A stretch of 63,192 nucleotides of DNA, the filler included, from Hausera hauseri (Eukaryota), in NCBI GenBank assembly GCA_046269625.1. It is 10 parts of 10 records of this genome, joined end to end, with 100 filler letters (N's around TTAATTAATTAA, not from the genome) between each part and the next. Parts side by side here need not be neighbours in the genome. Positions count along the whole stretch, not along the records: positions 23,720 to 28,262 come from JBJURY010534676.1; positions 28,363 to 35,145 come from JBJURY010065773.1; 8 more parts are not named here. One strand, written 5' to 3'. This document shows, in pieces, positions 1-63,192 of the stretch (within the stretch, counting starts at the first letter, position 1; every line of letters begins with the position of its first letter). The position numbers and the translations under genes were made by a program. The notes beneath the pieces are model-generated. The model was not told the origin of the DNA. It worked only from the letters and a program-made list of their open reading frames with translations, and searched no databases.

Positions 1-1568
1 TATGCATCATGACCATTTGGGTGGGGTGGAAGCGTATTATATGGATTAACCACCCCAAGAATGGTACCACAGACTAGCGAAAGTTTCAGGGCCTCACTGC
101 CTTCTCAGTGAATGACTATGCTGGCAGTGCTGCAAACGGATCTACCTATACAGAAACATACCCATCTTCACGTCGACAGTCAGAACATTCTGTTTGCACT
201 GGGAGGTGGTATTGACCTGTGTATTACTCCTGGCTCTGGTCGAGATCAAAATTCGGCACCCAAGCAGCAGCCAAAAAAAAAGTGAATAAGTAAATGAAGT
301 GAAATGATGCCTTGTAGTGGCTGTTCGAAATCTGAGTCGTTTTAAGTCCGAATCAGTTGTACATATTTGAAATAATATAAATTGAATGTATCCACTCCTA
401 AACCCTAAACATTACCCATTTTTATTACAATGTTTATTAAAAGTTGTCTTAAAAGGTACCGAACGCTTTAGATGAATTTTCATAAATATTTTATTTCGGA
501 AATTTTGAGTGTACCAACAAAGAAATTATCTTTTTTAATCCACGAAGGCCGTTTTAAAATTTTCTTATTATTTTGGATATTATATTAATTTTTGTAACAT
601 TGGTAAAAGAACAAACTAACTATAACCCTAAAATAGTCCCATGTTCACCATAATATCCTCCACAATTTCAGAAAGTTTATACATTTTAGTTAGTATATCA
701 TATAGTGTAGCTGTGTCAAATTTTAGTTCAAACGATTTTTGATTAGGTTAGCTTCGTAAAAGAGATTTTTCAAGTAGTTTTAAATAGTTTTTTTCATTTC
801 CGTTTATGAAATTTTCAATGTTAACTTTTTGCCTGTTGAGGGTACCTTCGTGTGTATTATTCTGTTTTTAGAACTAAAGTTTTTGCGGCGTGTTCCAAAA
901 GTTCACACCCTTTGACAAATGAACAAAGTGCTAAAAATATTTATTCTTTTTAAAATATCACATTTCATCCAGCACTGGTACTTTCACTCCCTTACATTCA
1001 TCGCCAAAATCTTCGTTGAGAATCCGATGGAGATGTAGTTTTCCTGATTCCCAGAGCCTTATCAAGTTTTCTTGTGGGTTTTCTTTCGAAATACTCGATT
1101 CGCTTATTTATCTCTCTCTTATTCGCTGTTATTCTTACGGTTCTCGGTCTTTGGCTTCACTTTCAAACTCTTAATAGCCTTTAATACATATTCTATTAAC
1201 GTTTAGCAGTTTCGCATTTTCAGACTTCGAATTTCATACAATAACCCATCTTAACTCATAGTCTAAAAAGCAAAAAAAGTTATTATGAATTCAATTTTCA
1301 TTATAAAAGTCACTTACAAAAATGTTTCAAAGGAAAAGAGTATGACCTTTTTGGATAGCCTGCATAGTATGTGACATAGTTTGTATAGGACAGGCAAAGT
1401 ATTAATGACCATCTCTGAAGTAGCATTAATTTCAATCTATATAGATAATCCGATTCTATCGGTATGTAAACCATGGTTCAAAAGATACTAGCATGCAAAT
1501 GGTCGTTGAATGCGAGAATCAAGTATATAAATATCACTTGTTTTTCTATATTTTGTGATGTTACGCAG

Positions 1569-2228
1569 GCTGACGTTTTGCAATTGTGCAGTGATATTCC
1601 TACAGTAACTGATGCTGTTATTACACAAATTGCCGTTAATCCAAATATTTATGGAATGGGTTGGGCTGCCATTGTATTTGACTGTGGAATTGTGCGTCTC
1701 ATCAGTTACTCGAATTACACTTCAACGTCGCTTCTTAACATGGTTTGTAAAGAAAGTGTAATAGACTCTATACTGATAAAGAAATCGTTGAAGAAAAACG
1801 TACGTTTTGTGAGTAGACAGACAAAAATATCGTCGTTTGTCGATGGTGAAGAAAAAAAGGATGAATCGATGAATAATTTGTATTTGGAAGTTAATTTGTT
1901 GAGTGATTCGTCGTCGTTTAATTTGGTTGGTCAAGAGAATAAACCTACGGAATACAACGAGTACGATTATCAAACAACTTTGTTCAATGAACATCCAGCT
2001 GATACATCATCTGTTGAATTAGATTTACTTCCAATGAACAAAGACGATGTTGATGACGTATCTGTAGAAGATAATGACATTGGATCGGGAAATTTGAATG
2101 TTGATGACGAGGATCATGAACTGAAAAAGTATGACATTTGGCTCGATGAATTGCAAAAGAAAAAGGCTGAACAGAACACAGAATTGGAGAAGGCTGCTAA
2201 GAAATTCGAAACGATGACTCGAAAGTAG
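1569..2228 (+). CDS. Probable terminal exon of a TFIIIC subunit 2 (GTF3C2/Tfc6)-like WD40 protein with an acidic C-terminal tail
   Basis: Acceptor-like ...gatgttacgcag| at 1568 falls on a codon boundary of ORF 1473..2228. ITQIAVNPNIYGMGWAAIVFDCGIVRLI resembles the last WD blade of GTF3C2 ([27 protein letters not shown]). The match is short. Confidence 0.4.
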   Translation, partial: ADVLQLCSDIPTVTDAVITQIAVNPNIYGMGWAAIVFDCGIVRLISYSNYTSTSLLNMVCKESVIDSILIKKSLKKNVRFVSRQTKISSFVDGEEKKDESMNNLYLEVNLLSDSSSFNLVGQENKPTEYNEYDYQTTLFNEHPADTSSVELDLLPMNKDDVDDVSVEDNDIGSGNLNVDDEDHELKKYDIWLDELQKKKAEQNTELEKAAKKFETMTRK

Positions 2229-2715
2229 GTACAGCTGTTTAGAGTATTTTATTATATGCTACTGAATGTTGTCGAGGATATCAACTTGGAAATCAAAATG
2301 CTCAGCAAAAGTCTAATTGAAATGCTATCGAAAACCTCAAAAAGGAAGAACCAATATTTGAGAAGTGTCGAGGAGACCGGCGTCCATTTTATCAACAAGG
2401 ATGATCCACTGGGGAAAACACTTCAGATGTGTCCAAATTCGACATCGGGGACTCAGATATTTAAACACAGGTTGGTGAAGTTCTTTTTACTGGTTTATGC
2501 CCACCGGTGCGGCCATGTTCTTTGCATTTACAAATCCTTCGTGGCTCACCGTTTTTCACTTTAAAAAATTTTTCAGCTTAATATCTTTGGACACTCCTTT
2601 CCTCCAATCATCACTTCCCACCATTATGCCGGCTGCACGCCCATATCTGTTAATACGAAAGCAAACCGCACAAGCTTCTTTTGCATTTTACCATTCTCCT
2701 TGTATTGCTTCGGTA

Positions 2716-2944
2716 CAAGTCTCCTTCCTTATCTTCAATAACAGTAAACACATAACGACCATTAAGGCTCCAATCAATTCCACGGCGCAGCTACTATACA
2801 CCTCTCTATCCTCCTCACTCGACACTGCCAACTTCTATTTCACACATCGAGGTATCACTGTACATCCCATCGACTCACTCCTCTTTCGTATCCATTGAAC
2901 GTCCAGTCATCAACCTTATGCTCCATTTTCGCCTCCGGGGTGGA
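2716..2944 (+). pseudogene. Ubiquitin-like (beta-grasp) domain ending RLRGG, N-terminal to Gag; one frameshift near 2880
   Basis: ORF 2497..2898 gives QVSFLIFNNSKHITTIKAPINSTAQLLYTSLSSSLDTANFYFTHRGITVHPIDSL. The frame of ORF 2918 read upstream gives SFVSIERPVINLMLHFRLRGG, compared with ubiquitin LHLVLRLRGG. Confidence 0.7.
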
Positions 2945-3893
2945 TCGGATGCAAATTCATCCCGCTTGGATGCCAAATCCACGAATACGGGCAACGTCTA
3001 TCGTTTGCCACACTCCCAACAGGGCCGAGTTTCGCTAAATTTGCCTTGTGTTGAGTTTTTCCTTGATAAAAACAACTCCAGCAAACCATGGCTACAATTC
3101 CACCAACAGTGGCTAAAATCAAACAACATCACACATTCTTTTGTGCGAGCCAATAGCCTTTTAATTCTTCTGCCTGCCAACGTCAAGCAGCAAATTAATA
3201 ATGTCTCCGAGCTGCTGCAATCCTCAACACCTTATGAGACACTCTGTGACGCTGTACTGCATGTCACGGACTTCTCAACTGACAATATAATACAAAAGTA
3301 TTTTAACTACCACGCAATAGGAAGCCAAAAGCCATCAGACTTTCTCCAAACAGCCATTCAACAGCTCAGCGCGTTAGGAGTGACCCCTACGAATAACGAG
3401 GATTTAATTCGCCGTTATTTCTTATCGTCTTTGGCCAACTCAATCAAAGCCTTATTAACCGTTGTTTGACGAATCCACTGTTATTGAAAAACTGGCGATA
3501 ACAGCTGAAAAATATTTTGAGATTCTTCATACTAACAGTTCTCTTCCTGTTGCTTCTGCAACCACATGTGCTCCAACTACAGATATAACATTCTTTACTC
3601 AACAACTGCAAATGATGCAGTAACAGTTTGACATGCTACAACAATCGATTTTGGCCATTATTACCCAACTAAGTAATCTTAATGGACCTCGACGAGGTGA
3701 AACCAGACGTTTACGGGAGCGAAGCACTTCAATGCACTCTTCTCGGTCCATTTCATCTGGCGGACGCATGACTTGTTTCTACCACATGTGTTTTCTAAAG
3801 GAAGCAAGGAAATGTTTCTTGGGCTGTCGATACTTTAGTGAGCGATACACTGTAAATAACCCAATTTGTATATACCACAACAAATATCAGTAA
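2945..3893 (+). pseudogene. Gypsy Gag (capsid region followed by Cys/His motifs)
   Basis: VSLNLP..FF..PWL..PYETLCDAVL..KPSDFL..LIRRYFLSSL..IKALL is typical of this Gypsy Gag class. A +1 frameshift follows LTVV; downstream motifs are CFYHMCFLKEARKC and CIYHNKY. Confidence 0.8.
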
Positions 3894-4069
3894 CAGGCCA
3901 GATCATGTGTGCCTGGTTGTAGATATTACAACAAAAAATATCCTAGTTTTTTTCCTCTTCTTCCTTTCCTCCAAGTCCTGCAAAAAACTAATAATGCCGC
4001 CAGATGTTAGGGCACATTCTGGCGCAGGCAATATCTCTCAATCTTCTGGCCGTTTCAACACCGCCTCTG

Positions 4070-4390
4070 CGGTCTTTCTGTTGAAAGCTGCACTTTTATG
4101 CAGCGATACTTCACATATTGACTTCCTTATAGACTCAGGAGCTGTCTTTTCACTCCTTCCGTCGTCTTTCACCCCTACATCCACTATAACTTCCTGTCCT
4201 CCACTTTTCACTGCCAGTGGACAACCGTTGCACGTTGCAGGAACCACAGAATTGACTTTCACATTCGCCAACTTGCCAGATAAGCTTGTCTGGAAGTTTC
4301 ACGTGGCCAACATTAAATTTCCCATAATAGGCTCAGATTTTCTTGCCGCACATGATTTATTGGTAGATTGCAAATACAGCTGTCTTCTCA
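4070..4390 (+). pseudogene. Retropepsin aspartic protease of element A
   Basis: DFLIDSGAVFSLLP ... PIIGSDFL. Confidence 0.88.
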
Positions 4391-4769
4391 GCAGGAACTC
4401 GATTCCAACTTCAAACATGTGTATCGCAGATAATTTAGCAAGCAAATCATTGCACTCATCTGGAAACGTGTTGAACGTTTCGCCATCTATTAAAAAACTT
4501 CCGATAAAGTCGGTACACCTTCAATTATGAACGACAATTCTATATCTATTCTGAAACAGAAATCCAAATTATGTGTCGATAGCAGCGATGCCAGTTGCCT
4601 CTCTTCAGTCACTGCTCATGTTCTTTCTAATGATACGCCTCAATCATTCTTATCTTTGGTCTCTGATCTTAGATCATATATCACACCATCATGCTTTCGA
4701 ATAGTTAAAAGAGACATAAACTACAAGCTCCGTCCTCAACTTATCGTCACATAGTAACAGAGCATCAGA

Positions 4770-6490
4770 GGCCTATAAAACAGAAGGTAAGATCTTTGTC
4801 GCCACGCAGACGTAACGCTGTGGAGCAGGAGTTTAATGAACTGGAAAGGTCTGGCATCGTTCGGAAATCAAATACTCCATGGGCCTCTCCTCTTCATGTA
4901 GTGGTAAAGAAAGATGGAACCTATAGGCTATGTGGCCACTATCGACAATAAAACAATCTAACTATTACATATGCCTATCCATTACCACTCATTAAGGATA
5001 TTCTTCATAGCCTCAGCAACACCAATACCTATTCTACTATTCATCTGCACAAGGCCTACCATCAAATCCCTGTTGTGCCTGATGACATTCCAAAAACTGC
5101 TGTCATCACACCGTTTGGTCTTTATGAATACATCTTCATGCCTTTCGGCCTACGTAGTGCATCTCAAACCTTTCAGGGCCACATTGACACCATTCTTTCT
5201 GGACTTGATTTTGCTCACCCATACATAGATGACATATTAGTCGCTTCCAGCTCCATAAAACAACACCGTGAGCATCTTAGAATTATTTTCCAGAGATTGC
5301 ATCAAAGTAACCTGAAAATTAATTTCGACAAATGCAGTTTCTTCCAGAAACGCGTAACCTTCCTAGGCCACATAATTACTCCTAAAGGGCATTCGCCCCA
5401 GCCTGATCGCTTACAACAATTAAAAAATGTAACTGTGCCAACTACAATTACCAATATGGGAAGTTTTCTAGCGACATTGCATTTCGTACACAAATACGTC
5501 CCAAACTGCTCCAAACTAACTGCATCGTTCGCACACCTCTCATCTGGGAAGAAAAGAAAATAATCCATTGGACTCCCAATCTAGTAAACAAATTTGATCG
5601 CTTTCATGCAGGTCTGAAAACTGTGGAAATCTTGGTTTTTCCAAAGCCAAACGCTGAACTGATATTAACTACCGATGCCTCAACCACAGCAACTGATGCG
5701 ATATTACACCAAATTTGCAGTGGCGTCGATGAACCATTAGAGTTCTATTCTCGAAAGCTCACGCAACCGGAAAGCCGATACTCAACTTTGGACCGTGAAC
5801 TCTTGGCTGTAGTTCTAGCGGTAAAGCACTTCAAGCACTTGCTTCTTTCACGTCAATTTACCATCCAAACCGACAACAACCCTTTACTTAATATAATGAC
5901 TTTAAAACCGTTATCACTCAGCCAAGAACGACAGATATCACACCTGTCGACGTTTAGTTTTTCCATGAAATATATTTCAGACACCGAAAATTTAGTAGCG
6001 GATTTTCTTTCGCGGTCGGTTAAATCAGTTACAGTTCAGCCAATTTTCTCCTCTGAGGTCCTGAGAAGCAATCAGCCATCATCTGATATTCTCCTAGCTT
6101 TTAAATCTGTTGATATCATCGATGGCATTGCTTATGACACTTCCAACTCGACCAACAAGAAGATCATTCTTGCTCCATCGCTACAAACGACAGCTTTCAA
6201 CCACTTTCACTCTCTTCATCATCCGGGTTCAAAAGCCACATTTTGCCTACTGCAACACCACGTTGTATGGTCAACTATGCGTACTGATGTACAGATCTGT
6301 TTAAGGGATGTGCAGCATGCCAGTAATACAAGGTCCACAAACACCTCAAATCACCACTTTACCACTTCCCTTGTACGTCCCGTTTTGACACTGTGTATTT
6401 GGATCTTGTCGGTCCTTTGCCATCCGACAACGGCTATCAATACATCTTATCCATGATGGATCGTGCTTTCCGCTGGCCTGAAGCCGTCCA
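4770..6490 (+). pseudogene. RT, RNase H and truncated integrase of element A
   Basis: ORFs 5075..5563 and 5623..6456 plus intervening frames. The integrase stops just after RWPEAV. Confidence 0.88.
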
Positions 6491-6499
6491 TGTTCACGT

Positions 6500-7135
6500 T
6501 AACCGTAATGCTCAGCTCATAACACGTTACGTACAGACCGATTGCTCTTGTGGCAGCTTTGTGTAAGCGGTTCGTACGGATGGATGGTGACTGAAAAAAA
6601 ACAACGTATTTTTGTTTCGAATAACGCGTTTCGCGAAGCCACGTAACGAGGCCGGCTTTGGTGTGACACGCTCAGCTACGTACAGACCGACTGAAATATC
6701 CATTTTTCTATAAAATTCGAAAATCCAATCATTTGCTCAAGGATGATTTGAGCTCCCAAGAACGATATGGTATTGATCGAGACTCGTGGGGTATGTTCAG
6801 TTCTCAATGACAATGAATTCGTTATCTGACAGATGAAACACGAACCAAAGATTACCATTAAAAAACACATCATTTACAACGTGTTTTTGTTTCGAACAAC
6901 GCATGGTCGTAATACTCAGCCCATAACAGGCTATGTACAGACCGATTGCCCTTGTTAGAGAGAGAGAGAGAAACTGAACCATAAAACGTTTGCGTTTCAC
7001 ATTCTTTACACATCCTAATTGGAGTCGGAAAACGTTAAACCAACAGCTTGCAGTAATTTTTACAACGTGTTTTTGTTTCGAACAACGCGTTTCGCAAAGC
7101 ACATAACAGGCTATGTACAGACCGATTGCCCTTGT
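6500..7135. repeat. Irregular satellite-like repeat that truncates element A
   Basis: GTACAGACCGA(TTG) at about 6531, 6680, 6935 and 7115; TTTTTGTTTCGAA(C/T)AACGC at about 6609, 6883 and 7070; (AG)n at about 6957-6971. Confidence 0.75.
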
Positions 7136-7235
7136 NNNNNNNNNNNNNNNNNNNNNNNNNNNNNNNNNNNNNNNNNNNNTTAATTAATTAANNNNNNNNN
7201 NNNNNNNNNNNNNNNNNNNNNNNNNNNNNNNNNNN
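7136..7235. other. Artificial contig linker (N44-TTAATTAATTAA-N44). Identical linkers at 18696-18795, 23620-23719, 28263-28362, 35146-35245, 41527-41626, 49245-49344, 53611-53710 and 58896-58995
   Basis: Fixed 100-nt spacer with a six-frame stop core, seen nine times. It defines 10 independent contigs. Confidence 0.98.
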
Positions 7236-7456
7236 TAATTTTACGATTGGAGAATTTAATGCAATTGGAGAATTTAAATTTGACAGTTTTTCTCGATTCT
7301 CTTTTTTTGATACATTTCATTTGTTTCAATATATATTAGCTGTTATATGTATGAATGCGTTGTAACTGGTTAAGTTGTTATGAATTTATTATAGATTATT
7401 GAAAAGAATTTTTGAAATATTAAACAAGTATTCAGTAGTTATTTTCTTTCTATTCA

Positions 7457-10400
7457 TTGTCTATGGATATTTATCCCATAAATATTGGAATTACAGTAAA
7501 TTTTACAATGGTGTCAGTTACAAATTTTTTACAACAGAGTCATTCTGCAGTAGTTGATTATTCCAAACATAGTTTACAACAAGTGTCACTGGATTTTCGT
7601 TGTGAAACTAATTGGCATATTGGTAGAATTGTTCCAGAAATGGGTTGCCGCATTAAGAAAGCATATTTAACAATTAACAGTACGACGGAAATTAATGCAA
7701 AATATATACTTGGCTGGATGGAATTTGGCCCAGAATATTTATCAGTGAATTCGAAAAATTGTCAAAAAATTCTCAAATCACTTTCATTGTTAAAACATGA
7801 ATTCATTTATCCTGTCACATACGTAATGATGAGTGAAAGTGGAGTTTCAATTATTCGACCCCTGTCAGAAGTGGGATCTTTACATGATTATATGCGTAAA
7901 GTCAAACCATGTACGTCAATTTTAAATAAATATGGAGTACAAAACCAAGATGTAAAACAGTCTACTACAAATCTTCTCAATCAAGTTTCCTTATTTGGTC
8001 GTCAGGTACTCATTGGTTTGAAATACCTTCATGAAAAAGGAATTCCATATGGCCATTTGCATTTACGGAACGTATTACTGATCAACGAGCACAAATGCTG
8101 TTTGACAGATATTGAAAATAGTATTGTAGGTCTTATACCGCAATATAGACATTTCTATGTTGGAATTTTAAAGAAATTGACTTTTGAAGAAATCGATATT
8201 TATTGTTTTGGTCGACTTGTTTATGAAATGGATCTAGATCGCTTTGACACTACAGTTGGTCTTGATATTGGAAAAATCAAAATTGTGTTTCTCTATAGCT
8301 TTGTTATAAAAATTCAGTCGTTTCTTGATTCTTTCCAAACTGCAGTTCAAAAGGTTTTAGACAAGGCTCAGGAATATTCCGACACAGCGATGGAACAGAT
8401 GGCCAATGTTTTAGAAGATCCTCCATCTGCGCGAATAAGTCTCAACATTAAAGTTAATGCACCGGTGATCTATGTTCCTGAGAACTCAAAATCGACATCT
8501 GCCCTGATGCTAGACCTTGGCTGCTTGGAATTTGTAAATACGTTTAATTTTGCACAAGATGGCAGTACAATACTTGAAATATCGAATATCTCGTTGACTA
8601 ACTTACGTCTGTGTCGTGGTAGATTTGTAGATAAACTTATCAGATTAGGAAATAAGAAGGGTTATGTTCTTCGATATGTTTCAAAGGCAATTTTAATGGA
8701 AACTACTGTGAAAAAAGAAAAAGGACTTCTCAATCCGATTAATATCAAACTTGTTATGACACGAAATTTGTCTTGGACGAAAAACAAACAAATTCCTCAA
8801 ATTGATCTCAAAGCCAGAATGAATTCCATCAGCGTTGTTATGTCACAATCTGACTACGGAATGATGCTGTTGGTTTTCCAGTCAAATTTTGCTGAAGTAC
8901 CACAGACCGCATCAGATGTTATATCAGCTCCAGTCGCTCCTGTGGCGAGGGAAACAATTGGTAACGAGAAGAAACTGAATATATTTAACAATAAAAACGA
9001 TTTGTTAACGACTTTTGAATTCCAAATGGATTACATTGAAGTTGAGTTATTTAAAGGAGATACTGTTCCGACAAATATAATCGTGGAAAATATATCAGAT
9101 AAGCGCTTGACCACAATGAAATGTGAACGTTTAACTCTGAAGGGTCAGCTATTCTCAAATAATGCTATGTCAGTTGATGTCAGATTGAGTGATATCAAAC
9201 TTATTGACACGCAGCCAGGAATGGGAAAGAAAATCAACGAAGGTAAAATTCTGAGAGTAATCCGTAATCGAAACAGTCAAACTGACTTCGTTTATGTTAG
9301 TTTTGTTTACGATGAAAATGAAAATACAAAACTTATGATCGATGTTGCCGGCATATACATTTGCATCTGTATGGATTATTTGATGGCCCTTGTTGACTTT
9401 TTCACGAAAGCCCAACCACCACCACCTGTGCCTCCGAAAAAAGTAATGGTAGCTGTACGGGGATACGAAGAAAATCCCAGAAAATATCGCAAAAGACCGA
9501 TTAAACAACCAGTTCCGGAAAGAACGTCTGATTTTGAAATTGACATACAGGTCAAGCGACCGGAAATTCTTCTTGTTGAAGATATTCTTAATCCAGAGTC
9601 TAACGCTATTTTAGTACAGACCGAATTCTTCTTAAAATATTCTATATTGAAAGAGTGTGATATTATTAGCAGTGAAATTAAGGACTTTTTCATTATCTTT
9701 TGCCCGTTTCAAGAAGACCTGCGAGCAAAATATTCTTTGGATTTTATTTACCCGACGAATATCAATCTCTATTGTAAACGACCGGTGAATGACGGAATGC
9801 AAGGCAGCATTGTGATGGATCATTTGATAATTAACATCACTCCGGCTGTTATTCAGAGTGTTTCAAAAGTCGCAAATTCTTTAAACACGACTGCTGTTGC
9901 CAATGCCAGTTCAGAAATATCATCCGTTGCTAACACAGTAGACACGGTTGATTCTGCCTACGCTGATGAATTTTGGAATTTGAAACAGTTCAAGGAAAAC
10001 GATTATCCGTTTATTTTTAAAGGATTGGCTGAAAATGCACGAATTAATGAGAAGGAAAAGGGAGTTGAAAATGGGTTAGATGTTGCTCAAATGCTACTTG
10101 ACGTCGAACAAAGACGAGCTGATCAAGGATTGAATGTTTATATTGTCGTTCGATTACCTGACATTAGAGTTGTTTTGGAATCGGAAGTGGCAAAGAAATG
10201 CGTCCCCATGCTTATTCTTGAATGTTCTGTTGATGGTGATTTAAAGAATCCACTTACGCAAATATCTGTTGGACTGACCGTGTCTGTTTCTGTTAGTTAT
10301 TTTAATGACCATATTAATGTTTGGGAACCACTTATTGAAACGTATCCTGATGAAAATAATAGACAATACAGCTTTGAATTAGAGTACATAACATGTGATG

Positions 10401-13400
10401 ATAGTGCTTTATTCGATGAAGAAGATTTTGAAGATCTAACAAATATTGAACCATCTACTGTTTCCATATTGCTTCTGTCACGAGACAATCTTGAACTAAC
10501 TTTCAGTAGAACAGCTCTTGATGTTCTAAGTAATTTAGGAAAGGCTTTCCAGGAAGCATATGCACTTAATGTACAAGACCATCGATCAGTAACAGGTGCT
10601 CCATACGTTTTCAAAAATTCCTGTGGCATTGACGTTATCTTGCATTTAACGGACCAATTTGACTTAGCTGCCTGCAAAGCCGACTCCAATCGTCAAGTAA
10701 TATTAAAACAAAATTGTGACATTCAATTGTACGATTCGAAAGTGGAAAAGATTCTTGCTACCGAAGAAAAGAAAGAAAGAATAATACATATCGGTTTTGC
10801 CGATAACGATTTGCAAACTCTGTCTATATACAAATCAGAAGTGAAAGGTATTCAGTTTGGTTCTAAAGAAACGGAATCGTTTGCGAAATCAGCTCAGACT
10901 GATATATTTTTGAATACATTGGTCATTTCAACGACAGCCTATTTGGGAATGAAAAATATCGTTTTGCGATCAATTTTACAGATCTCTAATTACAGCGAAG
11001 ATAGATTGTTATTGTTCTACAAACGAAAGGATAATGAATATGAGTTTATTGAAAACGTTGATTCGAAAAAAACCTTCGACGTTCCAATTTCAATATTATT
11101 ACAAAACGAACATTACATTTTCATACGACCCGCTGATCTGGGAACTAAAATTTCTTCTACTGGAATTGCATGGGGTCTGATGAAGTCTAATCAGACAGAA
11201 CACGTTGTGTCAGAATGTCCGACTGATTCAAACATAATTTTCTACTATACGAGTACTGTAAAGGTCGATGAAATTCCCGACAATCTCGGAGTAGACACAA
11301 TGGTGAAAACGTTTCATATTGAAATCAGGGCCCCCATTTGTTTACATAATCAGATGCCCATTCGATTGGATTATCAATCTCAATGCTTCCCTAAACACGT
11401 AATGCCGGATTGCTTTCAGATGCTGAATTTCGCATCTTTTGATTTGCAAGCACCATTGAAATTAATGTATACTTACCATCAGAAAGTGGGTAAGTCTATG
11501 CTGATGCGTTGCAAAGTCGAACACTCGGAAATTCTTGTTACACAACCGTTTCCATTTCATGAATTACATTCGATACATTCGTTAATGACTGACCAGTGCC
11601 TAAAAGACAATCGCTTGTCTATTTTTAAGATGCGTCAAGCAGCGGAATTGATGATGGCTATATGTGCTAAAATGGGTATTTTAAACCATGAAGAATATTT
11701 ACTAATTAAACCGGAACAAAAGGTGGATCAAAATCAGTCGACGAGCACATCAAAAGCCTTCCTTTCTGAAAGTAAAACGGAAAAGATGGACAAAATGAAA
11801 AAAGCCCTCCACACAGATGATGACTTGGAATTTGGGGATATCAATGTCCAAAAGAGCAAATTGCCTCTGAAAGTTAAAGACTGTGTTCCGAAAGATTACA
11901 TCAAAAACAAGGGCGTGGAAAAGAAAATTTTGAAAATCTATTCGACTCTACGTGGAAAAGATTGCGTTGAAACCAAACGAGAATATTGTGCGCTCTGTCG
12001 ATCATTGAAAACCTACGGAATAACATTTTTTCTTGTAAAGGAGAAAGTTAAAGATAAAAACAAACTTATCCCAAGACTCTTTGGGATTTGTAAAGATCGA
12101 GTTGTTCGGCTCGATGAGAAAACAAAAGAAATTTTGAAAACGTGGCCATTGACATCGATTAAACGATGGGCTGGATCTTATAATGCATTTACAATGGATT
12201 TCGGTGATTATGCACCGAACGAGTACTATACTGCTCAGACGACAAAAGGCGAACAGATATCACAACTGATTGCCGGTTACGTCGATATTATTGTTAAGTA
12301 TCAAAAGGCAAATGAACCTAGAAATATGGAGGGTATTGAGGAGAGTTCGTTGGTAGAAGAGAAAATCGAACCAAACAAAGCGGAAATTGTCGAACATCGA
12401 TCGAGCATTACACCAAGGTCATTTGAAGAGATCACCAGAGAAGTTCATATTACATTAACATCTCCATGTGATGAGGTTGCTCAAATAACGTCTGTATCTG
12501 ATGCCTCACCAATGGACTTCACCAATGTAACCTCATTTGCTCAAACTGACCAAGATTTCAGTAACGTAGACACCGTTTATCGTAATGGCACGAGCAGCAG
12601 CAGCAGACGTGAAAATTTCGAAAATTCCCAACGAACTGATGGTGGCCGATACAGCGAAAGTCGAGTTCTGAAACAGAGAGAACTCGATTCGGCTATGAGT
12701 TTTGGTACATCGAGGACAGTGCAGAATTACAACTCTCAGTCCAGAAATACTCTTGTTTCACGAGAGGCTCTGAGATCTCTCAATTATTCTCCTGATAGTT
12801 TTATGACCGGCGGGTCTCAAATATGTCACACAGTTCGTCGATTAACGCTGGCTCAGAGATCCTTACTGAACAACATCAACAAGAATTTACAGAAACTCCA
12901 AGAATCAAAGCTTATGCTGGACGAGAAAATGGATTCGAGTCAAAGAGAAAATTTATTCCAACATGACAACAAAGAAAACATAAAAATCCTATCAAAGGAA
13001 CATGCAATTCTCAATTTGGAATCTATGAATACCGAAGTCGTTCAAGTTCTCAGATCAAGCAAGCATGCTCCTCTGAATTCTATGTATGTCGATGATGAAC
13101 AATTTCCCGGCAATCAGCATCTGAAAGATATCGAGAAATCGTTTAAAATCATCACTGTTCATTTCCCGTCATTCGTTGACAACGTTCGAACCATTGCCGA
13201 GATTAATAATACCAGTTCGACTGCAGATGAAATGACAGAAATCAAAACGACTACCGATGTTGAAGATGAGAGCTGCAGAGATGCATCTGAAAACATTGTT
13301 GATGCTGCTAGAAAATTGGCAGATGCCTTTTCTGGTATGCTGTATGCCGTTAAACCGCAGGAAGAAGAAAGAGATCTAGATTTCCGTAAGGCAATACTCG

Positions 13401-14872
13401 ATGCAGCAAATCGAGTTGGGGAAGCCAGTAGTCAGTTATTTAGGCAGATTACGTCACCCGAAAGATCGGCCAGTGCGATCAGTGATAACCGTAGTATTTT
13501 GGGTCGTTTATTGCAGAATTCTGATAATGACTATGAAGATACTCTGATATTTTTGGTCAGAACTGTTGCCAATGCTACAGCTCATCTTGCTCAAACGATT
13601 AAAACACTGACTCAAAATGAGAATTCCACAGATACGGTTATAGGTTGTCAGAAATTGATTTCTCCCGTGACACATGCCGGTTTGGCCACAAGTCAGTTGG
13701 TTACTTGTGTTAAGATTTTGGCTCCTACAATAAATCAAGCTTCTTGCACAAATCAAATTCTTGCTGAAATTGAAGAAGTCCGAGAAAGCATCGATAATGT
13801 CGGAGCTGTCGTCCTTGAATTACAGGAAAATCCAAAAGATTACAACAGTAAAACGATGACTAGTATTCTAACACAAAGTGGTTTGGAAGAAGCCATGATG
13901 GATGTTCGTCAGGCTCTGTCGCATCTGGAACATCATTTACAATGCGGCATTAGTGTCGTTAACTTCGCACCGAGAATTCAAAGTTTGGAAATTTTCCTCC
14001 TACAATACATTAAAATCAAAAGAATGCTGATTAATTTTTCCGGCAATTGGAAAAAGATCAATCAGTCTAACGAATTGCTGGAGTTGATATTCGAATTTCT
14101 ACAAATCAGTGATAATATTGCCGAAGAAATTCATTCGTTGTCCGATAACGACCATCGAAATGATGATCCGGTGATGGAGGCGAAAAATATATTTGTAAAA
14201 AACAAAAATATATTTTTGAAACTGAGTGAGAAATTCCCAAATGAAAGTGCGGACGTATGGAAAGACATACACTATGCACTTGACAATGTGGCCCTAACAG
14301 TACTCTATGAACCTGGGACTCGATTTGTGGCCCATGACCAGTTGATTCATAATCTGTATAGATCAACACAAATCCTATTGACTACCTGTCATAAATTAAT
14401 TACAAGTTACCAGGAAGTCGTCGATAGGAATAAGACGGTATTTGAGTGTCAAGAAGTCATTAATAGATCCCAATACTTGTTACTCCTAATGAACGAAATC
14501 AAAGCCGATCCTTCCAATGACAGAAATCTCGTGTCATTCATGCGTGAATCAGAAAAATTGACCCAGGCCTGTTCGAATTTCTGTTCTTCTATTCACTCAT
14601 TGATTCCAAATGCACGCGAAGAAATTCTCATTGACACACTCGTTTCCGCTACAAATCAGATGTTAGCTCAATATGAGCATATGCAATCGATGTTAGAGTG
14701 CGTACAGCCCATCAGGCCGCATTTGGAACTGTCTGTCGCATCTAAATTGCTGGCTGATAGCCGGCTGGAACATCTTTATAAGATCTTTCCGCATCAGGTA
14801 TTTTGTTCATTACTCTATTCATTTTATTCAGGTGGATTTGATAGTATACATGATTTTGGTTATTTAATTTAG
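7457..14872 (+). CDS. Intronless 2471-aa chimeric ORF: PXK pseudokinase fragment + VPS13 internal fragment + talin N-terminal half (probably not a natural single gene)
   Basis: One open frame containing three recognisable, individually truncated genes; see the three sub-features. Confidence 0.6.
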   Translation: MSMDIYPINIGITVNFTMVSVTNFLQQSHSAVVDYSKHSLQQVSLDFRCETNWHIGRIVPEMGCRIKKAYLTINSTTEINAKYILGWMEFGPEYLSVNSKNCQKILKSLSLLKHEFIYPVTYVMMSESGVSIIRPLSEVGSLHDYMRKVKPCTSILNKYGVQNQDVKQSTTNLLNQVSLFGRQVLIGLKYLHEKGIPYGHLHLRNVLLINEHKCCLTDIENSIVGLIPQYRHFYVGILKKLTFEEIDIYCFGRLVYEMDLDRFDTTVGLDIGKIKIVFLYSFVIKIQSFLDSFQTAVQKVLDKAQEYSDTAMEQMANVLEDPPSARISLNIKVNAPVIYVPENSKSTSALMLDLGCLEFVNTFNFAQDGSTILEISNISLTNLRLCRGRFVDKLIRLGNKKGYVLRYVSKAILMETTVKKEKGLLNPINIKLVMTRNLSWTKNKQIPQIDLKARMNSISVVMSQSDYGMMLLVFQSNFAEVPQTASDVISAPVAPVARETIGNEKKLNIFNNKNDLLTTFEFQMDYIEVELFKGDTVPTNIIVENISDKRLTTMKCERLTLKGQLFSNNAMSVDVRLSDIKLIDTQPGMGKKINEGKILRVIRNRNSQTDFVYVSFVYDENENTKLMIDVAGIYICICMDYLMALVDFFTKAQPPPPVPPKKVMVAVRGYEENPRKYRKRPIKQPVPERTSDFEIDIQVKRPEILLVEDILNPESNAILVQTEFFLKYSILKECDIISSEIKDFFIIFCPFQEDLRAKYSLDFIYPTNINLYCKRPVNDGMQGSIVMDHLIINITPAVIQSVSKVANSLNTTAVANASSEISSVANTVDTVDSAYADEFWNLKQFKENDYPFIFKGLAENARINEKEKGVENGLDVAQMLLDVEQRRADQGLNVYIVVRLPDIRVVLESEVAKKCVPMLILECSVDGDLKNPLTQISVGLTVSVSVSYFNDHINVWEPLIETYPDENNRQYSFELEYITCDDSALFDEEDFEDLTNIEPSTVSILLLSRDNLELTFSRTALDVLSNLGKAFQEAYALNVQDHRSVTGAPYVFKNSCGIDVILHLTDQFDLAACKADSNRQVILKQNCDIQLYDSKVEKILATEEKKERIIHIGFADNDLQTLSIYKSEVKGIQFGSKETESFAKSAQTDIFLNTLVISTTAYLGMKNIVLRSILQISNYSEDRLLLFYKRKDNEYEFIENVDSKKTFDVPISILLQNEHYIFIRPADLGTKISSTGIAWGLMKSNQTEHVVSECPTDSNIIFYYTSTVKVDEIPDNLGVDTMVKTFHIEIRAPICLHNQMPIRLDYQSQCFPKHVMPDCFQMLNFASFDLQAPLKLMYTYHQKVGKSMLMRCKVEHSEILVTQPFPFHELHSIHSLMTDQCLKDNRLSIFKMRQAAELMMAICAKMGILNHEEYLLIKPEQKVDQNQSTSTSKAFLSESKTEKMDKMKKALHTDDDLEFGDINVQKSKLPLKVKDCVPKDYIKNKGVEKKILKIYSTLRGKDCVETKREYCALCRSLKTYGITFFLVKEKVKDKNKLIPRLFGICKDRVVRLDEKTKEILKTWPLTSIKRWAGSYNAFTMDFGDYAPNEYYTAQTTKGEQISQLIAGYVDIIVKYQKANEPRNMEGIEESSLVEEKIEPNKAEIVEHRSSITPRSFEEITREVHITLTSPCDEVAQITSVSDASPMDFTNVTSFAQTDQDFSNVDTVYRNGTSSSSRRENFENSQRTDGGRYSESRVLKQRELDSAMSFGTSRTVQNYNSQSRNTLVSREALRSLNYSPDSFMTGGSQICHTVRRLTLAQRSLLNNINKNLQKLQESKLMLDEKMDSSQRENLFQHDNKENIKILSKEHAILNLESMNTEVVQVLRSSKHAPLNSMYVDDEQFPGNQHLKDIEKSFKIITVHFPSFVDNVRTIAEINNTSSTADEMTEIKTTTDVEDESCRDASENIVDAARKLADAFSGMLYAVKPQEEERDLDFRKAILDAANRVGEASSQLFRQITSPERSASAISDNRSILGRLLQNSDNDYEDTLIFLVRTVANATAHLAQTIKTLTQNENSTDTVIGCQKLISPVTHAGLATSQLVTCVKILAPTINQASCTNQILAEIEEVRESIDNVGAVVLELQENPKDYNSKTMTSILTQSGLEEAMMDVRQALSHLEHHLQCGISVVNFAPRIQSLEIFLLQYIKIKRMLINFSGNWKKINQSNELLELIFEFLQISDNIAEEIHSLSDNDHRNDDPVMEAKNIFVKNKNIFLKLSEKFPNESADVWKDIHYALDNVALTVLYEPGTRFVAHDQLIHNLYRSTQILLTTCHKLITSYQEVVDRNKTVFECQEVINRSQYLLLLMNEIKADPSNDRNLVSFMRESEKLTQACSNFCSSIHSLIPNAREEILIDTLVSATNQMLAQYEHMQSMLECVQPIRPHLELSVASKLLADSRLEHLYKIFPHQVFCSLLYSFYSGGFDSIHDFGYLI
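7508..8230 (+). CDS. PXK: PX-domain kinase-like protein (PXK/Slob) pseudokinase region, without the PX domain
   Basis: SLQQVSLDFRCETNW..MGCRIKKAY, GSLHDY, GRQVLIGLKYLHEKGIPYGHLHLRNV, LTDIENSIVGL, DIYCFGRLVYEM. Confidence 0.85.
8231..11490 (+). CDS. VPS13: VPS13A/C-like lipid transfer protein, internal repeats to the start of the VAB region
   Basis: LNIKVNAPVIYVPENSKSTSALMLDLG, VKRPEILLVED, VPMLILE, SYFNDHINVWEPLIE, APYVFKNSCGIDV, IVLRSILQISNY, IRAPICLHNQMP. Confidence 0.88.
11630..14797 (+). CDS. TLN: Talin: partial FERM head (part of F1, F2 with a deletion, F3) and N-terminal rod domains
   Basis: ICAKMGILNHEEYLL, KMKKALHTDDD, RSLKTYGITFFLVKEK..KNKLIPRLFGI, FTMDFGDY, EQISQLIAGYVDII, LTLAQRSL, ILDAANRVGEAS, ATSQLVTCVKILAPTI. 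Confidence 0.93.
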
Positions 14873-15448
14873 AGTTGGGTTATTTTAGGGGGATTTTTTG
14901 TCCATTTAGACATCTTCTGTCCATCAACGATTTCATACCTATTTTGTAATTCTCCATACGTCCGACGACAAAAAGTTCGGTGAACATTTTTGAGTTCGAC
15001 CATATTATTGAAAAGAGAAAACTTTGTGATATATCTTAATTTTATTGCTAGGAATTTTGAATGGGGGTATACGGAATAAGTACCGAGATACATTAAGTGG
15101 ACCAAAAATTTCGAAATTGCGATTGAAAAAAATTTTTTGATTTTTTTATACTGCTAAATCGATTTTTTTTTTATAAAATTCTATACATTTTCCTTGTTTA
15201 AATACACTATTTAAATGAATTTAAAATATTCGACCTTTGTTACTCTTGTACATAATTCTCCCGCAATACAAAACCAATTTAACTGCGATTTATGGTGTCC
15301 AACCAACTTTAAACATATTCATAAATCTATCTTAGCTGTAAATATAAACATAACCGTAAATCAAACTATGCAGGTTCGACTGTAATTATATTTTCAATGT
15401 ATTTATTATTTATGTATTCTTCCTATTTATGATAATCATATTTTGAAG

Positions 15449-16226
15449 GCCAGAGAAAATGTGAAAATGCTTAATTCATTAGGAAGCACAATATTAACAG
15501 TAATTAGCAATTGTCCAAGTAGTTTACTTTATTCCCTGAATGTTTACAATCCACTTTAGATGGGGTTATCATATTTGTATCAAGTTACGAATTTATGCGA
15601 TTTCTTATATCTTCTTGGGAATTGTCGGAAATATACTCATCTATTCACCAAATTAAGCCAGTATTTGTAGAACCGAAAAGTTCATCCGAAGTCGAACAGG
15701 TTAAAAGAACTTATCACCAGGCCTTATCATACTACGCATTCAACAGATGATGAAAACATACAGCATTGCTGCTAAATCAACAAAAGGAGCCATATTGTTC
15801 GCCGTAATAAATGGTAAAATGAGTGAAGGTATAAATTTCAATGATGAATTGGCTCGATTGGTCATTGTCATTGGCATTCCTTACCCTCAAATAAACAACC
15901 CAATACTCAAAGAAAAAAGATCGTTTATTGAACGAAAATATGGATCGACTTCGGGAAAACTGATGTATGAAAATCTGGCAATGAAATCCGTCAATCAGGC
16001 AATTGGTAGGGCCATTCGACACAAAAATGATTTCGCTGCCGTACTTCTCGTTGATTGCAGATATGAGTCCATTGCAAAACTGTCAGACGACCAAAACGGG
16101 GGTAAACTTGGTCTTCCGAATTGGATGAAAAGTTCTGTTAGTTGTCATAATAAACCTTCATCTGTTGTCGATTGTTTAAGAGGGTTTTTTAGGAACCTTC
16201 AAAATTTAAAGACTGATCTTAAATAA
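15449..16226 (+). CDS. DDX11: DDX11/CHL1 Fe-S helicase, C-terminal exons (introns 15519-15559 and 15700-15746)
   Basis: Spliced reading LNSLGSTILTVISNCP|xGVIIFVSSYEF...VFVEPK...EVEQ|MMKTY..GAILFAVINGKMSEGINFNDELARLVIVIGIPYP..YENLAMKSVNQAIGRAIRHKNDFAAVLLVDCRY. GT-AG introns of 41 and 47 nt. Confidence 0.9.
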
Positions 16227-16368
16227 AGTATATTACCTTTAGCTTTTCTTTTGAATAATTGTATTTGCTAATTGTTGCTTGAGTCAAGTAATATGCTAAA
16301 ACATGTACACTAAAAGATACTTTGGAAGGGGCGGTAATATTGTTAATTTCTAAAATTAATACTGTGCA

Positions 16369-16935
16369 AGTAGATAAGAAGAGAGCTCTCTACCTTACTT
16401 TTCTGATTGGTCTGCCGACTAGTTTTCCCCACCTGATTGGCTACTCCGAACATTTCACTAAAATTTTCTCAACGCCCCCCCCCAGAAAATGAGGTCGAGC
16501 AGAGGTTCGGACCAGGTGACATCGATAGTGCGTGACGAGGTGAGCAGAAGTTAACGGAGGTGCGTCTTACAGTTATGCAATGGAGAGACGTTAGAAAAAG
16601 AAGAAGCAAATTAGGAAATGCTTCATGTGTAACGCGAAGTATGTTGCTAGCACTGAAAAAATGCATACAAGGGGTAAATTGATATTGGCGATTTCAATGG
16701 ACACTGTTGCAACTCGGTCAGACCATGGGAACATGACGAAAATCGATGGGAAAATTTCAAATGGGTAAAATTTCCCCATGCTCAAGTCTGTCGGTGATGG
16801 AATTGGTCTAATACATTGCCCATAAGCTGGGGAAAACTTCATATTATAGCCACATCACGATTAGACCAATGGATCGGGGTGAAAAATGCGAACGAACGAA
16901 CCAAAAATGCGCAATGTTAAGGTCAAAATCATCAT
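16369..16935 (+). mobile_element. Polinton/Maverick terminal repeat (copy 1)
   Basis: Starts AGTAGATAAG, has two CTGATTGG boxes, and is highly similar over about 550 bp to 52507-53060, which lies next to a Polinton protease. Confidence 0.7.
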
Positions 16936-17486
16936 AGTAGGTAGAAGTTAGCCCTCCACCGCACTTCCAAAAAGTGCTCAGATAGAGCTTGAAACCAGTT
17001 TTCCCCACCTATCTCTCAATTCTGAGCATTTCTTGTTTTGTGGTCGGAGACCCCCCAGCCGGAAGCACATGTCACCGGCGGAAATCGGTAGAGTTGGATG
17101 AGGCGAGAAAAAGTTTCTAGCGCGGCGAGAGTCAAAAATTTTACTGGGTTGCGCTAGAAGCAAAAGAAGCAAAACCGCAAATGTTTTATGAGAGTCCATA
17201 CACGAGTTACGAATTGCGCAATGTTTGGTGCAAATGCCGGGGAGTCGAATGCGCGCAATTTCAACGTTGTCTGACCATTGGAATATGGGCAAAATTGATG
17301 GTGAAATTTCGAACTCTAAAAATTTCCCATAGTTCCAGTCTGCTGGTTATGGAAATGGGTTGAGGACGTAGACCATCAGTAGATGAGCATTTCATATTAC
17401 AGCTGTCTCACGAGCAGACTAATGGATTCCGGGAGAAAAATGCAACGAAAAAACAAAAAAACATTGTTAAAAAGTCAAAATCATCA

Positions 17487-17735
17487 TCGTCGTTCGTTCG
17501 TTTGTTCGTTTGTTCGTTCATTCGATCATTCTTCCGTTCGACCTTTCTTCTTTTCGTTCGTTCGTTCGATCGCGTGTCCGTTCGACCATTTGTTCTTTCG
17601 TTCTTCCGTCCGTTCCTTTGTTCGTTCGTTCGTTCGTTCTTTCTTTCCTTTGTTCGTTCTTTCGTTCGTCCGTCCGTTTGTTCGATCGTTCTTTCGTTCT
17701 TCCATCTGTTTATTCGTTCGTTCGTTCATTTGTTC
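17487..17735. repeat. Degenerate (CGTT)n microsatellite
   Basis: Directly visible. It generates the spurious RSFV/NERT ORFs. Confidence 0.95.
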
Positions 17736-17764
17736 TGCATATTCGGATACATCGCAATGATTTA

Positions 17765-17930
17765 AGTCGAAAAAAATTTTGGACTGACCCAGTTCCGGAT
17801 ACCTGCATAATCGGACTCACCGCAATGTGTTGTGTCAAAATTTTTTTCGACTGACCCAGTTCCGGACACCTTATTACTCGGACTCACCGCAACGAGTTGA
17901 GTCGAACAAAATTTGGACTGACCCCCAGTA
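17765..17930. repeat. Tandem repeat, unit about 68 bp, about 2.4 copies
   Basis: GACTGACCCAGTTCCGGA...TCGGACTCACCGCAA repeated. Confidence 0.85.
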
Positions 17931-17998
17931 TTTGGGACGCAGAATTCATTTCACGAATTATATGGATTTTTTATTAAATTAAAATATTTACTTGAAAA

Positions 17999-18157
17999 AT
18001 GAAACAAGGTGGTGATATTCAAAAATCAACAGGAAATATTGCAAAATATTTACCAAAACTCTTGAAAACTAAATATGGTGAATTACACCTTCCATCACAT
18101 AATTTTACCGGTCCACTAACGCGACTAGATATTAGATTAGCTGAAAATGATCAGTGA
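17999..18157 (+). pseudogene. Polinton/parvovirus-type PLA2-like domain, truncated
   Basis: MKQGGDIQK...GELHLPSHNFTGPLTRLDIRL matches the ELHLPGxNxxGPGTxL calcium-loop region. The catalytic HD half is missing. Confidence 0.7.
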
Positions 18158-18479
18158 TGGGTGGGGCAGACGAACAAATGAAAAATTTTTAAAAATGTTG
18201 AGGGGCTGGCTCCAAACCCTTATAATACAACTACTTCCCGTGTTGAAGCGTATTGCAGTCGTCGCAGCAAAAACAGCACAGGACGTACTATATGAAAACG
18301 AATCGATTTTACCATCATTGAAGGAACACGCCTTGTCAGAAATAAAAAATTATGCACCGAGAGTCGTTGAATTAGTCAAAAAGCAATTCGCTGGCAGTGT
18401 CTTGAAAAAAACGACGCAGAGCATCATCGAGCTCATCAACTATAAACAACCTCGTCGTCGTCGTACGATTTTTGATTGA
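18147..18479 (+). pseudogene. Small Polinton virion/membrane-active protein upstream of the capsid gene
   Basis: LLPVLKRIAVVAAKTAQDVL...RRRRTIFD. An amphipathic protein ending in a DIF-like motif directly before the MCP is the usual Polinton layout. Confidence 0.55.
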
Positions 18480-18486
18480 CAGTCAA

Positions 18487-18695
18487 ATGGCATCTGCAAA
18501 ATCTGAATTGTGATTATTTGACAAAGACGCACCACAAGTTGTTATTGACAATGCGGCATTTGAAGAAATCTACCCAGTTTATTCGGTTTCAACGGACAAT
18601 AACCTTGACAATCAATTTAACATTATGGCATCTGACAATGAATACCTGGATTTGAACGATACGCTACTCTATGTAAAAGTCATTGTTAAAAAGGA
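18487..18695 (+). pseudogene. Polinton major capsid protein (PY/double jelly-roll), N-terminus
   Basis: MASAKSEL*LFDKDAPQVVIDNAAFEEIYPV...NEYLDLNDTLLYVKV matches KSELDLF..PTQ..EYLDLxxTLLYVK. One stop; cut by the contig end. Confidence 0.85.
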
Positions 18696-18795
18696 NNNNN
18701 NNNNNNNNNNNNNNNNNNNNNNNNNNNNNNNNNNNNNNNTTAATTAATTAANNNNNNNNNNNNNNNNNNNNNNNNNNNNNNNNNNNNNNNNNNNN

Positions 18796-21700
18796 CCAAA
18801 CACATTCACTTGGAAATTTACAGTAGCCAATGTACGCACACCTATATTGGGTTCAGACTTTCTGTCCTACTACAATTTACTTGTAGATTGCAAACAATGT
18901 TCCTTAAAATGCGGAAATAATCTTAATCAAATTAGCAGCATTTAGGTGACTACCCCGGCGACCGCGTCCAGTAAGTCAATACTGAAGCAAACGACTTTCG
19001 ATTTAAATTATTTTATAATCATACTTTATACAGAAATTTTTACTACGGTGGCAAATGAGATATTGCCAACTGCGTGGTACCTATTACTAATATCACAGCT
19101 GCTAACGCAATTTTCAACACAAACATCCTGCACCAAATACCACCCAGTCACAACACTTCGTCTATAACTCACACTTCAACTGCATCTAGTAACGACGCAT
19201 CGATACTATCGGATAACTTCTTATCGTTGCCTTCTAATGTACAACAATACATTTCCTCTTCCTGCACGCGTCTGTTGCAGAAAGACAAATCATTCGTACC
19301 ACCTTAATCCACCTTCCATCACATAGTAACTTCACATCAGCGTCTAATCCGGCAAAAGTTACGCCCGCTATCGCCTCGACGCAGACAGGCAGTGGAGGCT
19401 GAGTTTCTCGACCTTGAAAAATCAGGCATAATCAGAAGATCAAAATCCCCATGGTCTTCACCACTACATGCGGTTCCAGAAAAAAGATGGCACCTTTCGG
19501 CCATGCGGTGATTACTGCCAACTTAACACCATAACAACAATGGATGCCTACCCTCTACCATTAATCAACAATATCCTTCACAGGTTCCATGGTGCGACTA
19601 TCTTTTCCTGCATTGGTTTACAGAAAGCATACCACCAAATTCCAGTGGCTTCAACAGACATTCCGAAAACGGCTGTCATTACACCTTTCGGCCTTTTCGA
19701 ATACCTCTTCATGCCTTTTGGACTCCGTAACGTTTTTCAGATTTTCCAAAGGCATATCCATACAGTCCTATCAGGCTTAGACTTTGCCTATCAGTATATT
19801 GATGATATCTTAATTGCAACATCTTCCTCCAAACATCACTCTGAACACTTACGTTTAATCTTCCAGCGCTTACACCAAAACAATTTTCAAATTAATTTCT
19901 CCAAATGCTCTTTCTTTCAACTTAAGGTCAACTTCCCAGGACATGATATTAGCTCCTCCGGACATTCGCCTTAGCCAGACTGCATCACACAGCTGAAAAA
20001 CATACAACTACCCCGTACATAAACAGAGATGTGTTTTTTCCTAGGAACCCTGCACTTTATTCATAAGTACATTCCATAATGCTTCAATTTAACCGCTCCA
20101 TTTGCATCAGTAAGCTCTGACAAGAAGAAACAACCTATTCACTGGACCTTCCAGCTAGTCAACACTTTCGATTGCCTCAAAGATAATCTAAAAACCGTAG
20201 AAATTTTGGCCTATTCAGACTCCCGTGCAGAACTTCTCTTAACCACGGACGCATCCACAACAGCCGCAGGTGCTGTCCTCCATCAAGTCAAAAATGGATC
20301 CCATGAACTATTAGAATTCTTTTCTCGGAAATTCACGGCACAATAGAAAGATATTCCACCTTTGACCGAGAATTGCTTGCAATGGTCCTTACCGTGAAAC
20401 ACTTTAAACATTTACTAACTGCACGAACTTTTACAATACAAACGGACCACAAGCCTTTGCTTCAAATTCTGACTATGAAATTGCCTTTTCTACGTCAGGA
20501 GAGGCAAATATCCTATTTGTCCACATTAAATTTTGCAATTAAGCACTTAAATAGAGTCGACAATTTAGTAGGTGACTTCTTGTCCCGATCGATCAGCTCG
20601 ATTGATTTCACACCAATTTTTACTCAATCCAAACTTCAGCAAAACCAGCCACCTCCTGACATCCTTAAATCTTTAAGTCTTGCAAAATCATCGACGGCGT
20701 GGCTTTTGACACCTCCAAACCTAACAATCCTAAGATCATCCTCCCTGAATCGCTTCAAAAACAAGCGTTCAATAGCATTCATTCGTTGCATCATCCTGGT
20801 GCCAAGGCTACTTTTCGTCTCTTACAACGCCAAGTAGCATTGCCGTCGATGCGCTTTGACGTGCAGACATGGGTTATGCAATGTGTGGTATGCCAAAATT
20901 ACAAAAGTACTAAGCACCTAAACCACCACTATTTCATTTTACCTGAACGTCTCGTTTCGAATCTGAGCACATTGACCTCATAGGCCCACTACCTTTAGAC
21001 AACGGCGATCAGTTCATCTTTACAATGATGGGCCGTTCCTCGCGATGGCCAGAGGGCGTCTCACTTCGGCGCACCAACACAGAAACTATCGCAGACGTTT
21101 TCATCCGCACTTTGATCAGCAGGTTTGGATCACTTCGCCACATCCTTTCGGACTAAGGTCCACAGTTCAAATCCAACCTGTTTAAAGCTCTTGTCAATCG
21201 ATTGGAAATTAACCACATTCACACATCTCCATATCACCCCCAATCGAACAGCCTACTTGAACGCTTTCACCGAACAGTGAAAATGTCTCTTAAAATTCTT
21301 GCTGAGTCCAATCGCAGTTGGATTACACTCCTTCCGTACGTTCTGCTTGGCTGGGGGAACACACCATCTGCTTTTGCATGCTGTTCTCCTGCAGAAGCAT
21401 TATTTGGCACTTCCATCAGATCATTATTCAAGCTGACTTAGCTGGACAATACTCCTGCGGACAAAACCATACAAGCGGCACAGAGATACTTCGTTGAGAT
21501 CAGCAAAGACTCATTTTGCAAGTTGTTACACGCAAACAAACCCTACATACCCGACGATTTATATACTTCCAAGTTCCTTTGGCTAAAGAATCAGACGCCA
21601 TGTGGTTTTCAACCTCAGTATGACGGCCCTTACAAAGTAATTCGCTTACACTCCCACAACATCATCATTTTCATAGACGACAAAGAAGTAACCGTTCACA

Positions 21701-22787
21701 TCAATAATGCTAAGCCGGCCTTCTTCACTGACGATACGTCTCCCATCGAAGCCACTTCTCCACCAGCATCTTTACATGACACGCAGCAATCCAACAATTC
21801 ACCTTCCATCCCTGATCAATTTTCTAATCCACTCTTGCGTACGTTTTCGCCCAAAACTTCCACTTCAATTTCTTCTCACAATTCGGCCTCTTCTTGCCCA
21901 TCCGATGTTGTACCTTCAAGCCTTTTTAAACCTCTTTCATCCCCTCATAACCTGCTTACTCCTTTTACAGTACTTCCTCTATCAAACACCACTTCGACTT
22001 CACCAATCTTGCCATCCACCTCTTTCATCATTTCAGCCTCTTGCACACCACCTTCCTACTACTTTCCTTCGCCTTTTCCATCTTCCTGCTATCCTCCGTT
22101 TTGTACCTCTTCGCCGTCTTCTCTCTCTCCTTCTCTTTCCACACCTTCCTTATCTTCGGCGTATTCTTCACTCCTGTCTCCCTACACATCGTTTTCCAGC
22201 ACTTTCACTTCCGTTTCACAACTTCCTCCTCTCTTTGCTTCTATCCCTATTTCTTTTCCTCTCTCTACCAAGTACTTCCGTTTCATCTTCAACTTCCACT
22301 CTTTCACACAATTTCATTCCGGTTTCTACTTCAACTTCTTTCTCTCTTTTTTTATCCGCCACTACATTTTCAGTCATACTCCGTCTTCAACAATCTCTCT
22401 TTCTCCTTCACTCTCTCCTTCTGTCCATTCTGATTCATCTTCGCACGATATAACACTCACAACAAAATCCGACAATTTTTCCCCAACTTCAAACTCTGCA
22501 AGCAAACACACAGCATAAAGACAAAACAAGCAGAGTCACATTCAGCAAATATAGCAGTGAAAAATCACTAGAAGGCACCCAACGTCTTGTTCACACTAAG
22601 ACCAATTGACACACTTTTTATTTGGCGATTTTTTCTTTCTGTCTTCTTTAATCTTCATAATTTTCACTTTGCCACGGGGGGTGATGTGGTGCACACAGCG
22701 GCCGGTGCCCTTTGGCCCATTTGGTTGGGCACGGCCGGGCGTCAGTTGCCGGCGCGTCGGGTCCGATTTTCCGCCTCAAAAATTTCA
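18796..22787 (+). mobile_element. Degenerate Ty3/Gypsy element B (same family as A): PR end, RT, RH, IN, S/P-rich tail, PPT, start of 3' LTR
   Basis: PILGSDFL, FRPCGDY, YIDDIL, TDAS, HPGAKAT, YHPQSNSLLERFHRT, YDGPYKV. G-rich PPT at about 22674-22684, followed by TGTGG at 22685. Confidence 0.9.
21740..22500 (+). repeat. Pyrimidine-rich low-complexity tract downstream of the integrase GPY motif
   Basis: C/T-rich; encodes Ser/Pro/Thr in the integrase frame. Confidence 0.8.
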
Positions 22788-22824
22788 GTGAGTATATTTT
22801 TGTGTCGTTTCGATGTTTTGATAG

Positions 22825-23107
22825 AAACGAAAACCAAAAAGAAGCTCACAATTTTGAACTGTTGGAAACCGGTGACGATCGTCGTGAAAAAAACTGGAGC
22901 ACAGCGATTTACAATAAGAAGGATCCTTAGGTGCAATTGAAGGCACTGGCTGCCGATTTGGAACAGAAACGACTGGAATCGAAAATAGATCAAATCGATC
23001 ATTTCAACCGAGAAAATCAACGACAGGGCCGCGATAAGTTCCAAACATTGCGTCAAATTCGTCAAGGTAACACGAAGAAAAGAATCGATACTTCTGAGTC
23101 GTTGTAA
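22825..23107 (+). pseudogene. ERM (ezrin/radixin/moesin) C-terminal exon with an in-frame stop
   Basis: ...DDRREKNWSTAIYNKKDP*VQLKALAADLEQKRLESKIDQIDHFNRENQRQGRDKFQTLRQIRQGNTKKRIDTSESL*. Acceptor ttttgatag at 22824; AATAAA at about 23531. Confidence 0.85.
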
Positions 23108-23719
23108 GGGCAATCGTATGATTCAATATTAATATCAGCTCAATAATTAATGAAATTTAATTACAGTGATTTACTGATTCGTAGTTTATTGGTTGGCATA
23201 TATCTATCTCTTCTCGAATTTACGACTGCTGCTGACATTTACTTCTACTTCGACTTATATTTTCTGTTATTTTCACTTTTAATCCTGTTCCTATTTGATA
23301 TGTGTGCATGTTCTATTTCTGGTGTCCATGTGCTGTACTATGACATGAATTTATTAATTTCTTTTTAATAGTCTTCAGTTTATATCAGTGATTTTTATTC
23401 TAGTCACGGTGTATGAGTCAATATACATACATACCTACATTTATACATTTCTGCTCTGTCTTAAATGTTTCCCAATCAAAAAAATGATGTTTGAGTTGAA
23501 ATTTTTATTAAATTAGTTGTTTTAATATTCAATAAAGATTTGTACAGACTTAAAATTTGAAATTGTTTATTTTACGCCATTTTTTCTTACTATTTTTGAT
23601 TCGGATGAATTTGAATATTNNNNNNNNNNNNNNNNNNNNNNNNNNNNNNNNNNNNNNNNNNNNTTAATTAATTAANNNNNNNNNNNNNNNNNNNNNNNNN
23701 NNNNNNNNNNNNNNNNNNN

Positions 23720-24010
23720 TCGGTCGTAGCATCATGATATGCATCTATCAAGTAGGCTCGATTGTGAGGAAATGCTTGTCGTGCAACATAATCAATTATA
23801 GTCTGATCACGGGGATATTTGAACAACAACAAATAGTATACGTTGAGATTTCTTGTTCGATGCTGTCCACCTTTATGGAACATGTTTTGAGTAATGAAAA
23901 TAACCGTCACACCACGGTGTTGTACAATCTTCGTGAACAGGTTGTTGAAGTCGATTTGTTTTGCGGCTTCCTGAAATAAATCGTCAATGACAATAACGTC
24001 ACCGGTGAGT
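23720..24010 (-). pseudogene. Polinton A32/FtsK-like packaging ATPase fragment
   Basis: DDLFQEA...LFTKIVQHRGVTVIFITQNMF...NVYYLLLFKYPRD...AYLIDAYHDAT. Confidence 0.85.
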
Positions 24011-24078
24011 AATCTCTGGGACCAGTTCTAATCAAACATACTTATTACCGTTATAGATTTTAATTAACAAAATTCCTG

Positions 24079-24280
24079 GTGGCAACACTTGCCAACCACA
24101 TAACATTTGAAGATTACGTAGATTGCATAAGGAACGAAACGGTGCTCCTTTTCTCGATGACGTCCATCCGATCTCAACGGCATTTTTTCACAACAGATAA
24201 AGAAATATCTCATCCTTTTCATGACAAGAGACCGATTTTACATAATGGAATACGTACACTAGCCCATGGACATTGTGATT
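24079..24280 (+). pseudogene. Polinton protein-primed DNA polymerase B, extreme C-terminus
   Basis: ITFEDYVDCI...SIRSQRH...PFHDKR.IL.NGIRTLAHGH matches the pPolB C-terminal motif. Confidence 0.8.
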
Positions 24281-25249
24281 TTCATCATCAGCAACAACAA
24301 CAACAAGATGACCTGATTGATGACTGATGATAATGATGATGACGATTATAAAGATAACTTGTACATACTCTGCCAATATATTTCTATTTCTTTGATGAGT
24401 TTTCCTTTCTTTTCTGTTTCACATTTTGTGTTTTGTTTATTATGACCTTTATAGTCAGATAAGCTGGGGAAAATGGTGTTTTCCGAAACTGGGTCAGGGG
24501 GAATTTTTCAAATGCATGTTATAACCAGAAAGGTTGGGAAATGGTGTTGTCCGTGTTGCCTACTCACATGTTATAAACTGTCATGTATACGATGTAATTT
24601 GCTCACAATTGTTAGAAATGCTTACATATTATAAACTGTCATGTAGACTACGTGATTTGCTCACAGTGGCTTAAAATTCCATCAGCTAAAAACTGTCATA
24701 TCCAATCACATGACAGTTACGTGATACACCCACACATCACGCGCTACACACGATCAGAGTCATATGACTGCCACGCGATTTGCAAAGCTATGAACGCCTT
24801 TGCTGCAACACATTTCGTCCGGTCCCACAGGCCCATGTTGGATCCCGACTTCTTCTTTTTGACCGACTTTCCCACATAACCGCTTCACACAATCCAGATG
24901 TTATGTGCATCATTCGAACGCCCGAACTGTAAACAACAATTCCACTCATATATGTCTGCTCAAATTTTGCTTCTACATTTTTTTCTTTTTTATTTTCCGG
25001 CTTTGCTTCAAGTGCTGCAGCGGCCTTCTGTGCACCATCGAACTCGTCGTGCGCCAATTGACGGGAAACCACGTGTCTCTCACGTGATTGGTCACGTGAT
25101 GCTTGAGTGGACTAAAATGTATTAACAGATATGGTAATATCCATTCCAAGAAAATCGAAAATATTAAAAGAAATTTAAAAAGAAACAATAGTAAGTTCAA
25201 AAAAGGAGAAAAGAAAATCAGGAAAATCAAAAACAAAACAAATAATTAT

Positions 25250-28100
25250 GAAGGTTAACCGAAATCAAACGTTTATTGTTGATACGAGTGGAATAAAACG
25301 ATCGCTAATTTAAAGGAAAAAGTAGCCGCAAAGTACTGCATGAAAACGAATGAGTTCATAATTATATGTCAAAACAAAAAAATAGAACGAAGACGAAACG
25401 TTATATGAGATTCCACATGGGACAACAATTTTTTAACAATCGTGCACTGCAAGGAGGAAGTACAAATGAAAGTGAAGAATTTGAGAACCGGTTATTGAGC
25501 AAAGGTGATTTAAAATATGAAGTAATGATCAAAAGAAACTCCTTGATTGATAAAAGATTGTCAGAGAATGAATTCAGAAAAAAAAATCAATGTTTAAAAT
25601 TTCAAGAAATTGTCAATAGCGATCAGCTCTTTAAAATTTTACATCAGAAAATTGACGAAAAAGGAAGAGTTGTCTGAATTAATTACCGAAGCGAGTACTA
25701 TCGAATCACAGAATGATTACATATTGAAAATGATCCAGGTGAGAAGTCTTGTGATGTTAGATGATCAAAAATGGAACATGAACATACATAATGAATATTT
25801 AGCACCAAGCTGAAACATATGGAACTCGCAAAGTTTGAAGAAAATGTTGCAGAATTTGAAAAATGGCGACATATTTTCAAAACTTGTGTCGAAAAACCAT
25901 CACTTTCTTCAATCGACAAACAGACCCAATTAGAAAACTGCCTGTGTGGCGAAGCGAAACGTTTGATTCGGAATTACGACCTCTCCCCAAGTTCCTACAA
26001 AACAGCGATTGAAACGTTGGGCCACTATTATGGTGATAACCAAATAAATTACGTTTCCCTCATGTCACAAGTCATGGAATTTCAAAAGATAGGCGTGCAT
26101 AATATAAAAGAAGTGGATTCCTTTACCATATTATTAGATTCGGTTATTGTGAGACTAAACATTTCAATCGAGAAACGGAATTAGAAGGCGGTTTATTATA
26201 CCCAATTTTTATTCAAAATCTACTTGAAGTGATGGTGAGGACTGGAACATTATCGCGAGGACAAAGACAAAAAACGGAATGTGCAGGATTTAAAGTCTTA
26301 GGTAGAAAAGAAGCCGAACTGAAATGCGTTGCTGCAGAAGGAGTCCTCAGAAATAATGCCTTAATGTCAAACAAATTTAAACAAGAACATTTAGAAAAAC
26401 CAGTAATAAGCTCACTGTTTACTAAGAAAATTGAAGAAAAACTGAAACCAACAAATAAATCTAACTATAACTATACGAAGGATGCGGGAGTGAACACAGA
26501 AATAGAAATGAATCAAACAGCTATGCTCGCTGGAAAGCAGAAACAAGAAATCAGCAAAGACCTTGCAAATACTTCCAGATAGGAAAATGTCGTCTTGATA
26601 AGTCATATACTTATCGACATGAAAAAGATCAAAATAACCATAAATGTACAAACCAAATAGCTTGTATATACTTTAAAAGTGGGAATTGTAAATATAGTAC
26701 AAATTTTCGATTCAGACACGAATTTTCTCCAGATTCCACTAAACTAGAAATTAATTATTGGAAAATTCCTAATGAGAAATTTAAAAATATTGAAATATCA
26801 AAATCATACTTAAGACATAATGAAATGGAGGTAACTTGTTTAATACGAACGGGGCAAAATCAGAACATAAAGATGGTTTCTGTCAAGTAAATGACTTCGA
26901 TATCTCAGAAAAACGACAAATATGGAGGACAATGTGTCTGATCTTTAAAACAGTGGCCTTGAGAACCATATCAGTATACTTAATCAACAGAAACCAAAGA
27001 ATTACAATGTTACTAGACGATGTTGGTACAGGTAGTTTTCTCAAAGAAAATATTGCACAGCAACTAAAACTCAATTGGAAAGATGTTACTGTAGCAGTGG
27101 TCAGAGAGGTGTAACAAAAACAAAAGATGACAAAAGTTCACATCCTATTACAAAGTCTAGACAATAACATTTGTGATTTGATGCACTGTCCGTGAAAAAA
27201 CCTACAGGAAATATGAACGCTACTGAATGGAATAAGAGCAAACTATATCAGTTTTCATAAAGCTATATAAGAAATTTCGGAAAAGTTACCAGAACCGATA
27301 GCCAGGTTAACTCCACTTGGTTGGACATGTGTCGGAATTTTGGATAAAAGAAAAAACAACTTAGTACGCAACAGCCTGGTACGAGCATATTGGAATAGGG
27401 CAAATGAAGTAAATGAAAACATAAAAATTACGAGAAATTGAGAATTTAACCGAAGAAAAGGAAACTTGGTTAAAGTTGGACAGAGAAATATTTCAAATTA
27501 CGAAAAATAAAATAAAGAAAACCGAAGACGGAATATACGAAATTTGTCTACTTCGGAAGGATAAAATAGAACACATACCAGAATCCAGATACATGACAAA
27601 GAAAAAGTCGAATATTTTGGAAAGAAATTAAGTTTTGATAGTTCATTGAAAATAATTGAAGATCGGATAAAAAGGATATGTAGAGCTTGCCGATCAAATA
27701 AAAGGTAAAACAAGTCATTGGTTACTACCACACTACTCTGTTCTGAAACAAGAAAGATCCACTACGAAAGTCAGAATAGTTTTTGATACAGCTGCAAAAG
27801 TAAAACAAAAAGTTTGTAGCTGAAATGTTCTTGTAAATTAGTATCTTATCATGTAATAGAACATTTGTACAGTTTGTACAGAAAAATGAAGAAAAACTTG
27901 AAACTTATCGGTTCACGAGGCTTGTATTTGGATTGAACGCCTCAACGTTTTAGCTCAACTCATGAGTCAAATTAATGCGGATACATTTGAAAATCAGTAC
28001 CCGCGAGCGATTGAAACCATTAGACAGTCAACATACATGGATGGCTGCATCGATTCCGTTGAGACGAAAATTAAACAATCGAATGATATCACTAATTAAA
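25250..28100 (+). mobile_element. Highly degenerate BEL/Pao LTR retrotransposon (Gag, protease, RT remnants)
   Basis: DUF1759-type Gag LAKFEENVAEFEKWRHIF...L.NCLCGEAK..YKTAIETL..YG; protease LLDDVGTGSF; ARLTPLGWTC; LPHYSVLKQERSTTKVRIVFD; STYMDGCID. Confidence 0.85.
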
Positions 28101-31100
28101 AGTGTTAGTATATCGATTCTCTACCGTCCCGACCTCAACCTCACTTGATGATTGTAAGAGAGTTATCCATAAAAGATTTATTATAAAAGTTTGCATAACA
28201 ATTATCTTCTTCACTCATTAAATTGTTCAATCTTCATTAATTCGGCTTGGGAGAGACTTGTTNNNNNNNNNNNNNNNNNNNNNNNNNNNNNNNNNNNNNN
28301 NNNNNNTTAATTAATTAANNNNNNNNNNNNNNNNNNNNNNNNNNNNNNNNNNNNNNNNNNNNCGAGTTACAATTCAGATAGGAATCAAGGTAGCTACCTA
28401 TCAACTAATAAATATACGGATAATGGAAGTAATAATAACAGATATGACGGAGATAATAAACAAATATCACAGAGTAAAAATAAGAATGTAAACAGATCAA
28501 AATCACCTGTGAATAAAGATGATTGACAAAGGATTGGCCGAAATGGGAATTTAATTTGTTTTACGTGTGGAAAAGAGGGACATAGCGCCAGGTCATGCCC
28601 AAATTCTAGAAGTCACATTTACTCAACCGAACAAAACAAGTATGATTAGAAATAACTTAGAAGCCATCTATGGTAAACGAGGTGATTAAGCATGATCATC
28701 GAAATGCAAGACCTGTGTAGGCCTGTAAGATACTTAGTTTAAACTACTAATCCTCAAGTCATAAAAGCTAGGGAAGAGTATGAAGAGAAACTACGGCTAA
28801 TGGAAGTCTGTCATGGGTTGAGAGAACCAGAAACTGAAAAGAATGGGCACTGGAGCAAAATAATACTAATATAGCGCGTAAAAGTCTATTCCCCAAGGGA
28901 TAGTCCAGTCAGAGAAACCAACAACATCTGAGAATGTAGATTTAGACGCAGAATCCGAAAAGTACCACCCAGATGAAAAAACAGATGAAATCGAAAGTGA
29001 ATTTATGGGACTATTAGTTCTCAAAATAACAAAAAATAAAGGTAGAAGCCCATCGCCTAAGAGAAAATCCAAGACTCGCTCAAGATTTCCAATAAAAAGG
29101 ACGCAGAAGAAAGAGGAGACTCCTATACCGTTATCCTAGGAGACGACTCACCTTTAGATACGCCATAAAGGACTTTAGAAACGTTGGAAACACCGGATAT
29201 AATAAACATTAATGACGAAATTAATGAAATTTGTCCGCTTCCAGCTAGTGAGGATGAAACGAAAGTTAGTAATGATTTCGACGCGAGAAAATGGAAGGTT
29301 CGATGTTCATGGAAGAACGCCGACGAACTAAAGAGAATAAGAATTATATGTCACGACCCAGAGATACTTCGACACAATTTAGAAAGACTTAAACAGATCA
29401 GTAAACAAACAGACATATCTGGTAAGGAACAACAATTTGCGGAGAAATTATACAAGAGCTTAAAATTATGGAGCGAAGGGAAGCTCGATGAAGCAATTGA
29501 CATAAGACAATCGGAAGAAATACCACGAAATACGTTAATAAAATGGAACCACGAATTAGAGTCGTGGATTAAAAGTGGAGTAGAATTTTCGGAAGGATGG
29601 AGTAATGACGAAGATAATATTAGCGTAAAAGTAGCTGAAGCGCAAACAATGCTATCTAGCTTAGAAGCTAATCCTAAGTTGAAGCGAACAGCCCGTAACT
29701 TAGAACGTAAGATGGACGAAATACGTTATATAATAAATCACCTTAGAGAAAAATCGGTTAGCAATCGAAGTCATATCGATTTAGAAATATTGGGTATAGA
29801 ACTGACAGACATTTCTCCCTTAATGGAGATGATAAAAAATTCCTTTGTCAAAAACAGTCGATGTGCGGACTTAGAGAGCCGCATCGAAATGGAGAATGAA
29901 AAAAGATTACAGATCAATACTTTAAGAAACCGAATTATGTTCCCAAGCCATGGGGAAACTTAATACGTAATAAAAGCTTGTATTGTAAAGACGAGTTTAG
30001 TTATGCCGGTCGAATTATGAACTTTCTAAGAGGGCCGGACGATGAATTAAAAGATGCACATAATATGTTAGATAAGGCTATAATGGCAGAACCAGTAATC
30101 GCAAACCAATTGTCGGAATGGTCCGAATTAGTAAACCGACTAAGAAAGTTAGTAGAAGACCGAAAAAAAGAATTTCCACAAAGCGAACCAACGGTAAAGA
30201 AGCAGCTAGAAGAAAGTGCACATGATCTAGGCACAATGCGACTGGAAATAGACATCTGTACCCAATTCGAAACATTAAGACGGTTAAAATTTATGAGAAG
30301 AGAACAAGAAACGTCGATATTGAAGGAGATCTATAAATTGATCGAAGAAACGAACTTCACGGAAAAACGGAACATGATTTACGATGTAACTTCAAAGTTG
30401 AAGGTTGCTGGACTCGAAGGAATCCAATACTTAACGGAAAACCAATCGACAAGATCTCTGCCCAAGGCATTAAAATCTTAGACATCTGTCCTGGACATCG
30501 AGATACGTTAACAGATGAAATAAAATTCTTGCATAGACCACAAGAATGGATGACCGGATCAGATCAGAATTTTCATACCAAGTTGACAAAAATAAGAGAT
30601 GACTCACATTTTAGCTTTTACAAACAAAAGTTCGCAAAGAAATTGTTGGATGCAATGGACCCCGACTCAAAAACTATAAATGAGATGTACGAATGGCGGA
30701 GATTAGTGACGAAAGAATGAGGCAATTAATGCCAAGATACAGAAAGTAGAAGAAACTTGCATTAAAACAAAACAAAGAGCAACAAGGTTGGATGAACTAA
30801 GGAACGAATTTGAAGTTTATCGGAACATATATCCTTTTACTGAGTCAGAGATAAAAAATAAACGAGAATTTGTACAAAGATGGCAAAGAGATGTGATTAT
30901 CGAACTAACTGATTACCATCAAAAGGGATTCATCGATTCTAATGAATTAAGCGAATTACTAAAAAGATTCAATACGCTTGCGGGAACGGAATAGGTTTCC
31001 GAACCACACAAATAAAAGAGATACAACCGAGATTGAAAGAAATTCGAGAAAATGTGCAAAAAACGAACACAGCTCTTGTAAACTATGGACTTCCAGATAT

Positions 31101-31408
31101 CAAGAATGAACCAGGATGGGATGCCTATTTAGAAGAAATAGCGGCTGAAAATCCGGTCACTTCGGTACATCTCGATGAAATACAAACGTATCCGCAGAAT
31201 AGGAAATTCAATGTAGAAATGCTCTTAGATTCAGCGTTAACTGAAAAAGATTTAATGGAATCAATTAATGTGAATATGACCGAAAATAAACTCAGGCAAC
31301 TTATTCCGATCTTAACTAAATTATCTAGCAAGAATACAATTTACAACATTGCCAAAACTTTTGATAAAGAAGTACGAAATTATTTTAAGAACTAAACCTG
31401 AGGTAGTG

Positions 31409-31630
31409 ATGAGAGTAGTGATATCATGCGACTGGATGGAAGAAAAAGAATTTGAGATAACTACTTATTCCTACGTAAAGGACGTAAGAGAATGGTTATT
31501 AAATAATAGCGAAACAAATGAGCTAAATTACAGATTTTATTTTAGAGGAAGAATACTTGATGATTTAGAGCAGTTAATAGATGTCGGAATTATTCCCGAC
31601 GAAACAAATCGGATAGTAGTAACAATAGCC
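31409..31630 (+). pseudogene. Ubiquitin-like domain inside the element C polyprotein (no terminal GG)
   Basis: MRVVISCDWMEEKEFEITTYSYVKDVREWLLNNSETNELNYRFYFRGRILDDLEQLIDVGIIPDETNRIVVTI follows the beta-grasp pattern (ubiquitin [21 protein letters not shown]). Confidence 0.75.
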
Positions 31631-32350
31631 AATGAACAGACGAAAGAAGAAGCCACGTGAAAGGCTAAAACGGAACAGTGTGTAGGACAAATCATGGGAG
31701 CGCGAGATGCAGCAATGTATTTCGAATATTTACAGACGGATGAAGACAAAGAACAATATGACAAGAATCTAGTACCTTTGAGCGGGATGCCAACTAATGC
31801 TCCAAGACAAAAACGCCCAGTCGGTAGATCGAGGAAGCCCCGAGAAGAAATCGATTATAACGGAGATCTGATTACAGAGTTAAGACAGATGTCCATTCCT
31901 ACTTTTTGTACAGATAATAAAGAATAAAGCGAGTTAATAAAAAATGTAATACGTATCGTAAATTATTCGAGTTTCAGCGGAGATACATTAGATGACAAAG
32001 AAAAGGCAATATTTAACGCAGCCAGAACAATGAGAAGTTCGAGTTTCAAACTGTCGAAAAGTAGTCTAACCGACGACGCAGTAGTTGAGAAAATTATAGT
32101 GGAGAATACGATAAAAGAGCTAAGAAAAGTATTATTGTATTTGACAATTAAGACAAATCCGAATCAAGAAAATGAACTAAATCGAGCTACGAGTTTGGCT
32201 CGAAAAGCATTTAGGAAACTTCCGTGTGAAGTAAATTGGACAAAATTGTTTGACAAAGAAGAAGACAAGAGGAATAGTAATAATGGACTAGGAGACATCA
32301 TGCGGAACTTGAGGATAACGGATAATAACAACCGAAAGAATGAATCTAAT

Positions 32351-34434
32351 TGGTTAATCAATTTGCTCACCATAATGATGTTGATAAAACAGATGGGCAC
32401 CGTCACCGTTCACGATTGCGATAAATTTAAGCTCGGCCAAAAATACTCATTAATGGATTTAGAAGCGTGCGAAGATGCCAGATCACATGAATTGGAGACT
32501 AAGGAGAAGAACTATTTTCTACACTAACAACAAAAGTTGATATCCTTGGATGGCATGGAATGTATGCTGAGACGATCTCGTAGCATTTTTCATTGTGGGC
32601 TAATGTACGGACACTCCTCAATAATTAAACCAACAACCCCTCCGATCCCAATGAATTTGGAAAGACAACATTGCAAGCAAGCTCGAGAAACCGGAAAACT
32701 GAAATGAGAAAGCCTAGAATTAGAAATGCCGCCCGGAAAAATAATCAGAGCGTATAAGATAGTAGCCGGAAGACTGGATATGCATAACGAGCACTGTAGT
32801 GGAACGGAATACGATACCGGAAAAGGATTGGAAGCAAACGTAATGGTAGTAGATTTTTACGAATCAGAAAAACAAGTCCAAAAAGTAATGTTTCATAGTG
32901 TCACTAAGCTATATACTGAGAATCAAAAATGCCACATGCAAGACGGAACTTGCGCTTTCCGAAGTTTTGACGTCATATGGGAACTGCCCACCGGAAAAGC
33001 TTGCAATTTTATTAAGATCAAAGAACTGAGATTTAATGAAACTACTGGAAAGCGATACGTAGACAAATTCGATATAAGTTCAAGAGCACGTGAAAATGTA
33101 TCAGAGTATCATACATCTACGATATTAATCTCTGATCAACACGGATTGAAATTCATAAAAAAGGAAATGATTTCAAGACGTGAAGTAGTAATGTTCACAA
33201 CTCATTAGGAAGCATTCTTCGTCGCGGAAACGGAGATAAACGCGAAAACATACAACCTGGAAACACAAGACATTCGAATCGAGGATTATCTGAAAAATAA
33301 AGACGATTATTTCTATTATAAAGTACAGGTTGGAATAGCAGAACTATACCATAAAATGATAACGAACGACTACAAATTTGATACGGAAATTATGAGGACA
33401 AAATTAGCTCTTATTTATGCGAACCCGGAATTAGCCTCACCAATTATTCCCATGAGAGAAGGAATTTTTGGTTGAGTTACTGGTGAAGTTCTACTGACAT
33501 ATGAATGCGACAAAAGAGACGTACTAATTAATGTCGAGGAAAAACGATGCATACAAAAACTTCCTGTGATCTACCAGAATACTCCGCGCTTAGCCATGCC
33601 TCTCACTAGAGTATTGCTAGACAACGCAATTCAACCTACCATATTAAAGGATTGCAAAGCAAGTTTGGGTGAATGAATGCTTAGGCGTAGCGAAACGGAT
33701 TGGGTTAGCTTAGCCAATGGAGGTGTCACTATTATTCAAAAAAACTAACTGGAACTAATTTAGCAAAAGGAATGAACGACGACAAGTTTCAGGATACATC
33801 TTAGAAAGGCATACATAGATTTAAAGAAATTGAAGCTTTTCGGCAATTTCTCGCTTTTCCACGACAGCGAACACACGAATTAAATCGGGCCATGGAATCA
33901 GTAGTAGATGATACTCGATACCAAGCGAAATGGGAATCCCTGCTTGGTGAAAACCATTACCAACGGGTAACCACAGAAATACTTTACAAAATATGGGGAA
34001 GATTTTTAATTTTTGGACAAGCGGCATCTGGATTTTTAGCAATCTATTTCATGGTACAACTAGTGAAGGCGGTAATCCAAGCGGTTATAAATGGGTATAA
34101 AATATGCACGCTAACAGGATTTTCTTGCAAGATCTTAATCGCAATTATCACACCGTTTGGCAAAATGCTTAAAGCATACGAAGAAAATCGATGGAAAAAT
34201 GACGTTGAACTCCATGTCGGCTACTATAATTATAAACGTCGAGCAAGACCCATATTTCGATTGAAACACAAGGCTAAGAAACCAATGACACGAACAAATA
34301 ACTCCGGTGATGACGAGCCTAAGGGAGGAGAAGCGATCCTCAGACAAAATAAACACAAAATGTACTCAGTAATTAGTGTACCCTTACCTATCATTCCGCC
34401 AACGGCTACGAGGATTGTGACAAAACATCTATGA
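32351..34434 (+). pseudogene. Chuvirus (Jingchuvirales)-type envelope glycoprotein with an internal signal peptide and C-terminal TM segments
   Basis: Reading through stops: WLINLLTIMML..VHDC..YSLMDLEAC..ECMLRRSRSIFHCG..HS..CKQARETG..AGRL..HCSGTEY..CHMQDGTC..IW..ACNF..GIFG*VTGEVLLTYEC..CIQKLPV..PLTRVL..IWGRFLIFGQAASGFLAIYFMVQLVKAVIQAVINGY. Confidence 0.85.
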
Positions 34435-34834
34435 TGTCATATAGATCGGCATTCTGTCAGAAACCTTTCAGCTATGAAGATCCTTATGAAGGAAGAAAGC
34501 AATATGGAATCTTAAAGAAAATGCAATTCACTAAGCAATGACGAGCGGAAGACGACCACAGGATATTGTACTCACCGAGGATATCTCGGAATATAGAAAC
34601 AAGATCAACAGTCTGGGGAATGTAAGGAGTGAAATCGTTCCAAAATCCAATAGTACAAGAACTATTAATCAGAAATAATGCAAATAACATGGCAGTTAAC
34701 GACTTATACCCCAACAAAGAACTGAAACAGCTGAGTGAAAATATTATTTCATCACCAGAGATAACGATAAACGGACATGAAAATTTTTCGATTAAACGAC
34801 CGAAGGACGTGTCGAGCTGTTATGGGTCAGTTAT

Positions 34835-35145
34835 GGAAGGAAGACCCTTTACAAAAGTTACTATCGAAGATTGGGAAATCTATGCCTTAAAAGACACTGG
34901 ATCGGAGAAATCGTTTATCAAATTAGAATCAATACCACCGACACTCCGAAAACAACTGCAGCTAGAATCATCAGCAGACCCAGGCAGCATAGGAGCCTTC
35001 AGGCAAGAATCCAAACCAAAATTTAAATGGAGTCCTTTAGTCCAGTTAATGGGTCAAATTCTACTACGCGAGTTTGCCATAATGGATCAATTAACCGACG
35101 ATGTAGTGCTAGGTTGCGACATACTGAAACAATTACCCAATATCG
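34835..35145 (+). pseudogene. Retropepsin aspartic protease of element C
   Basis: GRPFTKVTIEDWEIYALKDTGSEKSFI...DDVVLGCDIL. Confidence 0.85.
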
Positions 35146-35245
35146 NNNNNNNNNNNNNNNNNNNNNNNNNNNNNNNNNNNNNNNNNNNNTTAATTAATTA
35201 ANNNNNNNNNNNNNNNNNNNNNNNNNNNNNNNNNNNNNNNNNNNN

Positions 35246-36691
35246 ACTCCTACTAATAATTCCGACCTTCTTCGTCGTTATTTTCTGTCTTCCCTGCCAA
35301 CATCCATTCGAGCTCTACTTACAGTAGTTGATGAGTCTACACCCATTGAAAAACTTGCACTACTAGCGGATAAGAGTTTCGACATTCTTCAATCCAACAG
35401 TTCACAGCCAGTAGCAGCATCGTCCATATCCAAGCCTCCAGAAATACCATCCACCGAGTCACAGGAGCAGACTCCCTCAACCTCGAAAATCCAACAGCAG
35501 TTTTTGAAACCAATGGATGTTCCGTCATATTCTCCAACAGCAAACACGCTCTTGAATGATGTGTCGCCAGCAGTTCCTTATGAACTTTACAAGGACTTTC
35601 TAGACCCAATATCCGAAGCCCTAGACATCATTTACCATTCTATTAATGAAGAACATCTGTCTACTCCCAACAAAACAAGCATCATCGATCAACTAAACTT
35701 TATTCGAAATAAAGTAACAGAAAAAGCGATTCAACACGCAGCATACTTGACCTCATTTAATATTTTGCAGGTCACAATATCGAAGAAACTGGATCATATA
35801 CCATTAACGAAAGAGACAGTATCATCGAGCGCAGTAACAACCGTTCCAGTTCCATCCCCAGTTCCATCTTCACAACCCACCAAGCCGTATGCAGCAATAG
35901 TGAAAGAGTCTGCCTCGGCCCGCCCACCCCAGCAACAGACGTTGATTATAAAATCCACGCTTTCTAAACCTCTAGAAGCGACGAAAAAATGCGTGGAACG
36001 GACTCTTCACAAAGAGCGCTTACTCGTTGAAAGAGTAGATTTCACAAAACAAGGAACAATTCTAGTACACAGCAGTGATCCTGAAATACTAAGACAATTA
36101 GAAACTCATTTAAAATCAGATGTTTCCCAAAAGGATTTACAAATAACACGGAAAGGTCCAGCAACCGGAAAAATTATAGTCTTCAGCGTCCCGAACTATA
36201 CCCCAACGTCTGCCGTCCAAGACGCTATGGTTCACGCGTATCCAGATTACAGCCTGGAAGACGTAAAATTTGTTAAAGCCCCTCCAGGGCGGTTAGATTC
36301 AAAACATGTGGTGCTAGAAGTACCCTTGTCTTTACAACGACTCATCCTCTCAGAGAAAAACCAGGGCCGTCTTCTGGTCGGATTATCCCGTTGCTTAGTG
36401 AAAAGATACCATGTAATTTCACGCTGCTCTCACTGCCAGACAATTGGTCACCCAGCGACTCGTTGTCCCACTCTGGATCAACCCCCAATCTGTGGGAAAT
36501 GCATGTTGACACACTCCACAGACAAATGTGACATTTCCTCAACAAAGTATCAGTGTATTAACTGTACTCTAAGCAACAAAGAATTACAGACAAAATATTC
36601 TGTAAATCATCATACAGGAGACCGCACATGTAGAACATACCAAACAACTTCGAGGGCCTTGCGCCTTTCACTAGAGACAGTAAAAGCTTAA
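35246..36691 (+). CDS. Hybrid ORF1: Gypsy Gag C-terminal capsid segment fused in frame to LINE ORF1 with three zinc knuckles (5' end open at the contig edge)
   Basis: 86 stop-free codons from 35246 (TPTNNSDLLRRYFLSSLPTSIRALLTVVDESTPIEKLALLADKSFDILQSNSSQPVA...) run into ORF 35504..36691, which ends in CSHCQTIGHPATRC, CGKCMLTHSTDKC and CINC..H..C. Confidence 0.85.
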   Translation, partial: TPTNNSDLLRRYFLSSLPTSIRALLTVVDESTPIEKLALLADKSFDILQSNSSQPVAASSISKPPEIPSTESQEQTPSTSKIQQQFLKPMDVPSYSPTANTLLNDVSPAVPYELYKDFLDPISEALDIIYHSINEEHLSTPNKTSIIDQLNFIRNKVTEKAIQHAAYLTSFNILQVTISKKLDHIPLTKETVSSSAVTTVPVPSPVPSSQPTKPYAAIVKESASARPPQQQTLIIKSTLSKPLEATKKCVERTLHKERLLVERVDFTKQGTILVHSSDPEILRQLETHLKSDVSQKDLQITRKGPATGKIIVFSVPNYTPTSAVQDAMVHAYPDYSLEDVKFVKAPPGRLDSKHVVLEVPLSLQRLILSEKNQGRLLVGLSRCLVKRYHVISRCSHCQTIGHPATRCPTLDQPPICGKCMLTHSTDKCDISSTKYQCINCTLSNKELQTKYSVNHHTGDRTCRTYQTTSRALRLSLETVKA

Positions 36692-39600
36692 CATTCTTAT
36701 TAGGACAGTTAAACTTACAAAATAATCGTTCAGCTACATGTGCGGCAATTTCTTATTTTATACGTAAAAATTATTCTTTAGTGCTTCTGCAGGACGTCTA
36801 TCTGTTTCGGGGTCGCCCTTTAAGTTTACCCCTTCATTACCCTATATATTCTTCAACAAACCAAAAAGCCCACATCATAGTTTTAGACCCCAATATAAAG
36901 CATACCATCTCATTAAAAGCAGACAATGTAATTTTCATAAATATAACATTCGACTCAACAATTTGGAGTATTGGAACCCAGTACTCCCCTCCCTCAGGAG
37001 ACCTTTCGGCAGATTTGGCGTCCTGGAGTGGACCTTCTCGTTTAAGCAAGTTTTTGGTTTTTGGTGGTGATTTGAACGCCCATAGTCCCTTGTGGGGCTA
37101 TAATCACGAGGACTCCAGGGGTCGTTCATTGATTCATCATTTTCACAGACAAGGTCTGATCTGTTTGAATGATCCCTCGAGCCCTCCGACGTTCGAATTA
37201 CCCCACATTTTTGGATGGCCTGATGTTACCCTTTGCTCTTTAAATGTGTTTTCCCTCTTCTCTACATGGGAAGTTGATCGGGATCTCAATTTTGCTGATC
37301 ATCGTCTGATAACAGTAACTTTCCAGCAAACAATTACTTTACTTCGAAACGCCGTTTTCGCACAAAAGGAGTACCGTTGACCAAAGTCACAAACGCAATT
37401 CTTTCCGAAATAACCCCTTTACTACCTAAGCTAGCAACTAGCACAACACCTATTGAAGTAGACACTATAATTGAACAATTCGAGGAAAAGATACTTTCCC
37501 AAAGTAAACTTCATTTAAAACAAAAACGACAAAATTATCGTCCACAAGTAAAGTGGTGGTCACCGGCGCTCCGTGCGCAACGAAATAAACTCAGAGCTCT
37601 TTATCGGCGGACTAAATTTGACTCATCTTTAGAAATTCAAACACAATACAGACGTTTCAAAGCGGTCTACAAAAGATCGATACTTGAAGCAAAACGGAGA
37701 TCCTGGCAACAATTTTGTGAAGGAACGACCTCAGCTTTTGGTACGACGCAAAAGTTAGCTTTTGGCAAAAACTTGTCCTCCACAGAACTCCTAGCTCTCG
37801 ATAACTTGCCCCCAACAGAAGTCGTCTCTCGCCCCTTAACTCTAAAGTTTATCATCAACTCAATCTTTGGCACTGAAGGAATTCGTCCTTCTTCACTTCC
37901 CTCTTCTCTACCCTCAGTAGCTCCAACTCATCCACTTACGCATAATGAACTAAAAACTGCTATATTTTCTTTTAAAAAAACAAAAGCCCCAGGTCCAGAT
38001 CAGCTAGATCATATTTTATTACGATCCCTCTATTCCAAAAACCCAGATCTCTTCCATAATCTTTTCTCAAATCTATTCAATTTTAATTACTTTCCAACTT
38101 CCTGGAAAAAAGGGGAGGTCGTTCTTTTTCCTAAAAGGGGAAAGAGTCCAGCATTGGAGAGCTCTTATCGTCCAATAACACTTCTTCCAATTTTAGGCAA
38201 AATTTTAGAAAAAATAATACTAAATCGTATAGAATTTCACATTTTCCAAAACAATTCCTTTCATCAGAACCAATTTGGCTATAGCGATAGGAAGTCTACA
38301 GAATCAGCAATTATCACAGTAATAGACCTAATTCAAAAAGCCCGTGATTCGGCCAATTTTTCTTTAATCGTCTCAATAGACTTCAAAAATGCTTTTGATT
38401 CCCTTCCTTGGCCCCAGACTTTAAAGCTCCTCACTTCTTTAAATCTCCCTCAAGAGCTCTTTAATCTGGTTTCTTCTTTCTTGAAAAATCGTTCAGCGAT
38501 AGTGGATTGGACATCCCCCAAAAATTTAATTTATTTTACAAAAGGTTGTCCCCAAGGTTCTTGTCTGGGACCCTTCCTCTGGAAGCTTCTTTTAAATTCC
38601 TTACTTTCGACATTCACCCTAGTAAATTCAGAATTGATAGCATATGCAGACGACCTGCTTCTGGTGGCGTGGGGATCCACTCAGATCTCTCTGGAGACAA
38701 CAGCTACGAAAGCTCTCCAATTTATCGAAAACTGGGCAATAAATAATAACATCAAAATTTCTACAGAAAAGTGCCAAGCTGTAGTTTTTCCAAGGCACGG
38801 CCCAAGACCTCGAAACCAACCGAAGAAACATGCCTTTCACTGCAATAACATCCACATGAAAAGAAATCCCACATTAACAATCAACAATCAACGCATCCCA
38901 ATTAATCTGGAACTCTTATATCTTGGTGTAACCATTGACAAAAATCTTTCTTGGATACCACATTTACGGCAGAAAAAATCTCAAATTCAATTAATAATCC
39001 AAAACTTATTTAAATTCGCGGCAGTGAACGGTGGTGTTTCCACCACGATACTAAAGATCTGGTACAAAGCCATTCTTGAAAGAGTGGCTCTGTACGCCGC
39101 TGTTAGCTGGTCGTCTTCCCTCTCAAAAAAAGGTTTCGAGCTACTACAATCAATCCAACGGATGTGTCTCATTTTAATATCCAAAGCTTACAGGAAGACT
39201 TCCACTGCCGCGCTGCAAACCCTAACAGGAACTTTGCCAATCGATTTACAACTGAAAAAAGAATCTCTTTTGGCCACAGCGTATCGGTTTCGCAGAGACT
39301 GTCAGCTGGAGGACTTGCGGATTCGAGCTTCTTCTCTCGCAGAGAAACCATCAAAATGGACATTACCCCCTTATTCAAAATTACCTCTTTTGGATCCTTT
39401 ATCCCACCAAGAAAAACATTCCTCCTTAGAAATTTACACAGATGGCTCGAAGCTCCATTTAGGAACGGGAGCGGCCTTTTGTGTCTTCCAAAATAATGAA
39501 TTAATCCATTCAGAGAGTTCAACTCTGGGAGATCGGAATTCGATCTTTCAGGCAGAACTCTTTGCCATTAAACAAGCAACGTCTTGGTTTCACTCTTCTT

Positions 39601-40298
39601 CGTTCGAGTCTGCAACTCTTCTAACGGACAGTCGTTCAAGTTTGGAAATACTGCAAGATATTTACAATAAAAATCCAATAGCCCTAGAAATTTTGCAACT
39701 TATTCAAATTCTTGAGAAACCTCTCCACTTTCGCTGGGTGAAAGCCCATGTAAATGTAAGAGGGAATGAGTTAGCTGACACGCTGGCCAAATCTGCAGCT
39801 TCATCGACGACTCAGAACCGTCAGTGTCTTCCAGTTCCTCCTTCATTTATTAAAAAACTACTAAAAGAAAAAATCGAGCAGATCTGGCAGACCCGATGGT
39901 CCAACCCACAAACAAAGGGACGCTACACCTTCCAGTTCTTCCCTAAAGTCTCAACTGCCCTCACTCTCATACACCGAAATTTGTTTCTATTTTTTACCAA
40001 TCACGGTCCATTTAACGAATACTTATCAAAATTTAATAAAGCACCAAACACATATTGCATTTGTGGAGGAATCTCCAATTCTCAACACTACATCTTTGAT
40101 TGTCCCTTAACTTCACAATACCATATTCGCAAATCCTCTACCATTCCCCTCCCGAATTGGACTTCTCTCTTACTCACTCGACAAGACTTACAATATAAAA
40201 TAATAAATTGCATGAAATACATAGAGGACAATCAGTTAACATTTCAAAGTGTTAATCCTCCTCTTCCCTCTTCTGGCAGAGACTCTGACGGTTTCTGA
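36690..40298 (+). CDS. LINE ORF2 (APE-RT-RNase H-CCHC), R1/LOA-like, with a single frameshift near 37340
   Basis: QLNLQ, GGDLNAHSPLWG, FADHRLI; APGPD, YRPITLL, DFKNAFD, GCPQGSCLGP, YADD; IYTDGSK, QAEL, TDSRS, WVKAH..GNELAD; CICG..H..C. Confidence 0.93.
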
Positions 40299-41199
40299 TG
40301 TACGCAAATTTAATGAAATTACTCAGCTACAATTATATAAAATGGAATTTTCAAAAAAAAAAAAAACTTCAAATTTCCTATGTTTGTTAACATTACAATA
40401 AACGAACTAATTTCACTACTAAGGAAGATATATCACTATATATTCTGTAAAATGTCGAATTAAATATACCAATGTCATTATTTAAGAATCAGTACCTGTA
40501 CAACAACTGAAGCTCATGGGCTTCCTATTGTATCAACCAATGTATTTTTTTAAATTTTTTAATAAATCCATACCGGAAATATATAGCCATAAACCTCACG
40601 GTTGGCTTCCGGTAGGTTGAAATTGAAATTGATTTAATTATTTTTTTAAGGCTGAAACTAGCCTGTACTTTTCTGTAGATACAAAATATTCAACAGATTC
40701 TTTCTTTCCGGAAAAAATCTGAATTCCTGAAACAAAATGTCCATTTACATATAAAATCCAATACAAAATTTCAAAATCTATCAACCATTTTAACGCCGGC
40801 TGTTTGTTTTTAATCTATACCAGTGTCAACATATTTACATTGACCAAATTTCGGCAATCTAAATGTAATATAATTCGTACGCAATCATCAATGTCGGTTA
40901 TGTTTATGCATCCTAGTTTTAGTTTCAATTTTCAAAAAATCGGAATAAACGTTTAACTAATGCCAATTAACAAATTTAGCATATGGTAAATTTAAAATTT
41001 TTTGCAGTGGCGATCATCTGTTTCATGTAATTATTGTCGTATACTTATTCTATAAATTGGAATGCTGTATGAATAGTAGTGTTCATAAATTGCCATATTA
41101 ACCGAGTATAGAAAGTGATGCCGTTGAATGTGTAATATATTTAGTAAAGGAGGGTTTGCTCGACAAAATCGGCGGATCGAAATCCGCACTATCACTTGG

Positions 41200-41526
41200 C
41201 TTATTATCTCTCCTCTCCTTTACGATCCTTGTTCACTCGTTTCAACCATTACACTTCGTCGAATTACTCTACCATCTTCCATATTTTCAGCTCCCACCGA
41301 TGCAGCGAAATTTGTCAAATTATTTGATACGGTCCTTCGAACTGATAAGCATCTTTTCTTTTCTGAGGGTCTACTTTCACGAACACTTTTTGTCCAATTT
41401 CAAAATTTTGTTTCCCTCTCTTCCCCTCGAAATTTTCCATTCAGTTAGCTGCCTCTGTAATATGTCGTGTAATACTTTGTGTCAGTTTGCTATTATCGGT
41501 CTGCCTTGTGACTCCTCCATGCGTTC
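41200..41526 (-). mobile_element. 3' end of a Gypsy integrase with PPT
   Basis: Minus strand NFEIGQKVFVKVDPQKRKDAYQFEGPYQII, followed by the purine tract AAGGAGAGGAGAGA. Confidence 0.7.
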
Positions 41527-41626
41527 NNNNNNNNNNNNNNNNNNNNNNNNNNNNNNNNNNNNNNNNNNNNTTAATTAATTAANNNNNNNNNNNNNNNNNN
41601 NNNNNNNNNNNNNNNNNNNNNNNNNN

Positions 41627-42156
41627 TCGCGTGAAAGATCATGCTTCATGACTTTATCCAGCAGTTTCTCGATTGCCTTGAAGTAAGCCTCTGGGTCTGC
41701 ACCATTTATTCTGTACCCGGGCGCTTTTTTCAGGTCTTTGCAAAGCGTTGAGGATCGAGCGAAAGCCTTCCCTAGTCGTTTTAGATATGCAGTTATCTTC
41801 GCATCTATTGTCTCGTATCTTTCTGGTGCTTCTTCTTCCAAGACGCATTCAACCATGATTTCCCGTTTTGCCGCCAGGGTATTCATTTATTTAAAAAAAT
41901 TTTCACATCCTTTAATGAATTTCTCCACGTCGTGTCCATTCTTGAATTTGTTGGGCAACAATTGGTTCGCGAAAATGTCCATTGTGGCGTAAGTCGCCAT
42001 GTTGGCCATGGACTTATCTACGCCGTCCACATCGTTGTCCCGCTTAGGCATGGTTGGAAAATCTCCGCCCCCTGATATGTCCGCTAAAGTAAAATTTGAT
42101 TGTTTGTAGATATTCATTGCAAAGTTAACACCAGTTTTAGAAAATTTTATTGTCAC
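41627..42156 (-). pseudogene. N-terminal Gag-like fragment of another LTR element
   Basis: LLPNKFKNGHDVEKFIKGCENFF*..VLEEEAPERY..YLKRLGKAF has a retrotransposon capsid-NTD-like pattern. Confidence 0.5.
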
Positions 42157-42329
42157 TCAAAATACTTATTTGGAAACAAATTTTCCAAAATTCCAAATTT
42201 AAATCATACTTTATTGTAGCACATTTAAATTAAATTTTTAAAATTTAAAAATGTTTCTAATTTAAATCTAGAATTTTGGTTCTCGATTATATTCTCACTT
42301 AAATTACTCACGACACGCATGCATCAAAC

Positions 42330-42539
42330 AATTACGAATCTTCCTGGGTATATGTAATTGCTAAAGAAATATTATCAAAAAATGTGCGGTATACCCGGAA
42401 TAGTCGAATCACTATGCGGAAAAAGTAAAGAAAAACTCGTTTGGTCGGATAACCACGAAAAATCATTTGAAGAGTTGAAACAAGCATTAACCGACACATC
42501 GGTATTGGCATATCCAAACTCTAACAAAGAATTTATACT
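42330..42539 (+). pseudogene. Gypsy RT thumb/RNase H junction fragment, interrupted by the LTR of element D
   Basis: FLGICN..KLVWSDNHEKSFEELKQALTDTSVLAYPNSNKEFIL ends just before the expected TDAS. Confidence 0.8.
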
Positions 42540-43261
42540 TGTTAGTAGTTGAAGGTGGGCCTTGTCCAACACCCAACTATAACAATTCGTGAATTCAAAT
42601 TTAAGATAGTTTTAATTAAGCAGATAAGTTCTAACGTTCTCGTTAGAATGTTTGCACTATTTTAACTTGCAGGTACTGCGTGCGGTGAATGCGTAAATTA
42701 CAAAACTCTAGTCTTAACTATAGATTTTAGACAAAAGATTTTATACCCTAGTGTCGTGCTAGTCCCTCTTAAAGAGCGACGGAAAACTATAGCAATTTTA
42801 AAATACAATATATATTTGAAAACACAATAAAAATACCACACCGATTGAATACAGTTTCAAATTAAATCGTCAACAAGAGTAATACGTCTTCGAATTAACT
42901 GAATACTCTGAAATCGCTTTGCTAATCGTTCACTGAATTTTTCGCCTTTCTACTTGTTCGATCTAATGATCTAAGCACTGCTTTATATACTAGCGGATTT
43001 TCTATTTACAATTTGATAATTCGTTTTCTCGAATTTCCGATAACTTTTACAAATAAACATTCAATTTATTTCATTATACCAATGATATAATCAACTATAT
43101 TCTGTACATAAACTAATTAATTCAAGCTTTATACTTGTAAACATCCACATAAATTAATTCATTTAAGCCTCGATTATTTACATAACAATTAATCATTGTA
43201 CATCCGTTATAATTTCGATTATGTACATACTCACGTCTGGTAGTAGTTGTACTTTACGACA
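42540..43261 (-). repeat. 3' LTR of element D (about 720 bp, TG...CA)
   Basis: Minus strand starts TGTCGTAAAG right after the PPT GGGAGGAGAAA (43262-43272) and ends ...ACTAACA at the break in the host RT. TATA-like GTATATAAAG at about 42981-42990. Confidence 0.75.
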
Positions 43262-43271
43262 TTTCTCCTCC

Positions 43272-44225
43272 CTAAACGGCACTCTCAAATGTGCCCATTG
43301 CGTCAGTTGAGGTGCCGGGAATTTGTTGTAATCGTTCCATTCGTCCGCGTAAGTCCGCTTCCGAATCTATTTCGTTTGATGGGGATCGCGAGTCAATATG
43401 ATAGGATGTATTGGCCTGTTCGGGGACTATCTCTATTATTTTCTTATTTTCTCCGTTCGAATAATATCTCAGCCTTGTAGCCTCGGCTCTGCATACCGGG
43501 CAGGTCGTCTTCCCATTTTTCAGGGTCCACGTTTCTAAGCAGTATCGGCAGTACTTGTGACTGCAATCTTTATTATCTAGGACTACGAATCCTTGGTATA
43601 GGTCCGCATCGCAAACGGGACATTCTTCTTTTTCAGCAGCATCAATGTCCACAAGATTCTCGTCCACTTCTATTCTTTCAAACACGAGTCCTTTTCTGTC
43701 TTGGTACAAATATCCGTACAATCTCTTTTGATTGGGGTCTATTGAACTTTTTCTTGGATCGTCAGATACTGCTACTAGGGTCCATTCTACTATTTCTTGT
43801 TTGTCCAGATCGGGTATTCCAGTTTTCTTATATTGTCTTTTTAACTGAATTCTGACTTGGGTGTCCACGGGAATTGTTAACCTGTTAGTGCCACTTTTTG
43901 ATTGAAATATTGGGGCTAGGTATCTGCCTATGGTGTGATCTTCTCTGGCATATCCGTTTCCACTCACTATTCTTCTTGGAACGGTGGACACGTAAAATAC
44001 AGCCTCTTTGATTTTTCCTCTGCTGTAATATTCGGCCATAACGAGGATTTTCTTGTACTCTTTCACTTCGCCGAATTCTGTAACTATGATCGGGGTATCT
44101 TCCTCCCAGTTCTTCCTGAGAACGTTAACTTCTGACTTAAGAGATTTGGATTTCGTAATTTCCAACGGTTTTCCACTGTCCTCTTTCCTTTTCTCTCGAC
44201 TTAATATTCCTTTCTGATTATTCAT
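43272..44225 (-). CDS. C3HC4 RING-finger protein, C-terminal part of element D ORF3
   Basis: CPVC-x14-CSHKYCRYC-x12-CPVCR. The stop codon overlaps the PPT. Confidence 0.85.
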   Translation of the reverse strand: MNNQKGILSREKRKEDSGKPLEITKSKSLKSEVNVLRKNWEEDTPIIVTEFGEVKEYKKILVMAEYYSRGKIKEAVFYVSTVPRRIVSGNGYAREDHTIGRYLAPIFQSKSGTNRLTIPVDTQVRIQLKRQYKKTGIPDLDKQEIVEWTLVAVSDDPRKSSIDPNQKRLYGYLYQDRKGLVFERIEVDENLVDIDAAEKEECPVCDADLYQGFVVLDNKDCSHKYCRYCLETWTLKNGKTTCPVCRAEATRLRYYSNGENKKIIEIVPEQANTSYHIDSRSPSNEIDSEADLRGRMERLQQIPGTSTDAMGTFESAV

Positions 44226-45779
44226 GGGTTCCTCCGGAATTGGGTTATCTATTGTTGATCCTTTTTCGTCAATTTACCCTTACTGGTCTTGCTTCTCTTT
44301 TTATGGATATAATCCAGGAAGGAGATTTTCGTCTTCTGCCCTTTTGGTTTTTCTGACGCATCACATTTTATCATCGGTTCTTCTGAGCCTTACTAGTTGA
44401 TGGCTTCTGTTGGTTGTGGATGGTTATTCGCATTCGGTTCGGTCCTTGGGGTTCGATTTATCGATAACTTGGGTATTCACTAAACCCTTTTCGGAATTTT
44501 TGTATCAGTGGTTTAGGATTATTGTCAGATATCGCATACTGTACAGGCTCTCTAGGTTTCCATTCGTGATCCCATCGTAAATGGTCACAGACATTCTTGA
44601 TACATTTTGTTCGCTGGCTCGCCGTCATTAATTTCGGGAAATAAATCCTTCGCCATTCATGGCTTCAAGCATCATCTTGAACTGCGATTCGGGCGACGCT
44701 GAGGCAAGAAGTAGACATCCTCTTTTCCGCATTAAGGTGTTTTCCACTTGACTCACGACAGTGGGGTTTCGGCTTATTTCTCGGATGCCGGCTAGATATT
44801 CCTGTCTGATTCGTAATCTTTCTAGTGCTTCGTGGACTCGGAATTCAGTAACAACGTATCCATATAAACAGTGGCTGATGTCTTCTTGGATTTCCAAAAA
44901 ATCTTTACCTTTTTCCAGTTGAGGTTTGGTAATTCCAGTAACATCGGGGAAAGTATCTTTGATTCTAACCCGAGGTGCAATTATCTTGTTCACGACTCCT
45001 TCTTCGTTTGTATTCCTAATGGAGATTTCGATCGGAAAGTACCACCCTTCATCCTTTTCTCCATAATTCACTGCTAATATCCGGGTATTTCAGCCATCTG
45101 AGACTAATCTATACGATTCCCCGTTTTGTTCAATCTCATCTTCTGAAGGTTTCTGAATGTATACTAGCGGGGGTAACGGCTTCATTATCTCGGTTCTCCA
45201 TGTCATTTCGATCATAATTTTGGTTGGAATGTCCGCGATTCTAAACTACAGTGCATAATCAATGAGGCTAAAACAGCATAGCTTATAAGTGATAAATTTC
45301 CATTGTTGCCCTTTTTGCATACTCCAGGATTGTCCTACGATCCTGTACTGAATTTCTTCATGAGCGACATGTATGTACAATTGCTGGTGTGTTGGTTCAT
45401 AATGAATTAGGTCCCTCAAGTGATACACTCGTACATCCTTGGGATTTCTCATGGCGTATAATCGGACCAGTCTGTTTTCTTCTAGACCCCATTTTAACCC
45501 GTTTGGTATTTCGCTCTCTTTGGTGAATTCTCGGTAATTAGTATTTTTCAAGTTTTCCCCGATTTGTCAGTATAAGCTTTTGGATAAGAGTTTTAGGACC
45601 GTAACATGCTGTTGCAAGAAACTATCAATGTCGAAACTGGAACTGTTTGAGGAATTCTTCACCTTCTCGGTCATACTTACTCTGCTGAAATAAAAATAAA
45701 GGTTAAGCCTAAGACAGATCATCGTTTTGAAACAAAACATTTTATCTGTCCGATGATAGGATAACCCGATCTGTAATTG

Positions 45780-47090
45780 TCAGGTTATGCTATCATAAAG
45801 TTCGTCTTGGTTCTCTTTTACCCATTTATCTCCCTTTCGATTTTTACCGCGTTTATTACAATATTTGGAGACTAGAAAAATCATCGCTGTTATTATGACA
45901 AGAACGGAAATTGACACACTAAGTATAGTTATTACTGATAAGCTGTTCGGTTCGGTAGAACTTTGTGCCGTAAACACGTCTAGTGTACTAATATCATGAT
46001 ACGACATTGCTTCAATTTTTACCAAGAGTTCGTACTGTAAACGTTTTAGGGTTCTTACCCTCTGCAGTCATTCTGATTATGTACTCCTGTTGTGATCGTA
46101 ACGTCTTACATGCCGTCCCTAAACTATTCTTTTTCAGGATTACGACTTGGTTAGTATGTAGGGTGCGACACTCAATTTTGACGTCTGTATTTAGTACTTC
46201 TTCAGCGTAGAATAGAATCCTATCGCTCTTCGTTAGGATTTTGACCGGTATACTTCCTAGAATTTCGTTTGTAGTGATAATCGTGATGCTGCGGGCTGTA
46301 CTCGACGTCATGGATGGTTTTCCCGTAGTGGTCAGAAATGGGAGTTCCCATAATCCGTTCTTTGGACGATATCCTCTTAGGAAAACACTCCGTTCACCTG
46401 GATAGGTATCGTACAAATCAAATTGTAGTTGGTACCTTTGTCCTAGTTGTATTACACAGCATACGGTGGGGCGTCGCTTTGCCAATGAACAATATGGCGG
46501 TCTAGAAATAGAAGCGTTCAATGGTGTAAGCTGGACAGAAATTTCCTTGTCTTCAGGTCCTCCGAATTTGGTTCTGATTTGAATGCATTGGTTCTTAAAA
46601 TCCTTGTGAATTTAGACAATGTTGTCATCTAAGAGTCTGTTAATCGGATTGGTGCTTCGAATTATTTCGTCCGTTTTTGCTTGATTTGCATCCTTTTGTT
46701 GCGGCATTCGTATTGTGAGCTCTGAAGCTAAGTCGGCTTGAGCCCCAAATTTATAGGAATAAAATATCTGGAAGCTATATCTATAGACTTTTCCAAAATC
46801 TAAATTACAGCATCTCCTGTAACGTCCGCATGGAAAATCACACACTCTTATATCGTCTCCAGTAGTTACAAATGTTATTTGAAATCCTATGTGGCTCTGA
46901 ATAGGTTCGTCTGTTTCAAACCATGCGCATGGTTTGCTCCAGTCCATATCGCGTATTCTAAGCGTCTGTAAATTTTTGATAACCTTTTGTTTTTCGGTTC
47001 TAGCGCTTGATTTCACCGTAGGTATATATGAAGCGATTAACGATAACGCTAGGACGATTTGTACATAAGATATTGGTCTAGTCACTATTA
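45780..47090 (-). pseudogene. Type I membrane protein (signal peptide, three FN3-like repeats, TM, short tail) fused to the integrase C-terminus
   Basis: ISYVQIVLALSLIASYIPTVKS signal; CCNLDFGKVYRYSF, CCVIQLGQRYQLQF, CKTLRSQQEYIIRM; TM VITILSVSISVLVIITAMIFLV followed by basic residues. One stop (46612) and one frameshift (about 46020). Confidence 0.65.
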
Positions 47091-47099
47091 ACGATGCCT

Positions 47100-49244
47100 T
47101 CTTTTCTTTGTTTGTTTTGCTCGAACGTAGATTGTAACGTTTATCCGGTCTTAATTCAGTTTTGACTACCCTCTGAATTGATGTGACTTCTTCTTTTCCA
47201 TTCTTGTTTATGTAAACTGTAGTCGGCGTAGTTCTTGTAACTTCATAAGGTCCTCTACCTGTCCTGGTAAGCTTAAGAGATGTGCCTTTTTTCGCTACCG
47301 GGTAATGCACATAAACCCAATCTCCTTGTTCCAAATCATGTGGTTTAGCCTTTTTGTCGTATTGTCCTTTAAATTGTTCTTGGTATTCTTTAGATAATTC
47401 TTTGGCTATTTCCCAGCATTTCTGTAATCTCGATTGCAGTACTTCGACGAAATTTTGCTCTAAATCCTCCGTTCGAGTTGTATATGGAATCAGTCTCAGG
47501 TCTGTGGGCAGCACGGCTTCTCTACCATACATCAATAAAAATGGAGTAAATCCTGTTGCCGGATGGGGGGTCATATTAATGGCGAACTGTGTGCCTTATA
47601 AAAATTCATCCCAATCCTTCTGGTCTTTTGTGACTACTGTTGATAAAATCCGTGTAACGGTTGCGTTCATTCGTTCGACCATTCCGTTACATTGGGGGTG
47701 ATAAGCTGTGGTAGTTAATCGTTCAATCTCAAAAATCTTGGAAATTTTCTCGAACAACTCGCTTGTAAAGTTTCTTCCTCTATCTGTCAATATTTGTTCG
47801 GGTGACCCGTATTTGCAGATGATTTTCCGTACTACCGCTTCTGCTAGAGTCTCAGCTTTTTGATCAATTAATGCTATAAGTTCAACGAAATGAGTCAATC
47901 GGTCAACACAAGTCAGAATATATATCTATTATTCTTGTGAGTCGTAGGCAACGGTCCTACAATATCCATAGACATTGCTTGCATTGGCCTATCTGGTACG
48001 TCGATAGGCTTAAGTTCGGCAACGTAATTCTTTACTTTCTTTTGTTTGGTTGCGCATACTTCACAAGCGTTTACCCAATTCTTTACGTCAATGTAGACAC
48101 TCGGCCAGTAGTATTTGTTTAATATTCTTTCCAATGTCTTTTTCCATGACATGTGCCCGGCTAAGTATGAGTCATGTTTAGCCATGAGCACTTCTGCTCT
48201 TAATCCTTTCGGTATGACGACTAGTTTCCGCCCTTTTCGTTCGTAATATAATATATCTTCTTGATTTGAATTTCCAGTGACTCAATATTTGTGACCATAT
48301 CTTCGCAAGTGTTTCCGCAATTGGTGTCCTCTGGGGATTTTGTTATCATTAACAAATTCTACAATCTGTCGTATAACATTGTCTTTTCGCTGTTCAATAG
48401 TAATTTTTAGTGCCTTGTCTAAAGTGAGAGTTCGTTGCCTCTCTACTAAATTTTCAAGGTGTGTCTTCCTCATTACTGTCACTGCGCTAGTTTTGGTTTT
48501 AAGCCTAGATAATGCGTCGGCATCGACATGTTTGCTTCCAGGTTTGTATTGAAATTCGATGTTGTATCGTGAGATCTCTTCGATCCACCTGTTAAGTCTA
48601 CAAGTTGGGTTGTTCGCTCTACCTTTCAGAGTCGTGACTGCTTTATGATCTGTGACGATTATGATCTTTTGTCCGTAGACGTATACATTAAAATGTCGCA
48701 GGGCTTTTTTCACCGCCAATGTTTTTAACTCTGTTACGGAGTAATTCTTCTCTGCTTTCTTCAGTGAGCGTCCTCCATATGCAATTGGGTGTTCCAATTC
48801 CTCGTTCTCTCGTTTTTGAGCTAGCTCATGTCCAATACCTTCTTTGCTGGCATCTGTTTTGATTATGAACCGTAGTTTGAAGTCTGGATATCTTAAAACA
48901 GGTTCACTAGTTAAAATTTTCTTCATCTCATCAAAAGCCTTTTGTTCTACGTCGGTCCATTTCCATTTGATTCCTTTCTTCAACAAGCGATACAGTGGTG
49001 CATTTATTTTTGCGTTTTCCGGTACATAAGTAGCATAATATCCACACAATCCCAACCAATGTCTTAGTTCTTTCTGATTCTTGGGCTCCATACAATCCGA
49101 TATTTTGATCAATAACGATTTATCCGGTTTTGATCCTCCTTCTCCTACTATATGCCCGAGATACGATACAGCATTCTGAGCCCATTTGCACTTCTTGGGA
49201 TTTAACTTCAGTCCAGCCTGCTCTAGCCTCATGAGCGTATCTTC
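47100..49244 (-). pseudogene. Pol of element D (RT end, RNase H, integrase)
   Basis: ORFs 48282..49232, 47913..48191, 47596..47898 and the first half of 46612..47574. Confidence 0.92.
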
Positions 49245-49785
49245 NNNNNNNNNNNNNNNNNNNNNNNNNNNNNNNNNNNNNNNNNNNNTTAATTAATTAA
49301 NNNNNNNNNNNNNNNNNNNNNNNNNNNNNNNNNNNNNNNNNNNNACAAATTTCAGCGAGTAGCGTAAACTCACCACAAAATTATTTCATGAAATTTTTTA
49401 CCAATGAATTAATTTGAAAAGACGTTCAAGATGAACAAAGTAATTGGTATTACAGATTCAGTTTAGTAGAGTTGTCAAGAATTTCAAGTACCCGAAGAGA
49501 TCCAACGAATCAACTTATAGTTTAAATAACAAACTTCGAGTTATACAGTAAAATGGTATTCGTAGTGTTGACTTTTGAGATGCATTTTTGAATATTTGAT
49601 AAAATTAACCTTATATTTCTTAAAATACTTTATTAGTAATTGTTGAAATTACAAGTCAAAATTTGTGATTACTATTCATAATATTATAACATGATATTTA
49701 AATAACTGAACATGGTAAATTTAATCAAATTATTACAACAAATGATATAAGTTCAAAGTATGTATTTGTAAATATGACTAATAAT

Positions 49786-52240
49786 CAGGGCCGTTCTTAG
49801 AAGTAGCCAAACGAGGCAACTGCCTAGGACCCGCGTTTTAAATAGCCGTTGGGGCCCCACGCTTCAGAGCAATCTGTGGAGTAAAAGTATGTGAAATAAT
49901 ACCATTATTGTGTCGTCTGCTCTCTAGGGCCATACTCACTTAAAAGATAAGACAATAGATAATAAAGAAGAATGGTATTTATTATTCTAAAAACTACACT
50001 TATTTATATTTGAACAAAATACAAATAAAAAATTTCAAAGTAAAAAGTAAAACAACTTAATTTTAAAAAGTAAAACGATTCAGTATAACATATATTGTAT
50101 AAACAGTAGAGTATATGATAATATTATTGATCGGACAAGTTTATCATTTTGGTACTCTTAATGCTGTTTGATCGCTGATTTAAGGGCATATTTGTGTTTC
50201 TGAGCATTTGCACATTTTCCTTTTTGAGAAAAATTAGACAGACCTCAAGAAACAAATGACTAGAAACAGAGATATTAGTCTCCATTATCCTAGTGGAAGC
50301 CAAAACGTGTTTTAACGTCTAAGAAACAGGAATAAGCGAAAGAACAATGTGGAACAATGGATAAATACCTTGTCCAAGCACCGATTTCTGAACCGCATTA
50401 AGTTGTTAAACAGTTACAAACACAAAATTATGAAGTCAGTCAAGATGAGACGTTAGAGGCGCATGTTACCTCTACTCAGATCACTGCATCTGGAGAATTT
50501 TTAATCATCCAAATGATGGAGAATCTGATCATAAGTCTTCTAGTGAGACCATTCAGAACTATGATAATGAATGTACGAACAATTTGTCCGGAAAAGGTAA
50601 TCAAAATGGCGTAAACATAATTATGTGACAGTGACGTTCATGATGGTTAGCAACGCCAACAGTTTTTAATGAATTTTGAAGATCCTTCACTTTGGCCCCA
50701 CTATCTAAACACTTGTGATCGATATTTCTTGGCAATGAAAAGTGCACCTAAAATTGAAGGTATGAATTCTCCAAGAGACCACGAAATAAAAAGTGGATTT
50801 TCAATGAGTCATCTAGAGCGACGTTTACCAAATGGTCAACTTGTGAACCGTCAAAGAACTGTGTCTTCCGTTTTTACTGCAAGCTATTTGCAAAAATGAA
50901 TTCAACTTTAGCGTCGGATAGATTCCGTGATTGGAAAAATGCAAGTGTGCGTCTTTCTAAACATATTACAGCAACTAAAGAGTGTCTAGAACTTGAACTA
51001 CGGCTTAATAAGAAATGCACAATAGACAAAATCAGTCAGAGAATGATTAACCAAGAGGAATCTCAATGGTGAAGTGTTTTTGAACGTCGCTTGCTATTGT
51101 ACAGTTTCTAGCAGAACATACCATGGCTTTTTGTGGATCAGTCGATAAATTGTATTAACCATATAATGGTAACTTTCTTTGGCTAGTAGAGTTGATTGTT
51201 CCATTTGATTCAATTTTTGCAACTGCACCTGCGAAAGGCAATGGATAGCCAAATTTATGATCATTACTTGGGACATAAAATTCAGAATGAACTCATTTCT
51301 CTTATGGGCAACAGGATGCGATCAACCATCATCAAAGGAATAAAATTTGCAAAGTACTTTAGTGTGATATTAGATTGCACGACAGACGCTAGCCATGAGG
51401 AGCAAATGTTGCTAACAATAGGATATGTTTCAGATGGTTCCGTCGATGATGTTCCTCCAGGAATATACCAGCACTTCATTAATTTCATTGTTGTTTCTGA
51501 AAGCACGGGAGAAAATCTAATTGATGTCCTTCTAGAAGGTCTCAGGAACCTGGTGCTAAATTTTGCTGATTTACGTGGACAAGGTTATGATAACGGTGCA
51601 AAGGAGAAAAGTCTGATGTCCAAGCATGTCTTAAAGAAATAAATCCACGCACCTTATTTCCCCCTGTGCTTGTCACAGTTACAACCTCCAAGTTGGTGAT
51701 ATGGCCAAATTTTGCCCAAGGCATGGTATACTTCGTTACTATGCAACGATTATACGTTCTCTTTTCTGGATCTGTGAAAAGATGGGAAATATTGCGTCAA
51801 TTTGTAACAGGTCTGACACCCAAACCTTTATGCGAAACAAGATGGGAATGTCGTATAGATAGTGTAAAGGCTGTGAGATATCAAGTTGAAAACTTTTTTA
51901 TTATGCATTGATCGTGTTATCAAGAGGAACAAACGATCCAAAAACTCAGACTGAGGCTGAATCATTGGTTAATGAGCTAAAGAATTTCAAATTCCTTGTT
52001 TCCTTGTGCTTCTGGTATGATGTGTTGTTTAAAATACACAGTCCGTAAAGAACTTCAAAGTATGAGTGCAAATTTTTCAGATGCACTAAATGGCCTGGAG
52101 AGCATTTGCACATGGCTAATAGATTATCGTCAAAATGGATTTTCAAGTGTCCTGGCTAACGCAAATGAAATTGCAGAGGGTTTGGGCATATTTTTGTGAG
52201 CCATTCTTTCAATTGAAAGTAATGTTTTACGAGAATTGGA
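49786..52240 (+). mobile_element. Degenerate hAT transposon (ZMYM1/DUF4371-type transposase)
   Basis: Terminus CAGGGCCG; YLGHKIQNELI, YFSVILDCTTDASHEEQ, RGQGYDNG, ETRWECRI, AILSIE..F..KARK. Confidence 0.88.
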
Positions 52241-52506
52241 TTTCAATGAAATTATTGATTATTTTGTTTCAATGAAGGCTAGAAAATTTAATATGTAGTA
52301 AATAACTTGATTTTACAATTTTACTTGTTTTGCTATGTATTATGATTTTATGTATTGTTATGTTGTTTAATTATTAAATCCGAGTGTTTTGACAAATATT
52401 TATGCGTTACGTGTTATTTAACAGCGTATGCAAACTCGTTGCTAACACAACGACAATTGTAGACTATAGAGTTTCCTCATTTTTTTAGCCTATTGACAAA
52501 TGTTAC

Positions 52507-53180
52507 AGTAGGTAGAAGTGTCCTCTCTACCTCACCTCTCTGATTGGTCCGCCGACCAGTTTTCCCCACCTGATTGGCTATTCTGAACATTTTACTAAAA
52601 ATAGTCGGAGACCCCCCCCCAGGAAAAGAGGTCGAGTGAAGAGGTTCGGACCGAGTGATATCGATAGCCCGTGACGAGGTGAGCAAAAGTTAATAGCGGC
52701 GCGGTTTTGAGAAATGTAAGGGAGAGGCGCTAGAAGAGGCAGAAGCAAAACAGGAAATGCGCCTCGCGTAACGAGACACATGCAGTTAGCGCTGAGAAAA
52801 CGGGTACAAAGGGTAAATCGACGTTGGCGATTACAATGGACACTGTTGCAACTCGGTCAGACCATGGGAACATGGGGAAAAATCAATGGGAAAATTTCAA
52901 ATGGGTAAAATTTCCCCTTGCACGAGTCAGACTGTGATGGAAATGGGTTGAGCACGTAGCCCATGAGCAGTTGAGCATTTCATATTATAGCCGCCTCACG
53001 ATCAGACGAATGGATCGGGGTGAAAAATGAATGCAACGACGACGACGACGACGACGACAAAATGTATTGTTAAAAATTCAAAATAATAATAATCGTCATC
53101 ATCGTTCGTTCGTTCGTTCGTTCATTTTGTAAAATGTCGAAATAATAATAATCATCATCATCATCATCGTTCGTTCGTTT
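52507..53180 (+). mobile_element. Polinton terminal repeat with (GAC)n and (CGTT)n subterminal repeats
   Basis: Starts AGTAGGTAG; homologous to 16369-16935; adjacent to an adenain gene. Confidence 0.75.
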
Positions 53181-53400
53181 TGTAAAAGTCGTCTGTGAAT
53201 TTTATTTTGTACGACGAAATCATAATTGAGTAGTATTACTTACAAGAAGAATAACTGTGATCAAAAGTGCAATGGTGGTGGTGGTGGTGGTGGTAGTACG
53301 TCTACCTACAAATTAATGAGTAGCAACAGAGATAATAAAATGATATAACAACAGCAATATAACAAGTTGTATATTTTAAAATCACAAAAGCGGAATACGT

Positions 53401-53610
53401 TCAATCAAGTGTCTGTAACGTTAGCCATAATAGGCAGTAATGTCCACACAATACGGTCAGTGGATGTTGATAATGAACTCGATTATATTCAACACGGTAC
53501 GATGATTGTCGTTCAATTTGTGAAACTAACGATGACGGATAGTAAAACCCAAGCGGATCGAATACCTTGACGACGGCGGTCGGATGTACGTACACCGCAA
53601 TCCAATGTTC
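53401..53610 (-). CDS. Polinton adenain-type cysteine protease, C-terminal part
   Basis: EHWIAVY..VFDPLG..YN...YQHPLTVLCGHYCL carries the H/D/Q/C catalytic residues. Cut by the contig end. Confidence 0.88.
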   Translation of the reverse strand, partial: EHWIAVYVHPTAVVKVFDPLGFYYPSSLVSQIERQSSYRVEYNRVHYQHPLTVLCGHYCLLWLTLQTLD

Positions 53611-53710
53611 NNNNNNNNNNNNNNNNNNNNNNNNNNNNNNNNNNNNNNNNNNNNTTAATTAATTAANNNNNNNNNNNNNNNNNNNNNNNNNNNNNNNNNN
53701 NNNNNNNNNN

Positions 53711-54904
53711 TGTTTACTCCATTCCGACTTCTTTGACTCTTCAAAATTCTTCATTTGATGAAACTCATCAAATAAAGCATCTAGACTAATTATTTTTGAG
53801 ATGTTTTCTCTGGATCGATCTTGAATGAAAGAGATTGATTTTTCATCATCTTTCCAATTAGAGACCTTGTACAGAGTCATCCATTCGAACACTTCAATGC
53901 CATCCATAGAATTCCCCCAATGTTCTAAATACTCGATTGTAGTGCTATGGAGACCATATACATTTTTTGTGATTTCATCTAGCAAGTTCTGGTTCAAACG
54001 TTGCACTTCCTGATGAGCGTTGAAAGGCAAAATCGAAAATTGTCGTCGACTTTTTAATTTCTGTTTCAAGATGCGAACTTCCACAGAAATATCAAAAGCA
54101 GCAAAACCAGCACGTTCAATGGAAATGATTGCCTCATTGATTTGAGTTTATTTCTTAGAAACAGAAGCCAGAATTTACTGCTTTTGAGCGAGAAAAATTC
54201 CTTCATGACCTGTGGGCATTTGTCAAGAGACTCAAAATATGATCTCAAAGGATCAAGCATCTCAACAAAACGACCAATATCAGAAGAAAGTGATATGACA
54301 CAGGTTGTGGAATGAGATGTTGTTGGCATATAAATTCTATCCATATCATCGCTAATTTTCTTAAAGCTTGTCGTTCGTGTAATAAATAATTTAAAATGTT
54401 TATGAAGTTTGTAGATGATGTTCTCGATGTCGATAGAAAGCATTTCACAATCAGCACTTGTTACATTATGCACGACGTGAGCTGAACATCCACTCTTGAG
54501 AACCTTTCGATTCAACGATTTTGGAGTTTTCGCCAAACCAGCACCGACCGGCACCTCCAAAGTTTAAATTCTTATTGTCTGCTGCGAAGCATACAATTTT
54601 TTCTTTTAAATCAAATTCTGGATCGAACTTCAGAATTTCATTTGCGATAGTCTCTGATTCCTCATTAGGAATGGAAACAGTTTTTATCATCTTGTTCTGC
54701 TCTCCAAGAGTGAGATAAAGACTTCTTCCGACATTTGGAAGCATCTTTATTGATCCATGGTTAGATATGTGTTTATTAGAGATTTAACTAATAAAAAATA
54801 TCGATTCACAAGATTACGGGACAAATTCTGTCCCTGTCGGGATCCGAGACCACATTAGAAATTCCGGGATTGTCCCGGCAAATTCATAGCAGATGGCTGG
54901 CCTA
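53711..54904 (-). mobile_element. hAT transposon fragment inserted into a Tc1 transposase
   Basis: CFAADN..NFGG, GCSAHVVHN, degenerate TRWLSL motif. Terminus TAGGCCAGCCATC with CGGGA subterminal repeats at 54815-54904. Confidence 0.75.
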
Positions 54905-55650
54905 CCCCTACACCATAACACTACAACCTCCACACCAATTATGATAAACAAAAAACAGGAAAAGGAAACGTTGATTAGGGAATCGCCGAACACTAATACG
55001 ACCATAATGAAAATCTAAACCAAATCGTGACTCATCTGACTATATTACACATTGCCATTGTTCATCAGTCCAATCAACATGTGCCAAACACCAATCTGAG
55101 TGGAATAAACACTGCTGGTCTGGATGATTCTAATTGAAACTGTAATGCTCTACGATAACATTTTCTTAAGCTTAATCGTCGATGAGTTACATTTTGCCAA
55201 ATAATATAATGATGAGGCATTAATTCAAAGGATTACTCAAAATTACTTATTCTTGGACGACCAGAACCATGTCTCATTGTGCAATTTCCTTGCTCAACTC
55301 ACCTGCTCGACCATCTCTATTGTACAATTTGATTTGTTCATTATTACACTAATTTCCCGTTGTGACATTCCTGCTTTCAACATACCAATTACACGACCTC
55401 TCAGAAATTCGGTACACTGTCGTGCTTGATTCATTATTTGACATGCAAAACACAAATAACAACAAAACAAAAATATATACACACTCTCTTTTCAAGTACT
55501 TAAATTGGTTCATAAGTTTGTTACTGTTTAGATAATAATCTAGATAATCTTGTACCTAGGCGCAATAGTTCTAATAAAAAATGATTCTAGAACCTATCCC
55601 AGTACCAAATTTGATTCTATATGGGTGGCATCTTTCTTGGCAGGCAGTAT
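54905..55650 (-). mobile_element. Tc1-like transposon 5' fragment
   Basis: LRGRVIGMLKAGMSQREIS HTH, GSGRPR, SDESRF, VMV*G. Candidate TIR TACTGCCTGCCAAGAAAG next to TA. Confidence 0.75.
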
Positions 55651-56100
55651 ATTAAGATTTTAAACTTACATTTAATTTAAGCAAATCAACTAATAAGAAG
55701 TATGAAATATTAAAAACAAACATACAGAACGTAATGATACACTTCATATTTATAATAACCAAACTATTATAATAACCAGACCTAAGATTACGCCATATGA
55801 GATTTTTAATGTTAAGTCATTTTGCACGTATTCAATTCCTTTCCATAGTTTTCAGTTATTAGTTTCTTGATGTTTTGTCGACCTTATAAATATCCATCAA
55901 ATATTTGGCTCATTATTCAAGCTTATCTTTCATGTGTAAAGAATGAATATTAGTGATGTGACTGATAATTAGATGACTATATTGTACTTTAACATAATGT
56001 GAAAGACAAACTGGAAATTAGACTGTAGTAAAATATTGGTTGAAAGAAGAAACTAAAATTTCAGGAAATTCCAAAATTACAATTTTTGCGAATATTTAAA

Positions 56101-57190
56101 AATGGCACTCGGAAGTGAGAAATACCGCAGCGTTATTAGATTTCTCTTTCTGAATGTCAGAAATAGAGAAGAGGTTATTTCTGAACTGATCTCCGTCCAT
56201 CACCATGAGTTCTCACTAAGAGTAACAGATTACCGTTAATTCAACCATTTTCAGAGTGGTAGAACCTCCGTGGTGGATGATAAAAACCTGGAAGGCCTTG
56301 TGAAATTGATGAAAAAATAACGGTGAAGCTGAAGACAATCGAGCAGAGCGAGAGAAAAATAACGACCAAGAGCTCTTCTCACTGTAAATGGCATTCGAAA
56401 ATGGTGTTCCAGTTTTGTACCGCGTTTCCTAACTGCCGAAATGCAATATCGCCGTTTGCAATGTTGCTTGGACAATCTGAAAATCATGGCCACTGTTGGA
56501 AACCATTTCTTGGAGAACATCATGACCATGGACGAGACATTATCATCATTGTATGTCCCGAAATCTAAGAGAGAATCGCAAGAGAGGGAAACGCCAGGAG
56601 GAAGCTCCTCACGGAAAATGTGGTCCTCAACTTCCCACCGAAAGGCTCCCGTGTAGACCGTATTCTAGGACACCACTGGCGTTCTTTTGACTGACTTTGA
56701 GAAATCCGGCATGTCTATCAACAGTTCTTACTACTCCAATCTCGTGAAACAAGCGAAGAAGGTGCAGTGCAAGAGCAGAGTGTGTGATCTACATTATTTA
56801 CACTATAACACTTCCATCCACACCAGAAGCGCTTCCGTGGTTACAATTGAGCGCTACTGGCAGAATTTGTTTTACCATCCCCTACCATCAGGATTTGGTA
56901 TCTTCAGATATTTTCTTGTTTAATCGTACAAAAAGGTTCTGTGGAGTCATCAGCTTCTCAATAAGGAGGATTTGACAGCCATCGTGATGAGCTTCTTGGA
57001 GGAAAAATCGACAGAATTCATCAAAAATGCATTGAAAGAACTCGCCGTTCGGTGAGAAGTGTGTCGGTATGCATGGAAATTATTTTGAAAAATAATGTCT
57101 ATATGACTTGCTTATTGTAAATACCAAGTCTAATTGTGTTCGCTTACTCCTTTCTATAAGAGTCTCACTACTCATTGGGCACACCACGTA
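56101..57190 (+). mobile_element. Degenerate mariner transposon
   Basis: FQSGRTSVVDD, IMTMDET, remnant of PDLxxSD. Right TIR ...CTCACTACTCATTGGGCACACCACG-TA matches the copy at 59895-61176. Confidence 0.85.
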
Positions 57191-57661
57191 CATTTTATTT
57201 ACTTTTTAATTTTTGCATAATATGAATATGTCATCAACATATAGTTTATTAAAAATAATGTTATTATTTATAAAAATTTCTATATAATCTATAAAGATGT
57301 TGGCTAATAGTACTGCAACTTGTTTAAATATACCTTTGTTAAATTTGAAATATGTTCTGTCAATGGCAGAATCTATAGTTTTCTTGTATCGTCCATACTT
57401 GTTTTAAACCTTTGCATTAAAAACAAAATTAAATTTAATTTTAATTTAATAACTCAATGTAATTGAAAATTTAAACAACACAAATTAATAACTTAATTTA
57501 ATTTTAAATAACTCAACTGAAAAAACTCAGTTTAATAAAATAAAATTACAAACAAAAAACATTAAAAATACAAACTTGTTTCTAAATACAAAATTAATCA
57601 AAAAACATCTTTTTACAAACAAACGACCTGACTTTAGAATCTTTTCAAAACAAATTTTTAA

Positions 57662-58225
57662 ATCATTCTCACTTTAAAAAATCATGTCTAGTTACAATAT
57701 GTCTAGCAAAGAAGCCAAGAAAGCAACTGAAACTCAAAACCAACAATTGATCCAGGATAACAAAAATTCATGCCGAAAACAACAAACCGCGAAAAGAACA
57801 AAGGCGATTGCGAGGCCCAGTGAACCGATGACTCAGAAGAGGCGCGCTATAGTCGTACAAATTTACTCACCGATGGGTCACCGAAACTGGTGAGCCAATC
57901 GCTATAGACGATGCAAATCCCGAATTATTCCAAAAAGAAATGCGAAGTATCCATTTTGATTCATACATTGTAAGCAACTTTCTTCCAGTAACTAATCAAA
58001 TGGTATTGTTCCCCTTGCATTCCGACGTGTTCAAAATTGCAATGTTCTGGCATTTTCAGCAATGTTTCTTTAACAACCCGACTTTAGAATCTCTTCGAAA
58101 CTAATTTGCACATCATTCTCACTTTCAAAAATTATGTCTAGTCACAATATGTTTAGCAAAGAAGCCAAGAAAGCAAGTGAAGCTCTAACCCACAACTGAT
58201 TCAGGATGACAAAAATTCATGCCGA
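57662..58225. repeat. Direct repeat of about 115 bp (57662-57776 and 58112-58225)
   Basis: ATCATTCTCACTTT..ATGTCTAGT..AGCAAAGAAGCCAAGAAAGCAA..CAAAAATTCATGCCGA occurs twice. Confidence 0.85.
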
Positions 58226-58520
58226 GTAGATAGATGTGAGAACACTGGATCAGATCCCCCAGGGAAGAAAAGTAACCAATCAGAGGAGGACACGTCATCG
58301 AGGGTAGGAAAACTGGCCAATCAGAGAACAGTATTCGGTAGACTCCCTAGAACAAGGACTTTCGTGATCTATGTTGGGCTTTACTATTTAAACCCCCTAG
58401 AACAAAGACTCCCCCCGAAAACAAAGATTTTTGTGATCTATGCTGGGTTTCACTATTCCCACCCCTAGAACAAAGACCCCCTCGGGAAAAATTGACTCCC
58501 CTCAAGGGTGCCCCTATTTT
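58225..58520 (+). mobile_element. Probable terminus of another Polinton family
   Basis: Starts AGTAGATAG, has two CCAATCAGAG boxes, then short tandem CCCCTAGAACAAAGAC repeats. Confidence 0.5.
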
Positions 58521-58995
58521 CAATTTCTGGTATATATATCCATGTTAAAATGTCATTTATGAAAAATTTATGTACAAGACCAATTAATACAATTGCAACA
58601 TTTTGATGAATTATCATTTTTTCTGTTGGTAACATGGTGGAAAGCAATTACGAACGACTTAGATAAAGAAGCAAGAGATTTTGGATTTCCAAAAAATTTG
58701 GCAATAATAGCTCTGAAGACAAACGAATGTACACTATTACAAAATCGCATTAATATAATAAATCAAATGTATCTTCATCGACTGTATGATACAAATTACT
58801 TTAATATTATTGAAAAGTTACGTGGTGAATTAAAGACTTTAAAAAAGAAAATAAAGGACAAAGTAATAAAGTATCAAATAATGTGTTTAGTATGTNNNNN
58901 NNNNNNNNNNNNNNNNNNNNNNNNNNNNNNNNNNNNNNNTTAATTAATTAANNNNNNNNNNNNNNNNNNNNNNNNNNNNNNNNNNNNNNNNNNNN

Positions 58996-59400
58996 CCTTC
59001 TTATCGGTTTGTTTAGGCTGTATGTTAACTGTTTCCCGAGCCAACGTTGGGTCTGTTGCCGAGTCTGTTTGACAGTCTTTGCCAGTTTGTCGACAGGATG
59101 CCGCGGATCAAACCGCACATCGCTCATCGTTGTCGTCGGTGTTGTTGATGATGTCGTTTTTGTTAGCATTGCAGCAATTAGAAGAAAACGTTAATGAAAG
59201 ATTCGGTAAACTGGGACAAAATGATGAAAACCATATACCAATATCGCTAAATCATCATATATTTACCGTCATTGTTTATACTAAACTGTTTCACCAACGA
59301 GTCCACCCAGTAATGACGTGACAACCGGTAGAACTGCACCAAGGAATCCACCGTCTTGCTGGTATTCCTTCATATTTGGAGAATATTTCATTTAACGACA
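58996..59400 (-). pseudogene. Polinton integrase N-terminus and an upstream small GGFL-motif gene
   Basis: FDPRHP..VDKLAK..QRWLGKQLTYSLNKPIRR matches YDP..P..VDKL..WL..Q.AY.LHKP.RR; upstream QDGGFLGAVLPV. Confidence 0.75.
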
Positions 59401-59894
59401 AAGGAATTACACAGTTACGGTTTTGATATTTTGACATAAAGCAGTAAATTTGTTTGTATATTCAAATTTACGAATAAAAATATCGAAATATTAAGTAGAT
59501 TATTTTGATGCACAAACAAATTTCCAACTATAATTTACTTGTTTCGGTATCAAACTCGAAATAATATACAATTTCTATGCCATTGAACAAACCAAATTTT
59601 CCAAAAATAAGTTAGTTTGTGTGAAGTTGCATGTATTCGCTAACCATCACATACCCATTCCTTCATTAAACAAAAACGTCGTCATTTGGTGTTTTTACTT
59701 TCATATTGAAGAACAACTTATGCTACAAGTATCAGGGGTATAAAAAACCGGATAGAAAAATTAATTTACACGTCACAGTTCAGCGTAAAATGTTACCTTA
59801 CTATACAGAATGCCATCAAAATCGGCGTTTATTTTAAAGTAGTGCTACCTGTAAGTTCGTCACCCATATTAACAACAAATAATACAACTTAGTC

Positions 59895-61176
59895 TACGTG
59901 GTGCGCCCAATAATTAGTGAGACACTTATAGAAAGAAATAAGTAAAGCCAAATATATTATGTATTTACAACAAGGAAGTCATGTAGGGTTTATTTCTCAA
60001 AATAATTTCCATTTTATCAACACATTTTTCCAGCGTGTAACTAGGTTTCGAAGGCAATTTTGAAAAAATCGGGAGACTCTTCGGTAAAATGCGTCACTGT
60101 ATCTTTCAAATCTTCTTTTTAGGCAAATTTGTGACCTTGCAGGGTTCTTTTAAGATTATTAAACAAGTAGAAGTCCGATGGGGCTAATCCGGACTGTATG
60201 GAGGATGTGGAAGCAGTTTTAATCCACAGCCCTCAATTGTGACCAATGAAACTCCGCTTGTGTGAAAAGGGGCGTTGTCGTGTAAGTAATAAAGTTCACA
60301 CACTTTTTTCTTCGAATCTTTCTTGTTTGTTGTACGAGATTGGAGTTGTAGGAGCTGTTGATTCGAATACAATTTTCAGCAAAACCAGCCAGGATAATGC
60401 CATTAGCATCCCAAAAGACAGTCAACATGAGAACCTTTCGGTGACTTGTTGAAGACTTCATCTTCTTAGAACTGACCTCTTCAGGGAGTTTCCACTCTAA
60501 AGATTCCCGTTTAGACTCTGGGACATATAGTGATGGCGGTGTCTCATCCATGGTAATTATAGTATCCAAGAAACGCTCTCTAACATCGTCTAAAATCTGA
60601 AGGTTCTCTCTGCAACATTGCAGTCGGAAATTATGCATTTCACCAGTAAAAATCGTGGCACGAAGCGGGAACATAATTTTTGATGCCAATTTCACTGAGC
60701 AAGATGCTAATAGTTCCTTTACTCACATTAAGACGCGTTGTCAATTCTCTGGTTGTAATTTTTCTTTCGTTCTGAACAATTTTTCTCAGTTCTTCCTTTA
60801 TTTTTTGATCAATTTCCCCAGGCCTTCCTGGATTTTCATCATCAATAACGGAGGTTCTTCCACTCTGAAAGTAATTGTACCAAGGATAAATTGTTGCTCT
60901 AGAAGGATACTCATCTCCATAAACATCAATCAACTCTGAATTGACTTCTTCCCTACTCTTGTCTTTCTTAAATAGGAAAGGAATGACACTGCGATATTAT
61001 ACACTTTCCACAGACATTTTGAAATAAATGCTAAAGTGACAAAAGCAAAAAGTAGTTGGTTAAAACAAACTGTATACTATTTACCCATATACATTAGCGA
61101 ATATATATTTTTAGTTTGACTTATTTTATTTGCTTCTTTCTATAAGATTCTTACTACTTATTGGGCGTACTATGTA
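59895..61176 (-). mobile_element. Full-length degenerate mariner (DD34D-type) with both TIRs
   Basis: TIRs TACGTGGTGCGCCCAATAATTAGTGAGA and its imperfect complement; ITMDET, VFWD, LHDNA, HPPYSPD*PxDFYLF. Confidence 0.9.
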
Positions 61177-61930
61177 AGTTAACTGGCAATTGAAACGCAT
61201 ATGGTGAGAAAAATCCGCAGTGCAATAGTTAAATTAACCAGTCCTTCCGTGTACTCCCATTATAATATCGTGTCAAAAGCCCCAAAACATTCCATTCATT
61301 TACGTTATCTTCTTTTCCAGTAATGCCTTGATAGCTTTTAATACGTCGTCTTACTCGCCGTATTTCCTTTTTCATTTCTTCAAAGTCTAGATCATCATAC
61401 ATGCTGCACTGATTAAAAATGCCACGTGAAATATCAGTGTCCTTACTTTCATGAAAAATAAATGCTTCGTGTAAAAATCCAAATCTGTCGCTTTGAATGT
61501 TCATGTGATGTGAAGACTTGTCAATTTCAGCCTTTAGTCGGTCGAGTGCTTCAAACACCTCCTGTCGAATTTCTTCTTTTAAAGTAAGCGCTTCCTCTCG
61601 GTACACTTCTTCAAGTATTCTACGCTTTCGTCAAATACGAAGTTCAATTTAAATTTCAAGTTCGTCGCATACCTTTAGAGCTCTACTTTCAGCTTCCTCG
61701 ACAAATCTTTCTCTTTAATCACTGAAGAAATGAGACAGAGCACCCATGTAAACAGTGCACTTATCAAGTTCTAAACCTTTGTTTTGCAAGTACTGCTGTG
61801 TGTCATTCACTTCTTTTAGCACTGCACCCCAAAAGTAAAGATACGAAATGAATGTATATGACATAATGGATGTTAACAGAGTACTGGAATCACCTTTGGT
61901 GTCAAGAGTTTCGGATTCTCCATCTCTGCT
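61177..61930 (-). pseudogene. hAT transposase C-terminal fragment
   Basis: FVSLLLG..QYLQNKGLEL region, DRLKAEID..RFGFL, and LRIFLTICVSIAS at the mariner junction. Confidence 0.6.
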
Positions 61931-63192
61931 TTCGTCGTTTTATGATAACATTGTATTAATGATAATTTGGATAATGCTTATTAATTGCAGCCAACCCTTT
62001 TGCCGCCCTTAACCGGTGCTGCTCGGGGCAACCGCCCCGTTTCTACGCCAGTGAACTTAGAAATGAAAGTATAATTTCATATTCATTGATAAACATTTAT
62101 TCAGCAAATTAACAACATACTGCCAGATTAAATCAATACTACAGATCGGTTAACTAAAATTGTTAGTTAGACCTTTCAAGCTCTAAACCGTTGACACCAT
62201 AATTATATTTAATTGTCATTAAGGAAACTGTAACACTTCTATCTGTAAAACAAACAACAAATCACAAAAAAATAAAACCACGGATTCTTAACATAAGAAA
62301 ATTTCCTTCTTGGAAAATATTTTTAACAAAGTCTAGCTGAAAATAATAAAAATACAGTCATACGGAAAAAAGAATTATAAATGATATTTCAATTTGATTA
62401 ATTGGATAAAATAAATGCCATTTTTAAAAGTAAATTCTAGTGTCAGCCAACAGTTAAACAGAAGCGATACGAAAGAATTTTTTAAAGTACAAAAAGCTTA
62501 TGAAATATTTACATGGTATGTAAACGTCCCCGCCGAGAATCTCTGAGACCTCTTTAAATATCTTGCATTTGTACATAATGATTAAATACATCGAAAAAAA
62601 AGTCGAACGAAAATCTTGCCATGCAAATTGAGACGTCGCTGTTCTATTTTTCACAATGGCTTTTACTTTTCAAGTGTTGCGCCCCAAAAATGTAGACAAC
62701 AGTGCGAACTCCCTTTTTGCACCCCCCCCACCCCACATGCTGGACCACTGCCCCGGGGATTCGATTAAACAGCACTGAAACGACAGAGTATTACAGTGGC
62801 GAAACTATTCCTCGTGTCAGGGTTGTTGGTTCAATCCCCGATATGCCAGTTTTCTTTCTGTTGTCCAGTGTGTTCTTCCCATGGTCCTATATGGATACAG
62901 GCATGTGTCAAAGTTATTGACACAGACCTACTGATGGCCAAGAAAGATTAATTACAAACCCACATTACTCTCTTCTCTGATCTATACTGATTGGTTGTAA
63001 CATATCCAACAACTTAAGTGAGGAAAACATTAAATTGACGCGTAAAAAACAAAGACATACGCACGAAAGTACACACTATATACAAGCTCTGAGCAGTGGC
63101 ACTTGTAGTTTCTTGTTGCCTTGCTACACATTGTTAATCTGCGTTACGTTTTTTTGTGATGCTAGTCCACGCTGAAATAAGCTTGTTAGTGA

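What the first reader, a model, noticed from the sequence alone, without database searches (positions are those of the whole stretch)
28557..35145. Chuvirus-type envelope gene located between Gag and protease
Seen: order is CCHC knuckle (28557), long unknown region, UBL, internal signal peptide (32351), a glycoprotein with the Cys pattern and C-terminal TM motifs of chuvirus G proteins, then the DTG protease (about 34890). Positions 31349 to about 33720 are one reading frame broken only by point stops, so the glycoprotein is part of a polyprotein rather than a separate ORF. Established: env genes of retroviruses and errantiviruses normally lie 3' of pol, and chuvirus-like glycoproteins are known to be captured by LTR elements. 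Inference: an infectious-type retroelement lineage with gag-X-env-pol order, in which signal peptidase and the TM segments would release Env and could return the downstream protease/Pol to the cytosol, as in RNA-virus polyproteins.
Basis: partly seen in the sequence, partly recalled or inferred. Interest (0 to 1): 0.82.

Follow-up and report, generated by a model that had tools for sequence, protein, structure and literature searches.

The report
Burro-like retrotransposon with internal envelope gene
This is a broken copy of a many-copy, retrovirus-like jumping gene of an unidentified animal whose viral-type envelope gene lies between its core and enzyme genes, all likely made as one long protein, a layout already described for the Burro elements of flatworms.

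Summary
The order is real. One 6,783-base contig (28363-35145) holds a zinc knuckle, a long unknown region, a ubiquitin-like domain, a signal peptide, a chuvirus/gB-type fusion glycoprotein (Pfam PF24664, E 9e-29) and a retroviral protease. This copy is decayed: about nine frame changes, so a single polyprotein is not shown here; 5 of 12 relatives carry knuckle, glycoprotein and protease in one open frame. I found no sign of nested insertion. The layout is published: planarian Burro/GYPSM1 elements read Gag, Ubi/SUMO-like, BCL-2, in-frame env, protease, RT (PMC6431247), and GAG-ENV-POL Ty3/gypsy elements are listed for nematodes, bryozoans and flatworms (PMC13524379). Likely mechanism: signal peptidase frees Env, one transmembrane helix returns protease and Pol to the cytosol, and the spent signal peptide may anchor the Bcl-2-like domain. 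Host, RT and LTRs are undetermined. Verdict: new member of a known kind, interest 0.33.

The parts
28557..28598 (+). CCHC zinc knuckle (Gag nucleocapsid end); the capsid part of Gag lies off the contig, which starts at 28363
   Evidence: Pfam zf-CCHC E 2e-6; sequence
28660..31350 (+). Region X, about 900 codons of decayed coding sequence with several frame changes; no family assigned
   Evidence: One frame is stop-poor in most 300-nt bins and A content is even; no Pfam hit at E<=0.05 in 6 of 6 frames; no atlas hit for 29169-29960
31352..31627 (+). Ubiquitin-like domain, shared with relatives at the same place
   Evidence: Profile of four relatives, E 1.9e-6; Pfam ubiquitin E 0.0094
31805..31840 (+). 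Basic G-R-x-R-K-P motif, AT-hook-like (label recalled); similar motifs in relatives P0005, P0009, P0010, P0015, P0155
   Evidence: Seen by eye; not tested statistically
31856..32278 (+). Probable divergent Bcl-2-like helical domain
   Evidence: Same position as the Bcl-2-like domain of five relatives; model pLDDT 59; top 19 rows of 48,161 chains are Bcl-2 folds, Z 6.5-4.9; sequence match not significant; Foldseek none
32351..32401 (+). Internal signal peptide, predicted
   Evidence: Hydrophobic core; small residues at -1 in 13 of 14 and at -3 in 13 of 14 homologous sites
32402..34020 (+). Fusion glycoprotein ectodomain of chuvirus/gB type; point stops and one frame change near 33740
   Evidence: PF24664 E 9.1e-29 and 1.7e-19; 12 of 14 conserved cysteine columns kept; 226 relatives at E<=0.001
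34021..34077 (+). Transmembrane helix of the glycoprotein, predicted stop-transfer
   Evidence: Hydrophobicity scans; homologous to the single strong segment of 12 relatives
34102..34158 (+). Second hydrophobic stretch, likely an amphipathic helix on the cytosolic side
   Evidence: Ties with the first segment in this copy, but weaker in 12 of 12 relatives scored
34836..35135 (+). Retroviral-type aspartic protease (D-T-G at 34893); the contig ends at 35145
   Evidence: PF00077 E 6.1e-5

Best explanation
The contig is a decayed internal piece of a multi-copy retrotransposon, likely of the Ty3/gypsy LTR group, with the domain order of the Burro elements (knuckle, unknown region, ubiquitin-like, probable Bcl-2-like, envelope, protease), which the active element likely made as one polyprotein. 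Inferred mechanism: Gag and the accessory domains fold in the cytosol; the internal signal peptide threads the glycoprotein into the ER and signal peptidase cuts behind it; one transmembrane helix stops transfer, so protease, RT and integrase return to the cytosol; the element's protease would then cut Gag, the accessory domains and Pol apart and trim the Env tail. The cleaved signal peptide would stay on the upstream piece as a C-terminal membrane anchor of the Bcl-2-like domain, which would damp host cell death. Shown: domain order, family multiplicity, single frame in relatives. Inferred: topology, processing, anchor. Untested: fusion activity, infectivity, anti-apoptotic activity.
For: Domain hits in order on one strand. 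Glycoprotein followed by an aspartic protease in the same open frame in 11 of 16 long relatives scanned, 5 of them with RT after it. Knuckle motif, glycoprotein and protease in one frame in 5 of 12 relatives; P0016 and P0007 run on to integrase. Locus L001 is a 3,426-codon open frame: Bcl-2-like, glycoprotein, three proteases, RT, RNase H, integrase. The ubiquitin-like domain is shared with relatives. Bcl-2-like domain in relatives: mutual recovery 4 of 4 in leave-one-out, 59 of the 60 PDB rows shown are Bcl-xL/Bcl-2, best E 0.0026, Pfam Bcl-2 in 4 of 5, best E 2.3e-5. Signal-peptidase pattern 13 of 14. Membrane segments come in pairs: L001 has a second pair (1583, 1753) before its last protease, P0155 likewise. 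Run X1 lays 18,564 contigs on all 30 bins, mostly under 95% alike; 7 of the 8 length differences listed fall at five places where this copy changes frame; the best-supported joints have depth under 17 against bin depths of 1,600-27,900. The published Burro order is the same.
Against: This copy changes frame about nine times, also between glycoprotein and protease, and one search lists no length difference there, so that junction is unresolved for this family. No RT, integrase or LTR on the contig. The window's Bcl-2-like segment is not significant by sequence (HMM E 0.29; hhalign probability 0.2%; 166 of 1000 and 48 of 500 shuffles reach its score), lacks the G-G of the BH2 motif, gave pLDDT 40 alone and 59 with the relatives' alignment, which can push it to their fold; Z under 8 is middling and Foldseek found nothing. 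The second hydrophobic stretch ties with the first in this copy. Several relatives (P0007, P0009, P0011, P0014, P0016) show no Bcl-2-like match. No Burro sequence was in hand, so common descent with Burro is untested. X1 may be the window's own source and no contig of it spans the stretch.
Confidence: 0.85

Rival explanations
1. Same single element and order, but Env and Pol are made from separate or frameshifted reading frames or from a spliced RNA, not as one polyprotein.
For: The frame differs between glycoprotein tail and protease in this copy and one search lists no length difference there; PMC13524379 speaks of GAG, ENV and POL ORFs and its text does not hold 'polyprotein' or 'in-frame'; predicted proteins P0005, P0008, P0010, P0155 start only 150-210 residues before the glycoprotein.
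Against: 11 of 16 relatives have glycoprotein and protease in one frame; 5 of 12 also the knuckle; Burro env is in frame; most other frame changes here coincide with length variants in the family.
Confidence: 0.1
2. Nested or chimeric assembly: knuckle, glycoprotein and protease come from different elements or a mis-join.
For: No single independent record spans the contig; region X has no homologue among the relatives.
Against: Same strand, even base composition (A 0.34-0.44 in 22 of 23 bins), no internal repeat, family coverage in 30 of 30 bins without strong joints, and the same order in distant relatives at about 30% identity.
Confidence: 0.03
3. A BEL/Pao element of the Anakin type, or a solo chuvirus glycoprotein insertion inside a retrotransposon.
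For: Chuvirus-like glycoproteins are known in mosquito Pao elements and as solo insertions (PMC7642597); a decayed BEL element lies on the neighbouring contig.
Against: The protease hits PF00077/PF13975; the relatives' Pol hits RT_RNaseH, Integrase_H2C2 and rve with no BEL-type family; the glycoprotein's 13 best hits (E<=1e-30) include long polyproteins of this order and it groups with them; the BEL contig is a separate contig.
Confidence: 0.02

Closest known systems
Burro / GYPSM1 giant gypsy-like LTR retrotransposons of planarians (as reviewed in PMC6431247, section 7; Jurka 2007 and Grohme 2018 seen only second-hand)
   Same: Gag with CCHC knuckles, Ubi2/SUMO-like, BCL-2-like, in-frame env with hits to mononegavirus fusion glycoproteins, then protease; very high copy number; decaying copies; relatives here reach 4,844 aa with ankyrin repeats (P0155).
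   Different: No MATH or other Pfam family found in region X; Bcl-2-like domain much diverged here; relatives carry one to several proteases (up to 7 stretches in P0155) and a second membrane protein after integrase, and showed no dUTPase hit in the Pfam scans; element size, LTRs, BIR and host not determinable here; sequence kinship with Burro untested.
GAG-ENV-POL errantiviruses with HSV/gB-type Env in Nematoda, Bryozoa and Platyhelminthes (PMC13524379; Sacco et al. 2022 seen only as cited there)
   Same: Ty3/gypsy-type element with a gB/chuvirus-type glycoprotein between gag and pol; ectodomain between a signal peptide and a transmembrane segment.
   Different: The eLife main text mentions no ubiquitin-like or Bcl-2 domain and reports several unrelated clades; which clade this one joins was not testable.
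Anakin (BEL/Pao with chuvirus glycoprotein, mosquitoes; PMC7642597)
   Same: Chuvirus-type glycoprotein carried by an LTR element.
   Different: Different superfamily (Pao); the passages seen describe no Gag-UBL-Bcl-2-Env-protease order.

Membership tests
Ty3/gypsy (Metaviridae) | RT phylogeny within Ty3/gypsy | not testable with these tools
   No RT on the contig, no genome held, no reference RT set in hand
Ty3/gypsy (Metaviridae) | PR-RT-RH-IN order with gypsy-type protease and H2C2 integrase | tested here: inconclusive
   Met in relatives P0005, P0007, P0014, P0016, P0155, L001; in the window only the protease is present
Ty3/gypsy (Metaviridae) | LTRs, primer-binding site, target-site duplication | not testable with these tools
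   The contig is internal to the element; no LTR-sized repeat on it or on L001
GAG-ENV-POL errantivirus, gB-type | gB/chuvirus-type glycoprotein | tested here: met
   PF24664 E 9.1e-29 and 1.7e-19
GAG-ENV-POL errantivirus, gB-type | env between gag and pol | tested here: met
   Knuckle 28557, glycoprotein 32360-34182, protease 34836; same in relatives
GAG-ENV-POL errantivirus, gB-type | Intact ORFs | tested here: not met
   This copy has many stops and about nine frame changes; it is a decayed copy, which does not bear on the family
Burro-like | Ubi2/SUMO-like domain between Gag and env | tested here: met
Burro-like | BCL-2-like domain directly before env | tested here: inconclusive
   Met in five relatives; in the window favoured by position and fold search but not by sequence
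Burro-like | env in frame with gag and pol in one very long ORF | tested here: inconclusive
   Met in relatives; not readable in this decayed copy
Burro-like | MATH, BIR, RING, ankyrin, dUTPase accessory domains | tested here: inconclusive
   No Pfam hit in region X, but frames are broken and the element is partial; ankyrin in relative P0155; RING on an unlinked contig
Burro-like | Total length over 30 kb; planarian host; RT kinship with Burro1-4 | not testable with these tools
   Partial contig, host not determined, no Burro sequence returned by any search
BEL/Pao (Anakin) | BEL-type Gag/protease/Pol families | tested here: not met
   No BEL-type Pfam family in the window piece or in 16 of 16 relatives scanned, whereas the neighbouring BEL contig does hit DUF1759

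The most novel reading that the evidence does not exclude
The ubiquitin-like / Bcl-2-like / signal peptide / class III Env cassette is not a planarian oddity but the mark of a wide lineage of enveloped gypsy elements in other animals, this host included, and the Env signal peptide does double duty: once cut, it is the membrane tail anchor of an element-encoded Bcl-2 that keeps the host cell alive while particles form.
Probability: 0.3. Interest if true: 0.62.

Novelty: new member of a known kind. Interest (0 to 1): 0.33.

Why it matters
The headline (env between gag and pol, in frame) is already in print, so this copy alone changes little. What adds value is that the Burro-type accessory cassette turns up in a divergent family (glycoprotein about 30% identical to its nearest relatives) and in several unnamed relatives, which suggests a broader lineage of retrovirus-like elements that carry their own cell-death regulator and use RNA-virus-style polyprotein topology. 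If the hosts are not planarians, it would extend Burro-like elements to other animals and give shorter, more tractable examples for testing topology and Bcl-2 function. I found no paper on such a cassette outside planarians, but the library lacks most subscription journals, Sacco 2022, Grohme 2018 and the Burro1 paper could not be read, and Repbase was not searchable.

Tried and rejected
No genome is held for the window, so RT, integrase and LTRs could not be recovered. Word-indexed protein searches gave nothing new: 0 hits for the ectodomain among longer proteins, only the query for the upstream region of P0015, only three input proteins for the Bcl-2-like profile. Viral contigs: 68 pattern matches, no relative. 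Atlas: no usable hit for the Bcl-2-like part of P0015 or for 29169-29960; blanks are not evidence. Single-sequence fold of 31856-32338 was unusable (pLDDT 40). Foldseek on the better model: no match at E<=0.001. No RNA holder listed; this says nothing on expression. Earlier-findings look-ups by place, words and sequence were empty, except. Host: the other contigs show an animal (talin, VPS13, mariner- and hAT-like remains) but no phylum could be fixed. Region X stays unassigned. Nested insertion and BEL/Anakin readings were considered and rejected (see rivals). Trees hold no named reference sequences and have long branches for the window rows; they show grouping only, not a donor or an order of events. 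The transmembrane scores use a hydrophobicity scale recalled from the literature with my own weighting, not a trained predictor.
Full report
Setting. The window is ten contigs of an animal assembly joined by N-spacers. The finding fills one contig, 28363-35145 (6,783 bases). No whole genome is held. The neighbouring contigs (a decayed BEL element, a LINE with RNase H) are not physically linked to it.

Observation. Pfam gives zf-CCHC at 28557 (E 2e-6), PF24664 Monjiviricetes_fusion over 32360-33634 (E 9.1e-29) and 33793-34182 (E 1.7e-19), and the retroviral aspartyl protease PF00077 over 34836-35135 (E 6.1e-5). The ubiquitin-like domain is weak in Pfam (E 0.0094) but matches a profile built only from four relatives at E 1.9e-6 in a six-frame search of the whole window (among those four, leave-one-out recovered two clearly, one weakly and one not). 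31349-33720 is one frame with 7 stops. The copy is decayed: the frame changes about nine times, the glycoprotein's membrane end is in a second frame, knuckle and protease in a third, and 2 of 14 conserved cysteine columns are lost. There is no LTR-like repeat on the contig.

One element, many copies. One frame is stop-poor in most 300-nt bins and the coding strand is evenly A-rich. The only run that holds the stretch (X1, 24% of sampled words; possibly the window's own source, so not independent) lays 18,564 contigs on 30 of 30 bins, 14,807 of them under 95% alike. The 15 best-supported joints shown (88 more not shown) have depth under 17 against bin depths of 1,617-27,873, and 7 of the 8 length differences listed lie at five places where this copy changes frame. 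That fits a large family of which this is a damaged copy. No contig spans the stretch, and none of the listed length differences lies between the glycoprotein tail and the protease.

Relatives. A full HMMER search with 31316-33763 gave 226 proteins at E<=0.001, 13 at E<=1e-30, about 30% identical, matched in or next to the glycoprotein. I scanned 16 long hits of the 150 listed: 16 of 16 hit PF24664, 11 of 16 carry an aspartic protease after it in the same open frame, 5 of 16 RT as well. A motif scan of 12 relatives found knuckle, glycoprotein and protease in one frame in 5 (P0007, P0009, P0011, P0016, P0020). P0016 runs from Gag to integrase in 2,146 aa; P0155 is 4,844 aa with 7 protease stretches and ankyrin repeats. 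One locus from metagenome contigs (L001, 1 of 186 pattern matches) has a 5'-open frame of 3,426 codons: Bcl-2-like, glycoprotein, three proteases, RT, RNase H, integrase, followed by a separate exonuclease ORF. The hosts of these records are unknown; 9 of the 10 looked up carry no name and one carries a bacterial-bin label. In a 23-row tree the window glycoprotein sits with the 12 polyprotein-borne ones and P0034, apart from nine other hits (94/86, long branch, no named references).

Five relatives (P0006, P0008, P0015, P0018, L001) have a helical domain ending in G-G-W, 50-80 residues before the glycoprotein start. The four tested recover each other in leave-one-out searches; their profile finds Bcl-xL/Bcl-2 in 59 of the 60 PDB rows shown, aligning BH1 and BH2 (best E 0.0026); Pfam Bcl-2 matches 4 of 5 (best E 2.3e-5; the scores shown lie under the curated cut-off). 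In the window, 31856-32278 takes the same place (W to glycoprotein start 58 residues) and aligns in register, but the match is not significant (E 0.29; hhalign 0.2%; 166 of 1000 and 48 of 500 shuffles as good). Folded alone it gave pLDDT 40; with the five relatives as alignment 59. Against 48,161 solved chains the top 19 rows are all Bcl-2-fold proteins (best Z 6.5, rmsd 3.9 A over 100 residues; first unrelated row Z 4.9), while Foldseek found nothing at E<=0.001. The alignment may have pushed the model, so I put the Bcl-2 fold in this copy at about 0.7.

How it likely works. Small residues stand at -1 in 13 of 14 and at -3 in 13 of 14 homologous sites three residues before the conserved x-D-C; the residue just before x-D-C is also small in 13 of 14, so the exact cut is open. 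After the ectodomain, 12 of 12 relatives scored have one clearly stronger hydrophobic segment and a weaker second one; in this copy the two tie (rough scale recalled from the literature). The first protease follows 138-381 residues later in the 10 relatives where it is present. Extra membrane segments before the last protease come as pairs in L001 and P0155, which would keep Pol in the cytosol. The model: cytosolic Gag and accessory domains, signal peptide in, signal peptidase cut, stop-transfer out, cytosolic protease and Pol, processing by the element's protease (inferred). Bcl-2 proteins are usually tail-anchored (general knowledge); here the cleaved signal peptide would end the upstream piece and could serve as that anchor (speculative). 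Fusion, infectivity and anti-apoptotic activity are untested.

What is known. [quoted passage not shown] PMC13524379 (outline, passages, first parts of sections 5 and 6, sections 14 and 22, rows of supplements 1 and 4; figures not seen) reports GAG-ENV-POL Ty3/gypsy elements with gB-type Env in Nematoda, Bryozoa and Platyhelminthes, in several clades, and cites Sacco et al. 2022 (not held; seen only as cited). PMC7642597 (passages) covers Anakin. PMC13465017 (passages) reports second-hand that Burro1 carries a BIR-RING module that protects stem cells from apoptosis. PMC5408684 (passages) gives precedent for exonuclease ORFs like that of L001. PMC12440569 (first part) gave background only. Unseen supplements and figures of PMC13524379, and Sacco 2022, may already cover accessory domains in non-planarian elements.

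Membership and verdict. It works like a Burro-type GAG-ENV-POL gypsy element: order, Env type and ubiquitin-like domain are met, the BCL-2 domain and the single ORF are met in relatives and open in this copy, and RT kinship, size, LTRs and host could not be tested. I file it as a new member of a known kind, confidence 0.85, interest 0.33. The boldest reading left open, a wide non-planarian lineage whose Env signal peptide anchors an element-encoded Bcl-2, has probability about 0.3 and would merit about 0.62.

Noticed in passing
window 43272-49244, minus strand (separate contig 41627-49244): Decayed gypsy Pol (RT end, RNase H, integrase), then a signal-peptide-like stretch, a beta-rich region and a transmembrane segment, further ORF remains and a RING finger. 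Its RT-RNase H is 39-44% identical to the Pol of seven relatives of the finding against 26-30% to the window's other two gypsy Pols, and it has a similar A-rich coding strand. It may be the 3' half of this family or a sister; no physical link is shown.
   Followed up: partly
window 7439-14872, plus strand: An intronless 2,477-codon open frame that joins pieces like a kinase domain, VPS13 and talin (FERM and rod). It may be a chimeric retrocopy or an assembly artefact.
   Followed up: partly
L001 2-10282 and 10617-12107: Two extra signal-peptide/transmembrane pairs (one between proteases, one after integrase) in the polyprotein, and a separate RNase_T-family exonuclease ORF downstream.
   Followed up: partly
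proteins P0155, P0009, P0006, P0005, P0010, P0020: Repeated aspartic protease domains within one polyprotein (up to 7 Pfam stretches in P0155, some after integrase), with ankyrin and C2H2 domains in P0155.
   Followed up: no
protein P0007 (accession HBK71150.1): A 2,627-aa retrotransposon polyprotein of this kind is labelled as a hypothetical protein of a Flavobacteriaceae metagenome bin, likely eukaryotic contamination of the bin.
   Followed up: no
window 35246-40298, plus strand: Near-intact LINE with an ORF1 bearing cysteine-histidine motifs and an ORF2 with RT and RNase H.
   Followed up: no
window 16377-17903 and 52507-53187: Two contigs share a 77-87% identical repeat of several hundred bases followed by TTCG-rich simple repeats, probably an unclassified interspersed repeat.
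   Followed up: no
window 25354-28260, 2756-6456 and 18800-22518: A decayed BEL/Pao element (DUF1759) and two ordinary gypsy fragments on other contigs.
   Followed up: no

Follow-up and report, generated by a model that had tools for sequence, protein, structure and literature searches.

A near-intact I-group LINE next to a truncated LTR-type Gag in the genome of Hausera hauseri: most likely a transposon nest

Non-LTR retrotransposons of the I group that encode a Jockey-like ORF1 protein (ORF1p), such as I, Loa, R1, Nimb, Tad1, Ingi and Outcast (PMC4640811, PMC3905857), are the comparison system for the element described here. RNase H is listed for the I-group clades, R1 included (PMC4640811), while in the Jockey-like class of ORF1p the CCHC knuckles come after one or more RRM domains, and non-LTR elements have been described as lacking Gag homologues (PMC3905857). 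A precedent for one type of open reading frame occurring both in LTR elements and in non-LTR or Penelope-like elements comes from bdelloid rotifers (PMC5408684), where esterase, exonuclease and env-like modules are shared as accessory ORFs of their own within multi-copy families. Two further situations bring a LINE into contact with foreign sequence. In nested or adjacent insertions of a LINE in or beside an LTR retrotransposon, two unrelated pieces abut. In mammalian L1 chimeric retrocopies (U6-L1; PMC4476161) and in L1 5' transduction, a foreign, RNA-derived piece is joined to the LINE 5' end and runs in the same direction.

The locus that we compare with these systems lies in a window of 63,192 nucleotides, filler included, composed of ten parts of ten records of the Hausera hauseri genome (GenBank assembly GCA_046269625.1). 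It occupies contig JBJURY010117653.1 (positions 35246-41526 of the window), which measures only 6.3 kb, begins inside one repeat and finishes inside another; the analysis covered this part of the window. Frame 1 of this contig is free of stops over 481 codons, starting at its edge (35246) and ending with the TAA at 36689-36691, while the two other forward frames contain 4 and 6 stops over 35246-35512. The first ATG of the open frame (residue 90, M90) is at 35513 and is preceded by 89 codons. A previous reading of this DNA from the sequence only had described 86 stop-free codons running into LINE ORF1; the openness of the frame is real, but the count is not, as 86 codons reach the TTG at 35504 and 89 are needed to reach the ATG. 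In our opinion the frame spans two unrelated mobile elements lying side by side, which probably form an ordinary nest, with a LINE placed into or next to an LTR-type gag and accompanied by a loss of target sequence or a rearrangement.

The LINE is near-intact and ordinary, being conventional in all its parts. Its ORF1 (35513-36691, plus strand) encodes a Jockey-like ORF1p of 392 aa, followed by a stop codon, and was assigned on the basis of library relatives, a structural model and fold matches. The AlphaFold2 model of the 481-aa reading has pLDDT values above 90 for residues 230-470 and predicts long helices (about 35582-35794). These are followed by tandem RRM-like domains (about 35936-36406), delimited with the model and Foldseek, in which the fold matches were tandem-RRM proteins (NONO/SFPQ, the UP1 fragment of hnRNP A1, and U2AF65). 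Three CCHC knuckles (36425-36631) complete the protein; they match retroviral nucleocapsid, and their 12 Cys/His positions are invariant in alignment A1. A Pfam search with ORF1 assigned no family.

The ORF2 frame is shifted by -1 relative to ORF1, overlaps its end by 58 nt (36634-36691) and lacks an ATG upstream of the endonuclease core; presumably, it is reached by frameshifting or by coupled termination-reinitiation. Its first part (36634-37344, plus strand) encodes an apurinic-type endonuclease (Exo_endo_phos_2, 4.3e-16; Exo_endo_phos, 1.5e-05) that is 44% identical to residues 1-205 of the library protein P0002. The endonuclease frame follows P0002 to residue 205 and the next frame resumes at residue 207, so that a single frame break, located at about 37344-37347, separates the endonuclease from the reverse transcriptase, as had been noticed earlier. 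The second part of ORF2 (37347-40298, plus strand, with the stop codon at 40296-40298) is 42% identical to P0002 over 980 aa. It contains a reverse transcriptase (about 38130-38933; RVT_1, 6e-39), an RNase H (about 39423-39800, residues 683-808 of the 973-aa reading; RNase_H, 3e-13) and a C-terminal Cys/His tail. Direct reading of the same strand indicates a 3' UTR of 54 nt (40299-40352) and an A-tail of 14 nt (40353-40366).

Three of the features by which I-group membership is judged are present: an apurinic-type endonuclease N-terminal to the reverse transcriptase, in an arrangement colinear with P0002, an RNase H downstream of the reverse transcriptase, and RRM domains followed by CCHC knuckles in ORF1p. 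The endonuclease-reverse transcriptase-RNase H order of ORF2, the ORF1 architecture and the A-tail are common to this LINE and to the I-group LINEs with a Jockey-like ORF1p. It differs from them in that the nearest ORF2 proteins in the databases are only 38-43% identical and in that the leader before its ATG does not exceed 87 nt. The ORF2 search returned 144 relatives, the best of which are unnamed; the named ones are arachnid (spider and pseudoscorpion) proteins, whose R1-type labels are automatic. We also observed that the ORF2 tail at 39950-40110, after the RNase H, carries a Cys/His motif, YCICGG...H....C, which is conserved with P0002 and corresponds to the usual zinc-knuckle-like C-terminal tail of such ORF2 proteins.

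The search of a library of 1.84 billion proteins with the 481-aa reading returned 1589 relatives, whose matches lie mostly over residues 185-475. Among the best 150 of these, hits of the Gag type cover residues 1-85 only, nearly all hits of the ORF1 type cover residues 91 onward, and none combines a Gag part and an ORF1 part in one protein. Two long-span hits were considered as possible fusion proteins and rejected: the N-terminus of P0163 is of low complexity and showed no Gag similarity when tested, and that of P0181 was judged by eye to be of low complexity. In the closest ORF1 relative, P0122 (359 aa), residue 18 pairs with residue 96 of the reading, and the two proteins have in common the stretch SPT....(I/L)(I/L)NDV.P. 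The initial methionine of P0122 would thus correspond to about residue 79 of the reading, and M90 (35513) therefore fits a native start. Relatives of ORF1 measure 359-540 aa, as compared to 392 aa counted from M90, and the others among them carry N-terminal extensions of varying length that are of low complexity and not Gag-like. As judged from these sequence comparisons, the evidence speaks against a need of ORF1 for the Gag leader.

The piece upstream of ORF1 has another origin. The first 60 codons of the contig (35246-35425, plus strand) are 73% identical over 60 aa to P0125 and P0272 in tblastn and 56-65% identical to P0121, P0132 and P0198. Of these proteins, P0125, P0132 and P0198 come from the full library search and P0272 from a cluster look-up, while P0121 was the sole relative returned by a word search limited to this region, its residues 192-251 being 65% identical to residues 1-60 of the reading. 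We assign this piece to an LTR-type retroelement, as a truncated, capsid-like part of its Gag. The left side of the piece is cut by the contig edge, it spans the last three helices of a capsid-like domain, and its own model comprises three helices (residues 5-51, pLDDT about 80). The fragment aligns with residues 323-382 of P0198, that is, with the end of the helical domain of this protein, which occupies residues 223-372 of its AlphaFold model (pLDDT 65-87) and is followed by a long helix (residues 386-416). The best PDB fold matches of this domain found with Foldseek are all retroelement capsids, with the Arc C-terminal domain at the top (prob 0.99, TM 0.55), followed by the EIAV, HIV and MLV capsid proteins and the C-terminal domain of PEG10; the E-values of these matches are weak (0.04-1) and the alignment behind the model has only six rows. 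We regard the Gag-like or capsid-like nature of the fragment as well supported, with a probable capsid fold. This bears out the claim of the sequence-only reading that the contig opens with a Gag homologue, and the Gypsy type named there is a candidate affiliation.

No family was assigned by Pfam to the first 60-90 residues, and a PDB sequence search with the Gag profile gave nothing meaningful. The best curated-family signal for the Gag relatives is the match of P0198 to DUF7041 (E = 0.012), which is below the cut-off, and a literature search on DUF7041 found nothing relevant. In the Gag relatives, the capsid block is followed by a linker of variable sequence, then by a coiled coil and a pair of knuckles of the form CxYHxKF...A..C..GC. 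The coiled coil and the paired knuckles are absent from the whole piece, as indicated by tblastn with five Gag relatives, so that the Gag fragment ends before these parts of its family.

Two observations concern the Gag relatives themselves. Their capsid-like domain is preceded by a degenerate ubiquitin-like leader that terminates in RLLGG or RLCGG. This leader is located at about residues 97-173 of P0198, 640-704 of P0132 and 642-706 of P0272, and in P0198 it is modelled as beta-beta-alpha-beta-beta (pLDDT about 55). The ubiquitin-like leader with an LRGG end mentioned in the sequence-only reading agrees with this finding, which concerns the three relatives; a literature search on ubiquitin-led Gag proteins found nothing relevant. 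The second observation concerns P0121, a metagenome protein from ENA, in which a bacterial DUF5777 outer-membrane barrel (residues 47-170) is followed by a eukaryotic Gag half. Since its N-terminal half is a bacterial barrel, the record is itself chimeric, and this calls for caution with protein records derived from metagenomes.

Between the Gag fragment and the ATG of ORF1 lies a linker of 87 nt (35426-35512, plus strand), which holds the junction of the two elements. Codons 61-89 showed no significant similarity to the Gag relatives (shuffle P 0.05-0.54), and secure Gag homology ends at codon 60. HMMER and BLAST alignments extend to codons 85-86, where IQQQF is set against MQxQF; because shuffling gave non-significant values, we did not retain this extension as evidence. 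The linker is predicted to be disordered (pLDDT 30-40), and the sequence at the join is of low complexity. The stretch 35426-35512 is either a variable Gag linker or a LINE 5' UTR, and is not assignable to one element. It showed no Rfam match and no self-cleaving ribozyme, its predicted RNA structure is neither unusual nor stable (z = +0.75), and no shared repeat or long microhomology was seen at the junction. A 2A-like peptide at the N-terminus of ORF1 was considered and dismissed, as inspection by eye revealed no NPGP motif.

The distance from Gag homology to the ATG of ORF1 is at most 87 nt and perhaps less than 10 nt. This is short for a LINE 5' UTR, so either this copy is truncated just before its ATG or the leader of its family is very short. 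Two unrelated sequences on the same strand have a chance of 1/3 of being joined in frame and, provided that the LINE accounts for all 29 linker codons, a chance of 0.30 of being free of stops over the linker. An open, in-frame join is thus expected in roughly 10-33% of same-strand juxtapositions, and the continuity of the Gag frame into ORF1 is not beyond chance.

On the other side of the LINE, the A-tail is followed by about 820 nt of AT-rich sequence (40367-41189; GC 0.27-0.31) with no recognisable coding sequence in composition and six-frame reading. Searches with the five Gag relatives by tblastn found no continuation of Gag anywhere downstream of the A-tail; a weak alignment of the Gag knuckle region with plus-strand positions 41288-41521 (E = 0.14) was attributed to chance. 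No target-site duplication was found around the LINE. The best shared 8-mer was rejected as such a duplication, as 0.49 matches of this kind are expected by chance and the LINE start would then fall inside the secure Gag homology. The earlier statements that Gag does not resume in the AT-rich non-coding sequence from 40367 onward, and that this does not look like a plain insertion with a target-site duplication, are both upheld. As no duplication marks it, the LINE 5' end is not fixed exactly, and a plain insertion would need to be supplemented by a deletion or rearrangement.

Results of our analysis indicate that the stretch is most likely a transposon nest with no function of its own. A young, nearly full-length I-group LINE would have inserted into or beside one copy of an LTR-type element, its orientation being that of the gag of this element. 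The LINE would use its own ATG at 35513, and the running of the Gag frame into ORF1 would be accidental. The missing duplication and the missing downstream part of Gag may be explained by a target-site deletion, by a later rearrangement (a further insertion, for example, or an exchange among copies of the LINE) or by a wrong assembly join. Counted for this explanation are the conventional organisation of the LINE, the fit of M90 to a native start, the separation of Gag-type and ORF1-type hits, the missing Gag coiled coil and knuckles, the disorder of the junction region and its lack of a clear assignment to either element, and the chance of 0.1-0.33 of an open join. The contig also ends in a decayed integrase-like fragment on the opposite strand of the 3' flank, which gives the locus the appearance of a transposon nest; with nested or adjacent insertions the locus has in common such a decayed fragment on the other strand and two unrelated, abutting retroelement pieces, both of them recognisable and either complete or truncated in the usual manner. 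The locus differs from these in the absence of a duplication and in that the interrupted gag is not resumed after the LINE. Counted against the nest, besides the missing duplication and the leader that is short for a LINE 5' UTR, is the near absence of disabling mutations from both the Gag fragment and the LINE, an observation also compatible with one transcribed unit.

That equal lack of decay is also what would be expected of a one-off chimeric retrocopy without function, an explanation that we consider unlikely, though it is the best of those competing with the nest. It could arise by a template switch in the course of target-primed reverse transcription, if the LINE reverse transcriptase, on arriving at the 5' end of its RNA template, jumped to a gag mRNA. 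It could also arise by 5' transduction, if transcription of a source LINE lodged in a gag began in the upstream element, so that the Gag piece was copied along with the LINE. In either case the Gag piece would belong to the inserted DNA and not to the target. The common orientation of both parts, the location of the join at or just before the LINE 5' end, the absence of Gag after the A-tail and the absence of a duplication around the LINE alone are all consistent with such an origin, which fits the same data as the nest. Template-switch chimeras are documented for mammalian L1 (PMC4476161). Such L1 cases, however, are defined by numerous independent examples and by a duplication that encloses the entire chimera, and the left end of the supposed chimera here lies beyond the contig edge at 35246. 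Moreover, nothing in the piece needs a chimera more than it needs an insertion with a deletion.

A wrong joining of a Gag repeat and a LINE repeat in a short, repeat-rich contig is less likely still. The small size of the piece, the location of both its ends inside repeats and the low complexity of the sequence at the join would favour such an artefact, but the two sides of the junction have no repeat or long microhomology in common.

The sequence-only reading had proposed, as a possibility, an LTR/non-LTR hybrid that gained a capsid domain on ORF1p. In its fullest form this would be a multi-copy LINE lineage in which the capsid part of an LTR-element Gag was captured as an N-terminal extension of ORF1p, with the start codon upstream of the contig edge. 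The resulting protein would have a capsid-linker-RRM-knuckle order, parallel to the capsid-nucleocapsid order, and could package LINE RNA in Gag-like particles. The frame is open over the join, and bdelloid rotifers provide the precedent of ORF sharing between retroelement classes, with the difference that here a capsid is fused to ORF1p at a single locus. Such a hybrid is attractive in principle, since the Gag piece is cut immediately behind the final capsid helix and ORF1p has knuckles of its own. Nevertheless, a functional family of this kind, joining Gag to ORF1, is very improbable and the least favoured of the explanations considered: no start codon for it is visible within the contig, its architecture is absent from the 150 best of the 1589 relatives, ORF1 relatives begin near M90, the open join has a high probability by chance and falls in disordered sequence assignable to neither element, ORF2 of this copy is broken, and non-LTR elements are described as devoid of Gag homologues (PMC3905857). 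The proposal of a gained capsid thus finds no support, and its fallback, an accidental in-frame insertion followed by deletion, is the one favoured by the M90 start, the lack of fusion relatives and the chance of an in-frame join.

Searches for other copies covered viral contigs (one scan) and metagenome contigs (two scans, one of which used the Gag alignment as the query), and gave no match; the host genome is outside these collections. A word search with the 481-aa reading likewise returned no match. As an ordinary nest, the locus is useful mainly because it allows two unnamed families to be annotated, one of I-group LINEs and one of capsid-like Gag proteins. Should the junction prove to be multi-copy and expressed, it would represent a non-LTR element equipped with a genuine capsid module. 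Since non-LTR elements are described as having no Gag homologues (PMC3905857), a capsid-bearing LINE, if true, would bear on the exchange of modules between retroelement classes, and also on whether target-primed elements can form particles.

Several minor observations concern the right end of the contig. The perfect hairpin at 41172-41187 (GCGGA-TCGAAA-TCCGC) recalls the T-arm of a tRNA; ARAGORN found no tRNA in the piece. The decayed integrase-like fragment (41190-41524, minus strand) was delimited by translation and motif reading, contains seven stops and is truncated where the contig ends. Sequence searches of Pfam and PDB with its open pieces gave nothing meaningful. Its translation (FEIGQKVFVKVDPQKRKDAYQFEGPYQII...) contains an F-x-x-G-x-x-V ... 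GPY pattern, which we take to be the putative C-terminal end of an LTR-element integrase. Its orientation is opposite to that of the Gag fragment. On the minus strand, the run of pyrimidines at 41207-41221 reads as purines and may represent a polypurine tract; in that case, the AT-rich sequence at 40367-41190 could be an LTR of the element to which the integrase-like fragment belongs.

Follow-up and report, generated by a model that had tools for sequence, protein, structure and literature searches.

We describe one accessory gene lying on the minus strand inside a Ty3/gypsy LTR element of Hausera hauseri (GCA_046269625.1), the product of which very probably combines, in this order, a cupin-like domain, a pseudo-nuclease, a linker, an unknown domain and a terminal C3HC4 RING finger. 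The RING and the exonuclease fold were placed by profiles, the cupin by predicted structure. As read from the sequence, the gene is broken in this copy and whole in a relative, the protein P0003. We tentatively propose that its product is an RNA-binding ubiquitin ligase directed against host RNA-defence proteins and made from a spliced subgenomic mRNA. The window analysed is a stretch of 63,192 nucleotides joined from ten parts of this genome, and the element lies in the part between positions 41627 and 49244 (JBJURY010004458.1).

The accessory gene (43272..45674, minus strand) starts with an ATG at 45674 and ends with a TAG at 43274-43272. The initial annotation had put forward a single frame of about 800 amino acids leading from this ATG to the RING, and 800 codons plus the stop were counted. 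Within this 801-codon frame 11 internal stops are present, three of them isolated (codons 36, 143 and 195) and eight clustered in codons 349-467; the cluster represents either point stops or short compensating shifts, and small indels near 44640 distinguish other copies from it. The remaining two frames over the gene carry 62 and 38 stops. The stop codon had been described as overlapping both the polypurine tract and the LTR; it shares two bases with the former and ends 10 nt before the latter.

The continuity of the frame is supported by P0003, a stop-free protein of 870 aa which aligns with the accessory gene over its full length, RING included (334/840 identities by BLASTP, ~40%), and which gives a single tblastn match to the stretch, in one frame, from 45635 to 43260 (39%). 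Since the two align end to end together with the RING, the accessory frame is one gene. Identity to P0003 varies by region, from 41-56% over the N-terminal 340 codons to 20-23% in the linker, 55% in the domain preceding the RING and 74% in the RING itself, a pattern of selection on protein domains. P0005, the third close member, is a truncated sequence of 333 aa. P0003 and P0005 derive from contigs of 16.2 kb and 12.4 kb, respectively, and both are known here as proteins alone. P0003 was the sole match in word-indexed protein searches with the accessory gene, and no locus was detected among viral contigs or metagenome contigs and no match in phage records.

The gene, with its RING region, recurs in other copies. 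Contigs from four sequencing runs (among seven) were compared with the element along 30 bins; 24004, 2940, 870 and 673 contigs matched per run, mostly at 80-95% identity, and related contigs covered 30/30, 30/30, 29/30 and 30/30 bins. The element family is thus large and diverged, and occurs under several organism codes. At codon 143, none of the contig depth in any of the four runs has the stop, which is therefore private to this copy.

The element was assigned to Ty3/gypsy (Metaviridae) by the domain order RT-RNase H-integrase of its pol (Pfam), with a polypurine tract followed by a TG...CA LTR downstream. The 3' part of pol (47150..49244, minus strand) comprises the RT end (RVT_1, E 0.004), RNase H (RT_RNaseH_2, 5e-34), and the integrase zinc finger (Integrase_H2C2, 2e-19) and core (rve, 1e-11), with an integrase tail that is GPY/F-like by eye. 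In this copy pol is interrupted by stops and a shift and is cut by the contig gap at 49245; as the contig ends at 49244, the stretch includes neither gag nor the 5' LTR nor the splice donor. The nearest metagenome integrases are 32-51% identical to that of the element. Gene order on the minus strand is pol, membrane protein, RING gene, polypurine tract and LTR.

The gene between pol and the accessory gene (45780..47091, minus strand), in the same frame as the integrase, encodes a type I membrane protein as predicted from hydropathy and frames, with a hydrophobic signal-like segment, a Cys-containing ectodomain of ~350 aa, a TM helix of strong hydropathy near 45950-45860 and a short basic tail. 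The RING gene is therefore the coding unit after an envelope-like gene. The membrane-protein gene is damaged by a stop at 46614, which is absent from nearly all contig depth in 4/4 runs, and by a shift near 46018, after which the TM helix and tail are found. No match to its product was obtained in Pfam, in PDB sequences or, by homologue search, among longer proteins, and these same sequence searches gave no match to F-type or gB-type Env; PHROG returned one weak match (E 0.24). Weak matches to two capsid proteins were rejected as chance.

The accessory gene is followed by the polypurine tract (43262..43273, minus strand), the first two bases of which are the last two of the RING-gene stop codon, and by the 3' LTR (42540..43261, minus strand; 722 bp, TG...CA, with TGT at 43261 and ACA at 42540). 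The LTR carries TATA-like and initiator-like motifs. Its identification, on which the initial reading of the element depended, is supported: it adjoins the polypurine tract, and in runs X2 and X4 contigs with loose ends at 42540 (5 and 2 contigs) agree with the boundary. The gene sits inside the element, between the pol-linked membrane-protein gene and the LTR, as had been suggested.

The N-terminal domain (45201..45635, minus strand, boundaries approximate) is predicted to be cupin-like, i.e. a double-stranded beta-helix. AlphaFold2 modelled it on P0003 with pLDDT mostly of 80-95, and Foldseek returned 6b8w (E 7e-4), 2q30 (E 8e-4) and several further cupins at E 7e-4 to 3e-3. The model thus has the predicted barrel of the cupin superfamily, with modest scores (E about 1e-3, TM about 0.6). 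No cupin was among the 25 Pfam families listed for the 24 aligned rows of the family. One conserved His is visible in the alignment.

Next to it lies a fold of the ISG20/REX4-type DEDDh exonucleases (44559..45089, minus strand), recognised by profiles and Foldseek. A family profile of 24 rows, built without P0012 and with two cluster members included, matched ISG20L2 at E 3e-37 and ISG20 at 6e-25. With the P0003 model, the top Foldseek match was ISG20 (rmsd 2.6; TM 0.81 over the target), although the modelled alignment included active ISG20-like rows, which pulled the model towards the exonuclease fold. Searched alone, P0003 matched DnaQ (E 8e-4), an exonuclease subunit in PHROG (E 1e-4) and, at E 0.06, a plasmid protein annotated as a 3'-5' exonuclease; the corresponding stretch of this copy alone had no exonuclease match in PDB sequences or Pfam. 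The predicted DnaQ-like fold is therefore assigned through homologues. Searches of the ESM Atlas with the N-terminal half produced leads below 0.9 to RNase_T and arenavirus nucleoprotein.

The DEDDh catalytic set consists of the D and E of ExoI, the D of ExoII, and the H and D of ExoIII. In these columns we found A, N, A, A and V in this copy and A, N, M, L and C in P0003 (0/5 each), and 0/2 among the positions visible in P0005; in an alternative alignment register the acidic pair was also absent. With none of the five residues in place, the accessory protein is not an active DEDDh member, and the catalytic columns make it highly probable that the nuclease is dead.

The following linker (44055..44558, minus strand) is poorly conserved, predicted to be disordered (pLDDT under 50), and contains most of the stop cluster. 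It leads to a conserved beta-rich domain of about 140 aa (43626..44054, minus strand), modelled with pLDDT of about 35-70, for which neither a convincing Pfam match nor an ESM Atlas match was found; by eye it has a look of AbrB, a candidate likeness. The last domain is the RING finger (43488..43622, minus strand), as had been recognised from the start, which scores above the Pfam cut-offs (zf-RING_2 33.1 bits, zf-C3HC4 25.4). In this copy and in P0003 none of its eight zinc ligands is missing and their spacing is that of a C3HC4 finger; also kept are the helix Trp and the Arg that follows the last Cys, residues which in RING fingers serve E2 binding. The RING was seen in these two proteins only. 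Overall, AlphaFold2 with the family alignment was confident over P0003 residues of about 55-415 and over the RING, and of low confidence for the linker and much of the domain before the RING; single-sequence folding reached pLDDT 31. A viral fold library gave only single-domain matches to exonuclease, cupin or RING. Weak matches to Shotoku capsid and CAT, and to ribosomal S19, were rejected as chance.

The cupin-exonuclease module belongs to a wider family. A two-sequence profile without the RING, searched against 1.84 billion representatives, yielded 22 matches at E up to 0.001; among the 21 besides P0003, seven match RNase_T of Pfam (E 0.001), and a RING is absent from all 21. The module recurs in 14 distant RING-less proteins, 7/14 of which are catalytically intact, and the N-terminal domain alone joins the three close proteins to these (hhalign 96%; reversed controls at E 36 or worse). 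All five catalytic residues are present in 11 of the 24 aligned rows. In a tree of 22 exonuclease folds (without P0012, P0026 and P0027) the three close proteins were grouped (99/98), with long branches that limit the counting of catalytic losses.

Concerning expression, a splice-acceptor-like signal (45682..45707, minus strand) precedes the gene, with its elements where the initial annotation had placed them: a branch-point-like CTTAAC at 45707-45702, a T tract, and an AG at 45686-45685 directly followed by a second CAG, upstream of the ATG at 45674. A filter for tract plus branch was passed by 2 of 206 YAG sites on the minus strand of the element, this acceptor included, against 0.056 expected per 6.7 kb from base shuffles. 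Read in the frame of the accessory gene, the acceptor spells N-x5-S-R, and the homologues P0003 and P0005 have N-x5-S-[R/S] upstream of the first conserved residue, at a distance of 7 and 15 codons from it, the five residues of the motif being writable in pyrimidine-rich codons in both. Among 10563 background positions this motif occurs twice, and not at all under the pyrimidine-codon restriction; the pattern was relaxed after the homologues had been seen and concerns protein rather than DNA. All three close proteins possess a Met of their own, located after the acceptor motif and ahead of the first conserved residue. No contig joint at the acceptor was present among the 15 of 80 joints listed, in contigs of unrecorded kind and with the donor outside the stretch. 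A donor-like hexamer, GTAAGT, is found at 45680, one of four such in the element. On these sequence signals, the gene is probably expressed by splicing at 45686/45683 with initiation at the ATG at 45674.

Another explanation, which can coexist with splicing, is that translation of the gene comes, additionally or for the most part, from ribosomes that read through the stop of the membrane-protein gene. The sole stop of the latter, TGA at 45782-45780, stands in the RING-gene frame in the putative leaky context TGA CAA TTA (45774..45782, minus strand; CAR-YYA), a context found at 15 of the window's 6718 stop triplets. The 35 codons from the TGA to the ATG are open, as in 7% of 20000 shuffles, and a predicted stem-loop begins 12 nt downstream. 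The RNA around the TGA (45700..45796, minus strand) is predicted to form either two tandem hairpins or one long stem-loop (z -3.25), and none of 110 windows along the element surpasses this region in structure (lowest z -4.05); with the stop codon covered, it would refold (-23.2 kcal/mol) into the one long stem-loop, pairing the branch point. Upstream of the acceptor motif, P0003 has an open frame of at least 40 codons and P0005 one of at least 44. CAR-YYA contexts and 3' stem-loops are known readthrough signals, and SIRE1 is listed among elements with frames separated by an in-frame stop (PMC2194720, PMC3159437). The in-frame stop, the context, the open frame and the predicted 3' structure are thus together in one copy, and the site is like those of SIRE1, alphaviruses and tobamoviruses, from which it differs in following a membrane protein and overlapping a splice acceptor. 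However, the signal is known from this single copy and was found after the fact, the bases before the TGA are CC and not the favourable AA, and stop-free frames are common in T-rich, AG-poor intron ends. Moreover, residues upstream of the acceptor are not alike among the three close proteins, and P0003 and P0005 are open across the 25-codon distance at which this element has its stop. We regard some readthrough as rather unlikely. Its product would be membrane-anchored, with the cupin, the pseudo-nuclease and the RING in the cytoplasm, and would ubiquitinate membrane or particle proteins.

As for function, the combination of a dead RNA exonuclease fold, a flexible linker and an intact RING has as its simplest reading an RNA-guided ubiquitin ligase. 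In the mechanism that we propose, the accessory gene would be read from a spliced subgenomic mRNA of the element; the RING, judged by its intact ligands and surface residues, would very likely recruit a host E2; and the dead nuclease, in the weakest step, would keep its binding to RNA ends and so bring the RING to proteins located on element RNA. Candidates for ubiquitination there would be PIWI/Argonaute complexes, decay nucleases and RNA sensors. That the protein binds RNA ends and ubiquitinates RNA-bound host proteins is, by analogy, plausible without being firm, and an anti-silencing role is what we infer from it. Dead DEDD folds that keep RNA binding are found in Maelstrom and EXD1, with links to piRNA biology (PMC5408684), and CrPV-1A, a viral protein, sends Ago2 to degradation through an E3 (PMC9746944). 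These analogies, a patchy distribution and fast divergence are the grounds on which we prefer, cautiously, host RNA-defence proteins as targets over the particle proteins of the element itself.

The latter would be the targets if the ligase served the element's own cycle, by binding element RNA and ubiquitinating Gag or the particle, with budding, uncoating or copy-number control as outcomes, a reading that we consider rather doubtful. Budding of retroviruses can depend on ubiquitin, the neighbouring membrane protein suggests an extracellular or cell-to-cell stage, and RNA binding together with a RING fits this reading equally well. On the other hand, the accessory gene was matched in 0 of 53 distant gypsy-like integrase loci from metagenomes (many of these being short), and no RING is present in the 14 distant cupin-exonuclease proteins, which argues that the gene is not a core need; repeated catalytic loss and long branches fit conflict. 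A more elaborate version of the host-directed reading appears improbable to us: a counter-defence ligase derived from a disarmed ISG20-like nuclease would be made in two forms, one soluble (by splicing) and one membrane-anchored (by readthrough from the envelope-like gene), under one RNA switch in which the stem-loop covers the stop codon in one state and the branch point in the other, and would represent the RING-bearing branch of a wider undescribed mobile cupin-exonuclease family.

Two further possibilities can be set aside as very improbable. That the gene is a captured host gene or a chimeric pseudogene, a passenger without function for the element, would agree with the capture of extra ORFs downstream of pol by LTR elements (PMC6431247) and with the dead state of this copy, but not with the domain-shaped conservation at 40% overall identity, the intact homologue, the lack of introns, an A-rich strand composition as in pol (A 0.35-0.41 versus 0.38), its occurrence all through a family of many copies in four runs, or the finding of no cellular protein of the same architecture among 1.84 billion representatives. 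The idea that the RING gene and LTR come from a different element, inserted into the one with pol or joined to it by an assembly error, is suggested by the missing 5' LTR, a fragmentary assembly and no contig spanning the whole stretch, and is countered by the lack of any N gap between 41627 and 49244, continuous depth from pol to LTR, coverage of the junction bin 45650-45874 in 4/4 runs, and one X1 contig (42762-43275) that extends from the gene end through the polypurine tract to the LTR and has 2 differences.

The means by which retrotransposons of animals withstand defence by piRNAs and RNA decay are an open question, and among suppressors encoded by transposable elements those of plant DNA transposons are the best known. 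The accessory gene offers a concrete candidate: its RING is intact, it includes a pseudo-nuclease, and an unbroken homologue exists in nature. Its analysis also exposes an unannotated family of cupin-exonuclease proteins, of which half of the members seen keep catalysis, and a junction where splice acceptor-like and readthrough-like signals overlap.

The env of errantiviruses is made by splicing, and the likeness to these elements drawn in the initial annotation extends to splicing and stops at the membrane protein, which matches no known Env family in the searches above. Both share the gag-pol-extra gene layout and a membrane protein after the integrase (PMC13524379); here, by contrast, that protein is in frame with pol and the spliced candidate is soluble. 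RING, ubiquitin and exonuclease have 0 occurrences in the main text of that survey. Closer in content are Juno and Vesta, LTR elements of bdelloid rotifers, which have a DnaQ-superfamily exonuclease gene at the same ORF3 position, such ORF3s being typically read from spliced messages (PMC5408684). Their ORF3s, compared here by description, are RNase D-like DEDDy enzymes with intact catalytic residues, and the word RING is absent from that article; the accessory gene, in contrast, encodes a dead DEDDh fold of ISG20/REX4 type joined to a cupin-like domain and a RING, and it comes after a separate membrane protein. Burro/GYPSM1, a giant planarian gypsy element, has ubiquitin-related accessory domains as well (MATH, BIR, SUMO-like and an AIR1 motif described as a RING Zn-finger; PMC6431247); these lie inside a 4,873-aa ORF1 polyprotein, and here we find a separate 3' gene with a canonical C3HC4 RING and a pseudo-nuclease. 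A Drosophila virilis survey mentions a RING domain in a figure legend, where the element is not identifiable (PMC12910113). In the mostly open-access literature searched, no cupin-pseudo-nuclease-RING gene of an LTR element was met with; Repbase and the supplements of PMC13524379 could hold such genes. The class of LTR accessory genes is known, and the architecture, for which this literature gave no description, appears to be new.

At the level of the protein, Maelstrom and EXD1, likened here by description, are similar in the loss of catalysis and in presumed RNA binding (PMC5408684). CrPV-1A is alike in its logic of turning ubiquitin against RNA silencing and borrows a host cullin ligase (PMC9746944), and the anti-silencing VANC proteins belong to plant DNA transposons (PMC13547354). 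The exonucleases ISG20, ISG20L2, REX4 and SDN1 have the same fold, and from these as from Maelstrom and EXD1 the accessory protein differs in being encoded by an element and fused to a cupin and a RING. Roquin and MEX3, which like CrPV-1A and VANC bear no sequence relation to it, are cellular RNA-binding RING ligases and share with the accessory protein the joining of a putative RNA-binding module to a RING.

In the Ty3/gypsy element that carries the minus-strand RING gene (43272-45674), summed contig depth over the part downstream of the integrase gene peaked in the bin at 45650-45874, and did so in all four sequencing runs whose contigs were aligned to the element. This bin contains the membrane tail, the hairpins and the acceptor, which lie just upstream of the RING gene. 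Because summed contig depth cannot rank the parts of an element, the depth of this bin is only a hint of conservation at the DNA level.

The distant proteins P0006-P0025, retrieved by a profile search with the RING gene and its close homologue P0003, both taken without the RING domain, combine a cupin-like domain with an ISG20-type exonuclease and have long, low-complexity tails; they represent a family without a name. All five catalytic residues were kept in 7 of 14 cupin-exonuclease proteins in this set. Those that were looked up fell into clusters of one or two members, and those with a contig listed were located on contigs of 1.6-4 kb.

Runs of N with the TTAATTAATTAA spacer are found at nine places in the window (e.g. 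41527-41626 and 49245-49344). The window consists of separate contigs placed end to end, and sequences on either side of a spacer are therefore not true neighbours. A non-LTR element on the plus strand (35246-40298) comprises a gag-like ORF, an ORF judged by eye to be endonuclease-like, and a reverse transcriptase plus RNase H frame open over 999 codons. Downstream of the LTR that ends the RING-gene element, a short minus-strand fragment (41627-42156) appeared by eye to be gag-like and to derive from another element; a Pfam search with it gave no match. Another minus-strand fragment (53401-53658) resembles, by eye, an adenovirus-type cysteine protease, Polinton-style. An intronless frame of 2477 codons on the plus strand (7439-14872) joins kinase-like, VPS13 middle, FERM/PTB and talin pieces, and looks like a host-gene chimera.

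Pfam matches also revealed a decayed plus-strand element (28363-35145), separate from that of the RING gene. Its viral fusion glycoprotein (Monjiviricetes_fusion, 33805-34434, E 9e-19) is encoded upstream of a retroviral protease (RVP, 34626-35144, E 3e-5), which places env before pol; GAG-ENV-POL and ENV-GAG-POL layouts are mentioned in PMC13524379.

Follow-up and report, generated by a model that had tools for sequence, protein, structure and literature searches.

An LTR element of Hausera hauseri raises the question of what stands in the env slot behind its pol gene, and whether that product is made as the tail of pol. The element lies on one contig of the window, by which the whole analysed stretch of 63,192 nucleotides, filler included, is meant. 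A sequence-only reading had proposed that the integrase continues in frame into a surface protein that is not a fusogen, and this proposal is supported, at the level of models, by the predicted fold together with the related copies described below. The reading preferred here, to which a probability of roughly one half is given, is that the integrase frame runs into a conserved FN3-type transmembrane (TM) gene, likely encoding a non-fusogenic attachment protein. Its parts differ in strength: on alignments and predicted structures the FN3-type non-fusogen anatomy is very probable, manufacture as a pol fusion in the family of the window element is slightly better than an even guess, and an attachment rather than a decoy role is an even one.

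The element and its gene order

The element is a multi-copy Ty3/gypsy retrotransposon, of which the window holds a decayed copy (Table 1). Pfam matches give the order reverse transcriptase (RT), RNase H and integrase, which is the pol order of Ty3/gypsy elements (Metaviridae), and in a PDB sequence comparison, made with no tree, the closest solved relative of the RT/RNase H part was Ty3 Gag-Pol (E 3e-40), retroviral chains following at 9e-17 or weaker. An assembly gap at 49245 truncates pol, the contig beginning inside RT on the minus strand. By frame reading, the integrase is disrupted by a frameshift near 47920 and a stop at 47598-47596, and its C-terminal part gave a weak MLVIN_C match in Pfam (E 0.037, below its cut-off). 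The RYNLRS motif at its end may be a nucleosome anchor resembling a motif of foamy-virus Gag, an idea kept here as a lead. The nucleosome anchor of foamy-virus Gag is described in PMC6042332, whose available text does not give its letters.

Table 1. Features of the element and its flank, given in the direction of transcription (positions along the window)
Feature	Positions	Strand	Basis or remark
Ty3/gypsy element, broken copy	42752-49244	minus	on contig 41627-49244
pol: RT end, connection and RNase H	48282..49244	-	Pfam RT_RNaseH_2, E 5e-34; stop at 48282
Integrase zinc finger and core	47596..48281	-	Pfam Integrase_H2C2, E 2e-19; rve, E 1e-11
Integrase C-terminal part	47122..47595	-	GPY at 47253; RYNLRS at 47139-47122
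Signal-peptide-like segment	47008..47085	-	in frame with integrase; hydropathy; nearly identical to signal segment of P0004
FN3-like domain 1	46699..46983	-	four Cys in common with P0004; P0004 alignment and model of P0004 residues 77-161
Premature TAA of this copy	46612..46614	-	sequence
FN3-like domain 2	46345..46611	-	four Cys in common with P0004; Ser/Thr-rich linker after it; alignment and models
FN3-like domain 3	46018..46260	-	two Cys common to all three sequences; alignment and structure matches
Frameshift of this copy	46012..46020	-	between domain 3 and stalk; frame reading
Stalk, TM helix and tail	45780..46011	-	juxtamembrane Cys, basic cluster, YxxIT end, stop; same layout in P0004 and P0005
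Coding pieces with no assigned kind	44274..45716	-	stops and probable frameshifts; covered in related runs
RING-finger frame, 333 codons open	43272..44273	-	RING at about 43625-43488; zf-RING_2, E 6.8e-8, above cut-off
Polypurine tract	43262..43273	-	sequence
Candidate 3' LTR, 510 bp	42752..43261	-	6-bp inverted ends, TG start, CA end
Leader and broken frame, gag-like by position	41627..42751	-	candidate only; no Pfam support

The junction and the membrane-protein gene

From 47595 to 46615 the frame is open and leads from the integrase core through GPY and RYNLRS into a hydrophobic segment, just as the sequence-only reading had described. Between 46020 and 47595 this frame holds a single stop in 525 codons, the other two frames holding 38 and 35. 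The best 19-residue Kyte-Doolittle mean of the signal-like segment is 1.81, and a scan of the window copy for in-frame ATG codons found none from 47532 to this segment. As a correction to the earlier description, the gene of the window copy is interrupted by the TAA and the frameshift listed in Table 1: past the TAA the same frame resumes as far as about 46015, and the TM helix and the ELYDSIT tail sit in a different frame from domains 1-3. The TM stretch, the basic stop-transfer segment behind it and the ELYDSIT tail were all found, the TM stretch comprising 24 residues (45941-45870) with a mean hydropathy of up to 2.85. Hydropathy and the structure model agree on a predicted type I layout, with a signal and a single helix.

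Distant homologues

A HMMER search with domains 2-3 against 1.84 billion representative proteins, with no length limit, returned only two matches, namely P0004 (479 aa, E 7e-33), which is intact and 33-36% identical, and P0005 (189 aa, E 5e-20). The two are single-member ENA records, on contigs of 4939 and 16242 bases respectively, and are known here from the protein sequence. P0004 aligns with the window protein from the signal through the tail and has the same four-four-two Cys pattern, all ten ectodomain Cys standing in matching places, as well as the Ser/Thr linker and the juxtamembrane Cys with its basic patch; the YxxIT tail end is common to the window protein, P0004 and P0005. Layout and cysteines are thus kept at 33-49% identity in homologues that look intronless. 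A word-based protein search with the ectodomain matched none of 968 candidates, the same kind of search with alignment A3 found only P0004 among 4456, and locus scans of viral contigs and metagenome contigs found no relative. Alignments A2 and A4, which place window domain 2 onto P0004 domain 1, were left out of folds and searches.

The sequence-only reading had seen three repeats, each ending in a motif like the FN3 tyrosine corner. The strict motif is present in two of the three window domains, at least two matches being reached in 1 of 20,000 shuffles, and in all three domains of P0004, where one extra match occurs. Compared as repeats, domains 1 and 2 alone show a clear likeness, their score being reached by 4 of 2000 shuffles for the window protein and by none of 2000 for P0004. 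Between domains 3 and 1 there is no likeness (score reached by 514 of 2000 shuffles for the window protein and by 1306 for P0004), and between domains 3 and 2 at best a weak one (937 and 52 of 2000). A strand-B Trp is found only in domain 1, and the four-Cys pattern of domains 1 and 2 includes a CC pair.

Absence of a furin site plus fusion peptide had also been claimed. The first half needs correction for the window copy, which has a furin-type RYRR at 46824-46813; the second half stands, as no hydrophobic peptide follows RYRR and the window protein shows no hydrophobic stretch inside its ectodomain. In the P0004 ectodomain there is neither a furin site nor an internal hydrophobic peptide, the highest mean being 0.83. 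A furin-cleaved env is rejected, RYRR not being conserved in P0004.

Related copies in other sequencing runs

Sequence related to positions 43000-49200 was found in all seven listed runs, which represent as many organisms and studies (7 each) and all date from 2024, with word shares from 0.36 to 0.05; the run with the highest share may be from the window's own species. No RNA run was among those listed with related sequence. Runs X1 to X4 cover 30, 30, 30 and 29 of the 30 bins of 42600-49240 in short contigs, mostly at 80-95% identity. Uniqueness of the segment to this copy, which would have spoken against the sequence-only reading, is contradicted by these contigs and by the two diverged homologues.

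In each of X1 to X4, almost none of the contig depth agrees with the window at the TAA at 46614, and the same is seen at the stop at 47598. Length differences among related contigs occur at both frameshift sites, for the site at 46012-46020 in X1, X2 and X4. Because the related contigs differ from the window at both stops and vary in length at both frameshifts, these breaks count largely as private decay of the window copy.

At the junction, X1, X5, X6 and X7 list no indel in 46900-47330, and contigs of X5 and X6 bridge RYNLRS to the signal segment with no gaps. An assembly artefact or a unique chimera is rejected, the junction being bridged in other runs. Among the 40 rows listed of 117 in 46900-47330, those in 47041-47197 were checked by hand one at a time; none creates a stop codon, nor does any introduce a start codon at the signal. 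In the same 40 rows, 28 differences fall on the third codon position: the integrase side contributes 16 of its 20 and the part behind RYNLRS 12 of its 20 (p 0.013 for the latter). The wider region (40 rows listed of 1697) has no such bias, the counts being 5 of 12 in the ectodomain, 1 of 4 in the tail and 4 of 15 downstream. This wider count is a weak test either way, because its rows are mostly near-fixed differences from the window copy and the downstream part lies in a shifted frame.

These results bear on the suggestion that a host FN3 gene was captured once and is carried along as a neutral passenger. The broken window copy fits such a history, the evidence for selection comes from listed subsets of differences, and the two homologues are protein records; however, the third-position bias persists after RYNLRS, the breaks are largely private to the window copy, and the full layout and cysteines have been kept over the divergence of the homologues. 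A neutral passenger is judged very improbable.

Fusion to pol or a separate frame

P0004 has a start Met of its own close to the signal; its chain opens nine residues ahead of a further Met located at the signal segment and contains no integrase. Fusion to the integrase is therefore not general, and it may be specific to a family or be an in-frame overlap. The same protein is the starting point for a different account of the junction, by which the membrane protein would be a distinct ORF3, expressed like errantivirus env from a spliced or sub-genomic RNA, contact with the integrase being an overlap or pol ending by cleavage there. Errantivirus env is typically expressed from a spliced transcript according to the available text of PMC12992720, and the unusual conservation of the signal segment is what an overlapping RNA signal could cause. 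Three observations oppose a separate ORF3, namely that neither the window nor the listed rows of four runs have a stop or indel at the junction, that the third-position bias crosses it in one frame, and that the window has no in-frame ATG before the signal. A separate ORF3 is considered possible, on the unlikely side, and the pol fusion is kept as the working reading for the family of the window element.

Predicted fold of the ectodomain

Folded alone, window domains 2-3 were modelled as two seven-strand beta domains with a mean pLDDT of 47.9. In a Foldseek search of the PDB with this two-domain model, tandem-FN3 receptors ranked first with none passing E 0.001, and by VIA window domain 3 scored Z 9.3 to 7 against Ig/FN3 sandwiches. 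The model of P0004, built from a three-row alignment (mean pLDDT 50.5), comprises, in order, a signal helix, three domains of seven strands each and a TM helix, with a long helix after the signal (residues 32-74), most of which the window protein does not have. Domain 1 was folded and searched as part of P0004. With P0004, Foldseek reached E <= 0.001 for 219 PDB matches, the top one at 6.5e-9; those listed were all FN3-repeat proteins, and whole-chain TM-scores lay at only 0.13-0.17. P0004 domain 3 superposed on fibronectin FN6 with Z 11.1 and rmsd 1.8 over 76 of 84 residues.

The expected beta-sandwich is thus borne out by prediction as a chain of such domains, whose listed matches are tandem-FN3 proteins. 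At the sequence level, the best match to Pfam fn3 (PF00041) was 13 bits against a cut-off of 25, in P0005, with no match in P0004 or the window protein, and PDB sequence searches with the ectodomain gave nothing below E 0.24, the rows being at chance level. The FN3 assignment is a predicted one, since it rests on two low-confidence models with partly shared input, and sequence profiles do not confirm it. In the Atlas, P0004 fell near a 166-member arthropod cluster (433 aa, score 0.88), a candidate donor or further family, and near membrane proteins with FN3 domains (0.83-0.87, including FNDC5 and IL11RA at 0.85-0.87), all below 0.9 and with a low recognition value (1885).

Among viral structures, a single one, an Ig-like BIG2 protein, matched the window two-domain model at E <= 0.001; the weaker rows, at E 0.009 or worse, include glycoproteins of bunyaviruses and baculoviruses. 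No viral fusogen, whether of the class I or the class III fold, was among the PDB structure matches listed for these low-confidence models, and no Pfam profile of viral fusion proteins matched the window protein or its homologues at E <= 1 or 5. It could still be argued that the protein represents a class of fusogen not yet described, or that it supplies the receptor binding in an entry system of two parts with a borrowed fusogen, for example that of the gB-type element in the window. YxxI tails occur in retroviral envelopes, and this tail, the env slot, the type I topology, the long post-signal helix predicted in P0004 and the Monjiviricetes-type fusion gene at 33805-34434 of the window are all compatible with it. 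The ectodomain, however, has neither a conserved furin site nor a hydrophobic fusion peptide, the post-signal helix is mostly missing from the window protein, and three small separate sandwiches are unlike the F- and gB-type layouts in the available text of PMC13524379; either version of such an entry role is regarded as improbable.

Possible functions

A captured cytokine- or immune-receptor mimic would share the FN3 fold and would act quite differently, as a decoy or signalling damper in the host's own membrane, with the RING ligase directed against host defence and with no part in particle transfer. The fold matches include gp130, IL-22R1, IFNAR2, IL-12R and EpoR, the Atlas leads include FNDC5 and IL11RA, the tail tyrosine is kept in all three sequences, and the window element also has a RING frame. 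On the other hand, fibronectin, contactin, NCAM, Dscam and RPTP score as well as or better than these receptors, so that FN3 matches cannot separate a receptor from an adhesion protein, and the Atlas scores lie under 0.9 with the low recognition value given above. The WSXWS motif defines type I cytokine receptors, and it was not seen, by eye, in the window ectodomain or in P0004, which also tells against mimicry. A receptor mimic is held to be rather doubtful.

For the attachment protein preferred here, a plausible course can be outlined. In an unbroken copy, translation of pol would run on into the signal segment, which would act internally as a signal; after cleavage by signal peptidase the ectodomain would lie free in the ER lumen, and the integrase would stay cytosolic and be trimmed by the element's protease. 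The disulfide-bonded protein would then reach the cell surface or a budding membrane. Tyrosine tails sort retroviral envelopes to the surface or to budding sites, and here sorting might depend on the juxtamembrane Cys and basic patch together with the tyrosine tail. Particles or element-bearing cells could dock on the cell they target, for instance a germ cell, and be taken up by host endocytosis or phagocytosis, docking with host uptake being proposed because fusion machinery is lacking. The RING frame would provide an accessory ubiquitin ligase.

Carried further, a lineage of animal gypsy elements would have swapped its fusogen for a captured FN3 adhesion receptor, made as a pol tail and accompanied by a RING ligase, and would move from cell to cell or into the germ line by docking and host uptake, so that a third kind of envelope would stand beside F and gB. 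This extension is speculative and thought rather unlikely. The anatomy in itself suggests that an LTR element may keep a surface protein for docking or host interference with no fusogen, and with its RING frame the element resembles a complex retrovirus with accessory genes. P0004, an intact natural homologue, makes location, adhesion and fusion directly testable.

Downstream frames, LTR and leader

Behind the membrane-protein gene, positions 43272-45779 contain 12 stops in 836 codons, the other frames having 64 and 41. No Pfam match at cut-off was obtained for the coding pieces at 44274-45716. The part of the RING frame outside the RING matched none of 71 candidates in a word-based protein search, and in the Atlas the frame fell near generic RING clusters only (0.82-0.83). 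These downstream frames with the RING finger, and the LTR, were absent from the sequence-only reading.

A contig of X1, 514 bases long, matches the candidate LTR except for 2 letters. No second LTR copy was found in the window, where the 5' half of the element lies beyond the gap, and, as regards a primer-binding site, no TGG directly follows the candidate LTR. Any gag and protease genes upstream of RT would likewise lie past that gap. The sequence at 41627-42751 may belong to a following unit of an element in tandem or permuted arrangement, and positions 42600-42821 are covered in all four runs X1 to X4.

Relation to known systems

A recent broad survey has sorted envelope-bearing gypsy elements as F-type or gB-type and has used those two as baits (PMC13524379); in its main text the words fibronectin, immunoglobulin and RING are absent. 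A conserved FN3 receptor-like protein in the env slot is cargo that such F/gB-bait searches miss. Env-bearing Ty3/gypsy elements, including errantiviruses, are like the window element in having pol followed by a type I protein with a signal and a C-terminal helix, the env slot being followed in turn by polypurine tract and LTR (PMC13524379). Compared with errantiviruses, the ectodomain of the window protein differs in being modelled as three FN3-like sandwiches instead of F or gB, with no conserved furin site or fusion peptide, and the gene differs in being in frame with the integrase and in being followed by more frames and a RING finger.

Captured genes other than env are known from LTR elements of bdelloid rotifers, whose ORF3s encode a GDSL lipase, a DEDDy exonuclease or small TM ORFs of 210-230 aa in the available text of PMC5408684. 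These gypsy-type elements resemble the window element in carrying captured non-fusogen genes after pol, and they differ in that no FN3 receptor-like protein or RING finger is reported for them (0 occurrences in that text; PMC5408684). Host tandem-FN3 proteins, such as fibronectin, gp130, contactin, RPTP, Dscam and FNDC5, are like the window protein in its predicted seven-strand sandwiches, the L-x5-Y before strand F and the single pass through the membrane. They are set apart by only 8-19% identity in structural alignments, by the four-Cys pattern with a CC pair in window domains 1 and 2, and by the position of the window domains below the Pfam fn3 cut-off.

BEL/Pao elements have an env in the pol frame, joined to the end of pol via an internal signal, and these are true F- or gB-type envelopes; the window element, in contrast, has a Ty3-like pol and belongs to another superfamily. 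No report of an FN3 protein in an LTR element was found among the literature records listed, of which three, a fungal RNAi paper and two on tapeworm genomes, mention FN3, a scope outside which Repbase, Dfam, most subscription journals and supplements lie. The cargo, predicted to be FN3-like, is real and conserved, and apparently undescribed, in an ordinary superfamily.

Elsewhere in the window, Talin-like and VPS13-like frames are found, which together with a gB-type element suggest an invertebrate animal as the source, and this separate gB-type element carries the fusion gene mentioned above, with a Monjiviricetes_fusion match in Pfam at E 9e-19.

Signal segment and integrase end

The signal segment of the membrane protein (47085-47020, minus strand) retains about 17 of 20 residues in comparison with P0004, the intact 479-residue homologue, while the domains share 33-40%; on this alignment, conservation so far above that of the domains is unusual in a signal peptide. 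RYNLRS at the integrase end of the Ty3/gypsy element (47139-47122, minus strand) resembles the chromatin anchor of foamy-virus Gag, a motif that docks on the acidic patch of the nucleosome.

Surrounding elements

Since a leader and gag-like frame adjoin the candidate 3' LTR of this element, the arrangement on this contig is like that of an element in tandem or in circular permutation; past the next gap, at 41526-41200, lies a second integrase tail with GPY.

Other features of the window
Feature	Position	Strand	Remarks
Leader and gag-like frame	41627-42751	minus	directly after LTR
Second LTR-type element, broken	29169-35144	plus	fusion gene and retroviral protease matches
Non-LTR element	35198-40298	plus	looks intact, by eye
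DNA transposase remnant, hAT-like	50650-52200	plus	by eye
2477-codon frame without stops	7439-14872	plus	kinase-like part, VPS13 middle region, talin pieces

In the second LTR-type element, a fusion gene of the gB type (Monjiviricetes, E 9e-19) precedes the retroviral protease (E 3e-5), which corresponds to the gag-env-pol order described for nematodes, bryozoans and flatworms in a survey of env-bearing gypsy elements (PMC13524379).

By eye, the non-LTR element comprises a gag-like frame, an endonuclease-like frame and a 999-codon frame carrying RT- and RNase H-like motifs.

The 2477-codon frame, whose talin pieces are FERM/PTB and rod, is an intron-free chimera, apparently of three host genes, which may have arisen by true gene fusion or by capture in a mobile element, or may be an artefact.
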